A stretch of 64,000 bases of DNA from assembly GCA_026002795.1 (NCBI GenBank), contig BPGA01000001.1, positions 163,220 through 227,219 on the forward strand. Reading direction: 5' to 3'. The stretch is from Candidatus Pacearchaeota archaeon. Lineage in GTDB: Archaea; Nanobdellota; Nanobdellia; Pacearchaeales; GW2011-AR1. Below the pieces are notes generated by a model. That model saw nothing but the letters and a program-made list of their open reading frames with translations. It searched no databases and had not been told where the DNA came from. Position numbers and translations under genes: made by a program. Below are positions 1 through 64,000 of the stretch, one piece after another (the stretch's first letter is position 1; each line of letters begins with the position of its first letter).

Positions 1-340
1 GCATGTGTTTATTATTCCATAATCTAATTTTTTCATTACTTTTTTCAAATGCTTTTCTAATTAATCTTGGAGTTATTTTTTTATAATCTTTTAAAAAATT
101 AATAAAAGTAGTGGTGAAAATATCTGCGACTATTTTTGCAGGACTTGGTCTAGGATATTTTAAGGAAAATTTTAATTCTCCAAAAAAAGTATTTCTATTA
201 GGAAGTTTTAACATAGGGTCTCTTGTTACTCCGTCTGCTACTGCGATTATTTTTCTTTCTTGATGAATTTTGTAAGAGTCTTCTATTGGATGTCTAAATA
301 AAATATGTTTCCAGTTTATTACTGTAAATCCGTTTATCAT
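1..340 (-). CDS. hypothetical protein, 5'-partial view (ORF runs off window start); N-term MINGFTVINWKHILFRHPIEDSYKIHQERKIIAVADGVTRDP
   Basis: Manual translation of minus strand from ATG (cat at 338-340) continues open to position 1; not in ORF track because no stop inside window. No confident family assignment. Confidence 0.35.
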   Translation of the reverse strand, partial: MINGFTVINWKHILFRHPIEDSYKIHQERKIIAVADGVTRDPMLKLPNRNTFFGELKFSLKYPRPSPAKIVADIFTTTFINFLKDYKKITPRLIRKAFEKSNEKIRLWNNKHM

Positions 341-430
341 AAAAAGAATTAAAATCTTTAATATAAATAAATTTTTATAATTATCTATACTGAAAATTAT
401 GAAGAAAATAGTCTTGTATATTACGAAGCC

Positions 431-440
431 TTTATAAATA
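431..440 (+). promoter_or_regulatory. TATA-box-like element (tttataaata) ~26 bp upstream of tbp ATG; suggests leaderless transcript
   Basis: Sequence tttataaata at 431-440, ATG at 461; archaeal TATA typically centred ~-26 from TSS. Confidence 0.4.
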
Positions 441-460
441 GAATTTTCTAAAATACTATT

Positions 461-1033
461 ATGGCTAAAAAATCTTTAAAAAAAGGAAGCGCATACCAAA
501 TTCAGAATATTGTTGCAACAACATCTCTAGAAAAACCCATTCCTCTAACAAAACTTGCAAGGACTCAGCCAAATACAGAATATAACCCAGAAACTTTTCC
601 TGGATTGGTTTTAAGAGTTAAAGAGCCAAAATCAGCTGTTCTTGTTTTTTCTTCTGGAAATCTAGTTTGTACTGGAACAAAATCTATAGCACAAGTTAAA
701 AGAGTTATTCAGGCAGTTATAAAACAATTAAGAAGAATAAACGTTAAGATAACAACAAAACCAAAAATAACAGTTCAGAACATTGTTGCTTCTGGAAACA
801 TAGATTTAAACTTAAATTTAAATTTTCTTGCTCTAGAAATGCAAAACACAGAATATGAACCAGAGCAGTTTCCAGGACTTGTTTATAAACTCAACGAACC
901 AAATGCAACTTTTTTATTGTTTAGCAACGGAAAACTTGTTTGCACTGGAACAAAAAATAAACAACAACTTGAAAACTCAATGGACCAACTTTTAAAGAAC
1001 ATTAAAGAAGCCTTAAAGAGCTACCAAAAATAA
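461..1033 (+). CDS. tbp: TATA-box binding protein (TBP)
   Basis: Two direct repeats of TBP fold: IQNIVATTSL...PGLVLRVKEPKSAVLVFSSGNLVCTG and VQNIVASGNIDL...PGLVYKLNEPNATFLLFSNGKLVCTG; ~190 aa typical for archaeal TBP. Confidence 0.92.
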   Translation: MAKKSLKKGSAYQIQNIVATTSLEKPIPLTKLARTQPNTEYNPETFPGLVLRVKEPKSAVLVFSSGNLVCTGTKSIAQVKRVIQAVIKQLRRINVKITTKPKITVQNIVASGNIDLNLNLNFLALEMQNTEYEPEQFPGLVYKLNEPNATFLLFSNGKLVCTGTKNKQQLENSMDQLLKNIKEALKSYQK

Positions 1034-1205
1034 AAAGTAGGTTTTAGTGGATTGGTTCTTAAATTTTACCTTGTTGGTTTAGTTTAATTAATTTAATGGG
1101 TTTATCATGTTTTTCTTTAGTTAATAATTTCAGCTCAAATTTTTGTCTATAAAACTTTCAGATAGTTACAATAAAATATAAAAATAAGATGCTTATTGCA
1201 ATAAA

Positions 1206-3248
1206 ATGGAAAAGCAGCTACAAGAACCAAAAATTAATCCTGAAGAGATTATTATAGAAGCAAAGAATTTTTTTGATTTATACAAGAAAGAAGTTGGAGA
1301 TTCTTTAAAAAAAGGTAAGAAAGTTATTTATGTGGATTTTATGAAATTAGTTGAATTCTCAAGTAAGCTTGCTGAAGATTTAATTTCAAGGCCAGAAGAG
1401 AGTTTAAGGCTTATAGAATTAGCTTTAGAAGAAATTGGTCTTGTTAAAAATGTTAGAGTTAGGCTTTATAATCTTCCAAAAACCCAGGAAATAAAAATAA
1501 GAAATATAAGATCAAAGAACATTAATGAGTTATTGTGTATTGAAGGAATTGTTAGGCAGGCAAGTGATGTAAGACCACAGGTTGTCAATGCTAAATTTGA
1601 GTGTCCTTCTTGTGGTACAATACTTTCTGTTCTTCAAATTGAAAAAAAATTTAGAGAGCCAACAAGATGTACTTGTGGTAGAAGAGCTGGTTTTAAGCTT
1701 ATAAGTAAAGAAATGGTTGATACGCAAAGAATTGTTATAGAAGAGGCTCCTGAAACTTTAACAGGTGGTGAACAACCAAAAAGAATAAATGTTTTTTTGA
1801 AAGAAGATCTTGTTGAGCCTAAAATGGAAGAAAAAACAACTCCTGGAAGTAGAGTTAAAGTTATAGGTATCTTAAAAGAAATACCAGTACCTTTACACTC
1901 TGGAGGTCTCTCAACAAGATTTGAAATTGCTATTGAAGCAAACAATATAATTCCTTTAGAGGAAACTTTTGAAGAACTGGACATTAGTGAAGAAGATGAA
2001 AAACAAATTCTTGAACTTTCTAAAGATCCACATATCCTTGATAAACTCACTAAAAGTATAATTCCTAGTGTTTATGGTTATGATGAAATAAAAAAATCAT
2101 TGGTTTTACAGCTTTTTGGTGGTGTTGAAAAAATCCATCCTGATGGTCAAAGGATAAGAGGAGATTTACATATTTTATTGGTCGGAGACCCGGGTGTTGC
2201 AAAATCAGCAATTTTAGGTTTTATGTCAAGAATCTCTCCAAAAGGAAGATATGTGGTAGGTAAATCTGCTTCTGGTGCAGGCCTTACAGCAACTGTTGTT
2301 AGAGATGAATATTTAAGAGGTTGGTCTTTAGAAGCAGGTGCAATGGTTTTAGCAAATAAAGGTCTTGTTTGTATTGACGAACTTGAGAAAATGGATCCTA
2401 GTGATAGAAGTGCTATGCATGAAGCAATGGAACAACAAACAATTACAATCAGCAAAGCAAATGTTCAAGCAACTTTAAGAGCAGAAACTTCTGTTTTAGC
2501 TGCTGCAAACCCTAAATTTGGAAGATTTGATCCTTATCAAACAATAGCAGAACAAATTGATCTTCCACCAACTTTAATAAATAGGTTTGATATAATTTTT
2601 CCTTTAAAAGATATGCCTGACAAAAAAAAAGATGAGCTTATTGCAGAACATGTTTTAAAATATCATCAAAAGCCAGAAGAAGGAATGATAATCAGTAAAG
2701 AATTGTTTAGGAAGTATGTTGCTTATGCAAAACAGAAAATAAAACCAAAGCTTAGTGATGAAGCAATCCAAGAAATAAAGAATTTTTATGTTGAGTTAAG
2801 AAATATGCCTGTTTCTGTAGAAGGCATGATAAGACCAATTCCAATTTCTGCGAGACAACTTCAGGCTTTAATTAGGATGTCTGAGGCTTCTGCAAAAATG
2901 AGACTTAGTGAAATTGTAGAAGCTGAAGATGCAAGAAGAGCAATTGAAATAATGAAATATTATCTTGTACAGGTTGGTTATGATTATGAATCAAAAACTT
3001 TTGATATAGACAGGATAAGCTTAGGAAAAACAGCTTCTCAAAGAAATAAAATTTTTACTGTTTTACACACAATAATTGAATTGGAAAGTAAAATTGGAGA
3101 AATGATTCCTATAGAAGAATTAATTAAAGAATTAGAAGGAAAACTTGATGAAATTGAAATTGAAAAAGCAATAGTAGAATTAAAAAAAGAAGGAGAAATT
3201 TATGAGCCAAGACACGGTTATATCTCAAGAGCTAAAGCAAGAATTTAA
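1206..3248 (+). CDS. mcm: MCM replicative helicase
   Basis: C4 zinc finger CPSCG...CTCG, Walker A LVGDPGVAKS, Walker B CIDELEKMD, arginine finger region SARQL, C-terminal winged helix; 680 aa. Confidence 0.95.
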   Translation: MEKQLQEPKINPEEIIIEAKNFFDLYKKEVGDSLKKGKKVIYVDFMKLVEFSSKLAEDLISRPEESLRLIELALEEIGLVKNVRVRLYNLPKTQEIKIRNIRSKNINELLCIEGIVRQASDVRPQVVNAKFECPSCGTILSVLQIEKKFREPTRCTCGRRAGFKLISKEMVDTQRIVIEEAPETLTGGEQPKRINVFLKEDLVEPKMEEKTTPGSRVKVIGILKEIPVPLHSGGLSTRFEIAIEANNIIPLEETFEELDISEEDEKQILELSKDPHILDKLTKSIIPSVYGYDEIKKSLVLQLFGGVEKIHPDGQRIRGDLHILLVGDPGVAKSAILGFMSRISPKGRYVVGKSASGAGLTATVVRDEYLRGWSLEAGAMVLANKGLVCIDELEKMDPSDRSAMHEAMEQQTITISKANVQATLRAETSVLAAANPKFGRFDPYQTIAEQIDLPPTLINRFDIIFPLKDMPDKKKDELIAEHVLKYHQKPEEGMIISKELFRKYVAYAKQKIKPKLSDEAIQEIKNFYVELRNMPVSVEGMIRPIPISARQLQALIRMSEASAKMRLSEIVEAEDARRAIEIMKYYLVQVGYDYESKTFDIDRISLGKTASQRNKIFTVLHTIIELESKIGEMIPIEELIKELEGKLDEIEIEKAIVELKKEGEIYEPRHGYISRAKARI

Positions 3249-3316
3249 GTTAAACAAAAAATTTAAGTTAAAAAATCAACTAGCCAAAATTAAATTTTAA
3301 AGTATATTTTTTAATA

Positions 3317-3934
3317 ATGGCAATAATTTCTGAAAAAAAAAGGCAAACAGCTTATAAACTAAGAATTGGTGATTTAGTTATTGGAAAACCTGTTCTGGAT
3401 GGTGACAGGTTTCTTTTTCTTGAATTGGGAGATAAAAAAATTGTTAGAGTTAATATTGTGGGGGTTATTATTGAAAAATTCGAATCTGAATCTGATAGAA
3501 AATATCTTTTTATTAGTTTAGATGATGGATCTGGACAAATAAGAGTAAAGGTTTTTGGAGATGATGTTGATAAATTTAAAGATTTTAGCCAAGGAAATAC
3601 TGTTGTTGTAATTGGTGTTTTGAGGTATTGGAATGAAGAAATTTATATTTTACCTGAAATTATAAGAGAAATAAACCCAAAATATCTTTTATTAAGGAAA
3701 ATAGAGTTGGAAAAAACTTCTGTTGAAGTTCCAAAAGAAAAAATTTTTATTTTAAAAGATAAAATTTTAGAAACGATAAAAAATTCTGAAGAACAAAACG
3801 GAATTGATTTAGAAAAGTTAATGGAAAATTTTTCTGATTTTCCAGAGGATATCTTAAATAAAGAAATTCAAAAACTTATAGAAGAAGGAATTATTTTTGA
3901 GCCAAGGCCAGGAAAATTAAGATGGCTTGGTTAA
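3317..3934 (+). CDS. OB-fold plus C-terminal winged-helix protein, RPA32-like ssDNA-binding candidate
   Basis: N-terminal OB-like beta region (VIGKPVLDGDRFLFLELGDKKIVRVNIVGVI...IRVKVFGDD); C-terminal EEGIIFEPRPGKLRWLG resembles the MCM C-terminal WH (EGEIYEPRHGYI). Sits immediately downstream of mcm. Confidence 0.45.
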   Translation: MAIISEKKRQTAYKLRIGDLVIGKPVLDGDRFLFLELGDKKIVRVNIVGVIIEKFESESDRKYLFISLDDGSGQIRVKVFGDDVDKFKDFSQGNTVVVIGVLRYWNEEIYILPEIIREINPKYLLLRKIELEKTSVEVPKEKIFILKDKILETIKNSEEQNGIDLEKLMENFSDFPEDILNKEIQKLIEEGIIFEPRPGKLRWLG

Positions 3935-3972
3935 GGCTAGCTAAGTAATTAAAGTAATTAAAAAGTTAGTAT

Positions 3973-4572
3973 TTATTTTCTAAATTTTATTTTACGCGGT
4001 ATTTTCTTGTTAATTTTTTTATTAAAGTAATATGCTAAAGAAATTAATAAAATAAGTCCTAACAACGAAATAAAAAATCTTATTATGTTTTCAGTATAAG
4101 GCCAGTAAGCACCTGAGCCATAAATTAGTGTTCCTAAACCTCCTGCCATTAAACCCGCTCCAACAGATTCTAATTTAAAAAAATAAGACCCAAAAATTAA
4201 GAGAATTATTCCTAGAGGTATAGCAACAAAAAATACATTTCTAGATCTAGTTTTTAAAGCAAAATCATATCTCTCAGAACATTTTAAATTGTAAAGCTCT
4301 AATTCGCATTCTGAAAGTGTAGAGAATGTTGTTATGTTATCTGGTCCGCAACCAGAACCACACTCTTCATACCGACAACTTCCTCTTGAGATTTTATACA
4401 TTGGAACACAAACAGCTGGACAAATTTCTCTTTCTAGGCTTCTTGGTTCTGGATAAGAGCTACAAAAATCAGTATATTGTGGCTTTGGAAAAATAGAATT
4501 TATTAAATAAAAGCTAACAAAAATTGTTAGTATTGCTATTGCAGCACCTAAAAAAATTTCTTTAATTTTCAT
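3973..4572 (-). CDS. Cys-rich membrane protein, hypothetical
   Basis: N-terminal TM helix, 12 Cys in a central segment (CSSYPEPRSLEREICPAVCVP...CRYEECGSGCGPD), two C-terminal TM helices and basic tail. Confidence 0.5.
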   Translation of the reverse strand: MKIKEIFLGAAIAILTIFVSFYLINSIFPKPQYTDFCSSYPEPRSLEREICPAVCVPMYKISRGSCRYEECGSGCGPDNITTFSTLSECELELYNLKCSERYDFALKTRSRNVFFVAIPLGIILLIFGSYFFKLESVGAGLMAGGLGTLIYGSGAYWPYTENIIRFFISLLGLILLISLAYYFNKKINKKIPRKIKFRK

Positions 4573-4661
4573 TATAAGATTTATTTTTCTTTCATTTTAA
4601 AGCTTTTCATATTTAGTTTTATACTAGTAAGACTTATAAACAAAGTTAATACATTAAATTA

Positions 4662-5069
4662 ATGGAAAACTATGAAACTCTTTTAGAAGAGGCCTATAAA
4701 AAAATTAAAAGAATAGAAAATCAAAAAGATAGATTTGAAATTCCAAAAATAGAAGGCCATTTTGAAGGAAAAAAAACAGTATTAACAAATTTTTACCAAA
4801 TTGCATCATATTTAAGAAGAAATCCAGAACATTTTCAGAAGTTTATTTTAAAAGAGTTAGCTGCAGCTGGCCAGAAAGAAAATGATAGACTTGTTCTTAA
4901 TATTAGAGTTCCTAGCTCGAAAATAAATCAAAAAATTGAGGAGTATGTAAGAGAGTATGTTATATGTAAAGAGTGTAAAAAACCAGATACAGAACTTTTG
5001 AGAGATTCACACGTAAGAGTAAGCTATCTAAAATGTCTTGCGTGTGGTGCTAAGCATCCTGTAAAATAA
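4662..5069 (+). CDS. eif2b: translation initiation factor 2 beta subunit (aIF2-beta)
   Basis: C-terminal C4 zinc ribbon CKECKKPDTEL...CLACGA and eIF2beta core (TVLTNFYQIASYLRRNPEHFQKFILKELA). Confidence 0.85.
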   Translation: MENYETLLEEAYKKIKRIENQKDRFEIPKIEGHFEGKKTVLTNFYQIASYLRRNPEHFQKFILKELAAAGQKENDRLVLNIRVPSSKINQKIEEYVREYVICKECKKPDTELLRDSHVRVSYLKCLACGAKHPVK

Positions 5070-5165
5070 TAGATTTAAACATAATAAAAAATTAGAATAA
5101 TTGCTTTTAAAAAATATAGAAGATTTTAAAAAGCAAAGTTTATAAATATAAAAAATAAATTAAGA

Positions 5166-5369
5166 TTGGAGGTAAGAATGGTTAAGGGTTATTGTGTTAA
5201 GTGCAAGGTTAAGGGAAGAGATATGAATTCTGCTGTTGTTACAAAAACAGCTCGTGGCGGTTACATGGTGCAAGGAAATTGCTCTGTTTGTGGAACAAAA
5301 ATGAGCGCTATGTTATCAAAAGATAATGCTGAAAAAGCTATTAAAGAAGGCGCTAAAAAGAGTTTTTAG
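5166..5369 (+). CDS. small zinc-ribbon protein (DUF5679-like)
   Basis: CxxC...CxxC pattern (CVKCKVKGR...CSVCGTKM); strong SD GGAGGT upstream of ATG. Confidence 0.45.
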   Translation: MEVRMVKGYCVKCKVKGRDMNSAVVTKTARGGYMVQGNCSVCGTKMSAMLSKDNAEKAIKEGAKKSF

Positions 5370-5391
5370 ACTTTAGTTTTTAGAGTAAAAA

Positions 5392-5688
5392 ATGTTTGTA
5401 AATATTATAAAGTCTTATAGAAATATTGTTGCTGTTTGTGATGAAGAACTTCTTGGAAAGTATTTTAGTGAGGGAAACTTTCAGCTCGAAGTTAAAGAAA
5501 GTTTTTTTTATGGAAATTCTTATTCAGAAGACGAAACAATTTTAATAATGAAAAAAATGTTTAAGGAGGATGCTACTTTTAATATTGTTGGAGAAAATTC
5601 TGTAAGAGCTGCAATTAAAGCAGAGATTATAAATGAGGATTGTATAAAAAGAATACAAAATATACCATTTGCTCTTGTTTTGTTATAA
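5392..5688 (+). CDS. DUF424 family archaeal protein
   Basis: IVAVCDEELLGKYFSEGNFQLEV motif typical of DUF424; ~100 aa. Confidence 0.6.
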   Translation: MFVNIIKSYRNIVAVCDEELLGKYFSEGNFQLEVKESFFYGNSYSEDETILIMKKMFKEDATFNIVGENSVRAAIKAEIINEDCIKRIQNIPFALVLL

Positions 5689-5758
5689 AATTTTTAGTGT
5701 TTTTCTAGCAAAGTTTAAATAACTTTTTAATTTAATAAGTTTTATTTTAAATATAAAA

Positions 5759-6079
5759 ATGAATAAAATGGAAGAAGAATCTGAAAAAGAAGAACAATTA
5801 AGAGTTAGACTTCCAAAAAATGAAGAGGTTATTGGTATTATAGAAGAAAGGCTTGGAGGAAATAAGATGCTTGTAAATTGCCTTGATGGAAAAATAAGAA
5901 ATTGCAGAGTTCCTGGAAGATTGAAGAGAGATTTGTGGTTGCGCCCTGGAGATGTTGTTATTGTAGAACTTTGGGAATTCGACAAAGATAGGGGTGATAT
6001 TGTTTTTAAATATAAGCCAACACATGTTGAATGGCTAAAGGAAAAGGGGTTTATTAAGAAAGATAGTTTTGAATTTTAA
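5759..6079 (+). CDS. eif1a: translation initiation factor 1A (aIF1A)
   Basis: S1-like OB core (VIGIIEERLGGNKMLVNCLDGKIRNCRVPGRLKRDLWLRPGDVVIVELWEFDKDRGDIVFKY). Confidence 0.88.
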   Translation: MNKMEEESEKEEQLRVRLPKNEEVIGIIEERLGGNKMLVNCLDGKIRNCRVPGRLKRDLWLRPGDVVIVELWEFDKDRGDIVFKYKPTHVEWLKEKGFIKKDSFEF

Positions 6080-6085
6080 TAAAAA

Positions 6086-6532
6086 ATGATAAAAGAAGTA
6101 ATTGCTTACTTTTTCAAAATTTTTAAAAAAAGAGTTGTTCTTGTTGGTGTTCCTGCAATAATAATTAATAAAGAAAGAAAAATTCTTTTAGGAAAAAGAA
6201 GCGGAGTTGTTTTTTATAATGGTTTTTGGGGTTTACCTGGTGGGGTTGTTGAATATAAAGAAACAATAGAAGAAGCTGCAAAAAGAGAGCTAAGAGAGGA
6301 GCTTGGAGTAGAAGTTAAAATTTTAAAATATGGAAAACCAAAAATGAATCTTCCAAATAAAGAATGTCCTTTACAAACATTGGATATACCTGTGTACTGT
6401 AAAATAATAAAAGGTAAACCAAAAGCAAAATCAGAAACATCTAAAATTTCTTGGTTTTCTCCTAAAGAAATAAAAAAATTAAAATTAGCATATTCACATA
6501 AAGAATTGCTAAAACAAGAAAAACTGATTTAA
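6086..6532 (+). CDS. NUDIX hydrolase
   Basis: Nudix box GLPGGVVEYKETIEEAAKRELREELGVEV. Confidence 0.85.
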   Translation: MIKEVIAYFFKIFKKRVVLVGVPAIIINKERKILLGKRSGVVFYNGFWGLPGGVVEYKETIEEAAKRELREELGVEVKILKYGKPKMNLPNKECPLQTLDIPVYCKIIKGKPKAKSETSKISWFSPKEIKKLKLAYSHKELLKQEKLI

Positions 6533-7087
6533 ATGGAAAAAATTTTTTTCGATAAAATTTCTAGAATTTTAAAAAATAGAAAGAGGTTGGAAGATAAACT
6601 AAAAGTTAAGATTGTGATACATGGTAATTACATATTAATAGAAGGAGAGCCTGAAAAAGAGTATATAGCAAAAAAAGTTTTAGATGCATTAAATTTTGGT
6701 TTTCCTCTTTCAGTTGCTTTTTTAATAAAAGACAAAGATTTTGAGTTTGAAGAATTAAACATAAAAGATTATACAAAAAGAAAAGATTTAAGTGTGGTAA
6801 GAGCAAGAATTATAGGAAAAAAAGGAAAAACATTTAGAACATTAAACCAGCTTACAAATTGTTTTTTTGAGATTAAAGGAAATAGGGTTGGAATTGTTGG
6901 AGAGCCTGAATACATAAAAAATGCTCAGAATTCGATAATTTCGCTTGTTAGAGGAGCAAAGCAAGCTAATGTTTATCATTTTTTAGAAAAGCATAGAGTT
7001 AAACCTGTTTTTGATTTTGGATTAAAAGAGATTAAAAAACCGAAACCGAAAAAGAAAAAAAGTTTTAAGAAATTTAATAGTGTGTGA
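6533..7087 (+). CDS. KH-domain RNA-binding protein (Dim2/Pno1-like)
   Basis: KH GXXG loop IIGKKGKTFRTL, second KH-like segment VGIVGEPEYIKNAQNSI; a Dim2 homolog is a known neighbour of aIF2beta in archaea. Confidence 0.6.
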   Translation: MEKIFFDKISRILKNRKRLEDKLKVKIVIHGNYILIEGEPEKEYIAKKVLDALNFGFPLSVAFLIKDKDFEFEELNIKDYTKRKDLSVVRARIIGKKGKTFRTLNQLTNCFFEIKGNRVGIVGEPEYIKNAQNSIISLVRGAKQANVYHFLEKHRVKPVFDFGLKEIKKPKPKKKKSFKKFNSV

Positions 7088-7146
7088 AGTTAATTTTAAA
7101 AAAGCTTTTTGTCTTAATTCTTTAAATTGTGTGGTTCGTACAAAAA

Positions 7147-7220
7147 GTCCCGGTAGCTCAGTTGGTTAGAGCGCACGGCTGTTAACCGTGAAGTCGGAGG
7201 TTCGAGTCCTCCCCGGGACG
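7147..7220 (+). tRNA. tRNA-Asn (anticodon GTT)
   Basis: Manual cloverleaf: acceptor GTCCCGG/CCGGGAC, D-arm GCTC-AGTTGGTTA-GAGC, anticodon stem CACGG/CCGTG with loop CTGTTAA, T-arm GGAGG-TTCGAGT-CCTCC, discriminator G; 74 nt. Confidence 0.85.
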
Positions 7221-7223
7221 CCT

Positions 7224-7988
7224 TTAAGAAAGTTTGTAAAAATTATCATAAACACCAACAAGAGAATCGTAACCAAAAATTTCTGCTTTTGCATTAAGAT
7301 ATAAAACTTTTAACAAAACATTTATAATGCCTTCTCTTTCATATCTTCTAACTGAAGTTATTAAAGGTCCGCAGCTTTCCAGTATCCCAAAATTAAATGG
7401 TGGGTTATGATTCACTGCTCTTTCAGCAATCTCTGAATCCTCTCCAAAAATTCCTTCTTTAAAACCATTTAGTGCAGTTATAGCATCTTTTTTAAAAAAC
7501 ATTCCTGATTGCATCTTCGGCTTTTTTGTTTTTTGTCTTTTTAAAAAAACTCTGTTCTCAATTGAAAAGATCATGTTGTAAATGGATTTTTTAAAGCCAT
7601 TACCAACAAAATCAGGAAAAAGAAAAGTGCCTGCAACATCTAAATTTCTTGAATTGAACTCAGACAAAGCCTTTGACAAAAAATAATCATTTTCCGGGTA
7701 TGTATCTGCATCAAGAAAAAATAATGTTTCATAAGAAGCTTTATTTGCTCCACTGTTTCTTGCTGTTGCTGGCCTTCCGCCTTCAACAACTTTACAGCGG
7801 TAGCGTTCAGCAATTAAAGCTGTTTTATCTGTTGTTTCTGGCGAAACTGAAACAATAATTTCCATTTTTGACAATCCTTTTTGTCTTTTTAAAGAATCTA
7901 AAGTTTTGGGAAGATAAGCTTCTTCATTTTTTGCAGGAATGATAATGCTAACTTCTTTATCAAAGCTCATTTTTAAAATACCTAACAC
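7224..7988 (-). CDS. family 2 glycosyltransferase
   Basis: GT2 signatures: SIIIPAKNEEAYLPKTLDSLKRQ, DxD region FFLDADT. Confidence 0.8.
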   Translation of the reverse strand: MLGILKMSFDKEVSIIIPAKNEEAYLPKTLDSLKRQKGLSKMEIIVSVSPETTDKTALIAERYRCKVVEGGRPATARNSGANKASYETLFFLDADTYPENDYFLSKALSEFNSRNLDVAGTFLFPDFVGNGFKKSIYNMIFSIENRVFLKRQKTKKPKMQSGMFFKKDAITALNGFKEGIFGEDSEIAERAVNHNPPFNFGILESCGPLITSVRRYEREGIINVLLKVLYLNAKAEIFGYDSLVGVYDNFYKLS

Positions 7989-8079
7989 TTATTTTAAAAT
8001 ATTTGTATTGTAGACATTTTTTAGTTTTTAAAATCATCTAAAGGTAATTATTAAAAAGGGTGTTTTAGAATAATAATTT

Positions 8080-9210
8080 ATGAAACAAAAAATAAAAAAA
8101 CAAGTAAAAAATTTAGGTAAAAATAAAAAAGTTGTTGTAGCAATGTCTGGTGGTGTAGATTCAAGTGTAGCAGCTTTATTAATGAAAAAAGCGGGTTATA
8201 ATGTTATTGGTGTTTTTATGAAAAACTGGTCTGACAAAAAGAATCTCGCTGTTTGTAATTGGAAAGAAGATAGAAAAGTTGCTATGAAAATTTCAGCTCA
8301 ATTAAAAATTCCTCTTTTAAGTTTTGATTTTGAAAAAGAGTATAGGAGAATTGTTGTTAATGAAATGTTTATGCTTTATAAAAAAGGAGTTACCCCAAAC
8401 CCAGATATAACTTGTAATGAAAAAGTAAAATTTCCACTTCTCTTAAAAATTGCAAAAAAATTAAGGGCTGATTTTATAGTTACAGGGCATTATGCAAGAA
8501 TTAAAAAAACTAAAAAAGGTTATAAACTATTGCGCGCAAAAGATGAATCAAAAGATCAGAGTTATTTTCTTTATAGACTTAAAAGAGAATGGTTACCAAA
8601 GATTTTATTTCCTATTGGTGATCTCAAAAAAACAGAAGTTAGGGAAATTGCTAAAAAAAATGGTTTTGAAAATTACAATAGAAAGTCAACAACAGGAATC
8701 TGTTTTATAGGAAAAGTTAATCTTAAACAGTTCTTACAAACAAGAATAAAACCAAAAAAAGGAAAAATTCTTGATCCTGAAGGCAAAATTATTGGATTTC
8801 ATGATGGTGTTTATTATTATACAATAGGACAAAGATTAGGACCAAGGCTTGGAATTTTAATTGAAAAAGGCAAAGAAAAAAAAAGGTGGTATGTTGCAAG
8901 AAAAAATGTTAAGAAAAATTTAATTATTGCTGCTCCAGAAGGACATCCTTTAAATTTAAAAAAAGAATTTTACTTGAAAAAATACTATTTTATTAACAAA
9001 AGTTTTTTTAGTGAATTGAAAAAAAAGAAAAAAGCTAATGTTTTATGTAGAATAAGGCAAGTTGGAGAGTTATTAGATTCTAAAGTTTTAATTGAAAGGA
9101 ATAAAATAAAAATTGTATTAAAAAAGCCAATAACAGGAATTTCTGATGGCCAAGCTGCTGTAATTTACAAAGGAAAAGAGGTTTTAGGTGGTGGTGTTAT
9201 AAGTTTTTAG
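8080..9210 (+). CDS. mnmA: tRNA 2-thiouridylase MnmA (bacterial-type)
   Basis: PP-loop VVVAMSGGVDSSVAA; TPNPDITCNEKVKF and HYARI motifs matching MnmA. Confidence 0.85.
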   Translation: MKQKIKKQVKNLGKNKKVVVAMSGGVDSSVAALLMKKAGYNVIGVFMKNWSDKKNLAVCNWKEDRKVAMKISAQLKIPLLSFDFEKEYRRIVVNEMFMLYKKGVTPNPDITCNEKVKFPLLLKIAKKLRADFIVTGHYARIKKTKKGYKLLRAKDESKDQSYFLYRLKREWLPKILFPIGDLKKTEVREIAKKNGFENYNRKSTTGICFIGKVNLKQFLQTRIKPKKGKILDPEGKIIGFHDGVYYYTIGQRLGPRLGILIEKGKEKKRWYVARKNVKKNLIIAAPEGHPLNLKKEFYLKKYYFINKSFFSELKKKKKANVLCRIRQVGELLDSKVLIERNKIKIVLKKPITGISDGQAAVIYKGKEVLGGGVISF

Positions 9211-9300
9211 TTTTAATAGCTAATAATTTTAAAATTAGAAGCTACTATAAAGTTATAACAAAATAGAAAAGTTTATAAACCCTTTATAACTTAAAAAATA

Positions 9301-10212
9301 ATGGTATTAGACTTAAGAAGACATAGCAAAAGTGATTTATTAAGTTATTTATCTCTTGTTAGTATAAACTCTTTTGATGAAGGAGGATATAGGCCTATAA
9401 GATTATTAAGGTTTTCTAGATATGTTAATTATAATCAAGACACTATCTTCAGTTTGGTGAATTATGCTGGGAAGGTTGAAGGTGATCAGTTTAGTTGTAT
9501 CGGTTTGGTGAACCATGCTAGAGAAGTTGGAATTAATCAGGTCAGTTTTTTGGGTTTGGTGAATTATGCTAGAGAGGTTGGAGGTAAGCAGGTTGGTCTC
9601 TTCAGTTTGGTGAATTATGCTAGAGAAGTTGAAGGTGATCAGGGTTGTTTGTTGGGTTTGGTGAATTGTGCTGGAGAAGTGGGAGGTGATCAGATTGGTG
9701 GTATCATCGGTTTGGTGAATTATGCTAGAGAAGTTGAAGGTGATCAGGGTTGTTTGTTGGGTTTGGTGAATTGTGCTGGAGAAGTGGGAGGTGATCAGAT
9801 TGGTGGTGTTAGTTTGGTGAATATTCAAACAAAAAATAGAAAGGCTAGGCAAAGGGGGTGTCTTTTAAGGTATAATCCATTAGAGAAAATTGGTTTTGGT
9901 TCTAGTGTTTGGTCAAAGATAGAAAAAGCTGAAATGTATTTAGATTCTAAAAAAGAAGAATTCACTCATGAAGATTATAAAAGTTTTTTAGAATCTTTAG
10001 TTCGTGAAGGACCTACATTAAGAAAAAGAATTACAGGTCACTGGACATATTCAGATATTTTATCAAGACAGGCAAAGAGAAGACTTAGGAGTTTGTCAAA
10101 TAGTCAAAGAGAACAACATAAAGATATTGAGGTAAAGATTATAAATAAGGAGATTAAAAATAAGGACAAATTTAAGATTTATGAATATGTTGGAGGATTA
10201 CGTAACGAGTAA
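9301..10212 (+). CDS. tandem-repeat protein (about seven 20-aa LVNYAREVxGDQ repeats), hypothetical
   Basis: Repeats GLVNYAREVEGDQGCLL / GLVNCAGEVGGDQIGG from aa ~48 to ~183, then a Lys/Arg-rich C-terminus. Confidence 0.6.
   Translation: MVLDLRRHSKSDLLSYLSLVSINSFDEGGYRPIRLLRFSRYVNYNQDTIFSLVNYAGKVEGDQFSCIGLVNHAREVGINQVSFLGLVNYAREVGGKQVGLFSLVNYAREVEGDQGCLLGLVNCAGEVGGDQIGGIIGLVNYAREVEGDQGCLLGLVNCAGEVGGDQIGGVSLVNIQTKNRKARQRGCLLRYNPLEKIGFGSSVWSKIEKAEMYLDSKKEEFTHEDYKSFLESLVREGPTLRKRITGHWTYSDILSRQAKRRLRSLSNSQREQHKDIEVKIINKEIKNKDKFKIYEYVGGLRNE
9440..9850. repeat. 60-nt periodic coding repeat array, including an exact 98-bp unit duplicated at 105-bp spacing (9605-9702 and 9710-9807)
   Basis: Direct comparison shows both 98-nt copies identical; underlying ~60-nt sub-repeats gtttggtgaattatgctagagaagttg... 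Confidence 0.85.
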
Positions 10213-10261
10213 GGACAAATAATATAAAATCATTTAAAAACACTTCTTTCTTTTTATTTAT

Positions 10262-10807
10262 ATGGATTTAGATAAAGCAATAAAAACACGAAGAAGTATA
10301 AGAAAATTTTCAAAAGAAAAGCCAGACTGGAGAAAGATTATTGAAGCAATAGATGCAACAAGATATGTTCCATTAGCTGGAAAAAATTTCACAATGAAGT
10401 TTATAGTTGTTTCTGATAAGAAGAAAATAGAAGAAATCGCAAACTTTTGCCAGCAAGATTTTATTAAAGAAGTATTTTATGTTGTAGTCGCTTGCTCAAA
10501 CTACTCAAGGCTTACAAATTTGTTTGGAGAAAAAGGTGAAGTATATGGAAGACAGCAAGCAGGAGCTGCAATACAAAACTTTTTATTAAAATTGAATGAT
10601 TTAGGGCTTTCAACTTGTTGGGTAGGTCATTTTTTAGAGGATTCTCTAAAAAAACTTCTTAAGATTCCTCAAGAAGTAACAATCGAGGCTATCTTTCCTA
10701 TAGGTTTTAGTTCTGAAAAAAAGCAAAAAGATAAAGAAAAGTTAAGAATTGAACTTGAAAGAATTCTTTATTTTGATGAATATGGAAAAGAAACAATGAA
10801 AAAATAA
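10262..10807 (+). CDS. nitroreductase family protein
   Basis: N-terminal AIKTRRSIRKF nitroreductase signature, ~180 aa. Confidence 0.8.
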   Translation: MDLDKAIKTRRSIRKFSKEKPDWRKIIEAIDATRYVPLAGKNFTMKFIVVSDKKKIEEIANFCQQDFIKEVFYVVVACSNYSRLTNLFGEKGEVYGRQQAGAAIQNFLLKLNDLGLSTCWVGHFLEDSLKKLLKIPQEVTIEAIFPIGFSSEKKQKDKEKLRIELERILYFDEYGKETMKK

Positions 10808-10818
10808 AAAAAGAAAAA

Positions 10819-10835
10819 GGGCGCTTTTAGCGCCC
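10819..10835. terminator. GC hairpin (GGGCGC-tttta-GCGCCC) between convergent nitroreductase and ftsZ genes; T-run follows on minus strand
   Basis: Perfect 6-bp stem with 5-nt loop; flanked by A-run on plus strand and T-run on minus strand. Confidence 0.55.
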
Positions 10836-10860
10836 GAAAAAAATTCTAAAAAATTAAAGA

Positions 10861-12003
10861 TTACTTCCAGACTTGTATACCCAAATCAGAAACTTCTTTT
10901 GAAATCGAAGCAGGTGATTCTTCAAGTTGCTTTCCAAGAACATATGGGCTTTTAACACCAGTCATTATTGTAATAACTCTAACTTTACCTGTAAACTCTT
11001 TGTTAATTCTTGCTCCAATAATAACATTTGCTTCAGGACTCAAATTTTCTGAAACAATCCTACCGATGTTATCAAATTCTTCAAGTTTTAAATCAGGACC
11101 ACAAGTAACGTGTATTAAAGCGCCAGTAGCACCTTGATAATCCACATCAAGTAGAGGATGAGTCAAGGCCTGTCTGACTGCTTCATTTACACGATCTGTT
11201 GTGTCACTTTCTCCGATACCGATAACAGCAACACCACCACCTTTCATTATTGCAGAAACATCTGCATAATCAAGGTTAATTAAGCTTGGTAGTGTTATTG
11301 TTTCAACAATCCCTTTTATCATTGTGCTTACAAGCTCATTTGCAACAGCAAATGCTTGTTCAATAGGAAGTTGTCCTGCTATGTCAACAAGCTTATTGTT
11401 GTCTAAAACAATTGTTGTGTCTGTAACTTCTCTCAATTCTTGCAAACCAAATTCTGCTTTGTCTATTCTTGCTTTTTCTGATTCAAATGGCATTGTTACA
11501 ACACCAATAACAACAGCTCCTGCTTCTTTTGCAAGCTGAGCAACTACTGGTGCTGAACCTGTTCCTGTTCCTCCTCCAAGTCCGCACAAAACAAAGCACA
11601 TGTCTGCTCCAGAAACAGCTTTTTTAAGCTCTACTATGGCTTCTTTTGCTGCCTCTCTTCCAATTTTTGGTTTTCCACCTGCACCTAGCCCTCTAGTTAA
11701 CTCTTTCCCCAGAAGAATTTTTTCATCAGCTTTTGAAACACTTAAATGAAGAGCGTCTGTATTAACAGCATAAACTGTAGCTCCATTAATTCCTTTATTG
11801 TAGAGCCAGGTAACCATGTTACATCCACAACCCCCAGTTCCAACAACTTTTATAGAAGCTTTTCCTGCTTTCAATTCATCAAAATTAATGCTGTGTGTAG
11901 CTGCGTTCTGAATTGCTTCTTTTGCAAAATCTAATACCATGTTTCTCAACCTCCTTTCATCTTTATTTAAAATCTGCAATGCAGATTTTATTGAAGAGTG
12001 CAA
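10861..12003 (-). CDS. ftsZ: cell division GTPase FtsZ
   Basis: Tubulin signature GGGTGTG ([12 protein letters not shown]), T7 loop NLDYADV region. Confidence 0.93.
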
Positions 12004-12070
12004 ATTTTTACCGAAAGGTTTATATAGTTGACACTCTTCATACTATCACCTAAGAATTCATTTCAAGATA

Positions 12071-12098
12071 ATTTATTCAATCCCCCAATTGAATAAAT
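12071..12098. promoter_or_regulatory. perfect 11-bp inverted repeat (atttattcaat-ccccca-attgaataaat) ~70-95 bp upstream of ftsZ start
   Basis: Read directly from sequence; arms are exact reverse complements. Confidence 0.4.
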
Positions 12099-12230
12099 AT
12101 TAATATATTGAAAGGTTAAAGTGCTTTTTCTTTAAAAATATTTCTGTGATTAGAAAAATTTTATATAAAATATTTTTTAAAGAAAAAATTTAAGATTTTT
12201 AATAAATTATTATTTTTTAGTGGTGTTTTT

Positions 12231-12905
12231 TTAATCTTTCTCTAAAATTTCGGTTTGGATTTCAGACTCTTTACATAATTCACAAAATTCTTTTGCATCT
12301 TCTTCACTGCCAATTATGCTTCCCCAATGCATAGGAATTGCGATTGTTGGTTTTATTATTTTAGCTGCTTCTGCTGCTTCATCTGCAGACATTGTAAATC
12401 TTCCTCCAACAGGAAGCAAAGCTATAAAAGTTTTTCCTTGTTGTTTATGTCCTGTGAGTTTTTGCATTTCTGGAATTAAATCAGTGTCTCCAGCATGATA
12501 AATTATTACTTCTTTTATTTTTATTACATAACCAACCCAAGAAGATTCTTTTGGATGAAATGTTTTGTCAGTATTGTAGGCTGGAACAGAAATTACTCTA
12601 AAATCTTGAAAATCTTTTTCCATGTCAGGACCTATTATTTCAACTTCTACTTTTTCTTCAATTTTTGAAAGAATACTTTGACAATCGGCAGGAGAAATTA
12701 TTTTCGTTCCTTCTTTTACAATTTTTTTCAAATCTATTAAGCTACAATGATCATAATGGTTGTGTGTTATAAAAATAAAATCAGCTTTTTCTAGATTATC
12801 TCTCAAATTATAAGGATCTACATAAATTATTTTATTTTTATCTTCTATTTTTATTAAAAAAGATGCGTGACCAAGCCACCTTAATTCTAAACCATTTATT
12901 TTCAT
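12231..12905 (-). CDS. MBL-fold metal-dependent hydrolase (UPF0173-like)
   Basis: HxHxDH motif ITHNHYDHCS, conserved C-terminal PMHWG. Confidence 0.8.
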   Translation of the reverse strand: MKINGLELRWLGHASFLIKIEDKNKIIYVDPYNLRDNLEKADFIFITHNHYDHCSLIDLKKIVKEGTKIISPADCQSILSKIEEKVEVEIIGPDMEKDFQDFRVISVPAYNTDKTFHPKESSWVGYVIKIKEVIIYHAGDTDLIPEMQKLTGHKQQGKTFIALLPVGGRFTMSADEAAEAAKIIKPTIAIPMHWGSIIGSEEDAKEFCELCKESEIQTEILEKD

Positions 12906-13086
12906 AAGAAAGAAAAAAAGTAAAAGTTTTTAAGAGTTTTGATAGTTTTTCAAAAAAATGAAAAATTTAATGGATTTTTTAAAGTTAATCAAGTTATCTG
13001 AAAATTTTATTAAGATTTTATTAAGGTTATAAATAAGATAAGTGAAAATAAAAAAACATAAAAAAGAATTAGAAAAAAATTAAAGA

Positions 13087-13242
13087 TTACCACTCTTCAT
13101 CTTCATACTCTTCATCGTCAGAATCTTCATCTTCATACTCATCGTCGTAGTCGTCATCAAAATCTTCTTCATCGTCTTCATCTAAATTTTCGTCTTCTTC
13201 GTCTGTGTCTTCTTCAAATTCTTCATCAAAATCTCTAGGCAT
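13087..13242 (-). CDS. small hyper-acidic protein (51 aa; MPRDFDEEFEEDTDEEDENLDEDDEEDFDDDYDDEYEDEDSDDEEYEDEEW)
   Basis: Manual minus-strand translation; GGAGGT 4 nt upstream of ATG; below ORF-track length cutoff. Confidence 0.4.
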   Translation of the reverse strand: MPRDFDEEFEEDTDEEDENLDEDDEEDFDDDYDDEYEDEDSDDEEYEDEEW

Positions 13243-13519
13243 TTTACCTCCTTATTTTTGATAAAATTCAGAAGAATTAACCTTTTTAAATTTTTTGATT
13301 TTTTGTTAACATATTTTTGTAAAGAATAAATCAAGAGGAGATTGTTATTTGTTATTATATGATTAAATCTAAAATATTAGAAATTTAAACTTAATATTTT
13401 TCTTAATAGAAAAATTTTTAGAAAAATACTTAGAAAAGAAACACTTTATCAAAAAAATAAGCAAAAAGATTTCGCCTTACAAATTAATTCAAGAGATTAA
13501 TTTATAAAGATTAATCGTT

Positions 13520-14818
13520 TTAAGGCCTCCATCTTGAAATTGTTCTCGGAAATGCTATAGCGTCTTTTATATCATCAAGACCACAAATCCATTTAATGAG
13601 TCTTTCTGTTCCTAAACCAAACCCTCCGTGAGGAATTGCACCATAAGAATGTATATCTAAATAGTAAAAGTAATCTTCTATTTTTTCTCCTTTCTTTTTT
13701 AAAGATTTTTTAAGTTCTTCTATGTTTGTTTCTCTAACACTTCCTCCTATAATTTCGTGGTTATTTTCGGGAGCTAGAAGATCAAAACATAAAGCTGTTT
13801 TAGGGTTTTTAGGATCTCTCGGCTTATAAAATGCCATTATTTCTTTAGGATAATTTGTTACAAAAACAGGTGTATCATAATCTTCCATAAATTTTTCTTC
13901 TTCTATTGTTCTTAGATCTTTCCCCCATGGTACATTTATTCCTTTATTTTTTAAGATTTTAAGAACGTCATCATACCTAATTCTAGGAAACTTTTTTTTA
14001 AGGCTTGGTTCTAATTTTTTAATGTCTCTTTTCAAAATTTCAAGTTCTTTTCTATTTTTTTCTAAAACTCTTTTTATAACATGCTTAATCATTTCTTCAG
14101 CATAATCCATCAATTCATCAAGATCAGCCCATGCAACTTCCATTTCTGTGTGCCAGTACTCGGCAAGATGTCTATTTGTCTTTGATTTTTCTGCTCTAAA
14201 ACTTGGAGCAACACAATAAATTTTTTCTAAAGAATACATTGCTGCTTCTGCATAAAGTTGCCATGTTTGAGTTAAATACATCTTTCTACCAAAGTAATTA
14301 ACTTCAAAAAGAGTTGGGCCCTCTTCTGCACCTCCCGGAATTATTATAGGAGATTGAAATTCGTAAAAACCTTTGCTTCTAAAATATTCGTGTAAAGCAC
14401 CAATAACTGTACTTCTAATTTTCAGTATAGAATTCATCTTCCTGCTTCTCAACCATAAATGTCTTCGATCACCTAAAAGCTCTTCATTTAATGTTTTTTG
14501 TATTGGGAAATTCTCGCTCTTGCCGACAATTTCGATTTCGTCAACATTAATTTCATAACCTGTTGGAGCTCTTTTGTCTTTTTTAATCTCTCCAGTTATT
14601 TTTAAAGAAGTTTCAATTTGAATTTTATCAATTTCTTTCCATTGTCTTTCAAATTTTTTTCTTTCTAAAACACATTGAATAATATCTGAAGCATCTCTTA
14701 AAATTATAAATTTAAACTCATTACTACCTCTTTCTCTGTAAACCCAACCACGAACAGAGACCTTTCCTTTTCCTTTTTTTATTGCTTCTTCTATTAATAT
14801 AAACTTTTTATCTTCCAT
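13520..14818 (-). CDS. asnS: asparaginyl-tRNA synthetase (class IIb)
   Basis: N-terminal OB anticodon-binding domain, motif 2 FRAEKSKTNRHLAEYWHTEME, motif 3 GGFGLGTERL, C-terminal AFPRT (Asn-type rather than Asp-type FPRD...RLTP). Confidence 0.7.
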   Translation of the reverse strand: MEDKKFILIEEAIKKGKGKVSVRGWVYRERGSNEFKFIILRDASDIIQCVLERKKFERQWKEIDKIQIETSLKITGEIKKDKRAPTGYEINVDEIEIVGKSENFPIQKTLNEELLGDRRHLWLRSRKMNSILKIRSTVIGALHEYFRSKGFYEFQSPIIIPGGAEEGPTLFEVNYFGRKMYLTQTWQLYAEAAMYSLEKIYCVAPSFRAEKSKTNRHLAEYWHTEMEVAWADLDELMDYAEEMIKHVIKRVLEKNRKELEILKRDIKKLEPSLKKKFPRIRYDDVLKILKNKGINVPWGKDLRTIEEEKFMEDYDTPVFVTNYPKEIMAFYKPRDPKNPKTALCFDLLAPENNHEIIGGSVRETNIEELKKSLKKKGEKIEDYFYYLDIHSYGAIPHGGFGLGTERLIKWICGLDDIKDAIAFPRTISRWRP

Positions 14819-14822
14819 TTTT

Positions 14823-16109
14823 TTAAGGAGTTAGTCTTTTTGAATCTCTTGGAAATAATGTAGCTTCTCTAATATTTTCTAAATTTAATATTGATTGAGT
14901 AAATCTTTCTAAACCAATACTCCATCCAGAGTGTTCTGGAGCACCATATTTAAATGCATCGATATACCATTTAAAGTTTTTAGGATCTAATCCTTTGTTT
15001 TTTATCTGTTTTTCTAGTATCTCTGGAATATGAATTCTTTGACCACCAGAAGAAATTTCTAATCCATTAAATAAAGCATCAAAACCTGCAGACACATTCT
15101 TATTTTTGTCTTTAGGCCAAATGTAAAAAGGCTTTAGGTCAATTGGCCATTCATAAGTAAAAATTATTGTATTTGGAAACATCTCACATAGTTTTCTCTC
15201 TGCCTCTGGAGAAAAATCCTCTCCTTCTTCTATTTTAAAATTATTTTTTTTAAGTAGTGTTATCGCCTCTTTATATCTTAAGTATTTTACTTTTGGAATA
15301 TCTAATTTTATATTTAAAATTTCAAGTTCTTTTTTATTTTTCTCAATAACCCTTTTCATTATAAATTTTACCACACTCTCGAGATATTTCATTACATCTA
15401 AGTCATTTGAAAAAGCAACTTCAATATCAAGCTGTCTTATCTCATTTATATGCCTAGAGGTATCATGTTTTTCAGCTCTCCATACTGCTCCGGTTGAAAA
15501 AACTTTTTCTAACGAAATAGCCATTAGTTGTTTGTAAAGTTGAGGACTTTGCGCAAGATAAGCTTTTTTTCCAAAATAATTTACTTCAAAAAGTTCTGTC
15601 CCACCTTCTGTAGATGTTGCAATGATTGCTGGTGTTTGTATTTCTATAAAACCCTTATTATAAAAAAATTCTCGAAAAGAGTTTATTATTGTTGATTGAA
15701 TTTTAAAAATAGAACTTATCTTTGGTTTTCTTACATCTAAATATCTAAAATCAAGTCTTCTTGATAAATCTGTTTTAGCGCCTTTATCATTAATTTGAAT
15801 TGGAATCTCTTCTGATTTATTTAAAATAGTTATATCAGATACTTCAACTTCTAAATTTTTTATAGTTAATTCTTTATTTGTAAGGTTTGCTTTTTTTACA
15901 GTTCCTTTTAAACTAACAACATCCTCAAGTTTTATCTCTTCTTTATTTTTTTCTTTAACAACTCCTTCTTTTAAAACACACTGGACTATTCCTGAAATAT
16001 CCCTGAGCAAAAAAAATTTTGTTTTTCCAAGTTCTCGAATATCATGAACCCATCCCTTAAGAAGAACTTTTTGATTTTCTTTTATTTCAGAAATATAAAT
16101 TCTCTCCAT
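14823..16109 (-). CDS. aspS: aspartyl-tRNA synthetase (archaeal/eukaryotic type)
   Basis: Class IIb motifs WRAEKHDTSRHINE, GGQRIH, C-terminal FPRDSKRLTP typical of archaeal AspRS. Confidence 0.7.
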   Translation of the reverse strand: MERIYISEIKENQKVLLKGWVHDIRELGKTKFFLLRDISGIVQCVLKEGVVKEKNKEEIKLEDVVSLKGTVKKANLTNKELTIKNLEVEVSDITILNKSEEIPIQINDKGAKTDLSRRLDFRYLDVRKPKISSIFKIQSTIINSFREFFYNKGFIEIQTPAIIATSTEGGTELFEVNYFGKKAYLAQSPQLYKQLMAISLEKVFSTGAVWRAEKHDTSRHINEIRQLDIEVAFSNDLDVMKYLESVVKFIMKRVIEKNKKELEILNIKLDIPKVKYLRYKEAITLLKKNNFKIEEGEDFSPEAERKLCEMFPNTIIFTYEWPIDLKPFYIWPKDKNKNVSAGFDALFNGLEISSGGQRIHIPEILEKQIKNKGLDPKNFKWYIDAFKYGAPEHSGWSIGLERFTQSILNLENIREATLFPRDSKRLTP

Positions 16110-16143
16110 AATTTAATATTTAAAGACAAGTTTATTAATTTAT

Positions 16144-16710
16144 TCATTGGATTTTTTCTGTGTTGTTATTATCTGAAACAAAAACAGCTGCTGCAACAAC
16201 TGTCGTCCAAAGTCCAGCTTTTCCTTCTGCTGATTGGGTTATGTTTCTTGTTTTTATTATTTTTCCTGACATCTTATAAACTTGTTCTCTTTCATCCCAA
16301 CCCATATTTTCATCAAATTCTATACCTAAAGTAGTAGCAAGCATACTAGCAGCTAAATCTTCAGCATAATCTCCTGCTGTCTCGGCTGTCTCTCCATATG
16401 TGTGGTGTTCAGATAGATAACCATACTGGTTTTCGTCGGAGGGAATAGCAACACCAATAGAAGAAGCAATAAGTCGATTGTTTTCATTTGTCTCTGCACG
16501 AGCCATAACACAATAAACAATTTCTCCTGGCTTTAGTTTTTTTAATCCTTCATCTTTTGAAATTATTTTACAATTTGGTGGAAAAATACTAGAGACAGTA
16601 ACGAGGTTAAACTTTTCTATTCCGGCATCTCTAAGAGCAAGTTCAAAACTAGCAAGTCTTTCTTTGTGCCTTCCAACTCCTTTTGTGAAAAATAATTTGT
16701 TTGGGACCAT
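16144..16710 (-). CDS. pdaD: pyruvoyl-dependent arginine decarboxylase
   Basis: [10 protein letters not shown]-terminus and VSSIFP self-cleavage region characteristic of PdaD. Confidence 0.85.
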
Positions 16711-16817
16711 CTATAAAATTAATTATAAAAATAGTTTCACTTTATTTTTAAGTTTTTCTTTTTTATATTTTTTAGAGAATAATAATACTTAAAAACAAAA
16801 AAATTTGAAAAGGTTTA

Positions 16818-17276
16818 ATGAATAGTTTAGAAAAAAAAGTTGAAGAATCTGGCTCTGTTTATACTGTTGAAGAATTAAAAGAAGCAGTATATTGGCTTTG
16901 TTTAAATTATGTTAGATGTGACGGTGCTATTTTAAGTAATCATCTTATTTCAGAAGCCTCTAAAAGATTTTCAAAAAGGTTTTATTTAAGATCAAAAAAT
17001 TTAATTAAACCAATAACACACAACCTTATAACAAATCTTTGTAGGCCATACTACAATGAAAGACTAAGAGAATTTCAGTATATTGTACTTTCTAATGCTA
17101 AATTTTTTATAGAGAAGATTTTTGAAAAAAATGGAAAAAAATTTAGTTTATATGTTCCAGATAACTTAAAAAGAGTTTTAATAATTTTCGAAAACGAGGA
17201 GAGTTTAATTAGATATGTAAATTCAAGAATTTGTCATTCTCATGATAATCTTTATGTTTTTAGATCTAAGTTTTGA
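16818..17276 (+). CDS. hypothetical protein
   Basis: 152-aa ORF with no recognisable motif; coding-like composition. Confidence 0.4.
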   Translation: MNSLEKKVEESGSVYTVEELKEAVYWLCLNYVRCDGAILSNHLISEASKRFSKRFYLRSKNLIKPITHNLITNLCRPYYNERLREFQYIVLSNAKFFIEKIFEKNGKKFSLYVPDNLKRVLIIFENEESLIRYVNSRICHSHDNLYVFRSKF

Positions 17277-18711
17277 AATGTTTTTTTAGTAAATCTGAAA
17301 TTTCTTTTCCAGAAAATTTTCCTTCAAATTTTTTCATTATTAAACCCATATAAGCATTAAAAGAAAGTCCTGGTTTCTGCTTTATAATTTTAATTATCTC
17401 TTCTTCAAGATTTTCTATTTCCTCAGGTTTGCTTTTTTTAATTATTAAATTTAAATCTTCTCCTTCTGCAATTTTCTCTAAAATATTTTTTATTTGTCCT
17501 TCTGAGATCACTCCTTTTTTAATGTTTTCAATTATGCTTGATAGAACATCCAAACTGAATTTCTTTTCTAAATTTTTTATTTTTTTCCTAGAAGATATCT
17601 CTTTAGGATAAATTAAAAGCATTTTAAAAATTAGTTTAGGATTGTAAAAAATTTTTGACAATTCTTTAAAATCTTCAAATTTTTTTTCTTTAAAGAGTAA
17701 AGAAACCATTTCTTGATTAAGTCCTTCGATTTTTTCTTCTTTTGGCTTTAAATTTTTTTTAGATTTGTTTATTATATCTCTAGAAATTTTCAGTAAAGGA
17801 AGATCTGTTTCTGGATACATTCTAGAAGGACCTGGCAATGGTCTTAAAAACTCTGATGTTCCGTCTGCAAGAACTTTTCTAACTTCTGGAGCGCTTTGAT
17901 TTTTTTTAATGAGGTCTAGCTGTCTTTTTACTTCTATTTCAATTGCTTTTTCTATATTTCTTATATCTTGAAATCCTTTAAGTTCTATTCTTGAACTGCC
18001 TTTAATTGAAAGATTTATGTCCTGTCTTATTGTGCCTATTCCTCTTTTTACTTTACATTTTCTTAGTATTTCTCCTATTTTTAGTGCTGTTTCTTTTGCT
18101 TGACTCGGATTTTTTATTTCTGCTTTTGTGGCTATTTCAACAAGAGGAATTCCAAGTCTGTCTAACCTATAAACAGCTACATTTCCTTCTTTTGAAATTA
18201 TTCTTGCTGAATCTTCTTCTAAACAAATTGTTGCTATGCCAACTTTTCCAAAACTAGTTTCGACAAATCCATCTTGCGCAATTAAAACAGTTCTCTGAAA
18301 ACCAGATGTGTTGCTACCATCAACTACAGTTTTCCTCATAATTTGAGTTATTGGTAAAATCTTTGCATTTAACATTAAAGATATTTGTAAAGCAATTTCA
18401 AGAGCCTCTTTATTTATTTCGTGTGGCGGCTCTTCATCAAGCTCAACTAAACAATTTGTATCTTTATAGGCTTCATAAATAAACTCTTTATCTAAACTTG
18501 CTTCATATTTAGCTGCAACATCTACCTCTCCAGATTCTCCAGCAACAAGGTGTAATTTTCTTTTTATTTTATAGTCTGCTTCATCTTTCCTTAAAATTGA
18601 TGGGCAGTTGCAAAAAAGTTTTTTGGTATCTAGTTGCTGATGTATTTCAAGACCACATTTCAAACCAATTTTTTCGTAATCTATTTCTTGAGGTTCTTGT
18701 ATTGATTCCAT
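17266..18711 (-). CDS. gatE: Glu-tRNA(Gln) amidotransferase subunit E
   Basis: GatB/E family start KCGLEIHQQLDTKKLFCNCPS, archaeal-specific GatE; partner gatD nearby. Confidence 0.8.
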   Translation of the reverse strand: MESIQEPQEIDYEKIGLKCGLEIHQQLDTKKLFCNCPSILRKDEADYKIKRKLHLVAGESGEVDVAAKYEASLDKEFIYEAYKDTNCLVELDEEPPHEINKEALEIALQISLMLNAKILPITQIMRKTVVDGSNTSGFQRTVLIAQDGFVETSFGKVGIATICLEEDSARIISKEGNVAVYRLDRLGIPLVEIATKAEIKNPSQAKETALKIGEILRKCKVKRGIGTIRQDINLSIKGSSRIELKGFQDIRNIEKAIEIEVKRQLDLIKKNQSAPEVRKVLADGTSEFLRPLPGPSRMYPETDLPLLKISRDIINKSKKNLKPKEEKIEGLNQEMVSLLFKEKKFEDFKELSKIFYNPKLIFKMLLIYPKEISSRKKIKNLEKKFSLDVLSSIIENIKKGVISEGQIKNILEKIAEGEDLNLIIKKSKPEEIENLEEEIIKIIKQKPGLSFNAYMGLIMKKFEGKFSGKEISDLLKKHFKT

Positions 18712-18757
18712 AATTTACTCAAGAAGAAAGGATTATTAAAATTAACTTATGCTAATT

Positions 18758-19564
18758 TTAACTTACCAAAACTTTAAATTTTTTTAATCTATTTATAAGT
18801 TCTTCATTAAAGATTTTAAGTCTTTCATCTTCTACATAAAGATCTCTTTCTAATTGAGAAAAGTTTATAGGATTTCCTGAATCTTTAGTGTGTCTATATA
18901 AAAGCAATATGTCTGTCCAATCTTTTTCTCTTGATCTTGCTATTTTAGTAGCTATAAGGTCTTCTAAACTTTTAACATTAAGCTCTATTTTTTTTCCTTT
19001 ATAAATAGGTAAAGATATTCTTAATCCTGATTCAAAAAAACGAAAATAATTTTGCCTTTCAAATTCAATCATCTCTTGAGACCAACGATGGTTTGTATCT
19101 TCTGGACTATAATAGAGGTTAAGAGAAACTTCATTTTCATAACTTGGTTCTTCATCTAAACCAAGTCTAAAAACAGGCCTTCTGATTCCTTTTCTTTCTA
19201 ATTTTACAGAGACCAAATGGTTACCAGAGACAGAAACATAAGGACTTTCTTCTTCTAATGAACTTAGTATTGTGTTAATTCTTTCATAAATTTCTGTTTT
19301 TTGGCCTTCAATGTTTCTTATGTCTAAAGTTATGTCAATGTCGTCTGTTGCTCTTAAATGATCTTGAACCCTAAAGTTTGGATCGTTTATAAGATCATAT
19401 AAATTAACACCTTCTTTTTTACAGATTAAACTAACAATATGAGCCTGGGTTGCTACGCCTCCTACGAATAAATATGGAATATTATTGGTTCTAAAAGAAT
19501 GGTCTATTCTTTCTAAAAATGTCAAAAATTCCTCATCATCAATGCTATAAAGTGCTCTCTTCAT
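18758..19564 (-). CDS. hypothetical protein, possible nucleotidyltransferase fold
   Basis: LFVGGVATQAH ... TDDIDITLD resembles minimal NTase hG[GS]...[DE]h[DE]h pattern; weak. Confidence 0.3.
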   Translation of the reverse strand: MKRALYSIDDEEFLTFLERIDHSFRTNNIPYLFVGGVATQAHIVSLICKKEGVNLYDLINDPNFRVQDHLRATDDIDITLDIRNIEGQKTEIYERINTILSSLEEESPYVSVSGNHLVSVKLERKGIRRPVFRLGLDEEPSYENEVSLNLYYSPEDTNHRWSQEMIEFERQNYFRFFESGLRISLPIYKGKKIELNVKSLEDLIATKIARSREKDWTDILLLYRHTKDSGNPINFSQLERDLYVEDERLKIFNEELINRLKKFKVLVS

Positions 19565-19679
19565 ACAATTTATTTAAGTTTTTGTTTTTATAAATCTTTC
19601 TATTTGTAACTCCTTAAAAGTTATAATTTATTTAAAAGGGATCAGCAAAATTTATAATCCCTTTTAGTTTTTTAAAAAA

Positions 19680-20123
19680 ATGAAGAAAAAAAGAAAAGTT
19701 TCATTTGTTGATGTGCTTCCGATTGAAACAAAATTGGATTCACATGATTTATTACAGATTATAATTGGCTCTTCTCTTCTTGCGATTCCTATAGGTTTTA
19801 CTCAAGAAACTTGGGAAATTGGTGGATTTCTTCCTTTAACAAACATATTGGCTCTTGCTTTAATTTCAATCATATTTTTAGTTATTTTTACTTATGTTCA
19901 TTATCATCAAGAACACATAAATTCAAACCCAAAAAGACACATTTATGAAATGCTAAAAAGAGTTTTTGCAACATATATTATTTCTTTTTTTATAGTTGGA
20001 TTATTTTTACAGATAATTAATGTCGCAGATTGGACAAATAATTTATTGGTTTCATTTAAAAGAACTGTTGTAGTTAATTTACCTTCTTCTATGGGTGCTG
20101 CTCTTTCTGACAGATTAAAATAA
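19680..20123 (+). CDS. integral membrane protein (3-4 TM), hypothetical
   Basis: Hydrophobic segments LLQIIIGSSLLAIPIGF, ILALALISIIFLVIFTYV, ATYIISFFIVGLFLQII. Confidence 0.5.
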   Translation: MKKKRKVSFVDVLPIETKLDSHDLLQIIIGSSLLAIPIGFTQETWEIGGFLPLTNILALALISIIFLVIFTYVHYHQEHINSNPKRHIYEMLKRVFATYIISFFIVGLFLQIINVADWTNNLLVSFKRTVVVNLPSSMGAALSDRLK

Positions 20124-20134
20124 GCAAAATTGTT

Positions 20135-21427
20135 TTAAAGAGAATGAAATTGTTCATCTAATCTTTCATTTATCTCGCCAGCAAAATTTGTAAGCATTTT
20201 TTGTTTTATTATTTGTTTATTTTTTTTCCATTCTTTGTGACCTAAAATCCATCCTAGTTTCACAAAAGCTGTTTCAGAAAGCATATCTTCTAAAAATATT
20301 GCTCCTGCTTTTTCAAGTTCTCGACCGTTAGAGTATACATAAGGATCAACTCTTCCATAAATGCACTGACTTGTTACGCAAACTATAATTCCATCTTTAG
20401 TTAGTTTTTTAATTTTCTTTAAAAAAGAATTTTTTGATAAAGATGAGACATGTCCTAGTCCAGTTGCTTCTATAACTAAGCCTTCATATTTATTCTTATG
20501 ATAAAATTCTAAAATATCTGGATTTTGACCTGGATAGAATTTAATAAGAGCAACTTTATTGTTAAATTTTGCATCTAACTTCACTTTATTTTTTTCATTC
20601 CTTAATTTATGTTCAGAAAGAATTTCTATTTTGTCTGGCCAGATTTTTGCTATAGGCTTCCTATTTACTGACTTAAAAGCATCTCTTCTTGATGTGTGAA
20701 GCTTTCTTGCTTTTGTTCCAAGAATTGCAAAACAAAAATCATCGTTCATAGTTGCATGTCCAACAAGCAAAACTTCTGCTATATCTGAGATTGAAGCAAG
20801 AGCAGAGCATTGAAGATTTAAGTTGGCATCAGAGCTCGCTCTATCAATACTTCTTTGACTATAAGTCAAAATAACTGGTTTGTTTAAATTTTGTAAAAAG
20901 AAAGAAAGGGCTGATGCTGTATAGTGAAGAGTGTCTGTTCCGTGTGTTATAATTACTCCTTTTATTTCTTTATTGTTAAGCAAGTTGTAAGTTATTTTTG
21001 CAATTTTTTTCCAATCTTTAAAATCCATATCTTCTGAAGCTTTTGTAAAAGGAACAATGATTTTTTCTAAAGAAACTTTATCAAATATTTTTGGGTAAAA
21101 TTTAAAAAATTCTTCTGGCTTTGTAAGAGGAGAAACAGCTCCTGTCTTTGTATCAAGTTTTGATGCAATTGTTCCTCCAGTGATGATCATAGCTATTTTT
21201 GGTTTTTCTTGAGGTATTTTAATTTCTATTTTCTCTTCTTTTTTTTCTGCTTTTTTTATTAGCCTAATTTCTGAGATGTCTTTTTTCTTGAAGCCTATGT
21301 TGTATCCTGAATCGAGTTTAAGAAGGATAACCCCTTTTTCGTCTTTTGGAGATTCTAAAAGTATTCCTTTATAGCTTTTATTAGGAAAAATTAATTCTAC
21401 AAAATCTCCTGGATTAATGTTTTTCAT
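20135..21427 (-). CDS. gatD: Glu-tRNA(Gln) amidotransferase subunit D (asparaginase-like)
   Basis: Asparaginase motifs IITGGTIAS and ITHGTDTL; N-terminal GatD-specific domain. Confidence 0.85.
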   Translation of the reverse strand: MKNINPGDFVELIFPNKSYKGILLESPKDEKGVILLKLDSGYNIGFKKKDISEIRLIKKAEKKEEKIEIKIPQEKPKIAMIITGGTIASKLDTKTGAVSPLTKPEEFFKFYPKIFDKVSLEKIIVPFTKASEDMDFKDWKKIAKITYNLLNNKEIKGVIITHGTDTLHYTASALSFFLQNLNKPVILTYSQRSIDRASSDANLNLQCSALASISDIAEVLLVGHATMNDDFCFAILGTKARKLHTSRRDAFKSVNRKPIAKIWPDKIEILSEHKLRNEKNKVKLDAKFNNKVALIKFYPGQNPDILEFYHKNKYEGLVIEATGLGHVSSLSKNSFLKKIKKLTKDGIIVCVTSQCIYGRVDPYVYSNGRELEKAGAIFLEDMLSETAFVKLGWILGHKEWKKNKQIIKQKMLTNFAGEINERLDEQFHSL

Positions 21428-21439
21428 TTTTTATCTTTA

Positions 21440-21526
21440 TGGGCTTACTAGGAATCGAACCTAGATCTGCAGGTTTCTTCTAAAAATAACCGAAGCCTGC
21501 TGTTCTATCCATTGAACTATAAGCCC
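21440..21526 (-). tRNA. intron-containing tRNA, most likely tRNA-Arg (anticodon TCG) with ~15-nt intron 3' of position 37
   Basis: Reverse complement GGGCTTA-TA-GTTC-AATGGATA-GAAC-A-GCAGG-[CTTCGG+TTATTTTTAGAAGAA+A]-CCTGC-AGATC-CTAGG-TTCGATT-CCTAG-TAAGCCC; 22 nt between anticodon stem halves = 7-nt loop + 15-nt insert; intron GAAG pairs with anticodon-region CTTC. Confidence 0.65.
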
Positions 21527-21580
21527 AAAAATAATAAAATTGTTATATTTTTATATATTAATACTTTTTAAAAATATAAA

Positions 21581-22477
21581 ATGAAACAGAAAAATCAAAA
21601 ACACCATGTGATTGTTGTTAAAAGACATCATAAATGGTTAATAGGTGGATTTACAACAATTGTCATAGTATTTATGATAACAATAAGTATTTTTACTTAC
21701 TCTCTTCTAGCTAGGATTGAAGTAAGCTATAAATCTCTAGATAAAAAAATACAGGATTTAAGAAGAGAAACAATTTCTGGAATGAATGCTTTATCAGAGG
21801 GGATTATAGATACAAAAAACAGTATAAGAGAAGTTGAATCTAGAGTTGGAATTTTAACAGAAAGGGTTGATGTATTGAAAGCTTCTACATCTGATGATTT
21901 TTCAGGAATAATAGAAAAAGCTATTGATTCGGTGGTAACTATAAGAACAGATGTTTCTCAAGGAACTGGTTTTATAATACATGAAGATGGTTATTTAATA
22001 ACTAATGCCCATGTTTTATATGGTGCAAGATATGCAGAAGCTATAACTTCTAATCAAAAAAAATTGAAATTAAATCTTTTAGGTTATGATTCACTTATGG
22101 ATATAGCTCTATTGAAAATAGAAGGAAGTTATAAGCCTTTAAAACTAGCAAATTCTGATAATGTTGCTGTAGGAGAGAGAGTAATTGCAATAGGAAATCC
22201 TTTAGGGTTACAATTCTCAGTTTCTCAAGGAATTGTTTCTGGAATTCATAGAGTTGGACCAAATGGTGTTGCAGCATATATACAAACAGACGCAGCACTA
22301 AATCCGGGAAATTCTGGCGGTCCTTTAATAAACAAAAATGGAGAAGTTATAGGAATAAACAATTTCAAAGCATCTGAAGGAGAAAATTTGGGTTTTGCTC
22401 TTGAATCAAACTTTATTAAAAATAGCGTGAATTCAATATATAAGCAATTTTATGAAACCAACAATAATCTTTTATAA
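21581..22477 (+). CDS. membrane-anchored trypsin-like serine protease (HtrA/S1C family, no PDZ)
   Basis: N-terminal TM helix; catalytic His (TNAHV), Asp (DIALLKI), Ser (GNSGGPL). Confidence 0.85.
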   Translation: MKQKNQKHHVIVVKRHHKWLIGGFTTIVIVFMITISIFTYSLLARIEVSYKSLDKKIQDLRRETISGMNALSEGIIDTKNSIREVESRVGILTERVDVLKASTSDDFSGIIEKAIDSVVTIRTDVSQGTGFIIHEDGYLITNAHVLYGARYAEAITSNQKKLKLNLLGYDSLMDIALLKIEGSYKPLKLANSDNVAVGERVIAIGNPLGLQFSVSQGIVSGIHRVGPNGVAAYIQTDAALNPGNSGGPLINKNGEVIGINNFKASEGENLGFALESNFIKNSVNSIYKQFYETNNNLL

Positions 22478-22808
22478 AGGTACTCAAACTAAGAACCATC
22501 CAATTTCCTGGCCGAAGTTAGAGTCTACGGGGCATAGTAAGATTAAGAAAAGAGAACGAAGGGGTTAAAATTAAATATAAGACGAGAGGGGGTTATCAAA
22601 TTATAAATAAAGATTTTTGTTAATTCTTTTCTTCCTTGTTTTAAAGCAAGAACATTTTCCAGTAAGTTTTATAATAATAATTATTTTTAGTACATTTTCT
22701 AGGTTTACTAAAAGATAATAAAAAATTTTTTAACTTTATTATGTTATAATATATAACCCCTAAATTGATGGGCTGCTTCTATAATTTTTTATTTTTCTAA
22801 AAGAAGAT

Positions 22809-23933
22809 TCAACTTGTTAAATAGTCTATTGTAAGATTATAATTCGTGTCTTTAATATTTGCCTCTAATATTAAATAACTTCCTGGACTAATTATAAGAG
22901 TATCTTTATAATTTGTAGCAGTCCTAGACCATAAAATTTTCTCTGGGCTGTCCCTATTAACTATCCTATAAAAATCGTTTTTGTCTTTTGTTAATCTCAT
23001 TCTTACGGAACTAGAAGAGGTAAAATCTATGCTAACACTAGCATTATAATCGAATCCGTATCCTTCAGGGTATAGTGGAATTAATTGCACATAATTATAA
23101 CTTAAATTTTCATTAAGGTATTCTTGTCGAAGCGAAATGAAATCCATCGTTATATAGCAAAGTCTCCTTTTACAAGCAATCCCAACCCCTGCATCGCTAT
23201 AAAGATTATCCAAATCTAATAAAGTTGAACGATGACCTGGACTTCTAAGCCATCCATCTATAGACTCTTTTGCAATATCTGTATTTGGGTAAACGGGTAA
23301 AAGAATTAAATTTTCATTAGAAACTATATAAGGTATATTTGCATCTTTTAATCTTTGACTAAAATCTACGGATTCTAAAGTTTCTGCATATTTTAAAGTA
23401 CGATGACTAAAATATTCTTTTTCTAACATATCTTTACTATGTTCTCTCGCAATTTGACTTATTTTTTCATTCCACCTTAAAGAACGAATTCCAGACCTTG
23501 GGTATTTTTGCCTCTCTAAATTAACCAAATTAAAGATTTCTCTTTCTATTTTGTTTAAGTCTAATTGGGTCGCATCAAAAGTAGCATTAATAAAATCTTG
23601 ATAAGATACAATATACTCCTGCTCACCGTTCTGGATTGCCTCTCCTTTAAAATCCCAATACATCTCAAATTGTTTCCCCTGGTAAATCCCTTTAAGCATT
23701 AATTCTCCAGATTCCAAATCTGAAATATTTGCTTTTAATATTCCATTCTTCGTTTCTCCCAAATAAATGCCGTTGAGATAAACTTCTCCGTTTATAGGAC
23801 TTCCATCTTCACTGGATGAAAATTTAAATTTAAAGTATTGATCAGGAAAAAAGGCATAATAGATAACATTTAGTGAATATAAAAGACCGATAATGGCAAA
23901 AATATAAAAAAATAGTTTTTTTATTTTTCTCAT
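22809..23933 (-). CDS. secreted CAP/SCP-domain protein
   Basis: Signal/TM N-terminus; CAP-like segment WNEKISQIAREHSKDM ... SPGHRSTLLD ... AGVGIA. Confidence 0.55.
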   Translation of the reverse strand: MRKIKKLFFYIFAIIGLLYSLNVIYYAFFPDQYFKFKFSSSEDGSPINGEVYLNGIYLGETKNGILKANISDLESGELMLKGIYQGKQFEMYWDFKGEAIQNGEQEYIVSYQDFINATFDATQLDLNKIEREIFNLVNLERQKYPRSGIRSLRWNEKISQIAREHSKDMLEKEYFSHRTLKYAETLESVDFSQRLKDANIPYIVSNENLILLPVYPNTDIAKESIDGWLRSPGHRSTLLDLDNLYSDAGVGIACKRRLCYITMDFISLRQEYLNENLSYNYVQLIPLYPEGYGFDYNASVSIDFTSSSSVRMRLTKDKNDFYRIVNRDSPEKILWSRTATNYKDTLIISPGSYLILEANIKDTNYNLTIDYLTS

Positions 23934-24333
23934 TTTTTTATTAAAAGAAAAAAACTTAAAAAATGTTTCTAAGTGGGCGATTGTTTGTCGGAAGGGCTAA
24001 TAATACATCAAATTAAATGAAAAAGTTGATTATATGGAAGCAAAAAACTCTTTAACAAATTTTAAATGGGATTAAGAAGTAATTTTATTTTTTCTCTTTT
24101 GTTTTGTTTAGATTAAGATAAGGATTTTTTAATAAAGCAACCTCCCGATTTAGGAAGTGGTGATTTGGTGTTTTTCAGAGTTAGTTTCAACTGCTCCTAA
24201 CAACTATTAAGTAAGATAAATGCGTGCCTAATTGTTTTTTATAAGAAATAATTTAAATATGTAAAGTTTACTTTAAAAACTATTAAAAACTAAAGGTTTA
24301 TTAAATATTTTTTTGTTTATAAAATGATATAAA

Positions 24334-25761
24334 ATGAAAAAAACAGATATAGGCTTGACCAATAAAAAAAAAGAAAATTTTTCTGGATGGTATACAGAAG
24401 TTATAAAAAAAGCTAAACTAATGGATTATAGTTCTGTTTCTGGTGGAATTGTTATACTACCTAATGCATATTTTGTTTGGCAAAAAATTCAAGATTTTTT
24501 AAATAAAGAATTTAAAAAAATAGGAGTTAAAAATGCTTATTTTCCTAGTTTAATACCTGAATCTCTTTTAAAAAAAGAAAAACAACATATTAAAGGATTT
24601 GAGCCAGAAGTTGCTTGGGTTACAGAGGCTGGAAAAACAAGATTAAGTGAAAGATTAGCAATAAGACCTACTAGTGAAACTATAATGTATGATTCTTTTT
24701 CAAAATGGATAAGAAGTTATAAAGATTTGCCGCTGAAGATTAACCAGTGGAATAATGTTGTAAGATGGGAATTTAAACATCCAATTCCTTTTTTAAGAAC
24801 AAGAGAGTTTTTATGGCAAGAGGGTCATAGTGTATTTTCATCAAAAGAAGAAGCTGATAAAGAGGTTTTAGAGATAATTAATTTATACGAAAGAGTTTAT
24901 AATGAATTGCTTGCTATTCCTGTTTTAAGAGGAAAAAAAACAGAAAATGAAAAATTCGCTGGAGCGGATTACACTTTAAGTTTAGAAGCCATACTTCCAA
25001 ATAAAAAAGTAATTCAAGCAGCAACAAGCCATAATCTAGGACAAAATTTTTCTAAAGCTTTTGACATTGTTTTTCTAGATAAAAATGAAAAAGAAGAAAA
25101 TGCTTGGCAAACCTCTTGGGGATTTTCTACGAGAAGTTTAGGTATAATGATTGCAACTCATGCTGATGATAAAGGCATGATTTTCCCTCCAAAAGTTGCG
25201 CCAATCCAAGTTGTTATAATTCCGATTTTTTTTGAAGGTTATAAAAACAAAATTTTAAATGTGGCAAAGAAAGTAAAAGATAAATTAAAAGAATTTGAAG
25301 TTTTCGTTGATGATAGAGAAGATTATAGTGCTGGTTGGAAATTTAATGAATGGGAATTAAAGGGTATACCTTTAAGAATAGAAATTGGACCAAATGAAAT
25401 AAAAAACAAAGAAGTTCTTGCTGTAAGAAGAGATAATCTAAAAAAAGAAAAGATAAAAATAAGCAAATTAAATTCAAGAGTTAAATATCTGTTGGATGAT
25501 ATACAAAAAGAATTATTTAAAAGAGCAAAAAAAGATTTTTTAGATTCTATAAAAAGAATTAATAGTTTTAACGAAATAAAAACAAAAGAGAATTTTGTTT
25601 TTGAGGTATGTTTATGTAATAAAATTTCTTGTGAGAAAAAAGTGAATAATCAAGGATTAAAAGTTCTTATACTCTCTTTAGATAAAAATATCTTTAACAA
25701 TAATTGTTTTGTTTGTGGAGAAAAATCTAGTTTTGTAGCTTATATTGGAAAGAGTTATTAG
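24334..25761 (+). CDS. proS: prolyl-tRNA synthetase (archaeal/eukaryotic type)
   Basis: FSGWYTEVI, class II motifs (LAIRPTSET; REFLWQEGH), C-terminal zinc-binding extension with Cys cluster. Confidence 0.9.
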   Translation: MKKTDIGLTNKKKENFSGWYTEVIKKAKLMDYSSVSGGIVILPNAYFVWQKIQDFLNKEFKKIGVKNAYFPSLIPESLLKKEKQHIKGFEPEVAWVTEAGKTRLSERLAIRPTSETIMYDSFSKWIRSYKDLPLKINQWNNVVRWEFKHPIPFLRTREFLWQEGHSVFSSKEEADKEVLEIINLYERVYNELLAIPVLRGKKTENEKFAGADYTLSLEAILPNKKVIQAATSHNLGQNFSKAFDIVFLDKNEKEENAWQTSWGFSTRSLGIMIATHADDKGMIFPPKVAPIQVVIIPIFFEGYKNKILNVAKKVKDKLKEFEVFVDDREDYSAGWKFNEWELKGIPLRIEIGPNEIKNKEVLAVRRDNLKKEKIKISKLNSRVKYLLDDIQKELFKRAKKDFLDSIKRINSFNEIKTKENFVFEVCLCNKISCEKKVNNQGLKVLILSLDKNIFNNNCFVCGEKSSFVAYIGKSY

Positions 25762-26186
25762 TTTTTTATTTTTATTTAAATTTTCAGTTAAGTAATAATT
25801 CTAACTCTTGTTCTAATCTTAGAGTTTTTTCAAACAAAAAACTAAACTCTCTCTCAAGTTCATCTAAACTTTCCTCTAAAAAGTTCTCTTCTAGTTCTGT
25901 TGCTTGAGCCATTTTGTTTTTTAGCTCAAGAAAATTCAAGGCTTAAGACCCTAAATTGAAGAAGAATTAAAACCCAATTCAATTCAGAGTCTTAAAAGAG
26001 CCCTGAATTAAATTGAGCTTGTGTATTTAATATTTTTATTTATTTTTTTTATATTAAGCACTAAGTTAGCTAGACAAACAAGATTTGTATTTGCTTTTAC
26101 TAACTTAGTACCCATAAAAGAAACTAGATTATGTGGTTTTTATATTTTTCTATTTTTTATTAAGTGGTTTTTTAATGTTGTCTCTT

Positions 26187-26206
26187 TTTTGTGCGTTTAA
26201 ATTGTT
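26187..26206. repeat. 20-bp direct repeat copy 1 (ttttgtgcgtttaaattgtt)
   Basis: Identical 20-mer recurs at 27325-27344; brackets the NTase/HEPN pair. Confidence 0.8.
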
Positions 26207-26297
26207 CCTATTAAAAAGTTCCATAATAAAAAGGCTAAATTAAGAACCCTCAAAAAATCGATAATTTTAAATATCAATTGATACTTTATACTATCAT

Positions 26298-26861
26298 ATG
26301 GTAAGAAAAAATATCAAAAACGGTAAAAGGAACAAAAGAGATATTAAGGAAGCAATAAAAGAGTATTTTTTTGTTCATCCTAATGCCAAGATGCGAGTAA
26401 GGCAGATTGAAAAAGAGCTTAAATTGCCCCTGCCTTCTGTGATAAGATATTGTAAAGAGCTTGTAAATGAAGGAATTTTAAAAACAGTAAAAACAGGAAA
26501 TGTTGTTTTTTATACAAGCAATGCCTCTAATGAAAATTTTATTCTTGAAAAAAAGCTCTTTAACATAAAATCTCTTTACAAGTCAAGGCTTATAGAATTC
26601 TTGAAAAGAGAATTTAGCAATCCTGTGATTGTTGTTTTTGGCTCTTATGCACACGGCCAAGATGTTGAGAACAGCGATATTGACTTATACATACAAACGC
26701 CTTCTAAAAAAGAAATAAACTTGGAAAAGTTTGAAAAAACTCTAAAAAGAAAAATACAGGTTTTCAGACATAAAGGCATAAGTGAAATAAAAAACACTCA
26801 CCTAATAAACAACATAATAAATGGCATTACTTTAAACAATTATTTAGAGGTTTTCAAATGA
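26298..26861 (+). CDS. winged-HTH plus minimal nucleotidyltransferase (MNT) protein
   Basis: NTase motif VVFGSYAHGQDVENSDIDLYI; N-terminal wHTH-like segment; 4-bp ATGA overlap with downstream HEPN ORF. Confidence 0.8.
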   Translation: MVRKNIKNGKRNKRDIKEAIKEYFFVHPNAKMRVRQIEKELKLPLPSVIRYCKELVNEGILKTVKTGNVVFYTSNASNENFILEKKLFNIKSLYKSRLIEFLKREFSNPVIVVFGSYAHGQDVENSDIDLYIQTPSKKEINLEKFEKTLKRKIQVFRHKGISEIKNTHLINNIINGITLNNYLEVFK

Positions 26862-27265
26862 GAGATTGGAATGAATGTTTAGATAATCAATCAGCAAAAA
26901 GAACTTCAGTAAACAAAGAAAGAGCAAAATCTCTTTTGAAAACAGCAAATGAAAGAATAAGTCTTTTTAAAGAAGTAACAGAAAAGAACTGCAACTTTGT
27001 TTTTGAAGATTATTATACTTCATTAATAGAGATGCTGCAGGCGCTTGCTTTCTTAAACGGTTTCAATATATTGAATCATGTTTGCGTTGGTTTCTATTTA
27101 AGAGATGTCTTAAAAAGAGAGGATTTATTTAGGTTATTTGATGATTTAAGATATAAAAGAAATTCTCTCACATATTATGGCAACAAAATGGAATTTGAAA
27201 CAGCAAAAGAAGCAATAGAAAATTGTAAAAGATTAATAAAAGAGATAAAGTTCATGATAAAATGA
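26858..27265 (+). CDS. HEPN-domain protein (cognate of MNT)
   Basis: PF05168-like layout, C-terminal RN motif (RYKRNSLTYYG) with Tyr in place of the usual His; operonic with MNT. Confidence 0.65.
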   Translation: MRDWNECLDNQSAKRTSVNKERAKSLLKTANERISLFKEVTEKNCNFVFEDYYTSLIEMLQALAFLNGFNILNHVCVGFYLRDVLKREDLFRLFDDLRYKRNSLTYYGNKMEFETAKEAIENCKRLIKEIKFMIK

Positions 27266-27324
27266 AAAAAGTTTTTAGGTGTTGAAAATTAAAAAAATTA
27301 GAATATTAAGATTTACAATTTAAA

Positions 27325-27344
27325 TTTTGTGCGTTTAAATTGTT
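27325..27344. repeat. 20-bp direct repeat copy 2 (ttttgtgcgtttaaattgtt)
   Basis: Exact match to 26187-26206. Confidence 0.8.
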
Positions 27345-27397
27345 GAGCTTTAAGTTTATGTATTAATTTAAGATACAAATTTATAAATTTCTATTTT

Positions 27398-28447
27398 TCA
27401 ATTAAAATGTTTTATTGTTTTAATAAGGTTCTCTTTAAACTCATCAAGTTTATTTGTTGGAATTTGGCCGCCGACAGCTTCTTCATGACCGCCGCCAGAA
27501 GCACCTTCAATTCCTTTTATTGATTCTAAAAGAATTTTTAAAGATTTTTTTCCTCTCATTGAAATATTGGTTTTTAATCCTTTTATATAAGCTACAAGAA
27601 CAATTTTGTCTGGATAGTTATAGATAAGCTCATTTGATAAATGACCGCTAATGCTTAATTCTCCAGAATACTTAAAGAAAAGTAATTTTTCTTTATTGAC
27701 TTGGCTTTTAGCTTTTAATAAAAGTTTTTCATATTTTTTGTATACCTCACTAAATCTTTTATGAATTTTTTTATTTTCTTGATTTTCATTTAGTATTTCG
27801 TATGGACTTTTACAATTTATAAGAAATTCTATCATACTCTTAACATTAGAGGGTTTATCATTTAAAGCAAAACCTAAAATTCTAGCAATTTTGCCTATTG
27901 GTGATTTATAAAAGATATCTGAAGGATTTTTTGATTTTATTGTTAGGTCAGGAAATTTTTTTTCAAATTCTTTATAAAAATTAGGAAAAAATTTATCGGA
28001 AATACAACCTATAACAGCAATCCATATGTCTTCTTTATTTTTTGTTATCTGATAAGAAAGATAAGTAACTGGTTCTTCTCCTTTCTTTTTGTTGAAAAGA
28101 GGATTATAATAATGTACAAACTTTGGAATGTTTTGTAAATTGATGTGATGGTGGTCTATCCAAAAAACAGGAATTCTATTATTTTTAATTTCTTCAAAAA
28201 ACTCGCCAGAAACAACTGGCTTGTCTAAAATAAATACGCAATCAGATGAAAATTCTTTTACTTTTTTAAAATAGCTTTTGTTCAGGTCTGGAAAAGATTT
28301 TATTGAAATGCCTTCTCCTTTTCCAAAAAATCTTCTTAGCAATAGAAAACTACATAAGCCGTCTTGATCATTATCAAACATAAAAATAGGATTTTGATAG
28401 TTTAAAAGTGCTTTTTTAATTTCAAAAATTTGTTTTTGTGTTAGCAT
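27398..28447 (-). CDS. DHH/DHHA1 phosphoesterase (NrnA/stand-alone c-di-AMP PDE-like)
   Basis: Motif I FMFDNDQDGLCS, motif III WIDHHH, DHHA1 GGGH (GASGGGHEEAVGG). Confidence 0.8.
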   Translation of the reverse strand: MLTQKQIFEIKKALLNYQNPIFMFDNDQDGLCSFLLLRRFFGKGEGISIKSFPDLNKSYFKKVKEFSSDCVFILDKPVVSGEFFEEIKNNRIPVFWIDHHHINLQNIPKFVHYYNPLFNKKKGEEPVTYLSYQITKNKEDIWIAVIGCISDKFFPNFYKEFEKKFPDLTIKSKNPSDIFYKSPIGKIARILGFALNDKPSNVKSMIEFLINCKSPYEILNENQENKKIHKRFSEVYKKYEKLLLKAKSQVNKEKLLFFKYSGELSISGHLSNELIYNYPDKIVLVAYIKGLKTNISMRGKKSLKILLESIKGIEGASGGGHEEAVGGQIPTNKLDEFKENLIKTIKHFN

Positions 28448-28474
28448 AAATAAAATAAAAAATTATAAAGTTTT

Positions 28475-29575
28475 TTATATCTTTTTTCCCATTAAAATTT
28501 TTTCTTTCAAATTTTTTATTTCAAGAATTATAGATTCGACAAGATTTTCGTTTTTAAAAATTGATTTTAAAGAGTCAGAATCTAAGTTAAATATCTTATC
28601 TAAACTTTTAAAATTAGAAATCATTGTCTCTATATCTTTATCTAAGATATTTGTTTTACTTAAAATTCTTATTCCTTTTGGAGAAACTGAAGAATCGTGA
28701 AGCTGACCAAAAAATATTCTTATTAAATTGTTTGTGTCAATTAAAAAATCAAAGTTCAGATTTTTTAAAATATTGTCAATTTTTTTTGATTTTTTTCCAA
28801 AATAATCTAAAAGAATTTTTTCTCTTTCGTTTGCTATGTTTTTTGTAAGTTCTTTAAGACGCATACTAACTATAGTTCCTTCTTTACCTAACTCTATAAG
28901 ATACCTTTTAACTTTTTCTGAAATTCTTCTCACCATCTCAAATGTTTGTAAAATATTACAAACGTCTGCTGTAGTAGTTAAATTAGTAACCTCTAAAATG
29001 TTTAGATGAGAAAGTAATTCATTAAGCATATCTACTTGTTTTTCAAGAATTTGTAAAGTTTCTGCTGCTCTTCTTAAGATTTCAGATGTTTCTTCTAAGT
29101 TGTATTGTTCTTCTTTATGATAGATAGTTATCTTGTTTTTTCTTTCTGATATAGCAATTACTGTTGTTCCTAATTGTTTAGCTGTCCTCTCAGCTGCTTT
29201 ATGTCTAGTTCCTGTTTCTCTTGTTATTATTTTTATATTTGGAGTAAGAAGAACATTAGCATAAAGGATTTTTTTAAGATCTTTTGAAAGGATTATTGCT
29301 CCATCCATTTTCGAAAGTTCAACAAGTCTTTGTGGATTAAATTTACAGTTTATTTTAAAACCACCTTCAATAATATTTTCGATGCCTTCCTTTTCTATCA
29401 CAATCAAAGCTCCAAGTTGAGCTTTTAAAATATCGTCTAAAGCTGTTCTAAGAGGGGTTCCAGGAGAAAAAATTTTAAGAATGTCTAAAAGAGTTTTTTC
29501 AATTTCTTTTTGTGTTTGTTTTTTTTCTTCTCTTAGATTTTCTTCAGAAGAAATTATCTCTTTTTGTTCAGTCAT
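28475..29575 (-). CDS. diadenylate cyclase (DAC/DisA_N domain) protein, DacZ/DisA-like
   Basis: DAC signatures DGAIIL and TGTRHKAAERTAKQLG in the N-terminal ~170 aa; ~200-aa C-terminal extension of unknown function. Confidence 0.75.
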   Translation of the reverse strand: MTEQKEIISSEENLREEKKQTQKEIEKTLLDILKIFSPGTPLRTALDDILKAQLGALIVIEKEGIENIIEGGFKINCKFNPQRLVELSKMDGAIILSKDLKKILYANVLLTPNIKIITRETGTRHKAAERTAKQLGTTVIAISERKNKITIYHKEEQYNLEETSEILRRAAETLQILEKQVDMLNELLSHLNILEVTNLTTTADVCNILQTFEMVRRISEKVKRYLIELGKEGTIVSMRLKELTKNIANEREKILLDYFGKKSKKIDNILKNLNFDFLIDTNNLIRIFFGQLHDSSVSPKGIRILSKTNILDKDIETMISNFKSLDKIFNLDSDSLKSIFKNENLVESIILEIKNLKEKILMGKKI

Positions 29576-29614
29576 CTAAAAGAAAAATAGATTATGTATA
29601 TAAATTTTTATAAC

Positions 29615-30529
29615 TTAGTTTTTGACATAAGACCAAATAATCGGTAAAGCTATTGTAGCATCACAAATTACATCGACAAAATCTAAATCTTTTTTTGAGT
29701 TTGTTTTAAGCTTACCCCAAGAAATTCCTTCCTCTAAAGGAGCACCAGAACTTCCTCCAAATTCTTCTCTTTCTGTTGTTATTTGAACACCATAATCAGC
29801 TCCTCCAGAAAATTGTAGGGCTTGTTGAATGAAATTTTTAGGTGTTCCGCCTCCAATATAGATAACTGCTTTTTTATTTTTAGTCCACACAATATTTATA
29901 AAATCGCTAAGCTCATTAAAAAAATCTATATTTGTGTATTTAGAAGATTTAATTCTGCTCCATAACATTAATCCTAATCCGGAATCTAAAAGTGTTGGAC
30001 AAAAAATAGGCGTTTTTGTAGAGTAACATATTGAAAAAATACTATTTTGATTTTTTAGAATTTTTCCAATTAGCCAGTAAAATTCGATATTATTTTTAGA
30101 GTTTTTAAGAAAAGACCAGTTTTTTTCCAAAAATTTTTCTATTTTTTTGTAAACTAGGTTTTTCATAAAAACATTATAAATCCTATCATAACCTTTTTTT
30201 TGAAAGATAATATCGTTCCAAACATCACAATGATAATGGTTTTCTCCTAAAGCTTCGGCAAGATCATGGGTTAGGTTTGCTCCAGTAATAACAATTGCTT
30301 TTATTTTTTTTGTTTTAATCATGTCAATTATTATCTCTTTCATTCCAGCTGGAACCATTGCTCCGGCAATACCTAAGAAAATATCACATTTTTCCTCGTA
30401 AAAAATTTTTTTAAAAATTTCTGAAGCAAGACCAATTTTTCTAGCTCCAAAACCAGCATTTTTCATGTTTTTTACGAGTTTTTTAACTTTCATTTCTTTA
30501 GTTATTTTTATATGTCTAACTTTTTCCAT
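29615..30529 (-). CDS. dys: deoxyhypusine synthase
   Basis: DHS motifs GGGTPKNF and KAIVITGAN. Confidence 0.85.
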   Translation of the reverse strand: MEKVRHIKITKEMKVKKLVKNMKNAGFGARKIGLASEIFKKIFYEEKCDIFLGIAGAMVPAGMKEIIIDMIKTKKIKAIVITGANLTHDLAEALGENHYHCDVWNDIIFQKKGYDRIYNVFMKNLVYKKIEKFLEKNWSFLKNSKNNIEFYWLIGKILKNQNSIFSICYSTKTPIFCPTLLDSGLGLMLWSRIKSSKYTNIDFFNELSDFINIVWTKNKKAVIYIGGGTPKNFIQQALQFSGGADYGVQITTEREEFGGSSGAPLEEGISWGKLKTNSKKDLDFVDVICDATIALPIIWSYVKN

Positions 30530-30686
30530 CTTAGAATAATTTTTATTTGCATGAAAATTTTTTAATTAACATAAGATTTATTGTGAGAATTGTTTTATAA
30601 AGATATCGCGGATCTATGAAAAAACTTTTATAAAGAGCATTTTAAAGAATAAAAATATTTTTAAATATTAATTTTTTAAGAAAAAT

Positions 30687-30908
30687 ATGAATAAATGGTT
30701 TGAATTAATTTTAGGCCTTATTATTTTAGTTGCAACTATTCTAATTTCGTGGTTATCTTCTGCATATTCTTGGACTTTGTTTGGAAAAGACCTTAATTTT
30801 TTACATGCTGCTTGGGTTTTTTTTAAAGGAGCTCTTTTCTGGTTTTTGATTTTTGTGGCTTTAATTTTGATTATACTTGGTATAACTGAAATAAAAGAGG
30901 GTTCTTAA
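30687..30908 (+). CDS. small membrane protein (2 TM), hypothetical
   Basis: Two hydrophobic helices LILGLIILVATILISWL and ALFWFLIFVALILIILGI. Confidence 0.4.
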   Translation: MNKWFELILGLIILVATILISWLSSAYSWTLFGKDLNFLHAAWVFFKGALFWFLIFVALILIILGITEIKEGS

Positions 30909-31202
30909 TTTTTACACAGTTTTATGCAGTTTTTTAATTTTGAGAAAAAAGAATAAGAATCTAATTAAATTTTTTCTTATTCATGATTTTGGTTTTTTTA
31001 TTTATTCATTAAACCAAAAATTATTGAGAGAGCTCCTCCTATCAAAGGAAGGTATGAGCCAAGAAACTGTCCTAAAACAGCTAAAACACCACCTAGAACG
31101 ACCAACCGTTTCTGTCAAACCATTTTTTATTTTTTCAAGTTAGTTTAAAAATTGTACTTGGATTTAGAATTTTAAATAGAATGTTAAAAAATAAGATAAA
31201 AA

Positions 31203-31808
31203 TTAGAAAAAATGTATTAGTGTGCTTTCTATTATTGCTGCAATAATGAGAAGAGGAATTACTACAAAAATAAATGTTCTTATTCCTGAAATTAAATAGA
31301 ATTTAAATGATTTTATTTTGTCTTTTTGAAAGATAAATGAACCAAGCCTAATTCCCAATCCTGTAGAAATAAAAATTGCTGGCAACTCAAAAATTCCGTG
31401 GGGAAAAAGTTTCCATAAAACAAGAACACTATCAATTTGTATTACTCTTATAGAAACATAACCTAAAATATATCCATTAACTATTAACACGATAACAGAA
31501 AAAACTCCTAAAAATACTCCTAAAATAAATCCGTAAAATCCTGTTTTTAAATTATTAAAAAATATAAATTTTGTAAGTTGTTGCCAGTTCATTCCTTCTG
31601 TAAGTTTTAATAACTCTTCTAATATCTCTAAAATTCTTAGTTCTATAGATTTAGGAGTTGGAAAAAAGGCTCCTATAACAGAGAAAATAAAAAAAATTAG
31701 TATAGAAGAGTAAATAAAATCCTTTGAATCTTTCATATAATCTATAGATTTCAAAAAGTTCTTCTTAAAAAAATTTTTTTCTTTTCTTAATTTTTTTCTT
31801 TTTTGCAT
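31203..31808 (-). CDS. SpoIIM/DUF95-family membrane protein
   Basis: Conserved PHGIFELPA motif and 5-6 TM helices. Confidence 0.7.
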   Translation of the reverse strand: MQKRKKLRKEKNFFKKNFLKSIDYMKDSKDFIYSSILIFFIFSVIGAFFPTPKSIELRILEILEELLKLTEGMNWQQLTKFIFFNNLKTGFYGFILGVFLGVFSVIVLIVNGYILGYVSIRVIQIDSVLVLWKLFPHGIFELPAIFISTGLGIRLGSFIFQKDKIKSFKFYLISGIRTFIFVVIPLLIIAAIIESTLIHFF

Positions 31809-31809
31809 T

Positions 31810-32466
31810 TTAACTAAAAATTCTTTTTATGTAATTTGTTTTTCTTTTATATTTTTTCTTTAAGTAGATTCCATAAACTAATCCAGTAATTAGCCCACCT
31901 AAATGAGCTGTATTCCCTATAGGAATGTTTCCCAATACAGAGATCATCCATAAAACAAATAAAACAATAACTCCTGCATATTTCATTTTTATAGGTACTG
32001 GTATAAAAAGAATGTAAACTGGAAGATTCGGAGTTAGGATCATCAAAAGACCAACTAAACCAAAAATAGCTCCAGAAGCTCCGACTGCATAACTATTAAA
32101 ATCGCTTTTAATGAAAACCGAAAGTAAAACAAAGATTATTCCTGCAAATATTCCGCTTAATAAGTAAAAATAAAAAAATCTTTTAGGACCAAGTAGTCTT
32201 TCGGTAAAAGAACCTAAAAAAATTAAAGAAATCATATTGGCAATTATATGAAAAAATCCAGCATGCATAAACATGCTAGTCAAAAAAGTCCATAAAAATT
32301 TTCCTTGAAGAATATTCGATGGTTTTAAAGCTATAAAATCTACAGAAATAATTTTTGTTAATAAAAGTAAACTAAAGATTATAAAAATAAAAATATTAAC
32401 TAGTATTAAAGTTATTGTTACATTAAATAAATAAAAAATGCTTTTCTGATTTTTATACATTTTCAA
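31810..32466 (-). CDS. rhomboid-family intramembrane serine protease
   Basis: Catalytic GASGAIFGLVG and downstream His in AHLGGLITG; 6 TM. Confidence 0.85.
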   Translation of the reverse strand: MKMYKNQKSIFYLFNVTITLILVNIFIFIIFSLLLLTKIISVDFIALKPSNILQGKFLWTFLTSMFMHAGFFHIIANMISLIFLGSFTERLLGPKRFFYFYLLSGIFAGIIFVLLSVFIKSDFNSYAVGASGAIFGLVGLLMILTPNLPVYILFIPVPIKMKYAGVIVLFVLWMISVLGNIPIGNTAHLGGLITGLVYGIYLKKKYKRKTNYIKRIFS

Positions 32467-32469
32467 TTA

Positions 32470-33141
32470 TTATTTTCTTTTTATTGATTTTATTTTTTTG
32501 GTTTTTTTCTTTATTTTCTTTTTTTCATTTATCTTTTTTTTCTTTAGTTTCTCTTTAGCTTGTTTTTTTAATCTTTTTTCTTTTTTTATTTCTCTCTCTC
32601 TTTTTTTCAATAAAAAATCTTTGTTTTTTTTAATTTCCTCTTCAACTTCCTCAAGTTCTTTTTTTAGATAAATTATGTTTTTTTTAATCTCGTTTATCTC
32701 TTTTGTATTGTCTTTTAAAACAAGAACAGACTCACAATCATGACATATAAAATTATTTAGAAGAGCATTCTCTTCTGAATAGTCTATATTGCATCTTTCA
32801 CAAGTATAAAATCTCTTAGTTTCTCTACTTTTCAATAAGTGTTCTAGGTTGTAAATTCTTTTTTTTATTTCTTTATCTAGGAATTCTAAAGTATTAATTT
32901 TCTCTATTTTCCAAAAGTATGTATACCAGCCTTTCTTTTTATCTTTTTTTCTTATATTTGAAACTAATCCGTGCTCAAATAGCCTATACAGAAAGTTTCT
33001 TACCTGGTTTATTGTTAAGTTCATTTTTTTGGCAATTATAAATTCATTTATGTATTTTTTTTCATCTAGAATTTTTGCTAAGTCTAATCCTTGTTTTCCT
33101 AAAACAATAGAAAAAGAATCGTCAATTAATTTTTTTTGCAT
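32470..33141 (-). CDS. tfe: transcription factor E (TFIIE-alpha homolog)
   Basis: N-terminal winged helix, zinc ribbon CERCN...CHDC, Lys-rich tail. Confidence 0.7.
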   Translation of the reverse strand: MQKKLIDDSFSIVLGKQGLDLAKILDEKKYINEFIIAKKMNLTINQVRNFLYRLFEHGLVSNIRKKDKKKGWYTYFWKIEKINTLEFLDKEIKKRIYNLEHLLKSRETKRFYTCERCNIDYSEENALLNNFICHDCESVLVLKDNTKEINEIKKNIIYLKKELEEVEEEIKKNKDFLLKKREREIKKEKRLKKQAKEKLKKKKINEKKKIKKKTKKIKSIKRK

Positions 33142-33293
33142 TTTAATATCTAAAAAATTTTGATTAAATAATTTTCGGTTAGTATTTTTACTTAATTTTT
33201 TAAGTTGTAAAAATTACAAATAAAGTTTTTAAAGCTAGTTATATTTATATATTTTAAAGTATAGTTTATAAAATATACTATATTGTTTATAAA

Positions 33294-33863
33294 ATGAGAT
33301 TGTTTGGTAAAAAAGAAAAAAAAGAGGAACCAGAAAAATTGCCTCCTCTACCAAAGCTTCCAGAAATTCCCTCAATGCATGAGGATTATGATGAAAGCAT
33401 TTATCAGGATTATCCAGAAAATCCTGAATTACAAGAGGACAATTTTCAGGCAGAATTCCCTGATTTAAGAGATTATAAGGATAAGTTTGGTTTTGAAAAG
33501 GATATTAAAAAAGCTGTTTCTGGAGAAGAAGATTTGGAAGAAATTCAAGAAAGCCAAGTTCAAATGCCGACAGAAAGAAAACTTTTCAGAGAAGAAATTC
33601 TTGAAGAAACACCAATAAAAACACAAAATTTAAGTGTATTAAAAAGAACAGAGCCTGTTTTTGTGAGGATTGATAAGTTTAAAGAAGCTTTAAATGCTTT
33701 TTCAGAAGCTAAAAACAAAATTTCTGAAATTGAAAAAATTTTGAACGAAGTAAAAGCAGTAAGAGAAAAAGAAGAGAGAGAAATTCAAGAGTGGGAAAAA
33801 GAATTATCTTCAATAAAACAGCAAATAGAAAAAATAGACTCTGAAATTTTTTCTAGGGTTTAA
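33294..33863 (+). CDS. hypothetical protein, acidic Pro-rich N-terminus and coiled-coil C-terminus
   Basis: Composition only; abuts the next ORF (stop/start adjacent). Confidence 0.4.
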   Translation: MRLFGKKEKKEEPEKLPPLPKLPEIPSMHEDYDESIYQDYPENPELQEDNFQAEFPDLRDYKDKFGFEKDIKKAVSGEEDLEEIQESQVQMPTERKLFREEILEETPIKTQNLSVLKRTEPVFVRIDKFKEALNAFSEAKNKISEIEKILNEVKAVREKEEREIQEWEKELSSIKQQIEKIDSEIFSRV

Positions 33864-34250
33864 ATGGCAAAAAAAAAGGAAGAAAATCCTATACATATAA
33901 GGTTTGAGTATTTTGATTCTCTTAGAATGAGAAAAAATATCTTGATTTTAGAAGAACTTATTTTAAAAATGACAAAAAGAGTAAATTTTTATTTTTCGGA
34001 AAGACAAAAAGAATTGAATTTAAAAATGTTATTGTATAAAAAATTTAAAGATTTAAAATCTCTTTTGAACTCAAGCCAAAAAAGACTTCCAAATATTAAA
34101 GATCAAAAAATATTTTTTGAAGAATCATTAGGTTATCAAAAAGAAGAAAAAGAAGAGATAATAAAAAAAGGAAAAAAAGAGTTAAGTATAGAAGAGCAAT
34201 TAAAAGAAATACAAAGAAAACTTGAAGAACTTCAAAAACAAGGTGTATAA
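33864..34250 (+). CDS. hypothetical coiled-coil protein
   Basis: 128 aa, Lys/Glu-rich, no motif recognised. Confidence 0.4.
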   Translation: MAKKKEENPIHIRFEYFDSLRMRKNILILEELILKMTKRVNFYFSERQKELNLKMLLYKKFKDLKSLLNSSQKRLPNIKDQKIFFEESLGYQKEEKEEIIKKGKKELSIEEQLKEIQRKLEELQKQGV

Positions 34251-34319
34251 AAAATAGAAAAAATTTCTTAAGATTTTTAAAATAGATTAATTTTTAAAAT
34301 TATTTATTTTTTAATAATT

Positions 34320-36098
34320 ATGATAACGAGGAAAAAATTAATAGAGAGTTATCTAAATTTCTTTAAAGGTAAAAATCATAAAATTATTCCTTCTGCTTCT
34401 CTTATTCCTGAAAATGATCCAACTGTACTTTTCACAACAGCTGGAATGCATCCTTTAGTTCCTTATCTTTTAGGAGAAAAGCACCCTCTTGGAAAAAGAC
34501 TTGTTAATGTTCAAAAGTGTATTAGGACAACAGACATAGAAGAAGTCGGAGATGAATTTCATCATACCTTCTTTGAAATGCTGGGAAATTGGTCTTTAGG
34601 AGATTATTGGAAAGAAGATGCTATAAAATGGACTTTTGAATTTCATACAAAAATCTTAGGCATACCTTTAGAAAGATATGCTGTAAGTGTTTTTAAAGGA
34701 GATAAAGATGCTCCAGAAGACAAAGAATCAATAAGAGTTTGGCTTTCATTAGGTATTCCAAAAGAGAGGATTGCTTATCTTCCTAAAGAGAATAACTGGT
34801 GGGGGCCGGCAGGAAAAACAGGTCCTTGCGGTCCGGATACTGAAATGTTTTATTGGTTAGGAAAAGAAAAAGCTCCTAAAAGATTTGATCCAAAAGATAA
34901 GAGATGGATTGAGATTGGTAATAATGTTTTTATGGAGTATAATAAAACAAATGAAGGAAATTTCGTTAAACTTAAACAGAAGAATGTAGATTTTGGTGGT
35001 GGCGTTGAAAGAACATTAGCAATATTAAATGGACTTAATGATGATTATCTAACTGAAGTTTTTTTACCTATAATTAAAAAAATAGAAGAAATTTCAGGTA
35101 AAAAATATGGTGAAAATAAAGAGGAAACAAAAGCAATGAGAATAATTGCGGATCATTTAAAAGCAGCTATATTCATACTTGCTGATGATAAAAAAATAAA
35201 ACCTTCAAATAAAGAACAAGGTTATGTTTTAAGAAGATTAATAAGACGAGCTATAAGATACGGAAAAATTTTAGGAATTGAAAAACCTTTTACAGATTTA
35301 ATTGTTGACAGCGTAATTGAAATATATCCTGATTATGATGAGTTAAAGAATAACAAAGAGTTTGTTATAAGCCAGTTAAAAGAAGAAGAGTTAAAATTTA
35401 CAAAAACTCTTAAAAGGGGTCTAAAAAAATTCGAAGAGTTTACAAATAAGAACATTATTTCTGGAAAAGAAGCATTTCTTCTTTATCAAAGTTATGGTTT
35501 TCCGTTAGAACTTACGCAAGAGTTAGCAAAAGAAAAAGGAATTTCTGTAGATGTTGGGGGATTTAAAAAAGAAGAAGAAAAACATCAAAAAATTTCAAAA
35601 ACAGCTAGCGAAGGTATTTTTAAGTCAGGACTTTCAGATCATTCAGAAAAAACAATAAGGCTTCATACAGCAACACATCTTTTAAATGAAGCTTTAAGAA
35701 AAGTTTTGGATGAAAAAATAAAACAAAGAGGTTCTAATATAACTCCTGAAAGATTAAGATTTGACTTTAATTTCAACAGAAAACTTTCAAAGGAAGAAAT
35801 AAAAAAGATTGAAGATCTTGTAAATAAAAAAATAAATGAAGGATTAAAGGTCGTAAGAGAAGAAATGTCCTTAGATGAAGCTTTGAAATCTGGAGCACAA
35901 TCTGAATTCGGAACAAAATATCCTGAAAGAGTTAGTGTTTACACAATTTTAGATCCTAGTGAAAAAAGAGGTTGGTTTTCCAAAGAAATTTGTACTGGAC
36001 CTCATGTAAAAAATACAAAAGAAATAGGAAAATTTGAAATCATAAAAGAAGAAAGTGTTTCTGCGGGAGTGAGAAGAATTAAAGCAATTGTAAAATAA
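34320..36098 (+). CDS. alaS: alanyl-tRNA synthetase, short form (catalytic + editing domains, no C-Ala domain)
   Basis: FTTAGMHPLVPY, QKCIR, HHTFFEMLGNWSLGDYWK; editing-site HTATHLLNEALR and CTGPHV. Confidence 0.85.
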   Translation: MITRKKLIESYLNFFKGKNHKIIPSASLIPENDPTVLFTTAGMHPLVPYLLGEKHPLGKRLVNVQKCIRTTDIEEVGDEFHHTFFEMLGNWSLGDYWKEDAIKWTFEFHTKILGIPLERYAVSVFKGDKDAPEDKESIRVWLSLGIPKERIAYLPKENNWWGPAGKTGPCGPDTEMFYWLGKEKAPKRFDPKDKRWIEIGNNVFMEYNKTNEGNFVKLKQKNVDFGGGVERTLAILNGLNDDYLTEVFLPIIKKIEEISGKKYGENKEETKAMRIIADHLKAAIFILADDKKIKPSNKEQGYVLRRLIRRAIRYGKILGIEKPFTDLIVDSVIEIYPDYDELKNNKEFVISQLKEEELKFTKTLKRGLKKFEEFTNKNIISGKEAFLLYQSYGFPLELTQELAKEKGISVDVGGFKKEEEKHQKISKTASEGIFKSGLSDHSEKTIRLHTATHLLNEALRKVLDEKIKQRGSNITPERLRFDFNFNRKLSKEEIKKIEDLVNKKINEGLKVVREEMSLDEALKSGAQSEFGTKYPERVSVYTILDPSEKRGWFSKEICTGPHVKNTKEIGKFEIIKEESVSAGVRRIKAIVK

Positions 36099-36112
36099 TT
36101 TTTTAATTTTAG

Positions 36113-37195
36113 TTATTCTATATAATAATTTTCTGTTAATCCGTATTTTTCTTTTAGTGAATTGTATTTAGAATTTTTGAATAGGAGAAAATCGCCAGAT
36201 CTAAAACGCTCCATGAACTTTGCGTCTTTGTATTCTCTTAGATTTTTTGGCAGTGATTTTCCGTAAGAAATCGGAATTATTTCTGGATAAGATTCTAGTT
36301 TTATTCCACCTATGTACTCTATGCTGCTATCAGAAATTATTGCCGGTCCCGATGTTTCTATAAAACAATATCCTGTGTTTTTGTAGCTGTATTCTACAGG
36401 ACATTTTACTCCAACAGCTTCGTGATTTTCTTTTTTATTATAAAAGATAACAACATCATAACCCATTTCTTTTAAAATTAAAGCCAGTAGAGTTGTTTTT
36501 TCTCCACAAATTCCTGCGTTTTCATAAATAACTTCATAAGGATATCTTGAGTAGTTAACTTCTATACCTTCTATTAAAATTTTTTCTGATGAAAAATTAT
36601 AAGGAATGTTTTGAACAATGCTTACTGCCGCTCTTAACTGATTTTCAGGGGTTTTTTCAGAATTTTGTATAGCGACAATTAAAGGATTAAGAAATTCTAG
36701 CTGAAGTTCTTCATTAATTGATCTTTTTTTAAAATCTGCTCTTGTTGGAACTCCAGATTCGTCATAAGAAATTATCCTACTTAAATTTCCTACATAATCT
36801 TTTATCCCTTTATAAGCTAAAAAACTAATTTCTTTTTGTTTTCCGTCGATAAAATATTTAAAATTTAAATTTTTTGGTTCTGTCATGTAATAATTATTAA
36901 CACAAGAATCTCCTTTTCTTTCTAAATTTTCATTACAACCACAAATACTTGCTTTTTCAACAAGTGTTCCGTTATCACAGAAATATGGTTTTCTTAGAGA
37001 ACAAAATCCGTGAAGTGTACCGTCGCCACAAGTTAAAATTTCTTTTTTTGAAGAGGATATAGCAATGTCTAAAGCTAAAGCTGTTAAAATTGTAACAATG
37101 AAAACTATTATAAAAAAATATTTTGGTTCAAGAATCCATGGTTTTTTTTCTTCTAAATTATATTTTCCCCCCAATTCTTCTATTTTTTTAGGCAT
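36113..37195 (-). CDS. membrane-anchored transglutaminase-like cysteine protease-fold protein
   Basis: N-terminal TM; Cys-rich ectodomain; transglutaminase-core-like GICGEKTT (Cys) ... HEAVGV (His). Confidence 0.5.
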   Translation of the reverse strand: MPKKIEELGGKYNLEEKKPWILEPKYFFIIVFIVTILTALALDIAISSSKKEILTCGDGTLHGFCSLRKPYFCDNGTLVEKASICGCNENLERKGDSCVNNYYMTEPKNLNFKYFIDGKQKEISFLAYKGIKDYVGNLSRIISYDESGVPTRADFKKRSINEELQLEFLNPLIVAIQNSEKTPENQLRAAVSIVQNIPYNFSSEKILIEGIEVNYSRYPYEVIYENAGICGEKTTLLALILKEMGYDVVIFYNKKENHEAVGVKCPVEYSYKNTGYCFIETSGPAIISDSSIEYIGGIKLESYPEIIPISYGKSLPKNLREYKDAKFMERFRSGDFLLFKNSKYNSLKEKYGLTENYYIE

Positions 37196-37198
37196 TTT

Positions 37199-39673
37199 TT
37201 ATTCAACATAAATTCCTGGTTTTCCTGGACGTGCTTTTTTTGATTTATTCTCTGGATCGTATTTTTTTGGGTCACTAGCAGAAAAAACAATTATCTCTGA
37301 ATTAATTTTTTTACCTAGTAATTTAGAATTTTCCTTAAAAAGGTTCAACTCTGAAGGAATTGTATAAAGATAAACTTTTGAGAATTTTTTATTTGTTTTT
37401 TTAAAAATGTTTATAATGTTTTTTAGATCTTCATAAAGATTTTCAATAATTTTATCTTCTTCCTCAAATTTTTTGTTTATTTTATTTTCATCATATTTTG
37501 GCCATTTTTCTAGAGAAATAAAGTTTTTGTTTCCTAATCTTTCCCACAACTCTTCAGTTAAATGAGGACAAAATGGATGTAAAAGTTTAAGAAAAGTTTC
37601 TGCATCTTCTTTTGAAATTTCTTGATTAGTTATCTCTTCAAACAAAGATCTCAATTTAATTATAGCAATATTGTAATTTAAGTTTTCTATATTTTCAGTT
37701 ACTTCTTTTATTGTTTTGTTTATTTTGCTTTCTGTTTTTTCTTTAGTTTTACCTAATTTTATGTTTAGAAAGAAGTAAAAAACATTTGATAAGAATTTGT
37801 GAGAACTTTCTATCCCTAAAGAATTCCATGAAGTATCTTTATCTGGAGAGGCCATTGAAACTAAAAAAAACCTTAAAGAGTCTGAGCCGTATTTTTTAAC
37901 AATATCTAAAGGATCAACTACATTTCCTCTAGATTTAGACATAACATAACCATCTTCTCCGTGAATCATTCCTTGATTAAAGAGTCTTGTAAAGGGTTCA
38001 TTAAATTTTACCAAGCCGAGATCTCTTAAAAACTTTAAAATAAATCTTGAATAAATTAAATGCATTGTTGCGTGCTCAGCCCCACCAACATAAAAATCAA
38101 CGGGCATCCAGTATTCAACTTTCTTTTTATCAAAAATTTCGTTTTTGTTTTTATTGTCACAAAATCTTAAATAGTACCAACTACTATCAAAAAAAGTATC
38201 CATAGTATCTGTCTCTCTTCTAGCTTTTCCATTGCATTTAGGACATTTTGTATTAACAAATTTTTTATTTGTAGAAAGTGGATTTCCTTTTCCGAAGATA
38301 ACTTTTTTTGGAAGAAGAACTGGTAAATCTTTTTCAGGCACTGGAACAATTCCGCATTTATTGCAATAGATTATTGGAATTGGAGTACCCCAATATCTTT
38401 GCCTCGATATAAGCCAATCTTTAAGTTTATATAATGTTTTTTTTCTTGCTAATCCTTTTTCATTAAGGGCAATGAAAATGTGTTCTTTGGCCTCTTCTGT
38501 ATAAAGTCCTGAAAATTCTTTTGAATTTATCAAAATTCCTGAAGATGTATAAGCTTCGTTTAGATTTTTTATTTCTTTATCTATAGGCTTTACAACTTGT
38601 TTAATAGGAAGATTATATTTTTTAGCAAATTCAAAATCTCTTTCATCATGAGCAGGAACGCCCATAACAATTCCTGATCCGTAATCAGCAAGAACAAAAT
38701 TTCCAACCCAAATTGGAATTTTTTCTTTTGTAAATGGGTGCAAAGCATAACTTCCTGTGAAAGCACCTTCTTTTTCAATCTGAGTTTTTTGACTAACTGA
38801 TTTAATCTTTTTCAAAAATTTTTCAACATCTTTTTTATTTTTTTCAGAAACAATATCAAAAAGTTTTGGATGTTGTGCGCTTATAACCATAAATGTGACG
38901 CCAAAAATTGTATCTGGCCTTGTCGTAAATACAGGCCATTTTTCTCCGTTAATTTCAAAAATAATTTCATAACCATCACTTTTTCCTATCCAATTTCTTT
39001 GCATTGTCTTTATTTTTTCTGGCCAATTTAATTTTTCTATTTCTTTTAAAAGTTCTTCTGCATACTCTGTTATTTTTAAAAACCATTGTTCTAGATATTT
39101 TATTTCTACATCTGTATCTTGATGGCGCCAACATTTTCCGTTATGAACTTGTTCATTTGCAAGAACTGTCTCACACTTTGAACAAAAATTAACTGCAGAT
39201 TTTTTTCTATATGCAAGACCTTTTTCAAACATTTTAAGAAATATCCATTGATTCCATTTATAGTAGTTAGGATCATGACTCCACAAAAGTCTAGACCAAT
39301 CATAACTAAAACCTAGTTTTTTTTGTTGTGTAATAAAGTTTTTTATTGCTGAATTAGTAAACTTTTCTGGGTGGGTTTTTGTTTTTATAGCTGCATTTTC
39401 AGCAGGCAATCCAAAAGAATCATATCCTACTGGATACAAAACGTTAAATCCGTTCATTCTTTTAAACCTTGCATAAATATCTCCTATTGTATAATTGAAG
39501 GCGTGGCCCATATGCAATCCAGAACTAGACGGATAAGGATACATTTCAAGACAGTAAAATTTTTTTCCTTTGTATTCTTTAACTTCGAAAATTTTACTCT
39601 TTTCCCATTTTTTCTGCCATTTTTCTTCTATTGCCTTAAATTGATATTTTTTCATTTTAATATTTAATATCAA
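37199..39673 (-). CDS. leuS: leucyl-tRNA synthetase, bacterial type
   Basis: YCLEMYPYPSSSGLHMGHAFNYTIGDIYARFKRMNGFNVLYPVGYDSFGLPAE closely follows bacterial LeuRS N-terminus; KMSKS = VMSKSRGN. Confidence 0.9.
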   Translation of the reverse strand: MILNIKMKKYQFKAIEEKWQKKWEKSKIFEVKEYKGKKFYCLEMYPYPSSSGLHMGHAFNYTIGDIYARFKRMNGFNVLYPVGYDSFGLPAENAAIKTKTHPEKFTNSAIKNFITQQKKLGFSYDWSRLLWSHDPNYYKWNQWIFLKMFEKGLAYRKKSAVNFCSKCETVLANEQVHNGKCWRHQDTDVEIKYLEQWFLKITEYAEELLKEIEKLNWPEKIKTMQRNWIGKSDGYEIIFEINGEKWPVFTTRPDTIFGVTFMVISAQHPKLFDIVSEKNKKDVEKFLKKIKSVSQKTQIEKEGAFTGSYALHPFTKEKIPIWVGNFVLADYGSGIVMGVPAHDERDFEFAKKYNLPIKQVVKPIDKEIKNLNEAYTSSGILINSKEFSGLYTEEAKEHIFIALNEKGLARKKTLYKLKDWLISRQRYWGTPIPIIYCNKCGIVPVPEKDLPVLLPKKVIFGKGNPLSTNKKFVNTKCPKCNGKARRETDTMDTFFDSSWYYLRFCDNKNKNEIFDKKKVEYWMPVDFYVGGAEHATMHLIYSRFILKFLRDLGLVKFNEPFTRLFNQGMIHGEDGYVMSKSRGNVVDPLDIVKKYGSDSLRFFLVSMASPDKDTSWNSLGIESSHKFLSNVFYFFLNIKLGKTKEKTESKINKTIKEVTENIENLNYNIAIIKLRSLFEEITNQEISKEDAETFLKLLHPFCPHLTEELWERLGNKNFISLEKWPKYDENKINKKFEEEDKIIENLYEDLKNIINIFKKTNKKFSKVYLYTIPSELNLFKENSKLLGKKINSEIIVFSASDPKKYDPENKSKKARPGKPGIYVE

Positions 39674-39736
39674 ATAAATTTAAAAATTATTTGTATTCTT
39701 GTTAATCTTTAAATACATTAGAATCTTTTTCTTTTT

Positions 39737-40255
39737 ATGAAAAAAATAAATTTGTTTTTAGTCGGTCAGAAAATTTTTTCTAATTCAGAAGAGGCATTTT
39801 TATTAAATAAAAAAAGTTATTTTGGTGAAAATGTTGACGGCAAAATAGTTTATTCTTTATGTGAAGCTCTTTTTTTGATAGAAGAAAATAAAGCAACGGT
39901 TTTAAGCAAAAAAAAGAAACTAAGTTTTAATGATTTAATAAAAAAATTTGTTAGATATGATTCTAGATTAATGGTAAAATATGTAGTTTTTAAAGATCTA
40001 AGAAAAAAAGGTTATATAGTAAAAACAGCTTTAAAATACGGTGCTGATTTTAGGGTTTATGAAAAAGGGAAAAAACCTGGCAAAGAACATGCGAAGTGGA
40101 TTGTCTTTTGCGATAGTGAAAGTAAAAAAATAAATTGGGTTGATTTTTCTGCAAGAAACAGAATCGCAAACTCTGTAAAGAAAAAACTTTTAATAGCAAT
40201 AGTTGATGAAGAGGGTGATATAACTTATTATGAAGTTAGTTGGGTAAAACCTTAA
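39737..40255 (+). CDS. endA: tRNA-splicing endonuclease
   Basis: Catalytic C-terminal domain GADFRVYEKG ... HAKWIV (Tyr/His/Lys triad). Confidence 0.85.
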   Translation: MKKINLFLVGQKIFSNSEEAFLLNKKSYFGENVDGKIVYSLCEALFLIEENKATVLSKKKKLSFNDLIKKFVRYDSRLMVKYVVFKDLRKKGYIVKTALKYGADFRVYEKGKKPGKEHAKWIVFCDSESKKINWVDFSARNRIANSVKKKLLIAIVDEEGDITYYEVSWVKP

Positions 40256-40274
40256 ATAAAAATTAATTTTTAAA

Positions 40275-41117
40275 ATGGAAAAAGATGCTGCAAAAATAAA
40301 AGAAGAAATTTTGAATATATTAAGAAAAGAAGGTCCAAATATTCCTGCAACAATCTCAAAAAAAATAAATCAAAGTATACTTTTTACTTCTGCATTTTTG
40401 TCAGAGCTTTTTTCTGAAAAAAAAGTAAAAATGAGTAATTTAAGAATTGGAAGCTCTCCTTTATATTTTTTAGATGGTCAAGAGCATTTGTTAGAGGGGT
40501 TTTCTGATTTTTTAAAAGGTAAAGAAAAAGAAGCTTTCCTTCTTTTAAAAGACAAAAAGTTTTTGAAAGACTCTGAATTAGAGCCAGCAATTAGGGTTGC
40601 TTTAAGGCAGATTCGAGATTTTGCTATTCCTTTTTACAATAATAATGAAATCTATTGGAGATTTTTTTTAGTTCCTGAAGAAGAATTTTATAGAATTAAA
40701 GAAGAAAAGAAAGAAGAAGAAATTAAGAGTACTCAGACTAACGAAAACTATAAAATTAAAGAAAAAAGAAAAGAAACAAAAGTAAGGTCTGAATCAAAAA
40801 AATCAAGATTAAAAAAAGAAAAAGAGAGTTTTTTCAATAAAGTTAAAGAGAAAATTAGTTCTAAGAATGAAGAGATTGTTGATATTTTGGATTTCAAAAA
40901 AAATGAAATCGTTTTAAAAGTTAAAAAAGAAAATAAAGAAAAAATTGTTTTTGTTTTCAATAAAAAAAAGCTTTCAGAAAACGATTTTATTAACGCTTTT
41001 AAAAGATCAAAAGAATTTAATTTACCTTATGAAATTATCTTTTTTGGAAAGGTTAATAATAAATTTAATGAGTTTATAACTGCTTTAAAAGAGCTTTCTT
41101 CTATCGAGGGCCGATAG
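40275..41117 (+). CDS. hypothetical protein with two N-terminal winged-helix-like segments and Lys/Glu-rich C-terminal half
   Basis: IKEEILNILRKEGPNIPATISKKIN... and KEAFLLLKDKKFLKDSELEPAIRVALRQI pattern; low complexity C-terminus. Confidence 0.4.
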   Translation: MEKDAAKIKEEILNILRKEGPNIPATISKKINQSILFTSAFLSELFSEKKVKMSNLRIGSSPLYFLDGQEHLLEGFSDFLKGKEKEAFLLLKDKKFLKDSELEPAIRVALRQIRDFAIPFYNNNEIYWRFFLVPEEEFYRIKEEKKEEEIKSTQTNENYKIKEKRKETKVRSESKKSRLKKEKESFFNKVKEKISSKNEEIVDILDFKKNEIVLKVKKENKEKIVFVFNKKKLSENDFINAFKRSKEFNLPYEIIFFGKVNNKFNEFITALKELSSIEGR

Positions 41118-41152
41118 TAAAGTTTTAAAAATAGGCTTTAGTAGGTTATAGA

Positions 41153-41350
41153 ATGGGTAAAATAAAATCTAAACTAATTAAGAGAACAGCTCATGAGTTA
41201 ATACAAAAAGGAATAGAGTTTACAGATAGTTTTGAAGAAAACAAAAAAATACTTGGCAATACAATGCCAAGCAAAAAAATAAGAAACCAGATTGCTGGTT
41301 ATTTAGCAAGACTAAAGAAGTTGGAAAAGGCAAAAAGTATTAGTTCTTAG
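41153..41350 (+). CDS. rps17e: ribosomal protein S17e
   Basis: MGKIKSKLIKRTAHELIQK ... PSKKIRNQIAGYLARL matches eS17. Confidence 0.85.
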   Translation: MGKIKSKLIKRTAHELIQKGIEFTDSFEENKKILGNTMPSKKIRNQIAGYLARLKKLEKAKSISS

Positions 41351-41419
41351 CAAGCAAAATAGTAAGCAAAATCCAAAAAAACTTTTAAAGATTTTAGATT
41401 TTTAAAATAAAAATTAAAA

Positions 41420-41491
41420 GGCTGCATAGTTCAGCGGTAGAACGCCTGTCTCATGAGCAGGAAGTCCCAGGTTCAACTCCTGGTGCAGCCA
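41420..41491 (+). tRNA. tRNA with CAT anticodon (elongator Met or Ile2), unusual G37
   Basis: Acceptor GGCTGCA/TGCAGCC, D-arm GTTC-AGCGGTA-GAAC, anticodon stem CCTGT/GCAGG loop CTCATGA, T-arm CCAGG-TTCAACT-CCTGG, discriminator A; G1-C72 argues against initiator. Confidence 0.8.
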
Positions 41492-41516
41492 TAAAATTTA
41501 AAATATAAAGTTTAAA

Positions 41517-41906
41517 ATGAGCATAAAACTTTTGAAAGATTTTATTGAAAGTAGAAAAATTGCAAGAATTTTAGTTTTTTTAATTGCACTAGAAATATTT
41601 TATTTTTCTTCTTTAGAAGGAGATAAGATTCAAAATTCAGTTTTCAGTTTATCTGTGATTTATCATTTTTCTGTTTTTTTCTTATTGAATTTTTTTTTGT
41701 TAGTTTCATTAAATAACAAAAAAAGAATTAAAATTTCTTTATTTTTATTTTCCATTTTTTTATCATTAGTTTATTCTATACTTGATGAAATACACCAGGT
41801 TTTTGTACCTTTTAGAGATGCTTCTTTACATGATATTTTAGTGAACAATTTAGGGATTTTTTCTTCTTCTTTAGTTTATATTAGATTAAAGAACCACAAC
41901 AGATAA
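41517..41906 (+). CDS. membrane protein (3-4 TM), hypothetical
   Basis: Hydrophobic helices; no motif. Confidence 0.4.
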   Translation: MSIKLLKDFIESRKIARILVFLIALEIFYFSSLEGDKIQNSVFSLSVIYHFSVFFLLNFFLLVSLNNKKRIKISLFLFSIFLSLVYSILDEIHQVFVPFRDASLHDILVNNLGIFSSSLVYIRLKNHNR

Positions 41907-41919
41907 GTTTATAAAAACT

Positions 41920-42267
41920 TTAAAAAAGATGTGATTTTAATTTCTCTCCTTTTCTTCTTGGTATAATGTGAAGATGAAAATGTTTAACAATCTGACCAGC
42001 AACTTCTGAATTGTTGTTAACTAGATTAAATCCTTCAAAAGGTTTTTCTTTTTTTATTATAGAAATTGTTTCTTTAACACATTCTATAAGATCATCTCCT
42101 AAATTATTTCTTAAATCTAAAAAATTTTCAAAGTGTTCTTTAGAAATAACTAAAGAATGTCCTTCTGATACCGGATTTATGTCAAAAATAGAAAAAAAAT
42201 TTTTATTCTCGTAGATTTTTCTAGATTTTATTTCGCCTTTAGAGATTTTACAAAAAATACATTCCAT
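41920..42267 (-). CDS. HIT-family hydrolase
   Basis: Histidine triad HFHLHIIPR; N-terminal CIFCKI. Confidence 0.85.
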   Translation of the reverse strand: MECIFCKISKGEIKSRKIYENKNFFSIFDINPVSEGHSLVISKEHFENFLDLRNNLGDDLIECVKETISIIKKEKPFEGFNLVNNNSEVAGQIVKHFHLHIIPRRKGEKLKSHLF

Positions 42268-42543
42268 AAGTATAAAGAAGATAAAAAAATCATTGCGATA
42301 ATTCGCTCATTTTTTTTAAAAATTTATCTTCTTCTTGATCTTCTTCTTGAGCTCCTTGAACTTCTAGAGCTTCTAGATGTTCTTTTTGAACTTCTCGATG
42401 CTCTTCTTCTTGCTGCCATTTTTCACCTCTCTTCCAAATTTAATTATTATTATTAAGATAGTGATATTTAAAAAAGTTTTGTATTTTTTATTTTTTATGA
42501 AAAAAAATTAAAATTCATTAAAAAAATTGTCGACGAGAAAAAT

Positions 42544-44238
42544 TTAAAATTTTTTTCTTGTATTAACAACTTTTCCAAGTTCAGAAAAATTTTTTTCTTG
42601 AAAGATTAATTCTTCTAAAATTTTTTTTAGATTTTCTATTGGAACCCTTATTTGTTCTGTGGTATCTCTATCTCTAATTGTAACGTCTTTTTTCTTTAAA
42701 CTTTCTTCATCAATTGTTATACAAAAGGGAGTTCCTATTTCGTCTTGTCTTGAATATCTTCTACCAATACTTCCAGATTCGTCATAAAAAACATTAAAAT
42801 TTTTTTTAAGTTCGTTGTAAATTTTTTTTGATAGTTGAACTATTTTTTTATTTGTTTTTACTATAGGTAATATAGCTGCTTTTATTGGAGAAAGTTTTGG
42901 ATGTAATTTCAAAACAATATTTTCTCTTTTTTTATCATAATAAAAAGAATCAAACATAAAAACAAGAAAAGCTCTTTCAACACCTAAACTTGGTTCACAA
43001 ATAACATTTGGTAAAATTTTTTTTCCTGTTTCTTGATCAAAAATTTTTAAATCTTTTTTTGAGAATTTTTCATGCTGACTTAGATCAAAATTTCCTCTAT
43101 CTGCAATCCCTTCAAGTTCCTTCCAACCAAATGGAAATTTGTATTCTATATCCCAAGTGTCCGTTGAATAATGAGAAAGTTCATTTTTTTTATGCTGCCT
43201 TATTCTAAAATTATTCATGTCAGCTCCTAAATTTTTAAACCATAAAAGTTCTGTCGCGAGCCAGTAAGCGTGCCAATCTTTCTTGATTATGCCTTGTTTA
43301 AATGCTTCAGAAATTTTCATTTTCTCTGGCTCTAGATTTTTTTCTTGAGCTTCAGAAGAATAAATTAATATATCAATGTTTGGAATTTCATAAGGGCATT
43401 TTTCATCTAAAGGATTTATAAAGTATTCAATTTCCATTTGTTCAAATTCCCTGCTTCTAAATAAAAAGTCTCTTGGTGCGATTTCATTTCTAAATGCTTT
43501 TCCAATTTGTGCAATACCGCAAGGAAGTTTTAACCTAGAGTTTTCAAAAATATTTTTAAAGTTTATAAAAATTAGTTGGGCTGTTTCTGGTCTTAAATAA
43601 GCTTTTATTGAATTTTCTTTTATAGGACCAACTTCTGTAGTAAACATTGGATTAAACTCTGCTTTAATTTCGTATTCATTACCACATTTTTCGCATTTTG
43701 CATTTTTAATTTCTGATTTATCAATTTTTGTTTTATAACCACATTTTTTACAGCTGACAGCTATATCAACAAAACTAGCGACGTGACCAGAAGCCTCCCA
43801 AACTTTTGGATTTGTTATGATGCTTCCATCAATACCGACAATGTCATCTCTTTCTGTAACGTGATATTTCCACCATTCTTTTTTTATATTGTTTTTAAGT
43901 TCTGTTCCAAAAGGTCCAAAATCCCAAAATCCTGAAAAACCACCATAAATTTCAGCTGAAATATAAACAAAACCTTTTCTCTTACAAAAATTTGCAAGCT
44001 CTTCAATTGAAATTTCTTTTTTTTCCATTTCTGTTTTTTCTATGTCAATTTTTTTATCTTTTAAATTCTTCTCTAAAAATTCTTTTGCTCTTTTTTTTGC
44101 TTCATCTTTTGTTTTTCCTAGATAAGCAAGAGTTTTTGTTTTAACTTTAGTACTGCCATTATTTAAGCGAATTCTTTTATTTTCTTGTAAATAATAATAA
44201 ATTTTTCCACTAATTTTTTTCTTAACAATAAAGGCCAT
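42544..44238 (-). CDS. glyS: glycyl-tRNA synthetase (archaeal/eukaryotic alpha2 type)
   Basis: YISAEIYGGFSGFWDFGPFG, class II motifs, Zn-ribbon-like insertion CKKCG...CEKCG. Confidence 0.88.
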   Translation of the reverse strand: MAFIVKKKISGKIYYYLQENKRIRLNNGSTKVKTKTLAYLGKTKDEAKKRAKEFLEKNLKDKKIDIEKTEMEKKEISIEELANFCKRKGFVYISAEIYGGFSGFWDFGPFGTELKNNIKKEWWKYHVTERDDIVGIDGSIITNPKVWEASGHVASFVDIAVSCKKCGYKTKIDKSEIKNAKCEKCGNEYEIKAEFNPMFTTEVGPIKENSIKAYLRPETAQLIFINFKNIFENSRLKLPCGIAQIGKAFRNEIAPRDFLFRSREFEQMEIEYFINPLDEKCPYEIPNIDILIYSSEAQEKNLEPEKMKISEAFKQGIIKKDWHAYWLATELLWFKNLGADMNNFRIRQHKKNELSHYSTDTWDIEYKFPFGWKELEGIADRGNFDLSQHEKFSKKDLKIFDQETGKKILPNVICEPSLGVERAFLVFMFDSFYYDKKRENIVLKLHPKLSPIKAAILPIVKTNKKIVQLSKKIYNELKKNFNVFYDESGSIGRRYSRQDEIGTPFCITIDEESLKKKDVTIRDRDTTEQIRVPIENLKKILEELIFQEKNFSELGKVVNTRKKF

Positions 44239-44436
44239 AAATTAACCACTACACTAATATATTTAAATTCTTTGTATTCTTAAAGAAAATGTAATTAAAA
44301 TTTTAAGTATCTAATTTGAGTAATTTAGATATTTATCTATTAATTTATAGGTTAATTCATTTATTAGTTTATGTAAGAATTAATTTATTTATTAATAAAT
44401 AGATTTATAAATGAATAGATCTTAAAAATTTGGGGG

Positions 44437-44712
44437 TTGAAAAGAATGCATGATAAAATATCAGATTTAGTTCTAAAAACAATTCAAGAGTCAGATGAGC
44501 CTTTAGAAACAAAAGAAATTCAAGAAAAGATTATAACACAAATTAGAGGAGTTACACGAACAAAGATTTTTTATAGATTAAATTTATTGAGAGGAGAAGG
44601 ATTAATCAAAGGAAAATTTGTTGGGCCTGGAAAGGGTGTTTGGATTTGGTGGGCAGAAAACAATCTTCTAAAAAATGAACAAAAAAGAGGTGAAAATGAT
44701 AATTCAAGTTAA
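44437..44712 (+). CDS. small winged-helix DNA-binding protein (first gene of surface-protein operon); real start likely ATG at 44446
   Basis: WH-like ETKEIQEKIITQIRGVTRTKIFYRLNLLRGEGLIKGK; GGGGGT SD upstream; annotated start is TTG. Confidence 0.5.
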   Translation: MKRMHDKISDLVLKTIQESDEPLETKEIQEKIITQIRGVTRTKIFYRLNLLRGEGLIKGKFVGPGKGVWIWWAENNLLKNEQKRGENDNSS

Positions 44713-44932
44713 TGAAGTAAATAATTTAATAAAATTTGAAGAAGTTTTTACAAATTCAAAATTATTAAGAGGTATGATAAAATTAAGCTATATAATAAAT
44801 AAAAAAAGAAACTACTTTGTTTATACTTTTTTTGAGATTTGGAATCAAAAAACTCTTTTCAACCCGCATGGCTCTGATGTAAATTCAGAGCCATTATACC
44901 CATCAATAAAAAAAGAGGTGGAAAATGAATAG
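44675..44932 (+). CDS. hypothetical small protein
   Basis: 85-aa ORF overlapping both neighbours by a few codons (operon-like coupling); SD AGAGGTG upstream. Confidence 0.4.
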   Translation: MNKKEVKMIIQVNEVNNLIKFEEVFTNSKLLRGMIKLSYIINKKRNYFVYTFFEIWNQKTLFNPHGSDVNSEPLYPSIKKEVENE

Positions 44933-45527
44933 AAAAATTTTACTTTGGACATTTGCAATTTCAGGATTTACAGCTTTAGTTTATGAAATAGTCTGGAGTA
45001 GACAACTTCAGCTGATATTTGGCTCTACAGTTTATGCGGTTTCAACAATATTGACAACTTTCTTTGTTGGATTTTCTCTAGGCTCTTATCTATTCAGGAA
45101 TGTTGCAGATAATTCAAAAAATCCTGTAAAATTATTTGCATTAATTCAAATTGGAATTGGTTTATATGCTGTAATAATATTATGGCTTTTCAAGATTCTT
45201 CCGTCTTTTTATATTCATCTAACAAACATTCCAGGAATTCAGTTCATTCAATTTTTGTTGCTTTTTTTAATTATAATAACTCCAGCGACTTTATTTGGAG
45301 CTACGTGGCCAGTAATAAGCAAATCTTATATTGATTATGAAAAATTAGGAAAAGACACAGGAAGACTTTATGCATTCAATTCATTTGGCTCTTTCCTAGG
45401 GCCTCTAGCAGCAGGGTTTGTTTTAGTTCCTATTTTAGGGATAATAAAAACTTCTCTTTTAATGGCTTTAATTAATATAATAATCGGCACAATATTAATT
45501 TCAAGAGGTAAAAAAAATGAGAATTAA
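44925..45527 (+). CDS. polytopic membrane protein, paralog of the N-terminal TM module of the downstream spermidine-synthase-like protein
   Basis: TFAISGFTALVYEIVWSRQLQLIFGSTVYAVSTILTTFFVGFSLGSYLF parallels IAFVFSGAAALIYEITWIRPLQFVFGSTVYTISIIFAAFMGGLALGSLII of the next ORF; 6 TM. Confidence 0.65.
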   Translation: MNRKILLWTFAISGFTALVYEIVWSRQLQLIFGSTVYAVSTILTTFFVGFSLGSYLFRNVADNSKNPVKLFALIQIGIGLYAVIILWLFKILPSFYIHLTNIPGIQFIQFLLLFLIIITPATLFGATWPVISKSYIDYEKLGKDTGRLYAFNSFGSFLGPLAAGFVLVPILGIIKTSLLMALINIIIGTILISRGKKNEN

Positions 45528-47196
45528 TTTAAGAAGTTTACTAATAATAGCATTTGTGTTTTCAGGAGCAGCAGCTTTAATTTATGAGATAACATGGATT
45601 AGGCCATTGCAGTTCGTCTTTGGCTCAACTGTTTATACAATTTCTATTATATTTGCTGCATTTATGGGTGGCTTGGCTTTAGGATCTTTAATTATTTCAA
45701 AATACATTGATAAACTAAAAAACCTTCCAAAAACTTACGCATTATTTGAAATTGGAATAGGAATTTATGGTGTTTTGCTGTTAAGTATATTTAATCTGCT
45801 TCCTGGTATTTACAATTCATTATATTTCTTACATACAAACTTTTACTTATTTGAATTTGTACAATTCTTAATTGTCTTTTTGGTTTTATTGATTCCAACA
45901 ACTTTAATGGGTGCGACTTTTCCTGTTATTGCAAAATTCTATACAAAAGAAAAGATTGGAAAAGCCATTGGAGAAGTTTATTCTGCAAATAATGTTGGAG
46001 CAATAATAGGAAGTTTTGCTGCAGGATTTATTTTAATTCCTTTAATTGGAATAAAAGAAAGTATAATTTTTGCGGGCAGTATAAACATGTTAATTGGTTC
46101 AATAATAATTTTGAAATCAAAAAGTTTTGAGGAAAATAGAGATAAAATTTTCATAATAACATCAGTTTTATTGTTCCTTATTCTAGCTTATATTGGAAAT
46201 TACAGCATACAACAAATGCATTCTGGAGGATTTTATAGAACTTTAGAAATAGAAAAAGATCTTGGCCCTGTAATTTATTATAATGAAGGACTTTATGCAA
46301 CTGTAAGTGTAAGAGAACTTTTTGGAAAAGGAAAAGCATTATTTATCAATGGAAAAGGCCAGGGAAGTACTGGAATTTTTGATTTAAGAGTTAATTTTAT
46401 GCTTGCTTATTTACCAATATTATTAAAGCCGGATACTAAGGATGTATTAGTTATTGGTTTAGGAACTGGAACAACTTCTGGACAGCTTGCTCAAAGCGTT
46501 AATGTAAAAACTATTGAAATTGAATCAGCAGTTTTGGAAGGAAGTAAATATTTTTCAACTTTTAATTTAAATGTACTTGAAAATCCGAACCATACTTTAA
46601 TTATAGATGATGGAAGAAATTGGCTTTTGAAAAATGAAGAAAAATATGATGTAATAATTCCAGAACATAGTGATCCGTGGCAATCTTTTTCAACAGCATT
46701 ATTTTCAAAAGAGTTTTTGGAACTTGCCTCTGAAGATTTAGATGAAAATGGGTTGTATGTACAATGGGTTCCTATATATCAAATGTCTGTAAAAGATTTC
46801 AAAAATTTCTATAAAACATTTACTTCTGTATTTCCAAATGTTGTTGTATTTGCAAATATAAAACCAGATGAAGATACTCCTGTAAGATTTGAAACTTCTG
46901 AATTAATTTTTGTTGGTTCTAAAAATAAAATAAATATTAGTGAAGAATTAATTAATGAAAACTATAATAAATTACCGGAAATTTCCAAGCAACAGCTAAA
47001 TCTAATAAGATTATCTTCAGGTTCTGAAATTTATCATTTATTTGTTTTTAAAAGTGAACAAATGAAAGGCTATGCAGATGATGCAAAAATAATTACTGAT
47101 GATAATTTACTTTTGGAATTTTCAACAGCGAAACGAGTTTTAAATCAAGGTCCTAAGGAGGTGATAAATGATATTGAAAGGTTTGTTTCAGAATAA
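45517..47196 (+). CDS. membrane-embedded spermidine synthase-like (PABS/methyltransferase fold) fusion protein
   Basis: N-terminal ~7 TM module; C-terminal VLVIGLGTGTTSGQLAQ ... VKTIEIESAVLE ... LIIDDGRNWL resembles spermidine synthase AdoMet-fold. Confidence 0.7.
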   Translation: MRINLRSLLIIAFVFSGAAALIYEITWIRPLQFVFGSTVYTISIIFAAFMGGLALGSLIISKYIDKLKNLPKTYALFEIGIGIYGVLLLSIFNLLPGIYNSLYFLHTNFYLFEFVQFLIVFLVLLIPTTLMGATFPVIAKFYTKEKIGKAIGEVYSANNVGAIIGSFAAGFILIPLIGIKESIIFAGSINMLIGSIIILKSKSFEENRDKIFIITSVLLFLILAYIGNYSIQQMHSGGFYRTLEIEKDLGPVIYYNEGLYATVSVRELFGKGKALFINGKGQGSTGIFDLRVNFMLAYLPILLKPDTKDVLVIGLGTGTTSGQLAQSVNVKTIEIESAVLEGSKYFSTFNLNVLENPNHTLIIDDGRNWLLKNEEKYDVIIPEHSDPWQSFSTALFSKEFLELASEDLDENGLYVQWVPIYQMSVKDFKNFYKTFTSVFPNVVVFANIKPDEDTPVRFETSELIFVGSKNKINISEELINENYNKLPEISKQQLNLIRLSSGSEIYHLFVFKSEQMKGYADDAKIITDDNLLLEFSTAKRVLNQGPKEVINDIERFVSE

Positions 47197-50100
47197 AAAA
47201 GGTTTAATTCAAAAAAGTATGACTTTAATTTTCATAGCTTTTGCTTTATTTGCTTTAATATTTTTGGTATATAATTCAAAGTATGCTTCAGCTGCAAAAT
47301 CAGATCAATTCTTTATAGGCAATTTTACATGTGAAAGTTTTGAAGATGCTCTTTTATGGAGTGCTGTAGGACAAAAAAGTGCACCAACAAATAGTTATTT
47401 TGGATGGGTACCGGCAGTAGGATGTAATTCAAGCATTAATACAGTAGGTCCTAAAGCATGTGATATACATAAAATACAAAGTTTTGTAAGATATTCAAAT
47501 ATTGGAACAGCGAATAGTTTAACTACAGGACAAGTATATGCTCAAATCGCAAACACAACACAATCAAATGAAACAAACCCTTCATCAGCAAACTTTACTT
47601 TAGCAAGATATTTTGCAAGATTAAATGAAACGGTAGTTGCGGGAGATGTTTTAGGTCCAAGATATGAATGTGGAATTGCTTCAGACACTACTTCAATAAA
47701 TAGAACATGTCAAGTTAATGGAAGTGGATATGATAACAGCACTTTTAATTATTCTGTTCGTTTATTTGCAGATGGAGCTGCTAATGGAAAAACAAGAGCT
47801 TTAATTGATGTTTTCAATATAAAATACGACTGGTGTTGGACGCCAATAATTTATGATGCAGTTGTGACTCCTGACATTGCAGATAATGAAACAACTTTCA
47901 CATTTACCATTAATGTTACAAATCCTGGAGCAACAACAAATGTTTCTTTGTTTACAGCACCTCTAGGATCAAATGAGTGGGTACAGGAAGGGGCTACTCA
48001 AACTTGTATAGATTGTGCACAAAAAAAGCTGACATTTAATGTGAATTTTGGAAACCGTATTGGAAAAAGAATTTTTAAGTTTAATGCAACAGACGGCACT
48101 TACGGCACTGAAGCTGGAAATCCAGCACATTTAGGAACAGCAACAAACGAATGCCTTGACACAGATAATGATTGCCAGTTTGAAGTAACTCAAGCAGCGG
48201 CAGCACAGGGAACTCCAAATATCATAAATGAAACAGTAAATGGTGTTCAGTCAGGAGCTGTTGAAGGCTGGGGAACAAACTGGACTTTTTCTGTAAATGT
48301 AAGTAACCCTCCTGATGGAGCAGGAGATATTAATGTAACTCTTTTTGTTAATACTGGGTCTGGCTTTATACAAAAAGCATCTGCAAATTGTACAGCGCCT
48401 TGCTCCAGCTCAACAAAATTTACTTTCTTTGTGGATGATTTTCAATGTTCTGATATTTCTTCTGCTCAATACAGATTTACTGCAACCAATCTTAACGGAA
48501 CTACAACTGTAACCCACCCATTTACAATCGAAAGAGATGATGTAATTATTGAGCATATTCAAGGAAACAATAGCATTGCAAATAGAAGTGGAAACCAGAT
48601 AGATTTGCTTATTGTTAGGGTTTTTGACTCTGATAAAGCTCCTTCAGGAGCATATATTGGAAGTGGAACAAATGTTACTTTTAACGTAAAATTTGATGAT
48701 GTAAACTTTGATGCTGGAACAAACAGAACAACAAATTCATCTGGATATGCTAATTATTCTTTTGACCCAACATGTTCTCCAACAAAATACCAAGTAGGAA
48801 ACAGAGAATGGAAAGCTTCAACGTCAGGAGATTCATGTTATAAAGATGTAACCTCAAGTATTCTTAACTTATCAATTGCAGGAGATATTATTCTTACATT
48901 TAATGAACCTGATGGTTCAAGCAACTTTACTCAGGAAGATGAAATAACTTTCCTTGGAGCAACAACAGATGATTGCGGAGATGCTTTAGTTACAACAGTA
49001 AAGTATTATGCAAACTCTTCTGAAGATAGCTTTGCATGTACTTCAACAACACAAATAGGTGCAAATGCATTCCAGTGTGTTTATACAACTTCTCTTTCAG
49101 ACACAAGAGGTTATTATAATACAACAATGCTAGCAAATAGAACTCTACATTATGATAATCAAACAAGTAATGTTGGAAATCCTGGATTATTCTATTTATT
49201 CCCTAGAAAAAAGCTTACAAATCCAACTGCAAATCCAACTGCAGAAGGTTGGGGTAAACCAAACTGGAATTTCTCTGTTTTAGCAAGTTCTGGTGATATT
49301 GACAATGTTCTTCAGGTTAACTTATTTATGGCACAATCAGTAAACCCAACAACACAATGTACTTCACCTACATGTCAGAATCAAACACCAATAATTTGTG
49401 ATGCTGTTGCTGGTTGTAGTAATCAGCTTGTAACTTATTATAGAAACTTTACAGCATCTGATCAAGGAACATGGTTCTTCCAATTTAAGTTTAATGATAC
49501 TGAACTAACTTCAACATCAGGAACTGAGTTTTCAGTTGTTGTTGAAAAAGATGATACAAATATAAGCTATGGTGGTCAGGGAAATGCAACAACTGTAATT
49601 AAAGATACACAACCACAGAATCTTTCAGTTCGTGTTTTTGATTTAGATAAAAACAGCTATAATGTAACATTGCCAAGCGCAAATGTAACATTTAAGCTTC
49701 TTGATCCTGGTTATGCTGGTGGTGAAAAAATTATTGGATATGCTCTTACAAATGAAACAGGCCATGCAACATTCTTGTTTAATGTTACAGAGTGTAATTT
49801 CCAGCAAGGAACTCAGAAATGGATTGGTGAAATTCTTTCAACAGAGCCAAATTACAAACCAAGTAAGTCAGAGAACTTTACAATAACAATAAATCTTCCT
49901 GGATGTGAAGCAACTGTTTCAGTTGAAAATGTTATAACACCTACTGAAACATTCCAAAACATTAACTTCACAATAAATTCAACAATTGCTGCATTTATAT
50001 CAACTGCAAATGATGTTAATGTTACATTAAATGTTCCTTCTGGATGGATTGTAGGACCAAGTGCAACACAAAGCCTTGGAAGTGTTGTACCAGGAACTCC

Positions 50101-53100
50101 AAAAACAGTTTCATGGACAGTTAATGCAACAAGTTATGGAAGGTTTAATGTCTCTGTATTTGCAAACTCAAGTGATGCTGGAAATGACACCCTTGACTCT
50201 TCAAACTTCCAGGTTTATAAGGAAGAGCTAAAAGGAACAGCATTAAGCCCAACACTGCCTTCTATTGTTCAAGCTGGAGGAAATATTACAGCATCATGGC
50301 AGTGTAGTGTTGGAGATTATAGAGTTGCAACACTAAACATAAATGCAAATACAAGTTCAAGTCCAACAACAATAAGGGTTTTGACTTATAATGGAACAGA
50401 TTTTGTAGATGTTCTTCACTCTAAGTCTGTTGACACAAATAACACAATTAAAACAATAAAAGTTCCTCTTTTAAGCAAGCAAATTGATAGCAATGAGACA
50501 GGATTCTGTAATGTAAAAATATTTAATCTAGGAAGCAACAGTATAAATATAACAGACATTTCATTGGAAGCTTATTACAATGAAACTGTTTCTGTAAGAG
50601 ATGTCCAAGCAAGTGTTAATGGTGTAAACACAACTGGAATTGAAAGTTCTGAAACATTGTTTAATGTTTCTGCAATTCTTGCTAACTCAATAAATCAGAG
50701 CTTCTTGGCTAATGTAACTCTTAACATAACAAACTCTTCAGGAGTTGTTTTCACATCAACAAACAATAACATTAATATTCCAGCATTAGGAAGCATACAA
50801 ACAAACTTCATTAACATTAACACTTCAAACTGGAGTGTTGGAAATTATAGTATTGAAGTTTATGCAGTTGGAAACTTCACAAAAGCTAATAACAAAACAG
50901 AAATTCTAATCTTTAACAATGTTGAGATTTATGCAGATAGTACAAAATACATATGCAACAGTACAACTGAAACATTTAATGTAACAATATTCCATCCTTT
51001 CACAGATACAATACAATACAACATTTCCTTAGAAATGCCTTCTGGTTGGTCTTATTCAGGAGCACAAACTGTAAACATTTCAACAATTGGAAATCATTCA
51101 TTCATATTTAACATAACATCAAGCAATGCTGCTGCTGAAAATGCAACAATAAACGCAACAATAAACTACAGCTATCCTGGAATTAATAAGCTGAAAAAAA
51201 CAAGCTTTAATATCGAGGAAGGTAACAATATACCAATACTAGAAATAATAAGAGAGAGTCCGAGAGTTGTGTCAAGTAATACAGAGTTTGTTTCAAGATT
51301 AATTGTCTACAATAAAGGATGTGCTTTAGCAAATTCAATTAGTTTAACAGAAAAGGTTTCTTCTGGTTGGACAGCTTATACTCCTTCCATTGATGGAGTT
51401 TTGGGTGGAATTGCTGACATTCCTAAAGGAGAAATAAGATATACTGAAAATGACTTAGGAACAATTAGAGCAAAAGAGTACAAAGTTTTGTCTTACTTCA
51501 TATTTTCTCCATCAGGGCTTAATGAAATCGGAAAATTAAGATATAATCTAACATGGGGCTCAAGAAATAATTATGAGCCTACAGAATTCACAATAAATAC
51601 TTCAAAATACACTAAAGAATCTCATCTTTCCTATAATATAAGAGCAGTAGGAAGCTTTAAAGATAGGTCTGCAGAAAAAGATGAAAATCAACTTTATGAA
51701 TTTAATGTGACGAATATTGGTGATTTCAACATTACAAATGCAACTTGGAATGTTAGCTTAAGCATTCCTAATGAATGTTCTCCTTCAAACTATACAGGTA
51801 TTTTCAACTCCACGACAAGAAAAATAACATGGCCTCTTGGAACACTAAATGTTTCTAATACAAAGAGTTTCTTCCTTAATTTGAATTGTACTGTTGAAAA
51901 TAGATTTGTTTTAGTTGCCGAAGGTACTAATGACACAAGAACACAAACAAGCTTTAGCAATAACACTGGAATTGGTTGTAGTTTCAGTTCTGGAAATGAG
52001 TGCTCTTCAGTTTCAAGCTTTACATTTAGTAAGCCAAGCAATGCAAGATATGAAAAACTTTCTAGTGTGAATGCAACAATATTCTACAACTTTACAGACT
52101 TTAAGATGACAGTTGGTGAAGGAGCAATAAACTTTAGTGATGATTTCAATAAGTTTAGAATTTTATGGCAGAACTATTCTATAACAACTCCTGATGGAAC
52201 TTCTGGAACAGTTGTTGCTAACTATACTCTTGATTCTAGTGAACAAGATTCTTTTGTAAACTCAGCAAGAAATATTGGTGTAAGAGCTTATGTTGATGCA
52301 ACTTCTTCTGCAAAGGGAAATGTAACATTACAAAAAATTGATTACACCTGGGATCACGGAAAGCTTTTCAATGAGAGTCAGAATTTGTTTATAGATATTC
52401 ATCCTTTCATATTTGATCTGCCAACGCCTGTGTTACAAACACCTTTAAACAATTCTCTTCAAGCAGCTGTACCTGTTGGTTTATCATGGGAAGCTATAAG
52501 CGCGCCACAAGGAATAAATATAACTTATTATGTATTTGGTGATAGCACAAATGCTTCTACATTACTTGATGTAATAACAGAAAACCTTTATTTATGGCGT
52601 GATTTAGGAGCAACACAAGGAACATTTTATTGGAAAGTTATTGCAAGTGATGGAACACAAAATAAAAGCTCTGAGATAAGACAGTTTACTCTTGATTTAT
52701 GTCAGCCAAACACTAATTTCGCTTTTGCTTTAAATTATCCAATGAGTTATAATCTAACAACAGATACAATTACTGTTTGGGGTAGTAATGGCACTGGATT
52801 TACTGCAATGGGTAACAATGAAAGTAATCCTATAACTTTCAAGAACATATTTGAATTTGGACAGGCAGTAAGAGGTGTTTGTGCTGTTACTAATCCTTCT
52901 TCTGGATCATATGTTATTTTAAGTAGATTAGAATTAGGCAATGTAACAGATCCGTTAAATACGACTTTTGTAAAAACAACTGGAGAGTCATTAAGCTTTA
53001 ATAAGCAACTTCAATTAAACTTCAATGCCACCCTCATTTCTGGTCAGTTAACACAAGGGGGCTCTCCATTTGGAGGATCAACTCTTTCATTTTCTGGCTT

Positions 53101-56100
53101 AGATGCTGTTAATCAAGAAGAAGGAGAGTTTTACTTAAAACCAGGATCTAAGTTAAGATTATATGATACAGGTGTTTTACATACAATAACAGCAAATAAT
53201 TCAAATCCATTTAGGCTTTATTGGAATGGTGATGTAATTGCAAAAGCAAGCACTTTACAAAACTGGTACACTATAAGATTCTTAGGATCAAACAACACAA
53301 TAGACAACTTAATTTTAACAAATATGGGAGAAGGATTCTTCCCAGCAGCGACGCAGATAGGTGTTTTAACAAATATAAGACCAAGTGGAATTCAAAAAGG
53401 TGGGTTAATGCTTGAAGGTAATGCAAATTCTACAATAACTAGCTTAGAAGTTCAGGAAGCTACAAATGATATACTTGTTCAAAATTATACAGGTACAACA
53501 AACTTAATTAATGCAAATTTGAATTTCAGTAATATAAACTGGACAACAGGTACATTCTCTGGAAAAATTAACAGAAAATACGATTATGAGCCAACAGTAA
53601 CAGATAGTGCTGGAATACCTATTTCAAATACAAGTATGGTTTTATTAGATACTAGAGGAGAAATTATATTTGACTTGTTTACAGATTCTTTAGGAAAAAT
53701 ACCAAAGCAAACAATAACAAGAGCTATTTATGATTATAACTTTAAGACAGGAGATGATAGAGGTCCACATACTCTAAAAATAAAGAAATACGGAAAAACT
53801 TTCCAGTCTTTAGCAAAGCAATTCTCTGCAGCAACAATTGAAACATTACAGTTAACAAATAATCCATTCATAAATAGAACAGAGGCTCAGGCAAAAAATC
53901 AAACAGGAATAAAATTCAATCCTCCAATAAGAGTACCATATGGAGCTGAAATATATCAAAACTTTAATACAACAGGAAAACTTAATAACTCTCCTATAAC
54001 ACAATCAGAATTCTTTGCAGTATTTGGATTTGATGGTGTTAATGAAAATAGAAAACTTACTCTTGTTACAGGTAGTCCTAGTGCAAATGGAGAGTTTAGT
54101 GTAAATTATGCAACAGGAGAATTAATTTTCTTCAATGATCAAACCGGCCACAATGTAACTCCTGTTTATAGTTATGGAGGAAATATTACAATTTCTACAG
54201 GAACTGCTTCACAAAATTGTATTAGCATGAGCAATCTTTATGATTACATGCAAGCAAACCTTTCAGATGTTATTACAACAGTTGATGGAATTACATATAC
54301 AATGTTTGTAAACCTTATAATAGGAAATAACACTGTGGGAGGGTGTATTGTTGATCCTAAGGCATCTATAGTGTTTGAAGATGGCTATACTTACAGCTTT
54401 AGTCCTATAGGTGGTTATATTGATTTAGCAGGAATAACTGCAGGAGGCGGAACTTCGGGAAGTGGAATTAATCCATTAAGTATAGTAGATTCTGTTGGTT
54501 CACAGTATAATCCTGGAGATGTAGTTGATGTATTTTCAACAACTTACGAATCCTCAACAGGAAATTTAATTGATGCAACTGTAAATGTAACAATATTTTA
54601 TCCAAATAATAGTATTTTAGTAAGTGGTATATCAAATAAAATATCTACTGGATTTTATAAGTTTAATACAACTCTTCCAGATAATTCTCCTTTAGGAACT
54701 TATGGAATTTTAATAAGAGCTAATGACTCTTCTGGTAATGTTGTTAATGATGTTCTTTCATTTAAAGTTGAACAAAAACAAATTTCTTCTGGATTTGCTC
54801 TTAATATGTTTAACACAATAGGAAGTACTTATGGTTTTGGTGATGTAGTAAAGTTATTCACGACAACAGTAAATTCTTCTGGCAACCTAGTAAACTCAAC
54901 AGTTAATGTTGCTGTATTCTATCCTAACAATACTTTGTTAAATTCTGGGCAGTCTTCTTTAGTCTCTACAGGAAGATTTGAATACAGCTTTATTGCTCCA
55001 ACAGTTGAAGGAACTTATAGAATAAATGTAGATGCAAATTATTCTGGAAACGAAGCGCACGATACAGAATCATTTATAATTTCAGCTACAAGTTCTGGCG
55101 GTAGTGTATCAACTCCTCAGATTTATGTAGAGGCACCTTCTGTAGTGAATGTTAATACGAACTTTAGTATAGTCTCTCTTATAAACAGTGAAAGTGGAAT
55201 TCCTGTAAATTGTGATTCTGGAGCAAATTTGACAATAAAAGATAGCTTAAATGGTGTTAATGTTTTAAATGAAACCCCAATGACAAACTTTGCTCTTGGT
55301 CTTTACAATTACACCTATTTAGCATCAACACCTTCAAGTTATTTAGCAATAGTTGATTGTATAATCTCGAATGTAGAGTATAAAGGAATAAAAGCATTTT
55401 CGACACAAGGAGTTCCTCTTCCAAAAAAAGCTGTTGTTGAAATGTCTGATTTTGATGAGGTTTTAGCTGGAAAGAATTTCAGAGCAAAAATCTGGATATT
55501 TGATCAAAATGGAGTTCCTATAAATGCAGATTCTACACCAACAATAACTCTTTATGATCCTCTAAGAAATATTATTGTTCAGAATGTATCTATGACACAA
55601 ATAAGTACTGGAATTTATGAGTACAACTTTACAACTTCTTCTGGTCTAACTGGTGGAGTATGGGAAGCTATTGCAAATGTTGTTGTTAATGGTATAAACT
55701 ATCAACCTTCTGACTTTTGGGAATTAGAATCAAGTCCAGCTCAAGTTAAGATTAATAGTATTGTAGATAATACAATACCCACAATAACAGCAGATGTAAC
55801 AATAACAAATGAGGGTTCTGGAGCTCAAGAGTATCAGTATGAGTATTGTATAGTTTCTGAACAAACTAATCAGTGTGGTGGAGATGATGATATTGATTAC
55901 GCGTCTGGAGCAAAACTATTAAATCCAGGAGAAAGTTTCAATACTTTGTTAACTTTAGACGGTGTAACCTCTCCTGGAGATTATTATTTCAAAATTGTTG
56001 TTTATTTTGGAACAGAAAAAAGTGGGGCTTCTCAATTATTTACAGCTGTAGAAGAAGGCGCACCAACACCAGCACCTGCACCTAGCGCTCCTTCTGGAGG

Positions 56101-56764
56101 TGGTGGGGGAGCTGCTCCAATAACACCTCCTGAAATTGTGAAAGAAGAGAAACCAACGGGTAAATTGTACTTATTTAATTTAAATATAGATATAATAAGT
56201 TTAAGGGCTTTAACATTGCTCCAAAACTCTATTGAAACTAATAAAGAGTTTTTAACATCAAAACAAATATTTATAGACTTTTCATCGCTAAACCCAACAA
56301 GAGATGAACTTATTCTAGAGACCAAAACAAACATAACTGACTTTTCATCAATTAAAGGAGAAAAAGACGTTGTGTTAGAACACTCTATAGAAGATCCAAA
56401 TGGAAAAGTTTATGTATCTAGCTTTGAAACAAGAAAAATAAACAATTCAGAGATAGTAATAAAGGAAATTAAAATTCCTGCAAGATTGTTGAGTGTTGGC
56501 AATTATCTTGTTGTTGCTAAGTTAACATACAATAATGAAACCTTTATTGGTAGAGATGTATTTGCTATTGTAAGCAAAGAACCAGAAGCAAAAATTGAGA
56601 GTATAAGCATATGGATTTTAATTATTGTTTTAATTTTATCGATAATATTAGTTATTACAATAATAAGATTGATTATTAAAAAACAAGCATATAAAAGAAA
56701 AATTGAACAGAGATTGCAGGAAAAAGAAAGTTTAAAAAAAGTAGAAAGGTATATTAAAGAATAA
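47168..56764 (+). CDS. giant (3198 aa) cell-surface protein: N-terminal signal anchor, sequon-rich Ig-like/CARDB-like repeat modules, Pro/Ala/Gly linker, C-terminal TM anchor with coiled cytoplasmic tail
   Basis: Single uninterrupted ORF; N-term LIFIAFALFALIFLVY; very many N-x-S/T sequons; recurring EGWG(T/K)NW(T/N)FSV and VNVT(I/V)FYPNN modules; PTPAPAPSAPSGGGGGAAP then IWILIIVLILSIILVITIIRLII. Confidence 0.85.
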   Translation: MILKGLFQNKKGLIQKSMTLIFIAFALFALIFLVYNSKYASAAKSDQFFIGNFTCESFEDALLWSAVGQKSAPTNSYFGWVPAVGCNSSINTVGPKACDIHKIQSFVRYSNIGTANSLTTGQVYAQIANTTQSNETNPSSANFTLARYFARLNETVVAGDVLGPRYECGIASDTTSINRTCQVNGSGYDNSTFNYSVRLFADGAANGKTRALIDVFNIKYDWCWTPIIYDAVVTPDIADNETTFTFTINVTNPGATTNVSLFTAPLGSNEWVQEGATQTCIDCAQKKLTFNVNFGNRIGKRIFKFNATDGTYGTEAGNPAHLGTATNECLDTDNDCQFEVTQAAAAQGTPNIINETVNGVQSGAVEGWGTNWTFSVNVSNPPDGAGDINVTLFVNTGSGFIQKASANCTAPCSSSTKFTFFVDDFQCSDISSAQYRFTATNLNGTTTVTHPFTIERDDVIIEHIQGNNSIANRSGNQIDLLIVRVFDSDKAPSGAYIGSGTNVTFNVKFDDVNFDAGTNRTTNSSGYANYSFDPTCSPTKYQVGNREWKASTSGDSCYKDVTSSILNLSIAGDIILTFNEPDGSSNFTQEDEITFLGATTDDCGDALVTTVKYYANSSEDSFACTSTTQIGANAFQCVYTTSLSDTRGYYNTTMLANRTLHYDNQTSNVGNPGLFYLFPRKKLTNPTANPTAEGWGKPNWNFSVLASSGDIDNVLQVNLFMAQSVNPTTQCTSPTCQNQTPIICDAVAGCSNQLVTYYRNFTASDQGTWFFQFKFNDTELTSTSGTEFSVVVEKDDTNISYGGQGNATTVIKDTQPQNLSVRVFDLDKNSYNVTLPSANVTFKLLDPGYAGGEKIIGYALTNETGHATFLFNVTECNFQQGTQKWIGEILSTEPNYKPSKSENFTITINLPGCEATVSVENVITPTETFQNINFTINSTIAAFISTANDVNVTLNVPSGWIVGPSATQSLGSVVPGTPKTVSWTVNATSYGRFNVSVFANSSDAGNDTLDSSNFQVYKEELKGTALSPTLPSIVQAGGNITASWQCSVGDYRVATLNINANTSSSPTTIRVLTYNGTDFVDVLHSKSVDTNNTIKTIKVPLLSKQIDSNETGFCNVKIFNLGSNSINITDISLEAYYNETVSVRDVQASVNGVNTTGIESSETLFNVSAILANSINQSFLANVTLNITNSSGVVFTSTNNNINIPALGSIQTNFININTSNWSVGNYSIEVYAVGNFTKANNKTEILIFNNVEIYADSTKYICNSTTETFNVTIFHPFTDTIQYNISLEMPSGWSYSGAQTVNISTIGNHSFIFNITSSNAAAENATINATINYSYPGINKLKKTSFNIEEGNNIPILEIIRESPRVVSSNTEFVSRLIVYNKGCALANSISLTEKVSSGWTAYTPSIDGVLGGIADIPKGEIRYTENDLGTIRAKEYKVLSYFIFSPSGLNEIGKLRYNLTWGSRNNYEPTEFTINTSKYTKESHLSYNIRAVGSFKDRSAEKDENQLYEFNVTNIGDFNITNATWNVSLSIPNECSPSNYTGIFNSTTRKITWPLGTLNVSNTKSFFLNLNCTVENRFVLVAEGTNDTRTQTSFSNNTGIGCSFSSGNECSSVSSFTFSKPSNARYEKLSSVNATIFYNFTDFKMTVGEGAINFSDDFNKFRILWQNYSITTPDGTSGTVVANYTLDSSEQDSFVNSARNIGVRAYVDATSSAKGNVTLQKIDYTWDHGKLFNESQNLFIDIHPFIFDLPTPVLQTPLNNSLQAAVPVGLSWEAISAPQGINITYYVFGDSTNASTLLDVITENLYLWRDLGATQGTFYWKVIASDGTQNKSSEIRQFTLDLCQPNTNFAFALNYPMSYNLTTDTITVWGSNGTGFTAMGNNESNPITFKNIFEFGQAVRGVCAVTNPSSGSYVILSRLELGNVTDPLNTTFVKTTGESLSFNKQLQLNFNATLISGQLTQGGSPFGGSTLSFSGLDAVNQEEGEFYLKPGSKLRLYDTGVLHTITANNSNPFRLYWNGDVIAKASTLQNWYTIRFLGSNNTIDNLILTNMGEGFFPAATQIGVLTNIRPSGIQKGGLMLEGNANSTITSLEVQEATNDILVQNYTGTTNLINANLNFSNINWTTGTFSGKINRKYDYEPTVTDSAGIPISNTSMVLLDTRGEIIFDLFTDSLGKIPKQTITRAIYDYNFKTGDDRGPHTLKIKKYGKTFQSLAKQFSAATIETLQLTNNPFINRTEAQAKNQTGIKFNPPIRVPYGAEIYQNFNTTGKLNNSPITQSEFFAVFGFDGVNENRKLTLVTGSPSANGEFSVNYATGELIFFNDQTGHNVTPVYSYGGNITISTGTASQNCISMSNLYDYMQANLSDVITTVDGITYTMFVNLIIGNNTVGGCIVDPKASIVFEDGYTYSFSPIGGYIDLAGITAGGGTSGSGINPLSIVDSVGSQYNPGDVVDVFSTTYESSTGNLIDATVNVTIFYPNNSILVSGISNKISTGFYKFNTTLPDNSPLGTYGILIRANDSSGNVVNDVLSFKVEQKQISSGFALNMFNTIGSTYGFGDVVKLFTTTVNSSGNLVNSTVNVAVFYPNNTLLNSGQSSLVSTGRFEYSFIAPTVEGTYRINVDANYSGNEAHDTESFIISATSSGGSVSTPQIYVEAPSVVNVNTNFSIVSLINSESGIPVNCDSGANLTIKDSLNGVNVLNETPMTNFALGLYNYTYLASTPSSYLAIVDCIISNVEYKGIKAFSTQGVPLPKKAVVEMSDFDEVLAGKNFRAKIWIFDQNGVPINADSTPTITLYDPLRNIIVQNVSMTQISTGIYEYNFTTSSGLTGGVWEAIANVVVNGINYQPSDFWELESSPAQVKINSIVDNTIPTITADVTITNEGSGAQEYQYEYCIVSEQTNQCGGDDDIDYASGAKLLNPGESFNTLLTLDGVTSPGDYYFKIVVYFGTEKSGASQLFTAVEEGAPTPAPAPSAPSGGGGGAAPITPPEIVKEEKPTGKLYLFNLNIDIISLRALTLLQNSIETNKEFLTSKQIFIDFSSLNPTRDELILETKTNITDFSSIKGEKDVVLEHSIEDPNGKVYVSSFETRKINNSEIVIKEIKIPARLLSVGNYLVVAKLTYNNETFIGRDVFAIVSKEPEAKIESISIWILIIVLILSIILVITIIRLIIKKQAYKRKIEQRLQEKESLKKVERYIKE

Positions 56765-56788
56765 AAAATAAAAATTTATATTTAAAGT

Positions 56789-57241
56789 TTGTTATTATTT
56801 AAAATGGTGCTTGACTCTTACACTACATCAATTATAATAAATCTTTTTTCGTTGTTTTTTTGTCTAGTTGCAATTTTTTTATTATTTGAAATAAAAAAAA
56901 GGGTTGTTGGTGATTTTGCAAGAGGGTTTACTTTCTTAATTTTTTCAATTATAATTGTTTTTATTTTTATTTTGTTTTCTCTAATAAATAAGACAAAACA
57001 AACAGAATTAAACTTATTAAATGATTTTTTATTTTTTATTTTTACTTTTTTTGTTTCTATGTTTACTATAAGTATGTATAATGTTTTGGGAAGAATAATA
57101 AAAGAAAGAAAAAAGATCCGTGAATTTGATAAAAAAGAAAAAGTTAGTAAGAAAAAAAATAAATTAGTGGAGTCTAGAAAGCCAAAGATAAGTTTAATTG
57201 GTGGTGAGGAGTATATAGACCTAACAAATATTAAAGAATAA
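56789..57241 (+). CDS. small membrane protein with basic C-terminal tail, hypothetical (last gene of operon)
   Basis: 3 TM helices then KERKKIREFDKKEKVSKKKNK. Confidence 0.45.
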   Translation: MLLFKMVLDSYTTSIIINLFSLFFCLVAIFLLFEIKKRVVGDFARGFTFLIFSIIIVFIFILFSLINKTKQTELNLLNDFLFFIFTFFVSMFTISMYNVLGRIIKERKKIREFDKKEKVSKKKNKLVESRKPKISLIGGEEYIDLTNIKE

Positions 57242-57249
57242 ATTTAGTT

Positions 57250-58968
57250 TTATTGGTTTTTTTTCAAATTTCTTATGCGTCTTACAATAAGCAAAACAAC
57301 AATAAGCACAGAAACAACTCCTAAAAGAAGGACAAATCCTCCTGTACCGAAACCTTCAAAAATTGCAAAACCTGTTGGTGCTCCGAGTGTAATTGGCTCT
57401 TGAACAAATACCGAATAAATTTGTGAGTTCAATGAGGCTTGTAAAGTTAAGTTTCCTTCAATTGTTTCGTTAATTTGCATATTTGTCCTAAATTCTTTTT
57501 CAGAATTTGCATCTATTGTTTTGTTTTCTGTAATGTTTGAAACCTGCTGGTTATTTTGGTCTAATATTAAGAATTTTATTTCTACATTTTGATCTTGACC
57601 AGCGAGTTCTTTTAAAGAGTACAAAACCCTAATCCTATCACTTCTTGTTCTTTGAACATCTATTATATCAATGTCAAGTTTTTTGTTTACAACATTTACT
57701 GTTAACTCTTTAGTTGAAGAAGTTTCGCCACAATTTACATTTATTGAAATTTTTCTTTCACCATCTGTCAAATTTTGTGGTAAAGAAAGAACTAGTGTTA
57801 AACTAGAAGATTCTCCTGGATTTAGGTTTTTTTCTTCTGGTGAAATGTTAAACCATGAAGAAAATTCTTCTTGAATAGAAAGTTTACAAGAACTTAATGC
57901 AACATTGCCTGTATTTTGTATGTTTAAAGCTAAATTTTGGCTTGATCCTGGGTTTAAAGTTAAAGTAGGTAAATCAGCAACAGAAAGCTGAATTATTGTT
58001 GGTTGTTCTTGCACTTGTTGTTGTTCTGTTGTTTGTTGTTGAATTTCGTTTGTGATTTCATTTGGTGTCTGTGTTGTCTCGTTTGTTGTCTCATTTATTG
58101 TTTCTGTCGTTTCGTTTGTTGTTTGTTGGCTTTCTGAAGTTTGGTTTGTTGTTTGTTGTTGTGTTTGCACACTAAAAGATGAGCTTGTATAATTAAAACC
58201 AGAGGTTCCGTTTGCATAAAGATTAATAATGTAACTCCCATCTGAAGAAAGGTCAAATGTTGAGTTTGCGCAGTTAGAAAGTGTTGTGTTTTGTATCACA
58301 AAATTGTTTGAAGAATCAATAACATTGTACCAGCAGGTTAAATTCACTCCTTGAACATTGTAAGTTATAGGAATTCCTGTAGTTGTTGTTTTTTCTCCTT
58401 TTGGTTCAATTATTGTCAGTAAAGTCTGGCTTTGTTGTTGCTGTTGCTGAATTGCTTTGTAGTTTATTGAAACACTTGAAACAAATGGTGTTAATATTTG
58501 AGATGTGTTTGTTTCGTTTGAGGTTAGGTTGTAACCAGAAAAAGAGATTTTATATTGGAAGTACCTAGAATTTAAATTTAAAGGAGAAAGATTTATTGTT
58601 TTGTTATTTCCTACATCTTGAAAGGAAACGTCTGAGCAATTTTGTAAGGAACATGCTTTAACACTAAAAACTAAAGAAGTATTTTCAGGAATTTCTCCTT
58701 GCCAGCTTAAATTTAACCAAGAAGAGTTTTCGCCAGCATCGAAAATTCTTGAGATATAAATTCCATTTAAACTTCCTGAAGAAGAATTTAAAACTAAAGC
58801 GCTTCCATTGTAAAAAGTATTAGAGTAATTTCCTTGATCAAAATCAGCTTGGCTTGATTCTTGAAAAATTGCAAATCCTGTAAATTGTAAATTAAAAAAA
58901 TAAAGAATAGCTAAAGCTAAAAAAACTAAAGCAAAGACAGAAATATAAATTTTAACCTCTTTTCTCAT
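57250..58968 (-). CDS. anchored cell-surface protein with Gln/Thr/Asn-rich linker and PGF-CTERM-like C-terminus
   Basis: N-terminal signal anchor; QQTTNQTSESQQTTNETTETINETTNETTQTPNE linker; C-terminal PTGFAIFEGFGTGGFVLLLGVVSVLIVVLLIVRRIRNLKKNQ; N-terminus also has FTGFAIFQE. Confidence 0.7.
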   Translation of the reverse strand: MRKEVKIYISVFALVFLALAILYFFNLQFTGFAIFQESSQADFDQGNYSNTFYNGSALVLNSSSGSLNGIYISRIFDAGENSSWLNLSWQGEIPENTSLVFSVKACSLQNCSDVSFQDVGNNKTINLSPLNLNSRYFQYKISFSGYNLTSNETNTSQILTPFVSSVSINYKAIQQQQQQSQTLLTIIEPKGEKTTTTGIPITYNVQGVNLTCWYNVIDSSNNFVIQNTTLSNCANSTFDLSSDGSYIINLYANGTSGFNYTSSSFSVQTQQQTTNQTSESQQTTNETTETINETTNETTQTPNEITNEIQQQTTEQQQVQEQPTIIQLSVADLPTLTLNPGSSQNLALNIQNTGNVALSSCKLSIQEEFSSWFNISPEEKNLNPGESSSLTLVLSLPQNLTDGERKISINVNCGETSSTKELTVNVVNKKLDIDIIDVQRTRSDRIRVLYSLKELAGQDQNVEIKFLILDQNNQQVSNITENKTIDANSEKEFRTNMQINETIEGNLTLQASLNSQIYSVFVQEPITLGAPTGFAIFEGFGTGGFVLLLGVVSVLIVVLLIVRRIRNLKKNQ

Positions 58969-59004
58969 TATTTTTAGATAATTTTTATATTTAAAAATAT
59001 TTGT

Positions 59005-59421
59005 TTACTCTCCAATTATTTTAATTAAAATTTTTTTGTTTCTTTGACCATCAAATTCTCCATAAAATATTGATTCCCACGGACCAAAATCTGGTTTTCC
59101 GTTGCTTATTGCTATCACAACTTCTCTTCCCATAATTGTTCTCCATAAGTGAGCATATGCATTGTCTTCACCTGTAAGATTATGCTCGTAAATTTTTTCA
59201 TTAGTTGGAGCTAATTTTTCTAACCATCTCCTAAAATCATTTAGAAGACCTTGTTCGTTGTCATTTATAAAAACGCTTGAAGTTATATGCATACTATTAA
59301 CAAGAGCAATTCCTTCTTTAATTTTAGATTCATAGATAGCTTCTTTTACTTGTTTTGTAATATTTACAAAGTCTATTCTTTTTTTTGTGTTTATTGTTAA
59401 GTATTTTGTGTAAACTTTCAT
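59005..59421 (-). CDS. YjbQ/UPF0047 family protein (secondary thiamine-phosphate synthase-like)
   Basis: Strong family-wide conservation through [15 protein letters not shown] and HITSSV segments. Confidence 0.8.
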
Positions 59422-59517
59422 TTTAACTTATAATTTATGGTAAATAAATATTAATAAATTTTGGTAGTTAATTATTTTAAGAGAAAGTTATATAAAATAT
59501 AGCTTTATTATTTTTTT

Positions 59518-59760
59518 ATGGGATGGAAAACTTTTCTTATAATGTATTTTAAAGCAGGAAATGAAAAAGCTTCTGAGATTGTAAAGAAAGTAGAATCACT
59601 TGGATTTGAATGTACTATAGGTCCAGTAGATTTTGTTTATGACTGGCGCAATAAAGTTCCAACAAAAGAAGATATATTGGAGTTAGCCGATAAATTAGTG
59701 AAAGTTTTAGATGGAACAGGAGTTATGTTTAATATTGATACACATGAAACACCTGATTAA
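59518..59760 (+). CDS. hypothetical small protein
   Basis: 80-aa ORF; no motif. Confidence 0.3.
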   Translation: MGWKTFLIMYFKAGNEKASEIVKKVESLGFECTIGPVDFVYDWRNKVPTKEDILELADKLVKVLDGTGVMFNIDTHETPD

Positions 59761-59823
59761 TAATTTTGTTTTTATTGATCTTTGTTAGATCTCAAAAATC
59801 TTTTTCAATTTTTTATATAAATT

Positions 59824-60060
59824 TTAAAAATATCTTCTTAACAAAAACCAAATTAATAAGAAAGATATTGCTATTAAAAGCCAAATCCAAAACATTTTTT
59901 TGTTGCTAAAAAATCCGAAAGGAATTGGTCCAATAAAGCCACCAATTGCAAAGTTTGTTTTTGAGTTTCCTTTTGATAAGCTAATTAAGCTTCCAATAAC
60001 TAAAAGAGATATTCCTAAAAAAATAAAGATTATTCCTATAGCAATAATTTTTTCTGACAT
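59824..60060 (-). CDS. small membrane protein (2 TM); probable start at internal ATG (60058-60060) rather than the track's TTG at 60075
   Basis: Track start codon is TTG (caa on plus); downstream in-frame ATG gives MSEKIIAIGIIFIFLG... Confidence 0.4.
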   Translation of the reverse strand: MSEKIIAIGIIFIFLGISLLVIGSLISLSKGNSKTNFAIGGFIGPIPFGFFSNKKMFWIWLLIAISFLLIWFLLRRYF

Positions 60061-60135
60061 TTTTTGGTTGGCCAACCCTGCCGTGAATCAGAGTTGGCCT
60101 GCCATCTCTACAATTGGAGATGACTATGAAAATTT

Positions 60136-60208
60136 AAGCGCGGACCAGGATTCGAACCTGGGAATACTCGGGCTGCAGCCGAGCGCGTTAACCACTTCGC
60201 CATCCGCG
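60136..60208 (-). tRNA. tRNA-Cys (anticodon GCA)
   Basis: Reverse complement: acceptor GCGCGGA/TCCGCGC, anticodon stem CTCGG/CCGAG loop CTGCAGC, T-arm CCAGG-TTCGAAT-CCTGG, discriminator U (Cys identity element). Confidence 0.8.
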
Positions 60209-60211
60209 CAA

Positions 60212-60286
60212 GTGCCCCCGACAGGATTTGAACCTGCGACCTACTGCTTAGAAGGCAGTCGCTCTATCCAGGCTGAGCTACAGGGG
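60212..60286 (-). tRNA. tRNA-Arg (anticodon TCT)
   Basis: Reverse complement: GCCCCTG-TA-GCTC-AGCCTGGATA-GAGC-G-ACTGC-CTTCTAA-GCAGT-AGGTC-GCAGG-TTCAAAT-CCTGT-CGGGGGC-A; only 3 nt separate it from tRNA-Cys (dicistronic). Confidence 0.8.
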
Positions 60287-60346
60287 CTTTCATTTATAAA
60301 GAAATAAGAATTTCTATTTAAAATCTTTCTATTTTTTTAGATAAGA

Positions 60347-61249
60347 TTAAATTTCTATAAGATCAAAATCTTTAGGAAGAAAAGTGTTTTTAAAAATTCT
60401 CTTTGATTCTCTTAAAATTTTTTCTGGATTTTTTGAAAATCGCTGACTTATGTGAACTAAAAAAAGTTTTTTTGATTTCGATTTTTTGGCTATTTCTGCA
60501 GCTTCAATAGATGTTAAATGCTTGTATTCTTTTGCTTTATTCCTAAAATCTGACGAAAAAGTTGATTCGCAAATTAAAACATCTGAATTTTTAACATAGT
60601 TAATAATTTTTTTATTAAAAGAAGTGTCCATTATGAACGAAACCTTTTTTTCGTCTTCTATATAGGTAAGTTTTTCTAGTTTGTATTTTTTTCCATCATA
60701 AAGAAGATCTTTTCCTTCTTTTAATTTTTTAAGGTGTGGGCCTTCTGGTATCTTGTATTTTTTTAGTTTTTCTTTATCTATCTTAATTTTCTTTTTTTTA
60801 ACGAAAGAGTAAGCATTACAAGGTACTGTATGAAATAGTTGATTAGCTTCAATGAAAAAATCTTCATTCTCAAAAAATTTTCCTTCAACTTCTTTAATTT
60901 CTAAAGAAATCTCATTTCTAAAACCAAATAATTTTAAAAGAATTTCAAGAGCTTTTTTTGTTTTCTTAGGACAATAAATAAAAAGTTTTTTGTTGTAGTT
61001 GCTCATCGCCAATGTTTTTAACAATCCGGGAATTCCTAAAACATGATCTGCATGCCAGTGACTTATCAAGATTTTAGTGATTTTACACGGATTCAAATTA
61101 GCTTTTCTTAGTTGTCTTTGAGTTCCCTCTCCACAATCAACAAGAATATTTTCTCCTTTGTAACTTATTAAAAATGATGGATGATTTCTGGTAGCAGTTG
61201 GTATAGAATCACTTGTTCCTAAAAAAAGAATTTTAATTTTTTCTGGCAT
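60347..61249 (-). CDS. rnz: ribonuclease Z (tRNA 3'-processing endonuclease), short form
   Basis: LFLGTSDSIPT, VDCGEGTQRQL, HxHxDH ISHWHADHVLGIPGLL, C-terminal VHISQRF. Confidence 0.85.
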   Translation of the reverse strand: MPEKIKILFLGTSDSIPTATRNHPSFLISYKGENILVDCGEGTQRQLRKANLNPCKITKILISHWHADHVLGIPGLLKTLAMSNYNKKLFIYCPKKTKKALEILLKLFGFRNEISLEIKEVEGKFFENEDFFIEANQLFHTVPCNAYSFVKKKKIKIDKEKLKKYKIPEGPHLKKLKEGKDLLYDGKKYKLEKLTYIEDEKKVSFIMDTSFNKKIINYVKNSDVLICESTFSSDFRNKAKEYKHLTSIEAAEIAKKSKSKKLFLVHISQRFSKNPEKILRESKRIFKNTFLPKDFDLIEI

Positions 61250-61346
61250 AACCTAATTAGTTAGTTTCAGTTTTTATTTCTTTAGTTTTAATAAAATTAT
61301 TAATGAATGTTAATTGAATTATTAATTTTAATAGATTTTAATTTGT

Positions 61347-61598
61347 TCACTCTTTTTTTAGTGATGTTGTAGCTGGTGAAATGTAAATGATTGTATCTCC
61401 TCTTAAAAAAGTTAATCCAAGGTTTCTTTTTATTTCGCCGTTTTCTATTTCTTTTATATTGTCAAGAACTAAATTAATGTGAATATCAAAAGCTAACAAA
61501 GTTCCAACAAATTGTTTGTCTCCTTTTAAGTGAACTAGAACTTCTTTTCCTCTAGAATTGTTTAAAAGGTCTAACGGTCTGTCTATATTGTTGTTCAT
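61347..61598 (-). CDS. Sm-like (LSm/SmAP) protein
   Basis: Sm1/Sm2 motifs: PLDLLNNSRGKEVLVHLKGDKQFVGTLLAFDIHINLVLDN ... RGDTIIYISP. Confidence 0.8.
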   Translation of the reverse strand: MNNNIDRPLDLLNNSRGKEVLVHLKGDKQFVGTLLAFDIHINLVLDNIKEIENGEIKRNLGLTFLRGDTIIYISPATTSLKKE

Positions 61599-61730
61599 TT
61601 TTTAATTCCAAATTATGGAATATCTTAAATAGGAATTGATAGATTATTTATAAATGTTTCTCTATTTTCTGTTGGTTGAATTAGAATCATTTGGAAAAAT
61701 ATTTAAATTGTGTTTGTTGTTTCATAGAAA

Positions 61731-62102
61731 ATGAAAAAAGGAAGAAAAGTTACTGGTGGGAAATATAGAAAATCAAGGAAAAAGAAACTTTACGAATTGC
61801 CTGGACAACAAATTCTAGTGAGGTTGGGTGAAGAAAAAAGAAAAACAGTCAGGGTTACAGGAGGAAATAAAAAAACTTTTTTGGTGAAATCTAATGTTGT
61901 GAATGTTAGGGTAAACGGAAAAACAAAAAAAGTTAAGATAGAAAATGTTTTAGAAACTCCTTCTAACAGGTTTTTAGCTAGACAAAACGTAATAACAAAA
62001 GGAGCAATCTTAAAAACAGAAATAGGAAAAGTTAAAGTAACAAACAGGCCAAGCCAAGAAGGAATGATTAATGGGGTGTTAATAGAAGAAAGTAATTCAT
62101 AA
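61731..62102 (+). CDS. rps8e: ribosomal protein S8e
   Basis: KVTGGKYRKSRKKKLYELPGQ ... RVTGGNKKTFLVK characteristic of eS8. Confidence 0.85.
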   Translation: MKKGRKVTGGKYRKSRKKKLYELPGQQILVRLGEEKRKTVRVTGGNKKTFLVKSNVVNVRVNGKTKKVKIENVLETPSNRFLARQNVITKGAILKTEIGKVKVTNRPSQEGMINGVLIEESNS

Positions 62103-62339
62103 AATTAAAGGACTTTGAAAAAATTTTATTAAGAAAAAGTGAACTTTAAAGTTGATGTCTGAAGTTTTAAATAAAGGGTTAATTACCTTTCTAATGACTT
62201 TTCCAATATCTCTTGAATCTTTTTTAATAAGAAATTATTAAAATCTAAGATGCGGATCTGGAAAGATTTATAAAATAGAAAGATTTATAAATTATATATT
62301 TATTTATAAATTTTACGGTAAAACTAATTTAACTAAAAA

Positions 62340-63263
62340 ATGGTTTATGTTAAGAGATGTCCTGAGTGTGGTAGTGTAAACTTAACTTATGATTCTCATC
62401 TTGGTGAGATTATTTGTAATGATTGTGGTCTTGTAGTTGAGGAGAAGATGGTTGATACAGGAGTAGATCTATCTGGAAAGTTTGATAAATCAGAAAAAAA
62501 AGGACGTGCTGGAGCTCCAACAAGTATTCAAAAATTTGATAGGGGATTAACAACAAATGTCGGTGAAATAGCCGATATCTATAAATTAGATCCAAAACAA
62601 TCAAGAACTTTTATAAAACTAAAGAGATGGCAAGAGAGGGTTTCTACAAGTATCGAAAGAAATTTAAGACTTGCAATGGCTGAATTAAGAAAAATTTCTT
62701 CTTACTTAAACCTTCCAAATGTAGTAAGAGATGAAGCTGCAAGAATTTATAATTATGTTTTGCAGAGGGGTTTTGTAAGAGGTAGAAGTATGGAATCTGT
62801 TGTTGCTGCTTGTTTATATGCTGCATGCAGAAGTTACAATATACCTAGAACTCTTGATGAAATGGCAACTGCTTCTGATGTGGAAAGAAAAGAGATTGGA
62901 AGAACCTACAGGTTTATAATAAGAAAACTCGGAATTAAGATAACACAAAGCTCGCCAAAAGATTACATCTCAAGATTTGCTTCTGTCTTAAAACTTTCTC
63001 CAAAAACACAAAATGATGCTTTGAAGATTTTAAAAAGAGCAGATGAAGTTGAACTTACTTCTGGAAGAGGTCCAGCAGGTATTGCAGCAGCTGCTCTTTA
63101 TGTTGCGGCATTAATGAATGATGAAAAGAAAACCCAAAGAGAGGTTGCAGATATTGCTGGTATAACAGAAGTTACAATAAGAAATAGATACAAAGAACTT
63201 ATAGAAAAACTCGGACTTGAAGAAAAAATTAAAGCAAAAGAAAAAGAAATCGATAAATCTTAA
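62340..63263 (+). CDS. tfb: transcription initiation factor IIB (TFB)
   Basis: N-terminal zinc ribbon CPECGS...CNDCG, B-reader/linker, two cyclin-fold repeats, C-terminal HTH. Confidence 0.92.
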   Translation: MVYVKRCPECGSVNLTYDSHLGEIICNDCGLVVEEKMVDTGVDLSGKFDKSEKKGRAGAPTSIQKFDRGLTTNVGEIADIYKLDPKQSRTFIKLKRWQERVSTSIERNLRLAMAELRKISSYLNLPNVVRDEAARIYNYVLQRGFVRGRSMESVVAACLYAACRSYNIPRTLDEMATASDVERKEIGRTYRFIIRKLGIKITQSSPKDYISRFASVLKLSPKTQNDALKILKRADEVELTSGRGPAGIAAAALYVAALMNDEKKTQREVADIAGITEVTIRNRYKELIEKLGLEEKIKAKEKEIDKS

Positions 63264-63316
63264 ATTTTTATATTTTTTAATGAGTTTTTTGTGTTTTTAG
63301 TTTTTTAATTTATTTA

Positions 63317-63400
63317 TGCGGAGACTAGGATTCGAACCTAGGCAGGCACTAAGCCACTGCGTCCTAAGCGCAGCCCGTTTGACCACTCCGGCATCTCCGC
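63317..63400 (-). tRNA. tRNA-Leu (anticodon TAG), long variable arm
   Basis: Reverse complement: GCGGAGA-TG-CCG-GAGTGGTCAAA-CGG-G-CTGCG-CTTAGGA-CGCAG-TGGCTTAGTGCCTGCC-TAGG-TTCGAAT-CCTA-GTCTCCGC-A. Confidence 0.8.
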
Positions 63401-63444
63401 GTTAAAAAACTTTAAAAAACAAGTAACAAATAATATAAAAAATT

Positions 63445-63984
63445 TTAGCTGCAAATATCGCTGAAAAGTGAATTTATTTTATTTCTATTTGATTGGCTTA
63501 AAACACTCTCAACATAGTACTTAGTTGCTTCTGTACACCCCCAACCATTATAACTTCTTAATGCAGCTTTCCATCCAGTGTATTTTGTGTTAGTGCATGT
63601 AAATACTCTACCATCTTTATTTTGATTGTAGCTGTTAATCAAGATGTCAATAGCATAATTTACGTTTTCATTAAAGTCAAGCACATTTACATTTTGATGA
63701 GCTTTTCTATTTATTTGCATAATTCCGAAACTTTCCTCACCATTTAAATTTTTTATAACTTTTTCCTCGTTGTTGTTACAGTAAAGAGGGTTGTTATTTT
63801 CTTGAAAGCCTGAAATCCCTGTTGAAGTAAACTCACCACAGTGGAAGATATTGCTTTCTATATTAGCGACCATTAGTGTAAGACATTCAAAATTTTTAAC
63901 ACCTGTATCTTGTAAAACTTTTTCATCTGAAATTCCTTTTTGTGTTTTAGCTTCTTGCGCTAATTTTACTATTTCATAACCCAA
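63445..63984 (-). CDS. lysozyme-like/soluble lytic transglycosylase (SLT) domain protein; N-terminus may extend beyond window end
   Basis: SLT catalytic segment ESFGIMQIN and downstream YN.G aromatic/Gly patch; ORF reaches to within 16 nt of window end. Confidence 0.55.
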   Translation of the reverse strand: MGYEIVKLAQEAKTQKGISDEKVLQDTGVKNFECLTLMVANIESNIFHCGEFTSTGISGFQENNNPLYCNNNEEKVIKNLNGEESFGIMQINRKAHQNVNVLDFNENVNYAIDILINSYNQNKDGRVFTCTNTKYTGWKAALRSYNGWGCTEATKYYVESVLSQSNRNKINSLFSDICS

Positions 63985-64000
63985 AACTTTTTGACATTCC

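Follow-up and report, generated by a model that had tools for sequence, protein, structure and literature searches.

A split MFS/spermidine-synthase-fold membrane protein as a conserved partner of giant surface proteins in DPANN archaea

Analysis of a 64,000-nt stretch of contig BPGA01000001.1 from a Candidatus Pacearchaeota archaeon (DPANN), hereafter called the window and numbered from its first letter, strongly supports the conclusion that two adjacent membrane-protein genes, ORF3 and ORF4, belong to a clade that is a conserved partner of very large DPANN surface proteins. The six co-directional ORFs around this pair have exactly the coordinates and overlaps given in a first-pass annotation of the same DNA. 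That annotation also credited the ORFs with SD motifs, which is true of ORF2 (GAGGTGA, 3 nt before an internal ATG at 44696), ORF3 (GAGGTGG), ORF4 (AGAGGT) and ORF5 (GGAGGTGAT), all of which have strong motifs, and fails for ORF6, which has none upstream of its ATG at 56804. The features of the cluster are as follows.

44395 to 44417, forward strand: conserved upstream element ATAAATAGATTTATAAATGAATA, 23 nt identical in the relative L003
44446 to 44712, forward strand: ORF1, 88 aa, probable small winged-helix DNA-binding protein
44675 to 44932, forward strand: ORF2, 85 aa (78 aa if started at ATG 44696), small soluble ORF specific to the lineage
44925 to 45527, forward strand: ORF3, 200 aa, six-helix MFS-type half ("TM-A")
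45517 to 46116, forward strand: ORF4 residues 1-200, second MFS-type half ("TM-B"), six helices
46147 to 46203, forward strand: ORF4 residues 211-229, seventh transmembrane helix
46219 to 46866, forward strand: ORF4 residues ~235-450, PABS (spermidine-synthase-fold) domain
46867 to 47196, forward strand: ORF4 residues 451-559 and stop codon, family-specific C-terminal extension
47168 to 56764, forward strand: ORF5, 3198 aa, giant surface glycoprotein with a C-terminal anchor
47288 to 47893, forward strand: ORF5 residues 41-242, Cys-rich "X domain" shortly behind the N-terminal hydrophobic segment
56804 to 57241, forward strand: ORF6, 145 aa from ATG 56804, three transmembrane segments

The dedicated coupling between a membrane PABS protein and a giant surface protein, first suggested from this one locus, is strongly borne out by the gene neighborhoods of relatives. 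At every one of the 18 DPANN-type loci for which downstream DNA is available, the PABS gene is followed by a gene for a large surface protein, and 13 of the 15 junctions measured show abutting or overlapping genes (−23 to +3 nt). In the window, the start of ORF5 overlaps the stop of ORF4 by 29 nt, and the partners are probably translationally coupled. The adjacency spans 42 to 74% identity of the PABS protein; in relatives, the PABS gene is directly followed by homologues of ORF5, and the neighboring giants reach sizes of 7,586 (L086) and 15,982 aa. Since none of the ~65 loci of bacterial family members has a giant surface-protein neighbor, the link is specific to the DPANN clade. Because ORF3/ORF4-type genes directly precede the giant gene in all of the relatives’ loci that include downstream DNA, their product is probably a dedicated helper of the giant surface protein.

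ORF5 itself contains two hydrophobic segments, at residues 17-35 and 3148-3166, the latter being a C-terminal anchor followed by a charged tail. It carries 139 N-x-S/T sequons, against 63 expected from its composition, is net acidic (D+E 8.9% vs K+R 6.3%), and matches the Ig-like Pfam domains MG2 (twice) and NPCBM_assoc. Residues 41-242 match the profile of the X domain (alignment A4) with an E value of 8.8e-69. This domain is covered by no Pfam model and is rare, with 47 cluster representatives among 1.84 billion proteins. Of the 18 large proteins encoded downstream, 14 contain it and the remaining four have no detectable copy; it also occurs in small proteins encoded upstream of the membrane genes, both in L001, L003/L008, L004, L005, and L006 and in L007, L009, L010, L011, and L015. 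By its features, ORF5 resembles the SPEARE proteins of nanohaloarchaea, which are likewise very large and membrane-anchored, have an N-terminal export signal and Ig-like repeats, and are presumed to take part in host-cell contact (PMC10266531). The 7,586-aa neighbor in L086 adds to this likeness through a DUF87 (VirB4/HerA-type) match, whereas ORF5 differs from the SPEARE proteins in having no ATPase domain (no ATPase family matched). The word “spermidine” does not occur in the SPEARE description (PMC10266531).

Turning to the two membrane genes, the first-pass annotation was right to treat ORF3 as a six-helix protein and ORF4 as a seven-helix protein fused to a PABS domain, and the AlphaFold model of ORF3 (pLDDT 93.3, pTM 0.88) as well as the seven hydrophobic helices and the Pfam Spermine_synth domain of ORF4 agree with this. 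The proposed paralogy between ORF3 and the N-terminal membrane module of ORF4 also holds, with 44% identity over all 200 residues (BLASTP, E 7e-52). Its title, which spoke of two paralogous fusion proteins, has to be corrected, as the PABS fold is confined to ORF4 and ORF3 is membrane-only. Both proteins exceed the cutoff of 40 bits for the NCBIfam model NF037959, “fused MFS/spermidine synthase,” ORF3 with 64.5 bits over profile positions 4-183 only and ORF4 with 82.3 bits. ORF3 has no Pfam match, ORF4 matches MFS_1 (PF07690) with an E value of 2.1e-7 but at 30.6 bits falls short of the gathering score (33.4), and a profile of the membrane module found no solved structure by sequence. In a Foldseek search of the PDB, however, the best 50 matches of the ORF3 model were all MFS transporters, among them VMAT, OCT, LtaA, and SPNS2, aligned over ~200 columns with query-normalized TM-scores of up to 0.72 and weak E values (0.03 to 0.3). 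This places the six-helix bundle of ORF3 as one MFS half. There is thus strong support for the view that each gene provides one six-helix MFS-type half, to which ORF4 adds a seventh helix and the PABS fold.

Comparison with relatives suggests how the two halves belong together. Among the modules of a three-module protein in L086, the first matches ORF3 best, so that ORF3 corresponds to module 1 of the single-chain members. Module A, module B, and the PABS domain form a single chain in P0091, P0116, P0117, and more than 100 bacterial homologues, in the same order as the genes ORF3 and ORF4, while in L005, a Pacearchaeota relative, the unit consists of three genes (210, 214, and 356 aa). In the window, the one-polypeptide layout of NF037959 is replaced by ORF3 as module A and ORF4 as module B plus PABS domain. 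The existence of single-chain relatives and of the three-gene arrangement leads us to read the pair as a split member of the “fused MFS/spermidine synthase” family and to propose that both genes together make one enzyme. The two halves would then come together within the membrane as a 12-helix MFS-like body, as suggested by the single-chain relatives and by the model of P0091, which forms one confident body (pLDDT 92, pTM 0.92).

With NF037959, which is an annotation-level family name, the pair shares domain content and order, MFS-like modules followed by the PABS fold, and with its bacterial members a GxGxG motif without Asp and a C-terminal TDD..LEF signature. The differences are the distribution over two genes (three in L005), the absence of a TPR tail, a clade-specific E..DPW motif, and the giant-gene neighbor. 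In most single-chain members from bacteria, the PABS domain is followed by C-terminal TPR repeats; as TPR repeats are protein-binding modules, these tails would fit a protein substrate or partner. Fusions of a 7TM-transporter-like module with a spermine/spermidine-synthase-like domain have been described in bacterial PspA/CesT operons by Ravi et al. 2024 (PMC11237479), who considered that such proteins might serve in “aminopropylation of other substrates.” As described there from comparative genomics, these fusions have the same general architecture, but their partners are PspA, CesT/Tir, DUF350, and a lipoprotein instead of giant and X-domain proteins, and a second MFS half is not described for them (PMC11237479).

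The PABS domain of ORF4 is readily recognized. Residues 295-445 match Spermine_synth (PF01564) with an E value of 9e-18 and 64.9 bits (threshold 22.9), and a phmmer search against solved chains returned 22 spermidine/thermospermine synthases, the best being 1INL (E 4e-13) and some SpeE-type chains aligning from residue ~250 onward. The model of the homologue P0091 compares with SpeE structures at target-normalized TM-scores of 0.63 to 0.73. Both parts of the fold, the N-terminal beta-hairpin domain and the Rossmann domain, are therefore shared with SpeE (T. maritima 1INL/1JQ3, human 2O06, and M. truncatula 6BQ2). The motifs of ORF4 are GLGTGTT, E334, D365, and E383..D386-P-W. In a census of 89 family members, the ribose-binding Glu (E334) and the adenine-binding Asp (D365) are conserved in 89/89, and GxGxG is kept. 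The P-E-H-S-D-P of ORF4 aligns to the D-S-T-D-P of 1INL, so that Glu383 replaces the first Asp and D386 retains the second, two positions that we take to be the catalytic Asp positions of T. maritima SpeE; ORF4 has thus kept acidic residues at both. Across the family, E or D predominates at the first position and the second varies, and the E..DPW motif is specific to the DPANN clade.

The main departure from SpeE concerns the Asp of the GGGDG motif, which makes spermidine synthases specific for decarboxylated AdoMet (dcAdoMet) over AdoMet. In the alignment to the T. maritima protein, this position is Thr317 in ORF4; elsewhere it is T, S, A, C, G, or I, and it is D in none of the 89 family members. 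The Asp and Glu residues on which the first-pass annotation had made its proposal depend therefore give a divided answer, with the cofactor-binding Glu and Asp invariant and the GGGDG Asp never present. The aminopropyl or polyamine transfer that it had put forward is not favored over other alkyl transfers, because the dcAdoMet-specifying Asp is absent in 89/89. For the same reason, the “fused MFS/spermidine synthase” family is probably mislabeled as a polyamine synthase. ORF4 also falls below the NCBIfam equivalog cutoffs of PRK03612 (129 vs 472), PRK00811 (80.5 vs 260), and TIGR00417 (78.7 vs 249.55). From its conserved residues, we infer that the PABS domain still binds an AdoMet-type cofactor.

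Further differences from SpeE are that ORF4 is membrane-integral, predicted to face outward, and ends in a C-terminal extension of ~110 residues beyond the region that aligns to solved SpeE chains. The extension carries a TDDxxxLEFS signature (T527-S536) in invariant or near-invariant columns (alignment A1), seen as NTDDxPxLEFS in the consensus of the archaeal plus bacterial alignment A3. Integral-membrane SpeE homologues are also found in Haloferax volcanii (HVO_0255 and HVO_B0357), the former with a GG(GA)G(F/Y) motif without Asp and a long C-terminal extension (PMC6267482). Likened by description, they share with ORF4 an archaeal origin, the membrane location, and, in HVO_0255, the missing Asp, but they are known only through a transposon hit leading to hypochlorite tolerance, and no linkage to a giant protein is reported (PMC6267482).

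An outward orientation of the PABS domain is predicted from the helix count, the charge bias, and the MFS fold. MFS proteins have both termini in the cytoplasm, and the seventh helix of ORF4 (hydropathy 2.17 over 19 residues, preceded by KSKSFEENRDK) would carry the chain back across the membrane, leaving the PABS domain outside, next to the giant glycoprotein. Its equivalent is helix 397-416 in the P0091 model, and stand-alone PABS proteins of 356 aa have it as their sole transmembrane segment; the modal helix number is 7, or 13 in single-chain forms. In ORF4, 14 K+R residues fall on the N-terminal side and 3 on the opposite one, and the family means are 9.5 and 4.3. The PABS domain shows no sequon enrichment (ratio 0.41 vs ~0.63 in cytoplasmic controls), a value that supports surface exposure neither way.

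For ORF1, the most likely start is the ATG at 44446 and not the listed TTG at 44437, since its orthologues start there; these (82-83 aa, 59-65% identity) are the first gene of the cluster in L003/L008, L004, L005, and L007. Its matches, to HTH_12 (in 3/4 orthologues, best E 5.6e-5), to the wHTH region of Csa3 (E 0.007), and to FUR and TBPIP, are all sub-threshold and all fall on winged-helix families, and a profile search of the PDB found no structure; ORF1 is on this basis a probable small winged-helix DNA-binding protein. It is probably a local regulator that acts at or beside a conserved TATA-like element: the 23 nt listed above lie at a similar distance from the ORF1 ATG in the window and in L003 (51 vs 54 nt) and contain a TATA-like palindrome, ATTTATAAAT (44403-44412), which also occurs upstream in L005, making this element the probable promoter of the cluster. 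A possible operator for the winged-helix protein had been suggested in an AT-palindrome-rich block here. The 12-bp palindrome TTTATTAATAAA does exist at 44388-44399, overlapping the 5′ edge of the conserved element, but it does not stand above chance, given that the window holds 42 perfect 12-mer palindromes against ~40 in shuffles. ORF2 has no homologue among 88 related loci and no Pfam, NCBIfam, or PADLOC match; in relatives, its slot is occupied by secreted X-domain or NPCBM_assoc proteins. ORF6, with its three hydrophobic segments, had been counted into the unit, yet besides missing an SD motif it has a TATA-like box of its own, TTTATATTT (56775-56783), centred 25 nt before ATG 56804. Related loci, among them L088 and L010, the only two reaching beyond the large gene, contain no homologue of ORF6, which probably forms a leaderless transcript of its own outside the conserved unit.

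What might the ORF3/ORF4 pair do for the giant protein? Our best reading, offered as a working proposal somewhat short of an even bet, is that it forms a transferase of the AdoMet type that faces outward, receives its supply via the MFS module, and modifies the giant protein. The MFS-like body would pass a cytoplasmic donor to the outward-facing catalytic domain, and the PABS domain would, after export of the giant protein, put an alkyl group (methyl, aminopropyl, or aminocarboxypropyl) onto the protein, its X domain, or its glycans. It is tempting to speculate further that the tips or glycans of the giant are recognized through the rare Cys-rich X domain and covalently alkylated, which would make the split MFS/PABS complex the first prokaryotic AdoMet-dependent transferase acting outside the cell, alkylating giants via the X domain; this fuller version we consider doubtful. 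Operon linkage points to a functional association, and taking the giant protein as the substrate is a further step. Against the best reading, we know of no extracytoplasmic AdoMet-dependent enzyme in prokaryotes, and AdoMet is, to our knowledge, not available outside the cell.

There are working analogues in which a membrane module is believed to bring a cytoplasmic donor across for the decoration of surface polymers. AT3 domains work with extracytoplasmic SGNH domains. Membrane AT3 domains are described as proposed for transmembrane acyl-group transfer onto carbohydrates (PMC9833829), and MFS-type Golgi SAM transporters of plants are described in a preprint as feeding luminal polysaccharide methyltransferases (bioRxiv 10.1101/2021.07.06.451061). 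The AT3/SGNH proteins have no sequence relationship to ORF3 or ORF4 and are analogues only, and the Golgi SAM transporters differ in being separate proteins that serve a closed compartment, while donor transport by the MFS/PABS family is purely conjectural.

Alternatively, the pair might be a coupled polyamine synthase and exporter, with the PABS domain making spermidine or a related polyamine, the MFS-like body exporting it (or the domain acting at the membrane face), and the polycation coating or cross-linking the acidic giant non-covalently. The fold and most active-site positions are indeed those of aminopropyltransferases, carriers of polyamines and amines exist within the MFS, the ORF3 model has VMAT and OCT among its structural matches, the giant is net acidic, and an arginine decarboxylase, a source of agmatine, is encoded in the window. 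In Pseudomonas aeruginosa, surface-localized spermidine stems from a PmrAB-regulated SpeE homologue. Nevertheless, we think this explanation unlikely in view of the GGGDG Asp missing throughout the census, scores far under all aminopropyltransferase equivalog cutoffs, the lack of an AdoMet decarboxylase in the window and in the bacterial neighborhoods examined, and an odd helix count that is predicted to place the domain away from cytoplasmic substrates; moreover, a diffusible product would leave the start-overlapping adjacency to X-domain proteins unexplained.

That giants and the rare X domain accompany the PABS clade would also be expected if the outward PABS-like domain were a non-catalytic dock or assembly factor that holds or assembles X domains at the surface. 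Such a role agrees with our knowing of no external cofactor supply, with the protein-binding TPR repeats of bacterial relatives, and with the confident rigid architecture of the P0091 model, which suits a scaffold. We nonetheless rate it as rather improbable: the conserved ribose Glu and adenine Asp, the kept GxGxG, and the usual acidic catalytic residue form the pattern expected of purifying selection on a working cofactor site, and a conserved 12-helix transporter-like body is needless for a simple anchor. The third alternative, for which we see only a slim chance, is a modifier of lipids or lipid-linked glycans, in which the MFS-like body flips a lipid and the PABS-like domain modifies its head group, altering either the envelope that anchors the giant or a glycan later attached to it. 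MFS flippases include LtaA, Spns2, and MFSD2A, and the lipid flippases LtaA and SPNS2 appear among the ORF3 matches; the sequon-rich giant would depend on lipid-linked glycans, GT2 glycosyltransferases are sometimes found in bacterial neighborhoods, and the wide distribution of the family without giant neighbors fits a general envelope substrate. However, the cluster contains no glycan or lipid synthesis gene, the DPANN-specific E..DPW motif and the strict X-domain adjacency point to a protein partner, and the cofactor-supply problem is the same as for the transferase acting on the giant protein.

That ORF4 is instead a housekeeping membrane spermidine synthase (for example, for aIF5A hypusination) with a meaningless giant adjacency is very improbable, even though deoxyhypusine synthase and arginine decarboxylase are encoded in the window, no other SpeE homologue lies within its 64 kb (12% of the genome), and relatives are annotated “spermidine synthase” in the sources, since the adjacency holds in 18/18 loci over 42-74% identity, mostly with overlapping stop and start and beyond close relatives alone, and since the dcAdoMet-specifying Asp and equivalog-level scores are both missing. 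Haloarchaea, moreover, are described as seeming to hypusinate with agmatine and cadaverine, not spermidine, as main polyamines (PMC5178350), so that spermidine may not be needed for hypusination.

A full-text literature search, in which journal coverage was incomplete, found no paper joining MFS/PABS genes with DPANN giants. Within the large “fused MFS/spermidine synthase” family (about 1,500 matches per protein search), so far named only by annotation pipelines, the association reported here is the first contextual clue. DPANN archaea depend on contact with their host cells, a contact believed to be mediated by their giant surface proteins; we know of nothing reported on how these giants mature. 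The conserved enzyme-like partner encoded directly upstream of the giant genes offers a testable handle on this process. If an outside-acting transferase is indeed encoded by this gene pair, it would represent a new class of surface-protein maturation enzyme and would suggest a role for thousands of bacterial “fused MFS/spermidine synthase” proteins.

The six co-directional ORFs of the cluster, overlaps included, were confirmed at exactly the positions given by the first-pass annotation, in a window that is archaeal by its gene content (a tRNA-splicing endonuclease, TBP, TFB, MCM and archaeal-type aminoacyl-tRNA synthetases are encoded within it) and has a G+C content of 25-35%. The features on which the analysis centers are the following:

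44437-57241 (+), the cluster, ORF1 to ORF6
45517-47196 (+), ORF4, 559 aa, with a membrane module, a further helix and a spermidine-synthase-fold (PABS) domain
47168-56764 (+), ORF5, the giant surface protein

All four ORF1 orthologues start at the position equivalent to ATG 44446, which is therefore most likely the ORF1 start. As to the Shine-Dalgarno motifs attributed to the cluster, strong GAGGTG-type sequences precede ORF2 (at the internal ATG 44696), ORF3, ORF4 and ORF5, but none precedes ORF6. The giant gene stands out by its G+C content (0.33-0.35 vs 0.26-0.29 in its flanks), a difference that either its amino acid composition (20% Ser+Thr, 10% Asn) or a separate origin could explain.

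The proposed association between PABS proteins and giant surface proteins recurs across genomes. The locus set combined 79 loci from a one-genome-per-species scan with nine contexts added by exact look-up, and it includes 18 DPANN-type loci, labeled Pacearchaeota, Woesearchaeota, Nanoarchaeota, Aenigmatarchaeota and, for a few bins, otherwise (L003 and L008 being one contig); their PABS proteins share 42-74% identity with ORF4. In 18 of the 18 DPANN-type loci with downstream DNA, the PABS gene is followed directly, on its own strand, by a gene for a large protein; the PABS stop and the large-gene start abut or overlap (-23 to +3 nt) at 13 of the 15 junctions measured. The membrane-only paralogue, ORF3 in our cluster, is present in every DPANN-type locus, fused in L086. 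The large gene is truncated by the contig end in most of these loci, and protein sizes as called include 1,294, 7,586 and 15,982 aa, the two longest being encoded here:

L087, 4844-14806, 15,982-aa gene directly after the PABS gene
L086, 3195-13050, 7,586-aa gene directly after the PABS gene

The 7,586-aa protein matches DUF87 (VirB4/HerA-type ATPase), in which it resembles the nanohaloarchaeal "SPEARE" giants (PMC10266531). Three loci with 56-58% identity to ORF4 (L010, L011 and L015) carry the archaeal cluster in bins labeled Saccharibacteria or Methanosarcinales, probably through mis-binning. Upstream of the cluster in L001, a few genes away on the same strand, are type IV pilus/archaellum-like genes (1-2911; a T2SSE ATPase and two T2SSF platform proteins). 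No giant neighbor was found in the approximately 65 bacterial loci of the MFS/PABS family, where the recurring neighbors are NHL propellers (15 loci), response-regulator GGDEF proteins (13 loci), TPR proteins, GT2, multihaem cytochromes and ResB; being variable and devoid of both polyamine genes and a consistent partner, these neighborhoods were rejected as a functional clue.

ORF3 (200 aa) is indeed a paralogue of residues 1-200 of ORF4 (44% identity, E 7e-52). The earlier description of two paralogous fusion proteins overstates the case, since the PABS domain is confined to ORF4, where it follows the shared 200 residues and a seventh hydrophobic helix; it matches Pfam Spermine_synth (E 9e-18) and 22 solved spermidine/thermospermine synthases. 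Both proteins exceed the cut-off set for NCBIfam NF037959, "fused MFS/spermidine synthase", a name that is annotation only as far as our literature search shows, the search having returned context papers and no characterized member. In the AlphaFold model of ORF3 (pLDDT 93.3), the best 50 PDB matches are all MFS transporters, with the whole query placed onto one half of the target, at TM-scores of at most 0.72 and weak E-values. ORF4 falls slightly under the Pfam MFS_1 threshold, and a sequence profile of the membrane module, searched against solved structures for an MFS link, gave no match at E <= 1. Two motifs mark the family: Y-E-x-x-W-x-R (ORF4 residues 23-29, ORF3 residues 20-26; no variation at Y, W or R across 26 modules) lies, in each MFS half, where helix 1 is predicted to end on the outer side, and the C-terminal TDDxxxLEFS (ORF4 residues 527-536) is common to bacterial members and missing from canonical spermidine synthase (SpeE).

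The two genes correspond to one protein elsewhere. Two six-helix MFS-type halves, modules A and B, are joined to PABS on a single chain in P0091 (752 aa), P0116, P0117 and more than 100 bacterial homologues; ORF3 best matches module A and ORF4 best matches module B plus PABS, colinear with the gene order, and in a close Pacearchaeota relative the unit is spread over three genes (210 + 214 + 356 aa). The P0091 model is one confident body (pLDDT 92, pTM 0.92) whose PABS part matches SpeE structures. Fusion and fission of this sort are a textbook sign of parts that function jointly, and we infer that the ORF3 and ORF4 products associate as a 12-helix MFS-like body carrying a 13th helix and the PABS domain.

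Active-site residues were read from an alignment to T. maritima SpeE and a survey of 89 family members:

E334: binds the cofactor ribose in canonical SpeE; 89/89 members
D365: binds adenine in canonical SpeE; 89/89 members
GLGTG: GxGxG loop, retained
E383 and D386: the two catalytic Asp positions, E and D in ORF4; in the family the first is mostly E/D and the second variable
T317: the Asp of GGGDG in canonical SpeE, Thr in ORF4; Asp in 0/89

The dcSAM-binding residues thus give a divided answer, the ribose Glu and adenine Asp being universal but the GGGDG Asp absent throughout. In spermidine synthases, this Asp touches the aminopropyl amine and shuts out the AdoMet carboxylate. ORF4 also scores far under every NCBIfam aminopropyltransferase cut-off. 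The retained cofactor site, the missing Asp and the low scores lead us to predict an AdoMet-type transferase: by sequence, the domain looks like a functioning enzyme of this type, for which methyl, aminopropyl or aminocarboxypropyl transfer would all be possible. Elsewhere in the 64-kb window, we found neither an AdoMet decarboxylase nor a soluble SpeE; the following two genes are present:

16144-16710 (-), pyruvoyl-dependent arginine decarboxylase
29615-30529 (-), deoxyhypusine synthase

In this organism, aIF5A may be hypusinated without spermidine being made by the classical route, as has been proposed for haloarchaea.

ORF4 has seven hydrophobic helices, with 14 Lys+Arg across the N-terminal tail plus loops 2-3, 4-5 and 6-7 vs 3 on the opposite side (means over 53 seven-helix homologues, 9.5 vs 4.3), and the single-chain homologues most often have 13 helices. 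MFS proteins keep both termini in the cytoplasm. Taken together, helix count, charge bias and MFS termini predict that the PABS domain is extracellular, on the side of the giant glycoprotein. The sequon ratio of PABS (0.41 vs ~0.63 in cytoplasmic controls) and the lack of Cys in 89% of homologues were judged not decisive as topology indicators. In most bacterial single-chain relatives, PABS is followed by TPR repeats, which as protein-binding repeats would fit a protein partner. A candidate for the partner region lies in the giant itself: residues 41-242, directly after its N-terminal hydrophobic segment, form a Cys-rich domain without a Pfam model (the X domain). Of the 18 large proteins encoded downstream of PABS, 14 contain it, and it also forms the C-terminus of small membrane-tethered proteins whose genes immediately precede the membrane genes or lie between them (L001, L003/L008, L004, L005, L006, L007, L009, L010, L011 and L015). 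When 1.84 billion cluster representatives were searched exhaustively, only 47 proteins contained it, and we regard it as the best candidate for the recognition target of the PABS complex.

We tentatively favor the reading that ORF3/ORF4 form an AdoMet-type alkyltransferase that faces outward and would have the giant surface protein as its dedicated partner and substrate; the MFS-like body would pass a cytoplasmic donor to the catalytic PABS domain. The parts, their split, the conserved adjacency and the motif pattern were observed directly, and how the halves pair, which way they face, how the donor arrives and what the substrate is are our inferences. Partial precedents are MFS-type Golgi SAM transporters that supply luminal methyltransferases (bioRxiv 10.1101/2021.07.06.451061) and AT3 membrane domains with proposed transmembrane acyl-group transfer onto carbohydrates (PMC9833829). 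A polyamine synthase-exporter would employ the same transporter-like body and spermidine-synthase fold; the GGGDG Asp is missing, and we consider this unlikely. A non-catalytic dock, against which the invariant cofactor residues speak, is slightly less likely still, and a modifier of lipids or lipid-linked glycans is quite improbable. A housekeeping spermidine synthase is very improbable. A defense-system reading was rejected: PADLOC returned only a generic methyltransferase-fold match (mad2, E 2e-9) and a weakly matching Csa3 wHTH.

The periphery of the cluster is less conserved. The AT-palindrome operator proposed for ORF1 did not hold up: the 12-bp palindrome at 44388 is real, but perfect 12-mers number 42 in the window vs ~40 after shuffling. 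A 23-nt block at 44395-44417, containing ATTTATAAAT, is identical in L003 at a nearly equal distance to the start codon, and the decamer also lies upstream in L005; we read the block as a putative TATA-box promoter region, which could also hold an ORF1 binding site. ORF1 itself is plausibly a winged-helix protein, all its sub-threshold matches being to such families; a profile search of solved structures (PDB) gave nothing significant. ORF2, without a homologue in the related loci examined, sits in the slot of the small X-domain gene, which is absent from the window; its origin as a decayed X-domain/NPCBM_assoc gene was rejected (tblastn of eight such proteins against 44600-44999, best E 0.13). 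A TATA-like TTTATATTT is centered 25 nt 5' of the ORF6 ATG (56804), a spacing that, given known archaeal promoter geometry, fits a leaderless transcript; ORF6 was rejected as a conserved member, lacking a homologue in every related locus, including two that extend beyond the large gene. Other genes of the window are:

57250-58968 (-), 572-aa ORF converging on the cluster, with 27 N-x-S/T sequons vs 12.7 expected and a weak Ig-like match; probably another surface glycoprotein
13520-14818 (-) and 14823-16109 (-), adjacent class II Asp/Asn/Lys-type tRNA synthetase paralogues
17266-18711 and 20135-21427, GatE- and GatD-type amidotransferase subunits, neighboring the synthetase pair
18758-19564 (-), AbiEii-type nucleotidyltransferase toxin homologue (E 2.4e-6)
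21439-21527 (-), tRNA-Arg(TCG), at 89 nt long for a tRNA-Arg and probably intron-containing, in keeping with the splicing endonuclease encoded at 39737-40255
27398-28447 (-) and 28475-29575 (-), DisA-type diadenylate cyclase and adjoining DHH/DHHA1 phosphoesterase, which look like a c-di-AMP make-and-break pair in a DPANN genome

Related architectures have been described. Bacterial PspA operons encode fusions of a transporter-like membrane domain with one resembling spermine/spermidine synthase, for which the authors suggested aminopropylation of other substrates (PMC11237479), and H. volcanii has membrane SpeE homologues, one without the GGGDG Asp (PMC6267482). Giant anchored surface proteins of DPANN are described in PMC10266531, where spermidine is unmentioned, and a full-text literature search combining giant proteins, DPANN and spermidine synthase found no paper. 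The proteins are thus of known but uncharacterized kinds; what appears to be new is that their pairing is conserved, that the unit comes in halves, that an X domain is shared and that PABS is predicted to face outward.

Follow-up and report, generated by a model that had tools for sequence, protein, structure and literature searches.

Archaeal S-layer glycoproteins combine a type I transmembrane (TM) anchor, heavy N-glycosylation, and beta-sandwich domains. In DPANN archaea, giant surface proteins are thought to mediate interaction with the host (PMC10266531; PMC8204110). The 64,000-nucleotide stretch of DNA analyzed here (the window) encodes a 3,198-residue protein that we consider fairly likely to be an adhesin-like surface fiber, Sec-exported, N-glycosylated, anchored as a type I membrane protein, and made from a conserved operon; by analogy with the DPANN giants, a role in host or cell-cell contact is plausible. 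The window also carries genes for archaeal MCM, GatD/E, TFIIB, LSM, S8e/S17e, and tRNA-intron endonuclease, and every relative of the giant that was found comes from a MAG of DPANN type (Woese-, Pace-, Nano-, and Aenigmatarchaeota). Both observations point to the AT-rich archaeal host named in the original prediction, and the source cell is a tiny, probably symbiotic archaeon of the Woesearchaeota/Pacearchaeota group.

The giant gene and its neighbors are arranged as follows.

44437..44712, + strand: small protein with a winged helix, 91 aa, opening the conserved cluster; weak Pfam matches to HTH_12 and FUR
44675..44932, + strand: orphan small ORF, 85 aa; alternative start ATG 44696 (78 aa) with AGAGGTGA upstream as Shine-Dalgarno sequence
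44925..45527, + strand: MFS-like half-transporter with 6 TM segments, 200 aa; matches only positions 4-183 of the NCBIfam profile NF037959 (64.5 bits)
45517..47196, + strand: fusion of a 7-TM MFS-like part and a spermidine-synthase (SpdSyn) fold, 559 aa; degenerate dcSAM motif
47168..56764, + strand: giant surface protein, a predicted glycoprotein, 3,198 aa, intact ORF; AAGGAGGTGA 5 nt before ATG 47168
56789..57241, + strand: small membrane protein of 150 aa with 3 TM segments and a K-rich tail, 24 nt past the end of the giant gene
57250..58968, - strand: second sequon-saturated type I membrane protein, a predicted glycoprotein of 572 aa with 27 sequons, encoded convergently to the operon

The operon postulated from the sequence is real and conserved: it is tightly packed, and the order small winged-helix gene, 6-TM MFS-like half, 7-TM MFS/spermidine-synthase-like fusion, and giant is kept across differing genomic neighborhoods in many genomes. 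ORFs overlap by 8, 11, and 29 nt, and Shine-Dalgarno sequences of the GAGGT kind, GAGGTGG, AGAGGT, and AAGGAGGTGA, lie just upstream of three start codons, inside the preceding ORFs. Of 11 distinct genome loci, 8 have a homologue of the winged-helix protein (56 to 70% identity) as the first gene of the cluster. A TATA-like AT-rich tract (44404-44411) lies near this gene, a putative regulator, for which ATG 44446 is a likelier start than TTG 44437, the one that gives 91 aa. The orphan ORF has a homologue in none of the loci compared; its slot in relatives holds two genes for secreted proteins, one acidic (~250 aa) and the other a Cys-rich "tip-domain" protein.

The 200-aa MFS-like protein, with GAGGTGG ahead of its ATG, six hydrophobic segments, and K/R-rich ends, is 41 to 46% identical to residues 1-200 of orthologues of the 559-aa protein, an identity that marks it as a paralogue of the N-terminal part of the next gene's product. 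The fusion itself matches Pfam Spermine_synth (64.9 bits) and NCBIfam MFS_SpdSyn (82.3 bits; cutoff, 40), and it scores far under the NCBIfam SpeE equivalog cutoffs. In an alignment with Thermotoga maritima SpeE (1inl), GGGDG and DSTDP are replaced by GLGTG and EHSDP; the Asp that specifies dcSAM is lost, and orthologues carry ESTNS or QTSDP at the DSTDP position. The positive-inside rule places the SpdSyn-like domain outside the cell, but this topology is contradicted by its 0 to 4 unconserved sequons, as in a cytoplasmic protein. A giant-family gene follows the SpdSyn-like gene in all 17 close relatives with readable downstream DNA versus none of 37 distant relatives, and MFS/SpdSyn genes are missing from about half of the giant-family loci.

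Within the giant, the following parts were delineated.

47168..47293, + strand: predicted signal peptide, aa 1-42, hydrophobic at aa 12-35, with predicted cleavage after YASA
47294..47857, + strand: Cys-rich N-terminal "tip" domain (membrane-distal), aa ~43-230, with invariant C55 and W222-C223-W224
48209..50299, + strand: supermodule of ~340 aa, present twice (aa 348-690 and 690-1044; hhalign self-match, offset ~335-347)
52415..54457, + strand: central region, present once, aa 1750-2430, with the highest conservation in the protein
54470..56047, + strand: array of ~5 MG2-like beta-sandwich domains of ~107 aa each, aa 2435-2960 (self-alignment offset 102-109)
56057..56131, + strand: Pro/Ala/Ser/Gly low-complexity linker, PTPAPAPSAPSGGGGGAAP, aa 2964-2988
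56132..56602, + strand: membrane-proximal domain, aa 2989-3145 (~155 aa), between linker and TM helix
56603..56761, + strand: TM helix, aa ~3146-3170, then a cytoplasmic tail of 28 aa, rich in Lys and Glu, with ESLKKVERYIKE at its end

Only two hydrophobic segments are present (aa ~12-35 and ~3146-3170). The first had been read as a signal anchor; its K-rich n-region, hydrophobic core, and small-x-small site (YASA followed by A) make a cleavable Sec signal peptide more likely, and the putative signal-peptidase site is kept as SAA, SAE, or SAG in 8 of 9 aligned orthologues. The second corresponds to the single TM helix with a short Lys/Glu-rich cytoplasmic tail that had been foreseen. The predicted low-complexity linker does exist, but it does not adjoin the TM helix, being separated from it by the membrane-proximal domain, which has few sequons and is 24 to 28% identical to its orthologues. 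The tail motif, with the consensus (E/D)LKK..(R/H)(Y/H)IK, is seen again in L011 (ESLKKIIRHIKE), P0006 (EDLKKLMHYIKDEV), and P0001 (SELHNIIKHMKRD).

The extreme sequon density noted at the outset was confirmed. The giant holds 139 N-x(not P)-S/T sequons, or 4.35 per 100 aa, versus 61.6 ± 6.5 in residue shuffles (z = 11.9) and 79 occurrences of the reversed motif; this density is ~7-fold that of the other window ORFs of at least 150 aa (0.59 per 100 aa). In the ectodomain, S/T occupies N+2 145 times versus 51 to 69 times at +1 and +3 to +6. Sequons take up 44% of the giant's Asn, N-x-T is commoner than N-x-S (90 versus 49), and the signal peptide, TM helix, and tail contain no sequon. At aligned orthologue positions, sequon Asn is retained in 61% of cases versus 34% for other Asn, 55% of the sequons are retained as sequons, and the density across all orthologues is 3.4 to 7.1 per 100 aa. 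The sites are thus enriched and under selection. No oligosaccharyltransferase gene was found within the window; these sequence statistics are the basis on which glycosylation is predicted.

The original picture of an exported, membrane-anchored, sequon-saturated giant of beta-rich modules is supported. The motifs quoted as recurring do occur, but in only two or three copies each: EGWG at aa 366 and 693, VRVFDxDK at 483 and 821, VNV(T/A)(I/V)FYPNN at 2472 and 2579, and STGx(Y/F)(E/K) at 2493, 2600, and 2813. Plain self-BLAST found no internal repeat; profile self-comparison pairs aa 348-690 with aa 679-1044. Each supermodule consists of an EGWG beta-sandwich, a VRVFDxDK Big_1-like sandwich (Big_1 is matched weakly in relative P0021), and a Cys-rich part, and distant relatives carry 2 to 5 copies. 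The first 900 aa contain ~24 Cys, many invariant. The tip domain is among the least conserved parts of the ectodomain (37 to 40% identity to orthologues), has no Pfam match, and in many relatives also ends a separate secreted protein encoded upstream. The central region is 50 to 70% identical to its orthologues, versus a mean of 46% for the whole giant, and comprises an FN3/Ig-like unit, ~300 aa without fold assignment, a prealbumin/CarboxypepD_reg-like sandwich, and another ~200 aa. An exhaustive HMMER search with it returned 343 relatives (E < 1e-3), and it shares with small relatives a sub-domain that is CarboxypepD_reg-like there; a profile search of the PDB gave no relative. All long relatives have one copy of it with MG2 behind, and MG2 also comes directly after it in P0027, P0028, and P0044.

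As anticipated, no named family covers the protein. Pfam recognizes only MG2 (45.1 bits; cutoff, 32.8; two stretches) and NPCBM_assoc (one stretch, aa 946-987), nothing catalytic; NCBIfam and PDB sequence searches gave no match, and neither Pfam nor NCBIfam revealed a lectin, LamG, PKD, or other recognized binding domain. DUF11, Big_1, and CarboxypepD_reg are matched weakly in relatives. Two AlphaFold models are of low confidence (pLDDT 42 and 37) and all-beta by DSSP, and the top Foldseek matches, as weak evidence, are all multi-MG-domain proteins. The family to which the giant belongs does show conserved synteny, an eventuality that the original prediction had raised, but it is undescribed so far rather than well described.

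Giant genes in metagenome assemblies often break or are mis-joined, most relatives of the giant end at contig ends, and the GC content of the gene region is 33% versus 27 to 28% in the flanks, features that would suit a chimeric assembly or a pseudogene in decay. Such an origin is nevertheless extremely improbable. The single 9.6-kb ORF reported originally is intact, its frame (47168..56764, + strand) staying open across 3,198 codons in a genome with a GC content of 28%; the raised GC of the gene region is in keeping with a product rich in Gly, Ala, Thr, and Ser (T 10.6%, N 9.9%, S 9.7%); no internal DNA repeats that might cause mis-joins were found; and orthologues conserve the start as well as the signal peptide, the TM helix, and the tail. 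The giant is collinear end to end with L011 (~3,854 aa), L015 (3,568 aa), and L030 (3,239 aa), and likewise with P0005 and P0019; since its domain order recurs in orthologues from at least three independent assemblies, the chimera envisaged at the outset is contradicted. Alternatively, the giant might be the cell's S-layer or principal envelope protein, forming a glycosylated lattice anchored at the C terminus, rather than an adhesin: its anchor, dense sequons, and beta-sandwich domains resemble those of archaeal S-layer glycoproteins, and the window holds no other obvious S-layer gene. We find this unlikely, since the giant exceeds known S-layer proteins 2- to 6-fold in size and lacks both PGF-CTERM and any S-layer Pfam domain. 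Comparing syntenic loci, as had been suggested, revealed wide variation in module number and length among relatives. Locus L001, whose gene order is shared on both flanks, has just a 5'-truncated, signal-less remnant, which would be surprising if the giant were an essential wall protein and speaks against the S-layer-like role first entertained. Such variability and dispensability would be anticipated of a protein that mediates interactions.

If the giant formed a decoy coat or protective glycocalyx, guarding the cell from desiccation, viruses, or host defenses in the manner of halomucin and other mucin-like shields, this would account for a glycan-site density that is extreme along nearly the whole ectodomain and for the second sequon-rich membrane protein adjoining the operon. 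However, the modules appear folded, Cys-containing, moderately conserved, and fixed in order, unlike low-complexity mucin repeats, the gene lacks DNA-level repeats, and the giant has apparently dedicated operon partners, so that we judge an unspecific coat decidedly unlikely. There is also little likelihood that the giant serves attack or foraging, with aa ~1850-2150 binding or cleaving an envelope polysaccharide of the host, the way phage tailspikes and SLT-bearing DPANN giants work. The conservation of the central region and its constant single-copy position before MG2 would fit this role, as would PbH1-like, beta-helix-like repeat patterns discerned by eye only in sequences of distant homologues, and an ORF running off the window end occupies the position of L001's 3,698-aa SLT/Amidase_3 giant. 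Yet Pfam, NCBIfam, and PDB-profile searches with the giant and 11 diverse homologues gave no beta-helix, lyase, or hydrolase match. Being both fold-unassigned and most conserved, the central region could still be enzymatic or lattice-forming, which counts against an adhesin.

For the adhesin-like fiber that we favor, the polycistronic operon would also give the winged-helix protein, a likely regulator, and the paralogous MFS-like pair, which would be the giant's dedicated partners, e.g., a membrane platform, an export or modification helper, or an anchor. The signal peptide would be cleaved after the A-x-A site, and an archaeal oligosaccharyltransferase would N-glycosylate the ~3,100-aa ectodomain at many of its sequons. 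The chain may fold into ~25 to 30 beta-sandwich modules, running from the Cys-rich distal tip through the duplicated supermodules and the conserved single-copy central region to the MG2-like array. Held by one C-terminal TM helix, with the conserved tail motif in the cytoplasm, this filament would most likely bridge the distance between the small cell and either a partner cell or a surface.

Downstream of the giant, the 3-TM protein gene (56789..57241) may be the last of the operon; its product has no sequence homologue in the loci compared, and in relatives this position is taken by unrelated proteins, likewise small and with 3 TM segments. Homologues of the 572-aa predicted glycoprotein are encoded divergently just upstream of the winged-helix gene in L010 and L036.

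Our analysis best supports a reading in which the giant, the 3198-aa surface protein encoded at window 47168..56764 (plus strand), would be an adhesin-like fibre with N-linked glycans and a type I anchor, built from some 25-30 beta-sandwich modules. It would combine a Cys-rich tip at the distal end, a conserved "business" region in the centre and a stalk of MG2-like type, and would be made along with membrane proteins that serve as its dedicated partners. Its likeliest role, by analogy with the nanohaloarchaeal giants (PMC10266531) and the large proteins of Pace- and Woesearchaeota (PMC8204110), would be to contact a host or another partner cell.

The ORF runs through 3198 codons without interruption, and 5 nt upstream of its ATG, still inside the 3' end of the gene before it, is a strong Shine-Dalgarno, AAGGAGGTGA. 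The original prediction had described a single 9.6-kb ORF that an assembly chimera might have mimicked. Full-length or near full-length orthologues in three independent assemblies speak against a chimera:

Orthologues collinear with the giant from the signal peptide on
L011: ~3854 aa, contains a 100-N gap
L015: 3568 aa
L030: 3239 aa

Three long fragments (P0005, P0019 and P0023) are likewise collinear over 1200-1400 aa. No DNA-level repeats, tandem or dispersed, were found within the gene, which leaves no mechanism for repeat-number phase variation. Because orthologues from independent assemblies are collinear and the gene is free of such repeats, an artefact of assembly is very unlikely. The window carries archaeal genes (MCM with an archaeal winged helix, GatD/GatE, TFIIB, LSM, S8e and S17e), a tRNA-intron endonuclease and many aminoacyl-tRNA synthetases, at a GC content of 25-30%. 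We take the ORF to be a genuine gene from a DPANN archaeon.

Three segment searches against 5.8 billion proteins returned 8-10 relatives per segment, all 31-61% identical and nearly all cut by contig ends, with the labels Woesearchaeota, Pacearchaeota, Nanoarchaeota or Aenigmarchaeota. When a single genome of each species was scanned, 21 giant-family loci came up in the same lineages. Two carriers of the family bear other bin labels, L014 (CAYMBN010000022.1; "uncultured Methanosarcinales archaeon") and P0021 ("Proteobacteria bacterium"); these labels probably reflect mis-binning, although symbiont and host may conceivably have been binned together.

Only two hydrophobic segments are present in the giant, at aa ~12-35 and ~3146-3170. 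The first had been predicted to be a signal anchor. It follows a basic n-region and ends in a small-x-small site, YASA|A, which orthologues keep as SAA, SAE or SAG; the segment thus exists, whereas its conserved site points to cleavage, and a cleaved signal peptide is more likely than an anchor. The second segment is the predicted single C-terminal TM helix, directly preceded by the residues KEPEAKIES and followed by a short cytoplasmic tail of 28 aa, as expected. A low-complexity stalk had been placed directly before this helix; the PTPAPAPSAPSGGGGGAAP linker does occur, at aa 2964-2988, but a domain of ~155 aa separates it from the membrane. The tail terminates in ESLKKVERYIKE, and since closely similar versions of this motif terminate L011, P0006 and P0001, it suggests a conserved cytoplasmic contact.

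The extreme sequon density of the ectodomain was borne out by statistics. The giant is rich in Thr (10.6%), Asn (9.9%) and Ser (9.7%), and its 139 N-x(not P)-S/T sequons compare with 61.6 +/- 6.5 in shuffles of its own residues (z = 11.9) and with 79 occurrences of the reversed motif. Their density is 4.35 per 100 aa, against 0.59 in the other window ORFs of at least 150 aa. Ser or Thr stands at +2 of Asn in 145 cases in the ectodomain, versus 51-69 at other offsets, so the excess is specific to sequon spacing. Sequons hold 44% of all Asn residues, N-x-T outnumbers N-x-S (90 vs 49), and the signal peptide, TM helix and tail are free of sequons. When 20 relatives are aligned to the giant as query (overall identity 46%), sequon Asn is kept at 61% of aligned positions, compared with 34% for non-sequon Asn, and 55% of sequons are kept as sequons; across all orthologues, density ranges from 3.4 to 7.1 per 100 aa. 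These figures indicate selection on the ~140 putative N-glycosylation sites, and we infer that the protein itself is N-glycosylated. No oligosaccharyltransferase gene was found within the 64-kb window.

Two further window proteins stand out by their sequon density. A 572-aa protein (57250..58968, minus strand) has 27 of them (4.7 per 100 aa), a Gln/Thr/Glu-rich linker and a hydrophobic segment at each end, features that mark it as a second, predicted heavily glycosylated type I surface protein. Its homologues are encoded in divergent orientation just upstream of the gene for the small winged-helix protein (wHTH) in L010 and L036, and by eye its N-terminal domain (...SRYFQYK...) resembles the C terminus of P0004. 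The next-highest density behind these two surface proteins belongs to a 374-aa protein (22809..23933, minus strand), which bears 5 sequons and contains a CAP (cysteine-rich secretory protein) domain.

Conservation is uneven along the protein:

Identity of the giant to its orthologues, by stretch
aa 1-300: 37-40%
aa 300-1700: 43-52%
aa 1700-2300: 50-70%, maximum at 1900-2000
C-terminal array: 38-47%
Membrane-proximal domain and tail: 24-28%

Plain self-BLAST, lenient settings included, found no internal repeats, which only a profile self-comparison showed: a duplicated supermodule of ~340 aa (aa 348-690 and 679-1044), akin units of ~100 aa at aa 225-320, 350-455 and 680-790, and about five tandem units of ~107 aa at aa 2435-2960. 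Pfam recognises the last group as MG2 (PF01835; 45.1 bits against a cutoff of 32.8, in two stretches). The recurring modules of the original prediction are thus partly upheld, in that the quoted motifs exist, with only two or three copies each. Comparison of length and module number in related loci, proposed at the same time, found the aa 350-1750 block repeated or permuted in more distant relatives. The central region (aa 1750-2430) is single-copy, and an exhaustive HMMER search with it yielded 343 relatives, 46 of them under 1e-30. Its first ~100 aa form an FN3/Ig-like unit that reaches up to 29 copies in other giant proteins, while its later part also occurs in proteins of 400-500 aa, there as a CarboxypepD_reg/prealbumin-like sandwich. 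MG2 directly follows the central region in every long relative.

As anticipated, the domain combination fits no named family: Pfam and NCBIfam matched only MG2 and NPCBM_assoc in the giant. Pfam assigned only generic beta-sandwich families to 8 long relatives and 11 central-region homologues, so that a beta-helix reading of the central region stays unproven. PDB sequence and profile searches with the whole giant and with segments A1, A2 and A4 gave nothing credible. AlphaFold2 produced low-confidence, all-beta models of aa 1-1100 (9 sequences, pLDDT 42) and aa 1700-2450 (6 sequences, pLDDT 37). With one of these low-confidence models, Foldseek retrieved only multi-MG-domain proteins (CD109, TEP1, A2M, C3, C5) at TM <= 0.13, which would indicate a string of beta-sandwiches and no more.

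A compact series of ORFs precedes the giant gene:

Genes upstream of the giant
44437..44712: small winged-helix protein (wHTH)
44675..44932, plus strand: orphan ORF of 78/85 aa with its own Shine-Dalgarno, AGAGGTGA
44925..45527: MFS-like half, 6-TM (200 aa)
45517..47196: 559-aa fusion (MFS/SpdSyn) of a 7-TM domain paralogous to the MFS half and a spermidine-synthase fold

Consecutive ORFs of the operon overlap by 8, 11 and 29 nt, and a GAGGT-type Shine-Dalgarno precedes each start from within the preceding ORF. The predicted operon is further confirmed by its recurrence, since the order wHTH, often two secreted proteins, MFS half, MFS/SpdSyn and giant is found in different genomic neighbourhoods. 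Downstream of the giant lie genes for a 150-aa membrane protein and then the 572-aa glycoprotein. A sigma-70/terminator scan stayed at background level, these bacterial-type signals being uninformative for an archaeon. In relatives, the slot of the orphan ORF is taken by two secreted-protein genes, for an acidic protein of ~250 aa and for one of 437-726 aa whose C-terminal Cys-rich domain is homologous to giant aa ~48-227; a remnant of this tip-domain gene was sought in the window and is absent.

Linkage was also assessed from the partner side, by scanning metagenomes for relatives of the 559-aa protein and inspecting the downstream DNA. At 45% identity or more, a giant-family ORF overlaps the stop or starts within about 20 nt of it in all 17 loci whose downstream DNA could be read, whereas it does so in none of the 37 loci at 38% identity or less. 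In the converse view, starting from the giant, roughly one in two distinct genome loci has the MFS/SpdSyn pair, and the wHTH gene is present in 8 of 11. At L078 (3796..6282), an 829-aa ORF with 6.4 sequons per 100 aa follows an MFS/SpdSyn relative of 35% identity; BLAST does not place it in the giant family, and the linkage of SpdSyn proteins to glycoproteins may extend beyond that family. Our literature search found no description of the giant family or of its link to a SpdSyn-fold partner.

The 559-aa protein resembles membrane-fused polyamine aminopropyltransferases (NF037959; PRK03612) in joining an N-terminal multi-TM part to a spermidine-synthase fold, and its sub-family differs from the PRK03612 type in its strict linkage to a giant surface-protein gene. 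The fold is well supported (PF01564, 64.9 bits; PDB SpeE matches, E 4e-13, giving a PABS fold), and the subfamily model NF037959 (cutoff 40) scores 82.3 bits on the 559-aa protein and 64.5 bits on the 200-aa half. The Asp of the SpeE GGGDG motif selects dcSAM over SAM, as seen in SpeE structures. This motif aligns as GLGTG in the 559-aa protein and all its orthologues, the catalytic acidic positions of D-S-x-D-P vary among orthologues (EHSDP in the window, ESTNS in L008, QTSDP in L030), and every SpeE equivalog cutoff is missed (129 vs 472 for PRK03612, 80.5 vs 260, 78.7 vs 249.6). On these grounds an ordinary aminopropyltransferase is unlikely, and the label "polyamine aminopropyltransferase", given the loss of the dcSAM-selecting residue, is likely a mis-annotation. 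Judged by the seven TM segments and the positive-inside rule, the SpdSyn-like domain would lie outside; judged by its 0-4 unconserved sequons, it looks cytoplasmic.

We regard it as improbable, though worth stating, that the MFS half, MFS/SpdSyn and wHTH proteins make up an unrecognised DPANN-specific machine for the giant, a new system of surface-fibre assembly or anchoring in episymbiont attachment. Such a machine might be a heterodimeric 6+7-TM platform on which the catalytically altered SpdSyn-fold domain would dock the conserved cytoplasmic tail; alternatively, that domain might modify the fibre or its lipid-linked glycan covalently, by transferring a methyl or aminopropyl group. A gene for a ParA/MinD-like (CbiA-family) ATPase adjoins the giant cluster in five distinct loci (L005 21564..22358, L001 10242..11057, L006 304..1101, L024 and L028) and was sought in the window, where it is absent. 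This ATPase may connect to the tail motif.

The locus is variable. L001, a relative with conserved gene order, has in common with the window a left flank of endonuclease, S17e, tRNA-Met, VanZ, HIT and aaRS and a right flank of tRNA-Cys, tRNA-Arg, Lactamase_B, LSM, S8e and TFIIB, the flanking proteins being 33-85% identical. The variable segment (5979..10238 in L001, 44.3-60.1 kb in the window) is bounded in both by the aaRS gene and the tRNA-Cys/tRNA-Arg pair. Between the flanks, the window has the full 12.8-kb operon and L001 has a response regulator, a giant remnant, a ParA/MinD-like ATPase and a hydrolase. The remnant is 5'-truncated and signal-less, with homology from aa ~2010 on, a pattern that would fit a fast-evolving interaction locus.

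Besides an artefact, dealt with above, three other readings compete with an adhesin-like fibre. Archaeal S-layer and surface glycoproteins such as the Halobacterium/Haloferax SLG combine a signal peptide, heavy N-glycosylation, a Thr/Pro-type linker and a C-terminal hydrophobic anchor. The giant shares their signal peptide, N-x-S/T saturation, near-membrane linker and single C-terminal anchor, and might accordingly be read as an S-layer protein; however, its size is several times theirs, relatives carry it in variable or truncated form, Pfam and NCBIfam give it no S-layer domain and, unlike PGF-CTERM (archaeosortase) substrates, it contains no PGF anywhere. Since L001 carries only a truncated remnant, an essential wall protein is argued against. 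The second rival is an enzymatic attack protein that would act through the central region; Pfam, NCBIfam and PDB sequence and profile searches found no catalytic, lectin or S-layer domain in the giant or its relatives. A protective glycocalyx is the third rival.

The giant was also compared with other known proteins. With alpha-2-macroglobulin, complement and TEP it has in common an MG2 beta-sandwich above the Pfam gathering score, in about five tandem units, and NCBI labels its relative P0002 "MG2 domain-containing protein". The likeness to alpha-2-macroglobulin/TEP stops at this generic MG beta-sandwich: the giant lacks a C(G/L)EQ thioester motif (regex) and any bait, A2M, TED/A2M_comp or A2M_recep (receptor-binding) domain (Pfam). 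Bacterial RTX/T1SS giant adhesins are marked by GGxGxD nonapeptide repeats and a T1SS signal at the C terminus, with no signal peptide at the N terminus; the giant has no GGxGxD motif, and its hydrophobic segments form a signal peptide at the N-terminal end and a TM helix at the C-terminal end.

Closer parallels come from DPANN archaea, in which giant surface proteins are already known. In Nanohaloarchaeota, the SPEARE proteins (SVXNc_0300, 9409 aa; BNXNv_0298) are encoded in strain-variable loci and were proposed to mediate host contact (PMC10266531). The giant resembles them in its small-genome DPANN host, Sec signal, enormous ectodomain of tandem Ig/FN3-like domains, membrane anchor and strain-variable locus. 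In contrast to SPEARE, it shows no detectable sequence relationship, has no VirB4/TraG-like ATPase domain (no Pfam match; tail of 28 aa) or downstream VirB4 gene, is sequon-saturated rather than an acidic halophile protein, and has wHTH and MFS/SpdSyn-like operon partners. Large extracellular proteins, suspected to be symbiosis-related, have also been noted in Pace- and Woesearchaeota (PMC8204110). The SLT-domain proteins among DPANN giants (PMC8204110) share lineage, size and extracellular location with the giant; unlike them, it lacks SLT and amidase domains and any other catalytic domain, and its long relatives have no SLT/Amidase match. It belongs to a different family. The giant family has no recognisable sequence kinship to those described, and is set apart by the lack of VirB4 or SLT domains and by its distinct conserved operon.

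A large part of archaeal diversity belongs to the DPANN archaea, most of which are presumed to live attached to other cells. To our knowledge, their contact molecules are essentially unknown outside Nanoarchaeum and the nanohaloarchaea. Defined here is a giant glycoprotein family common to Woese-, Pace-, Nano- and Aenigmatarchaeota-type genomes, with a module map, statistics for selection on sequons and a conserved operon. For work on enrichment cultures, it supplies defined targets for antibodies, cryo-ET, glycoproteomics and binding assays.

Other features of the window deserve mention. Just past TFIIB and tRNA-Leu, an ORF (63445..64000, minus strand) is open to the right edge, and the same position in L001 holds a 3698-aa SLT/Amidase_3 giant protein. 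A large protein of the DPANN SLT type probably lies at this edge, or at that position in L001; the window-end ORF shows a weak lysozyme-like signal (SLT_3, E = 0.099) and no alignment to L001, so that its SLT assignment, made mainly by position, is weak. Aminoacyl-tRNA synthetase genes are unusually dense (13520..16109, minus; 24334..25761, plus; 34320..39673; 42544..44238, minus), comprising two adjacent class II Asp/Asn/Lys-type paralogues, ProRS, AlaRS, LeuRS and another HGTP-anticodon class II enzyme, and are accompanied by GatD/GatE. The tRNA-Arg(TCG) at 21439..21527 (minus strand), called at 89 nt, is long for its type and may contain an archaeal intron.
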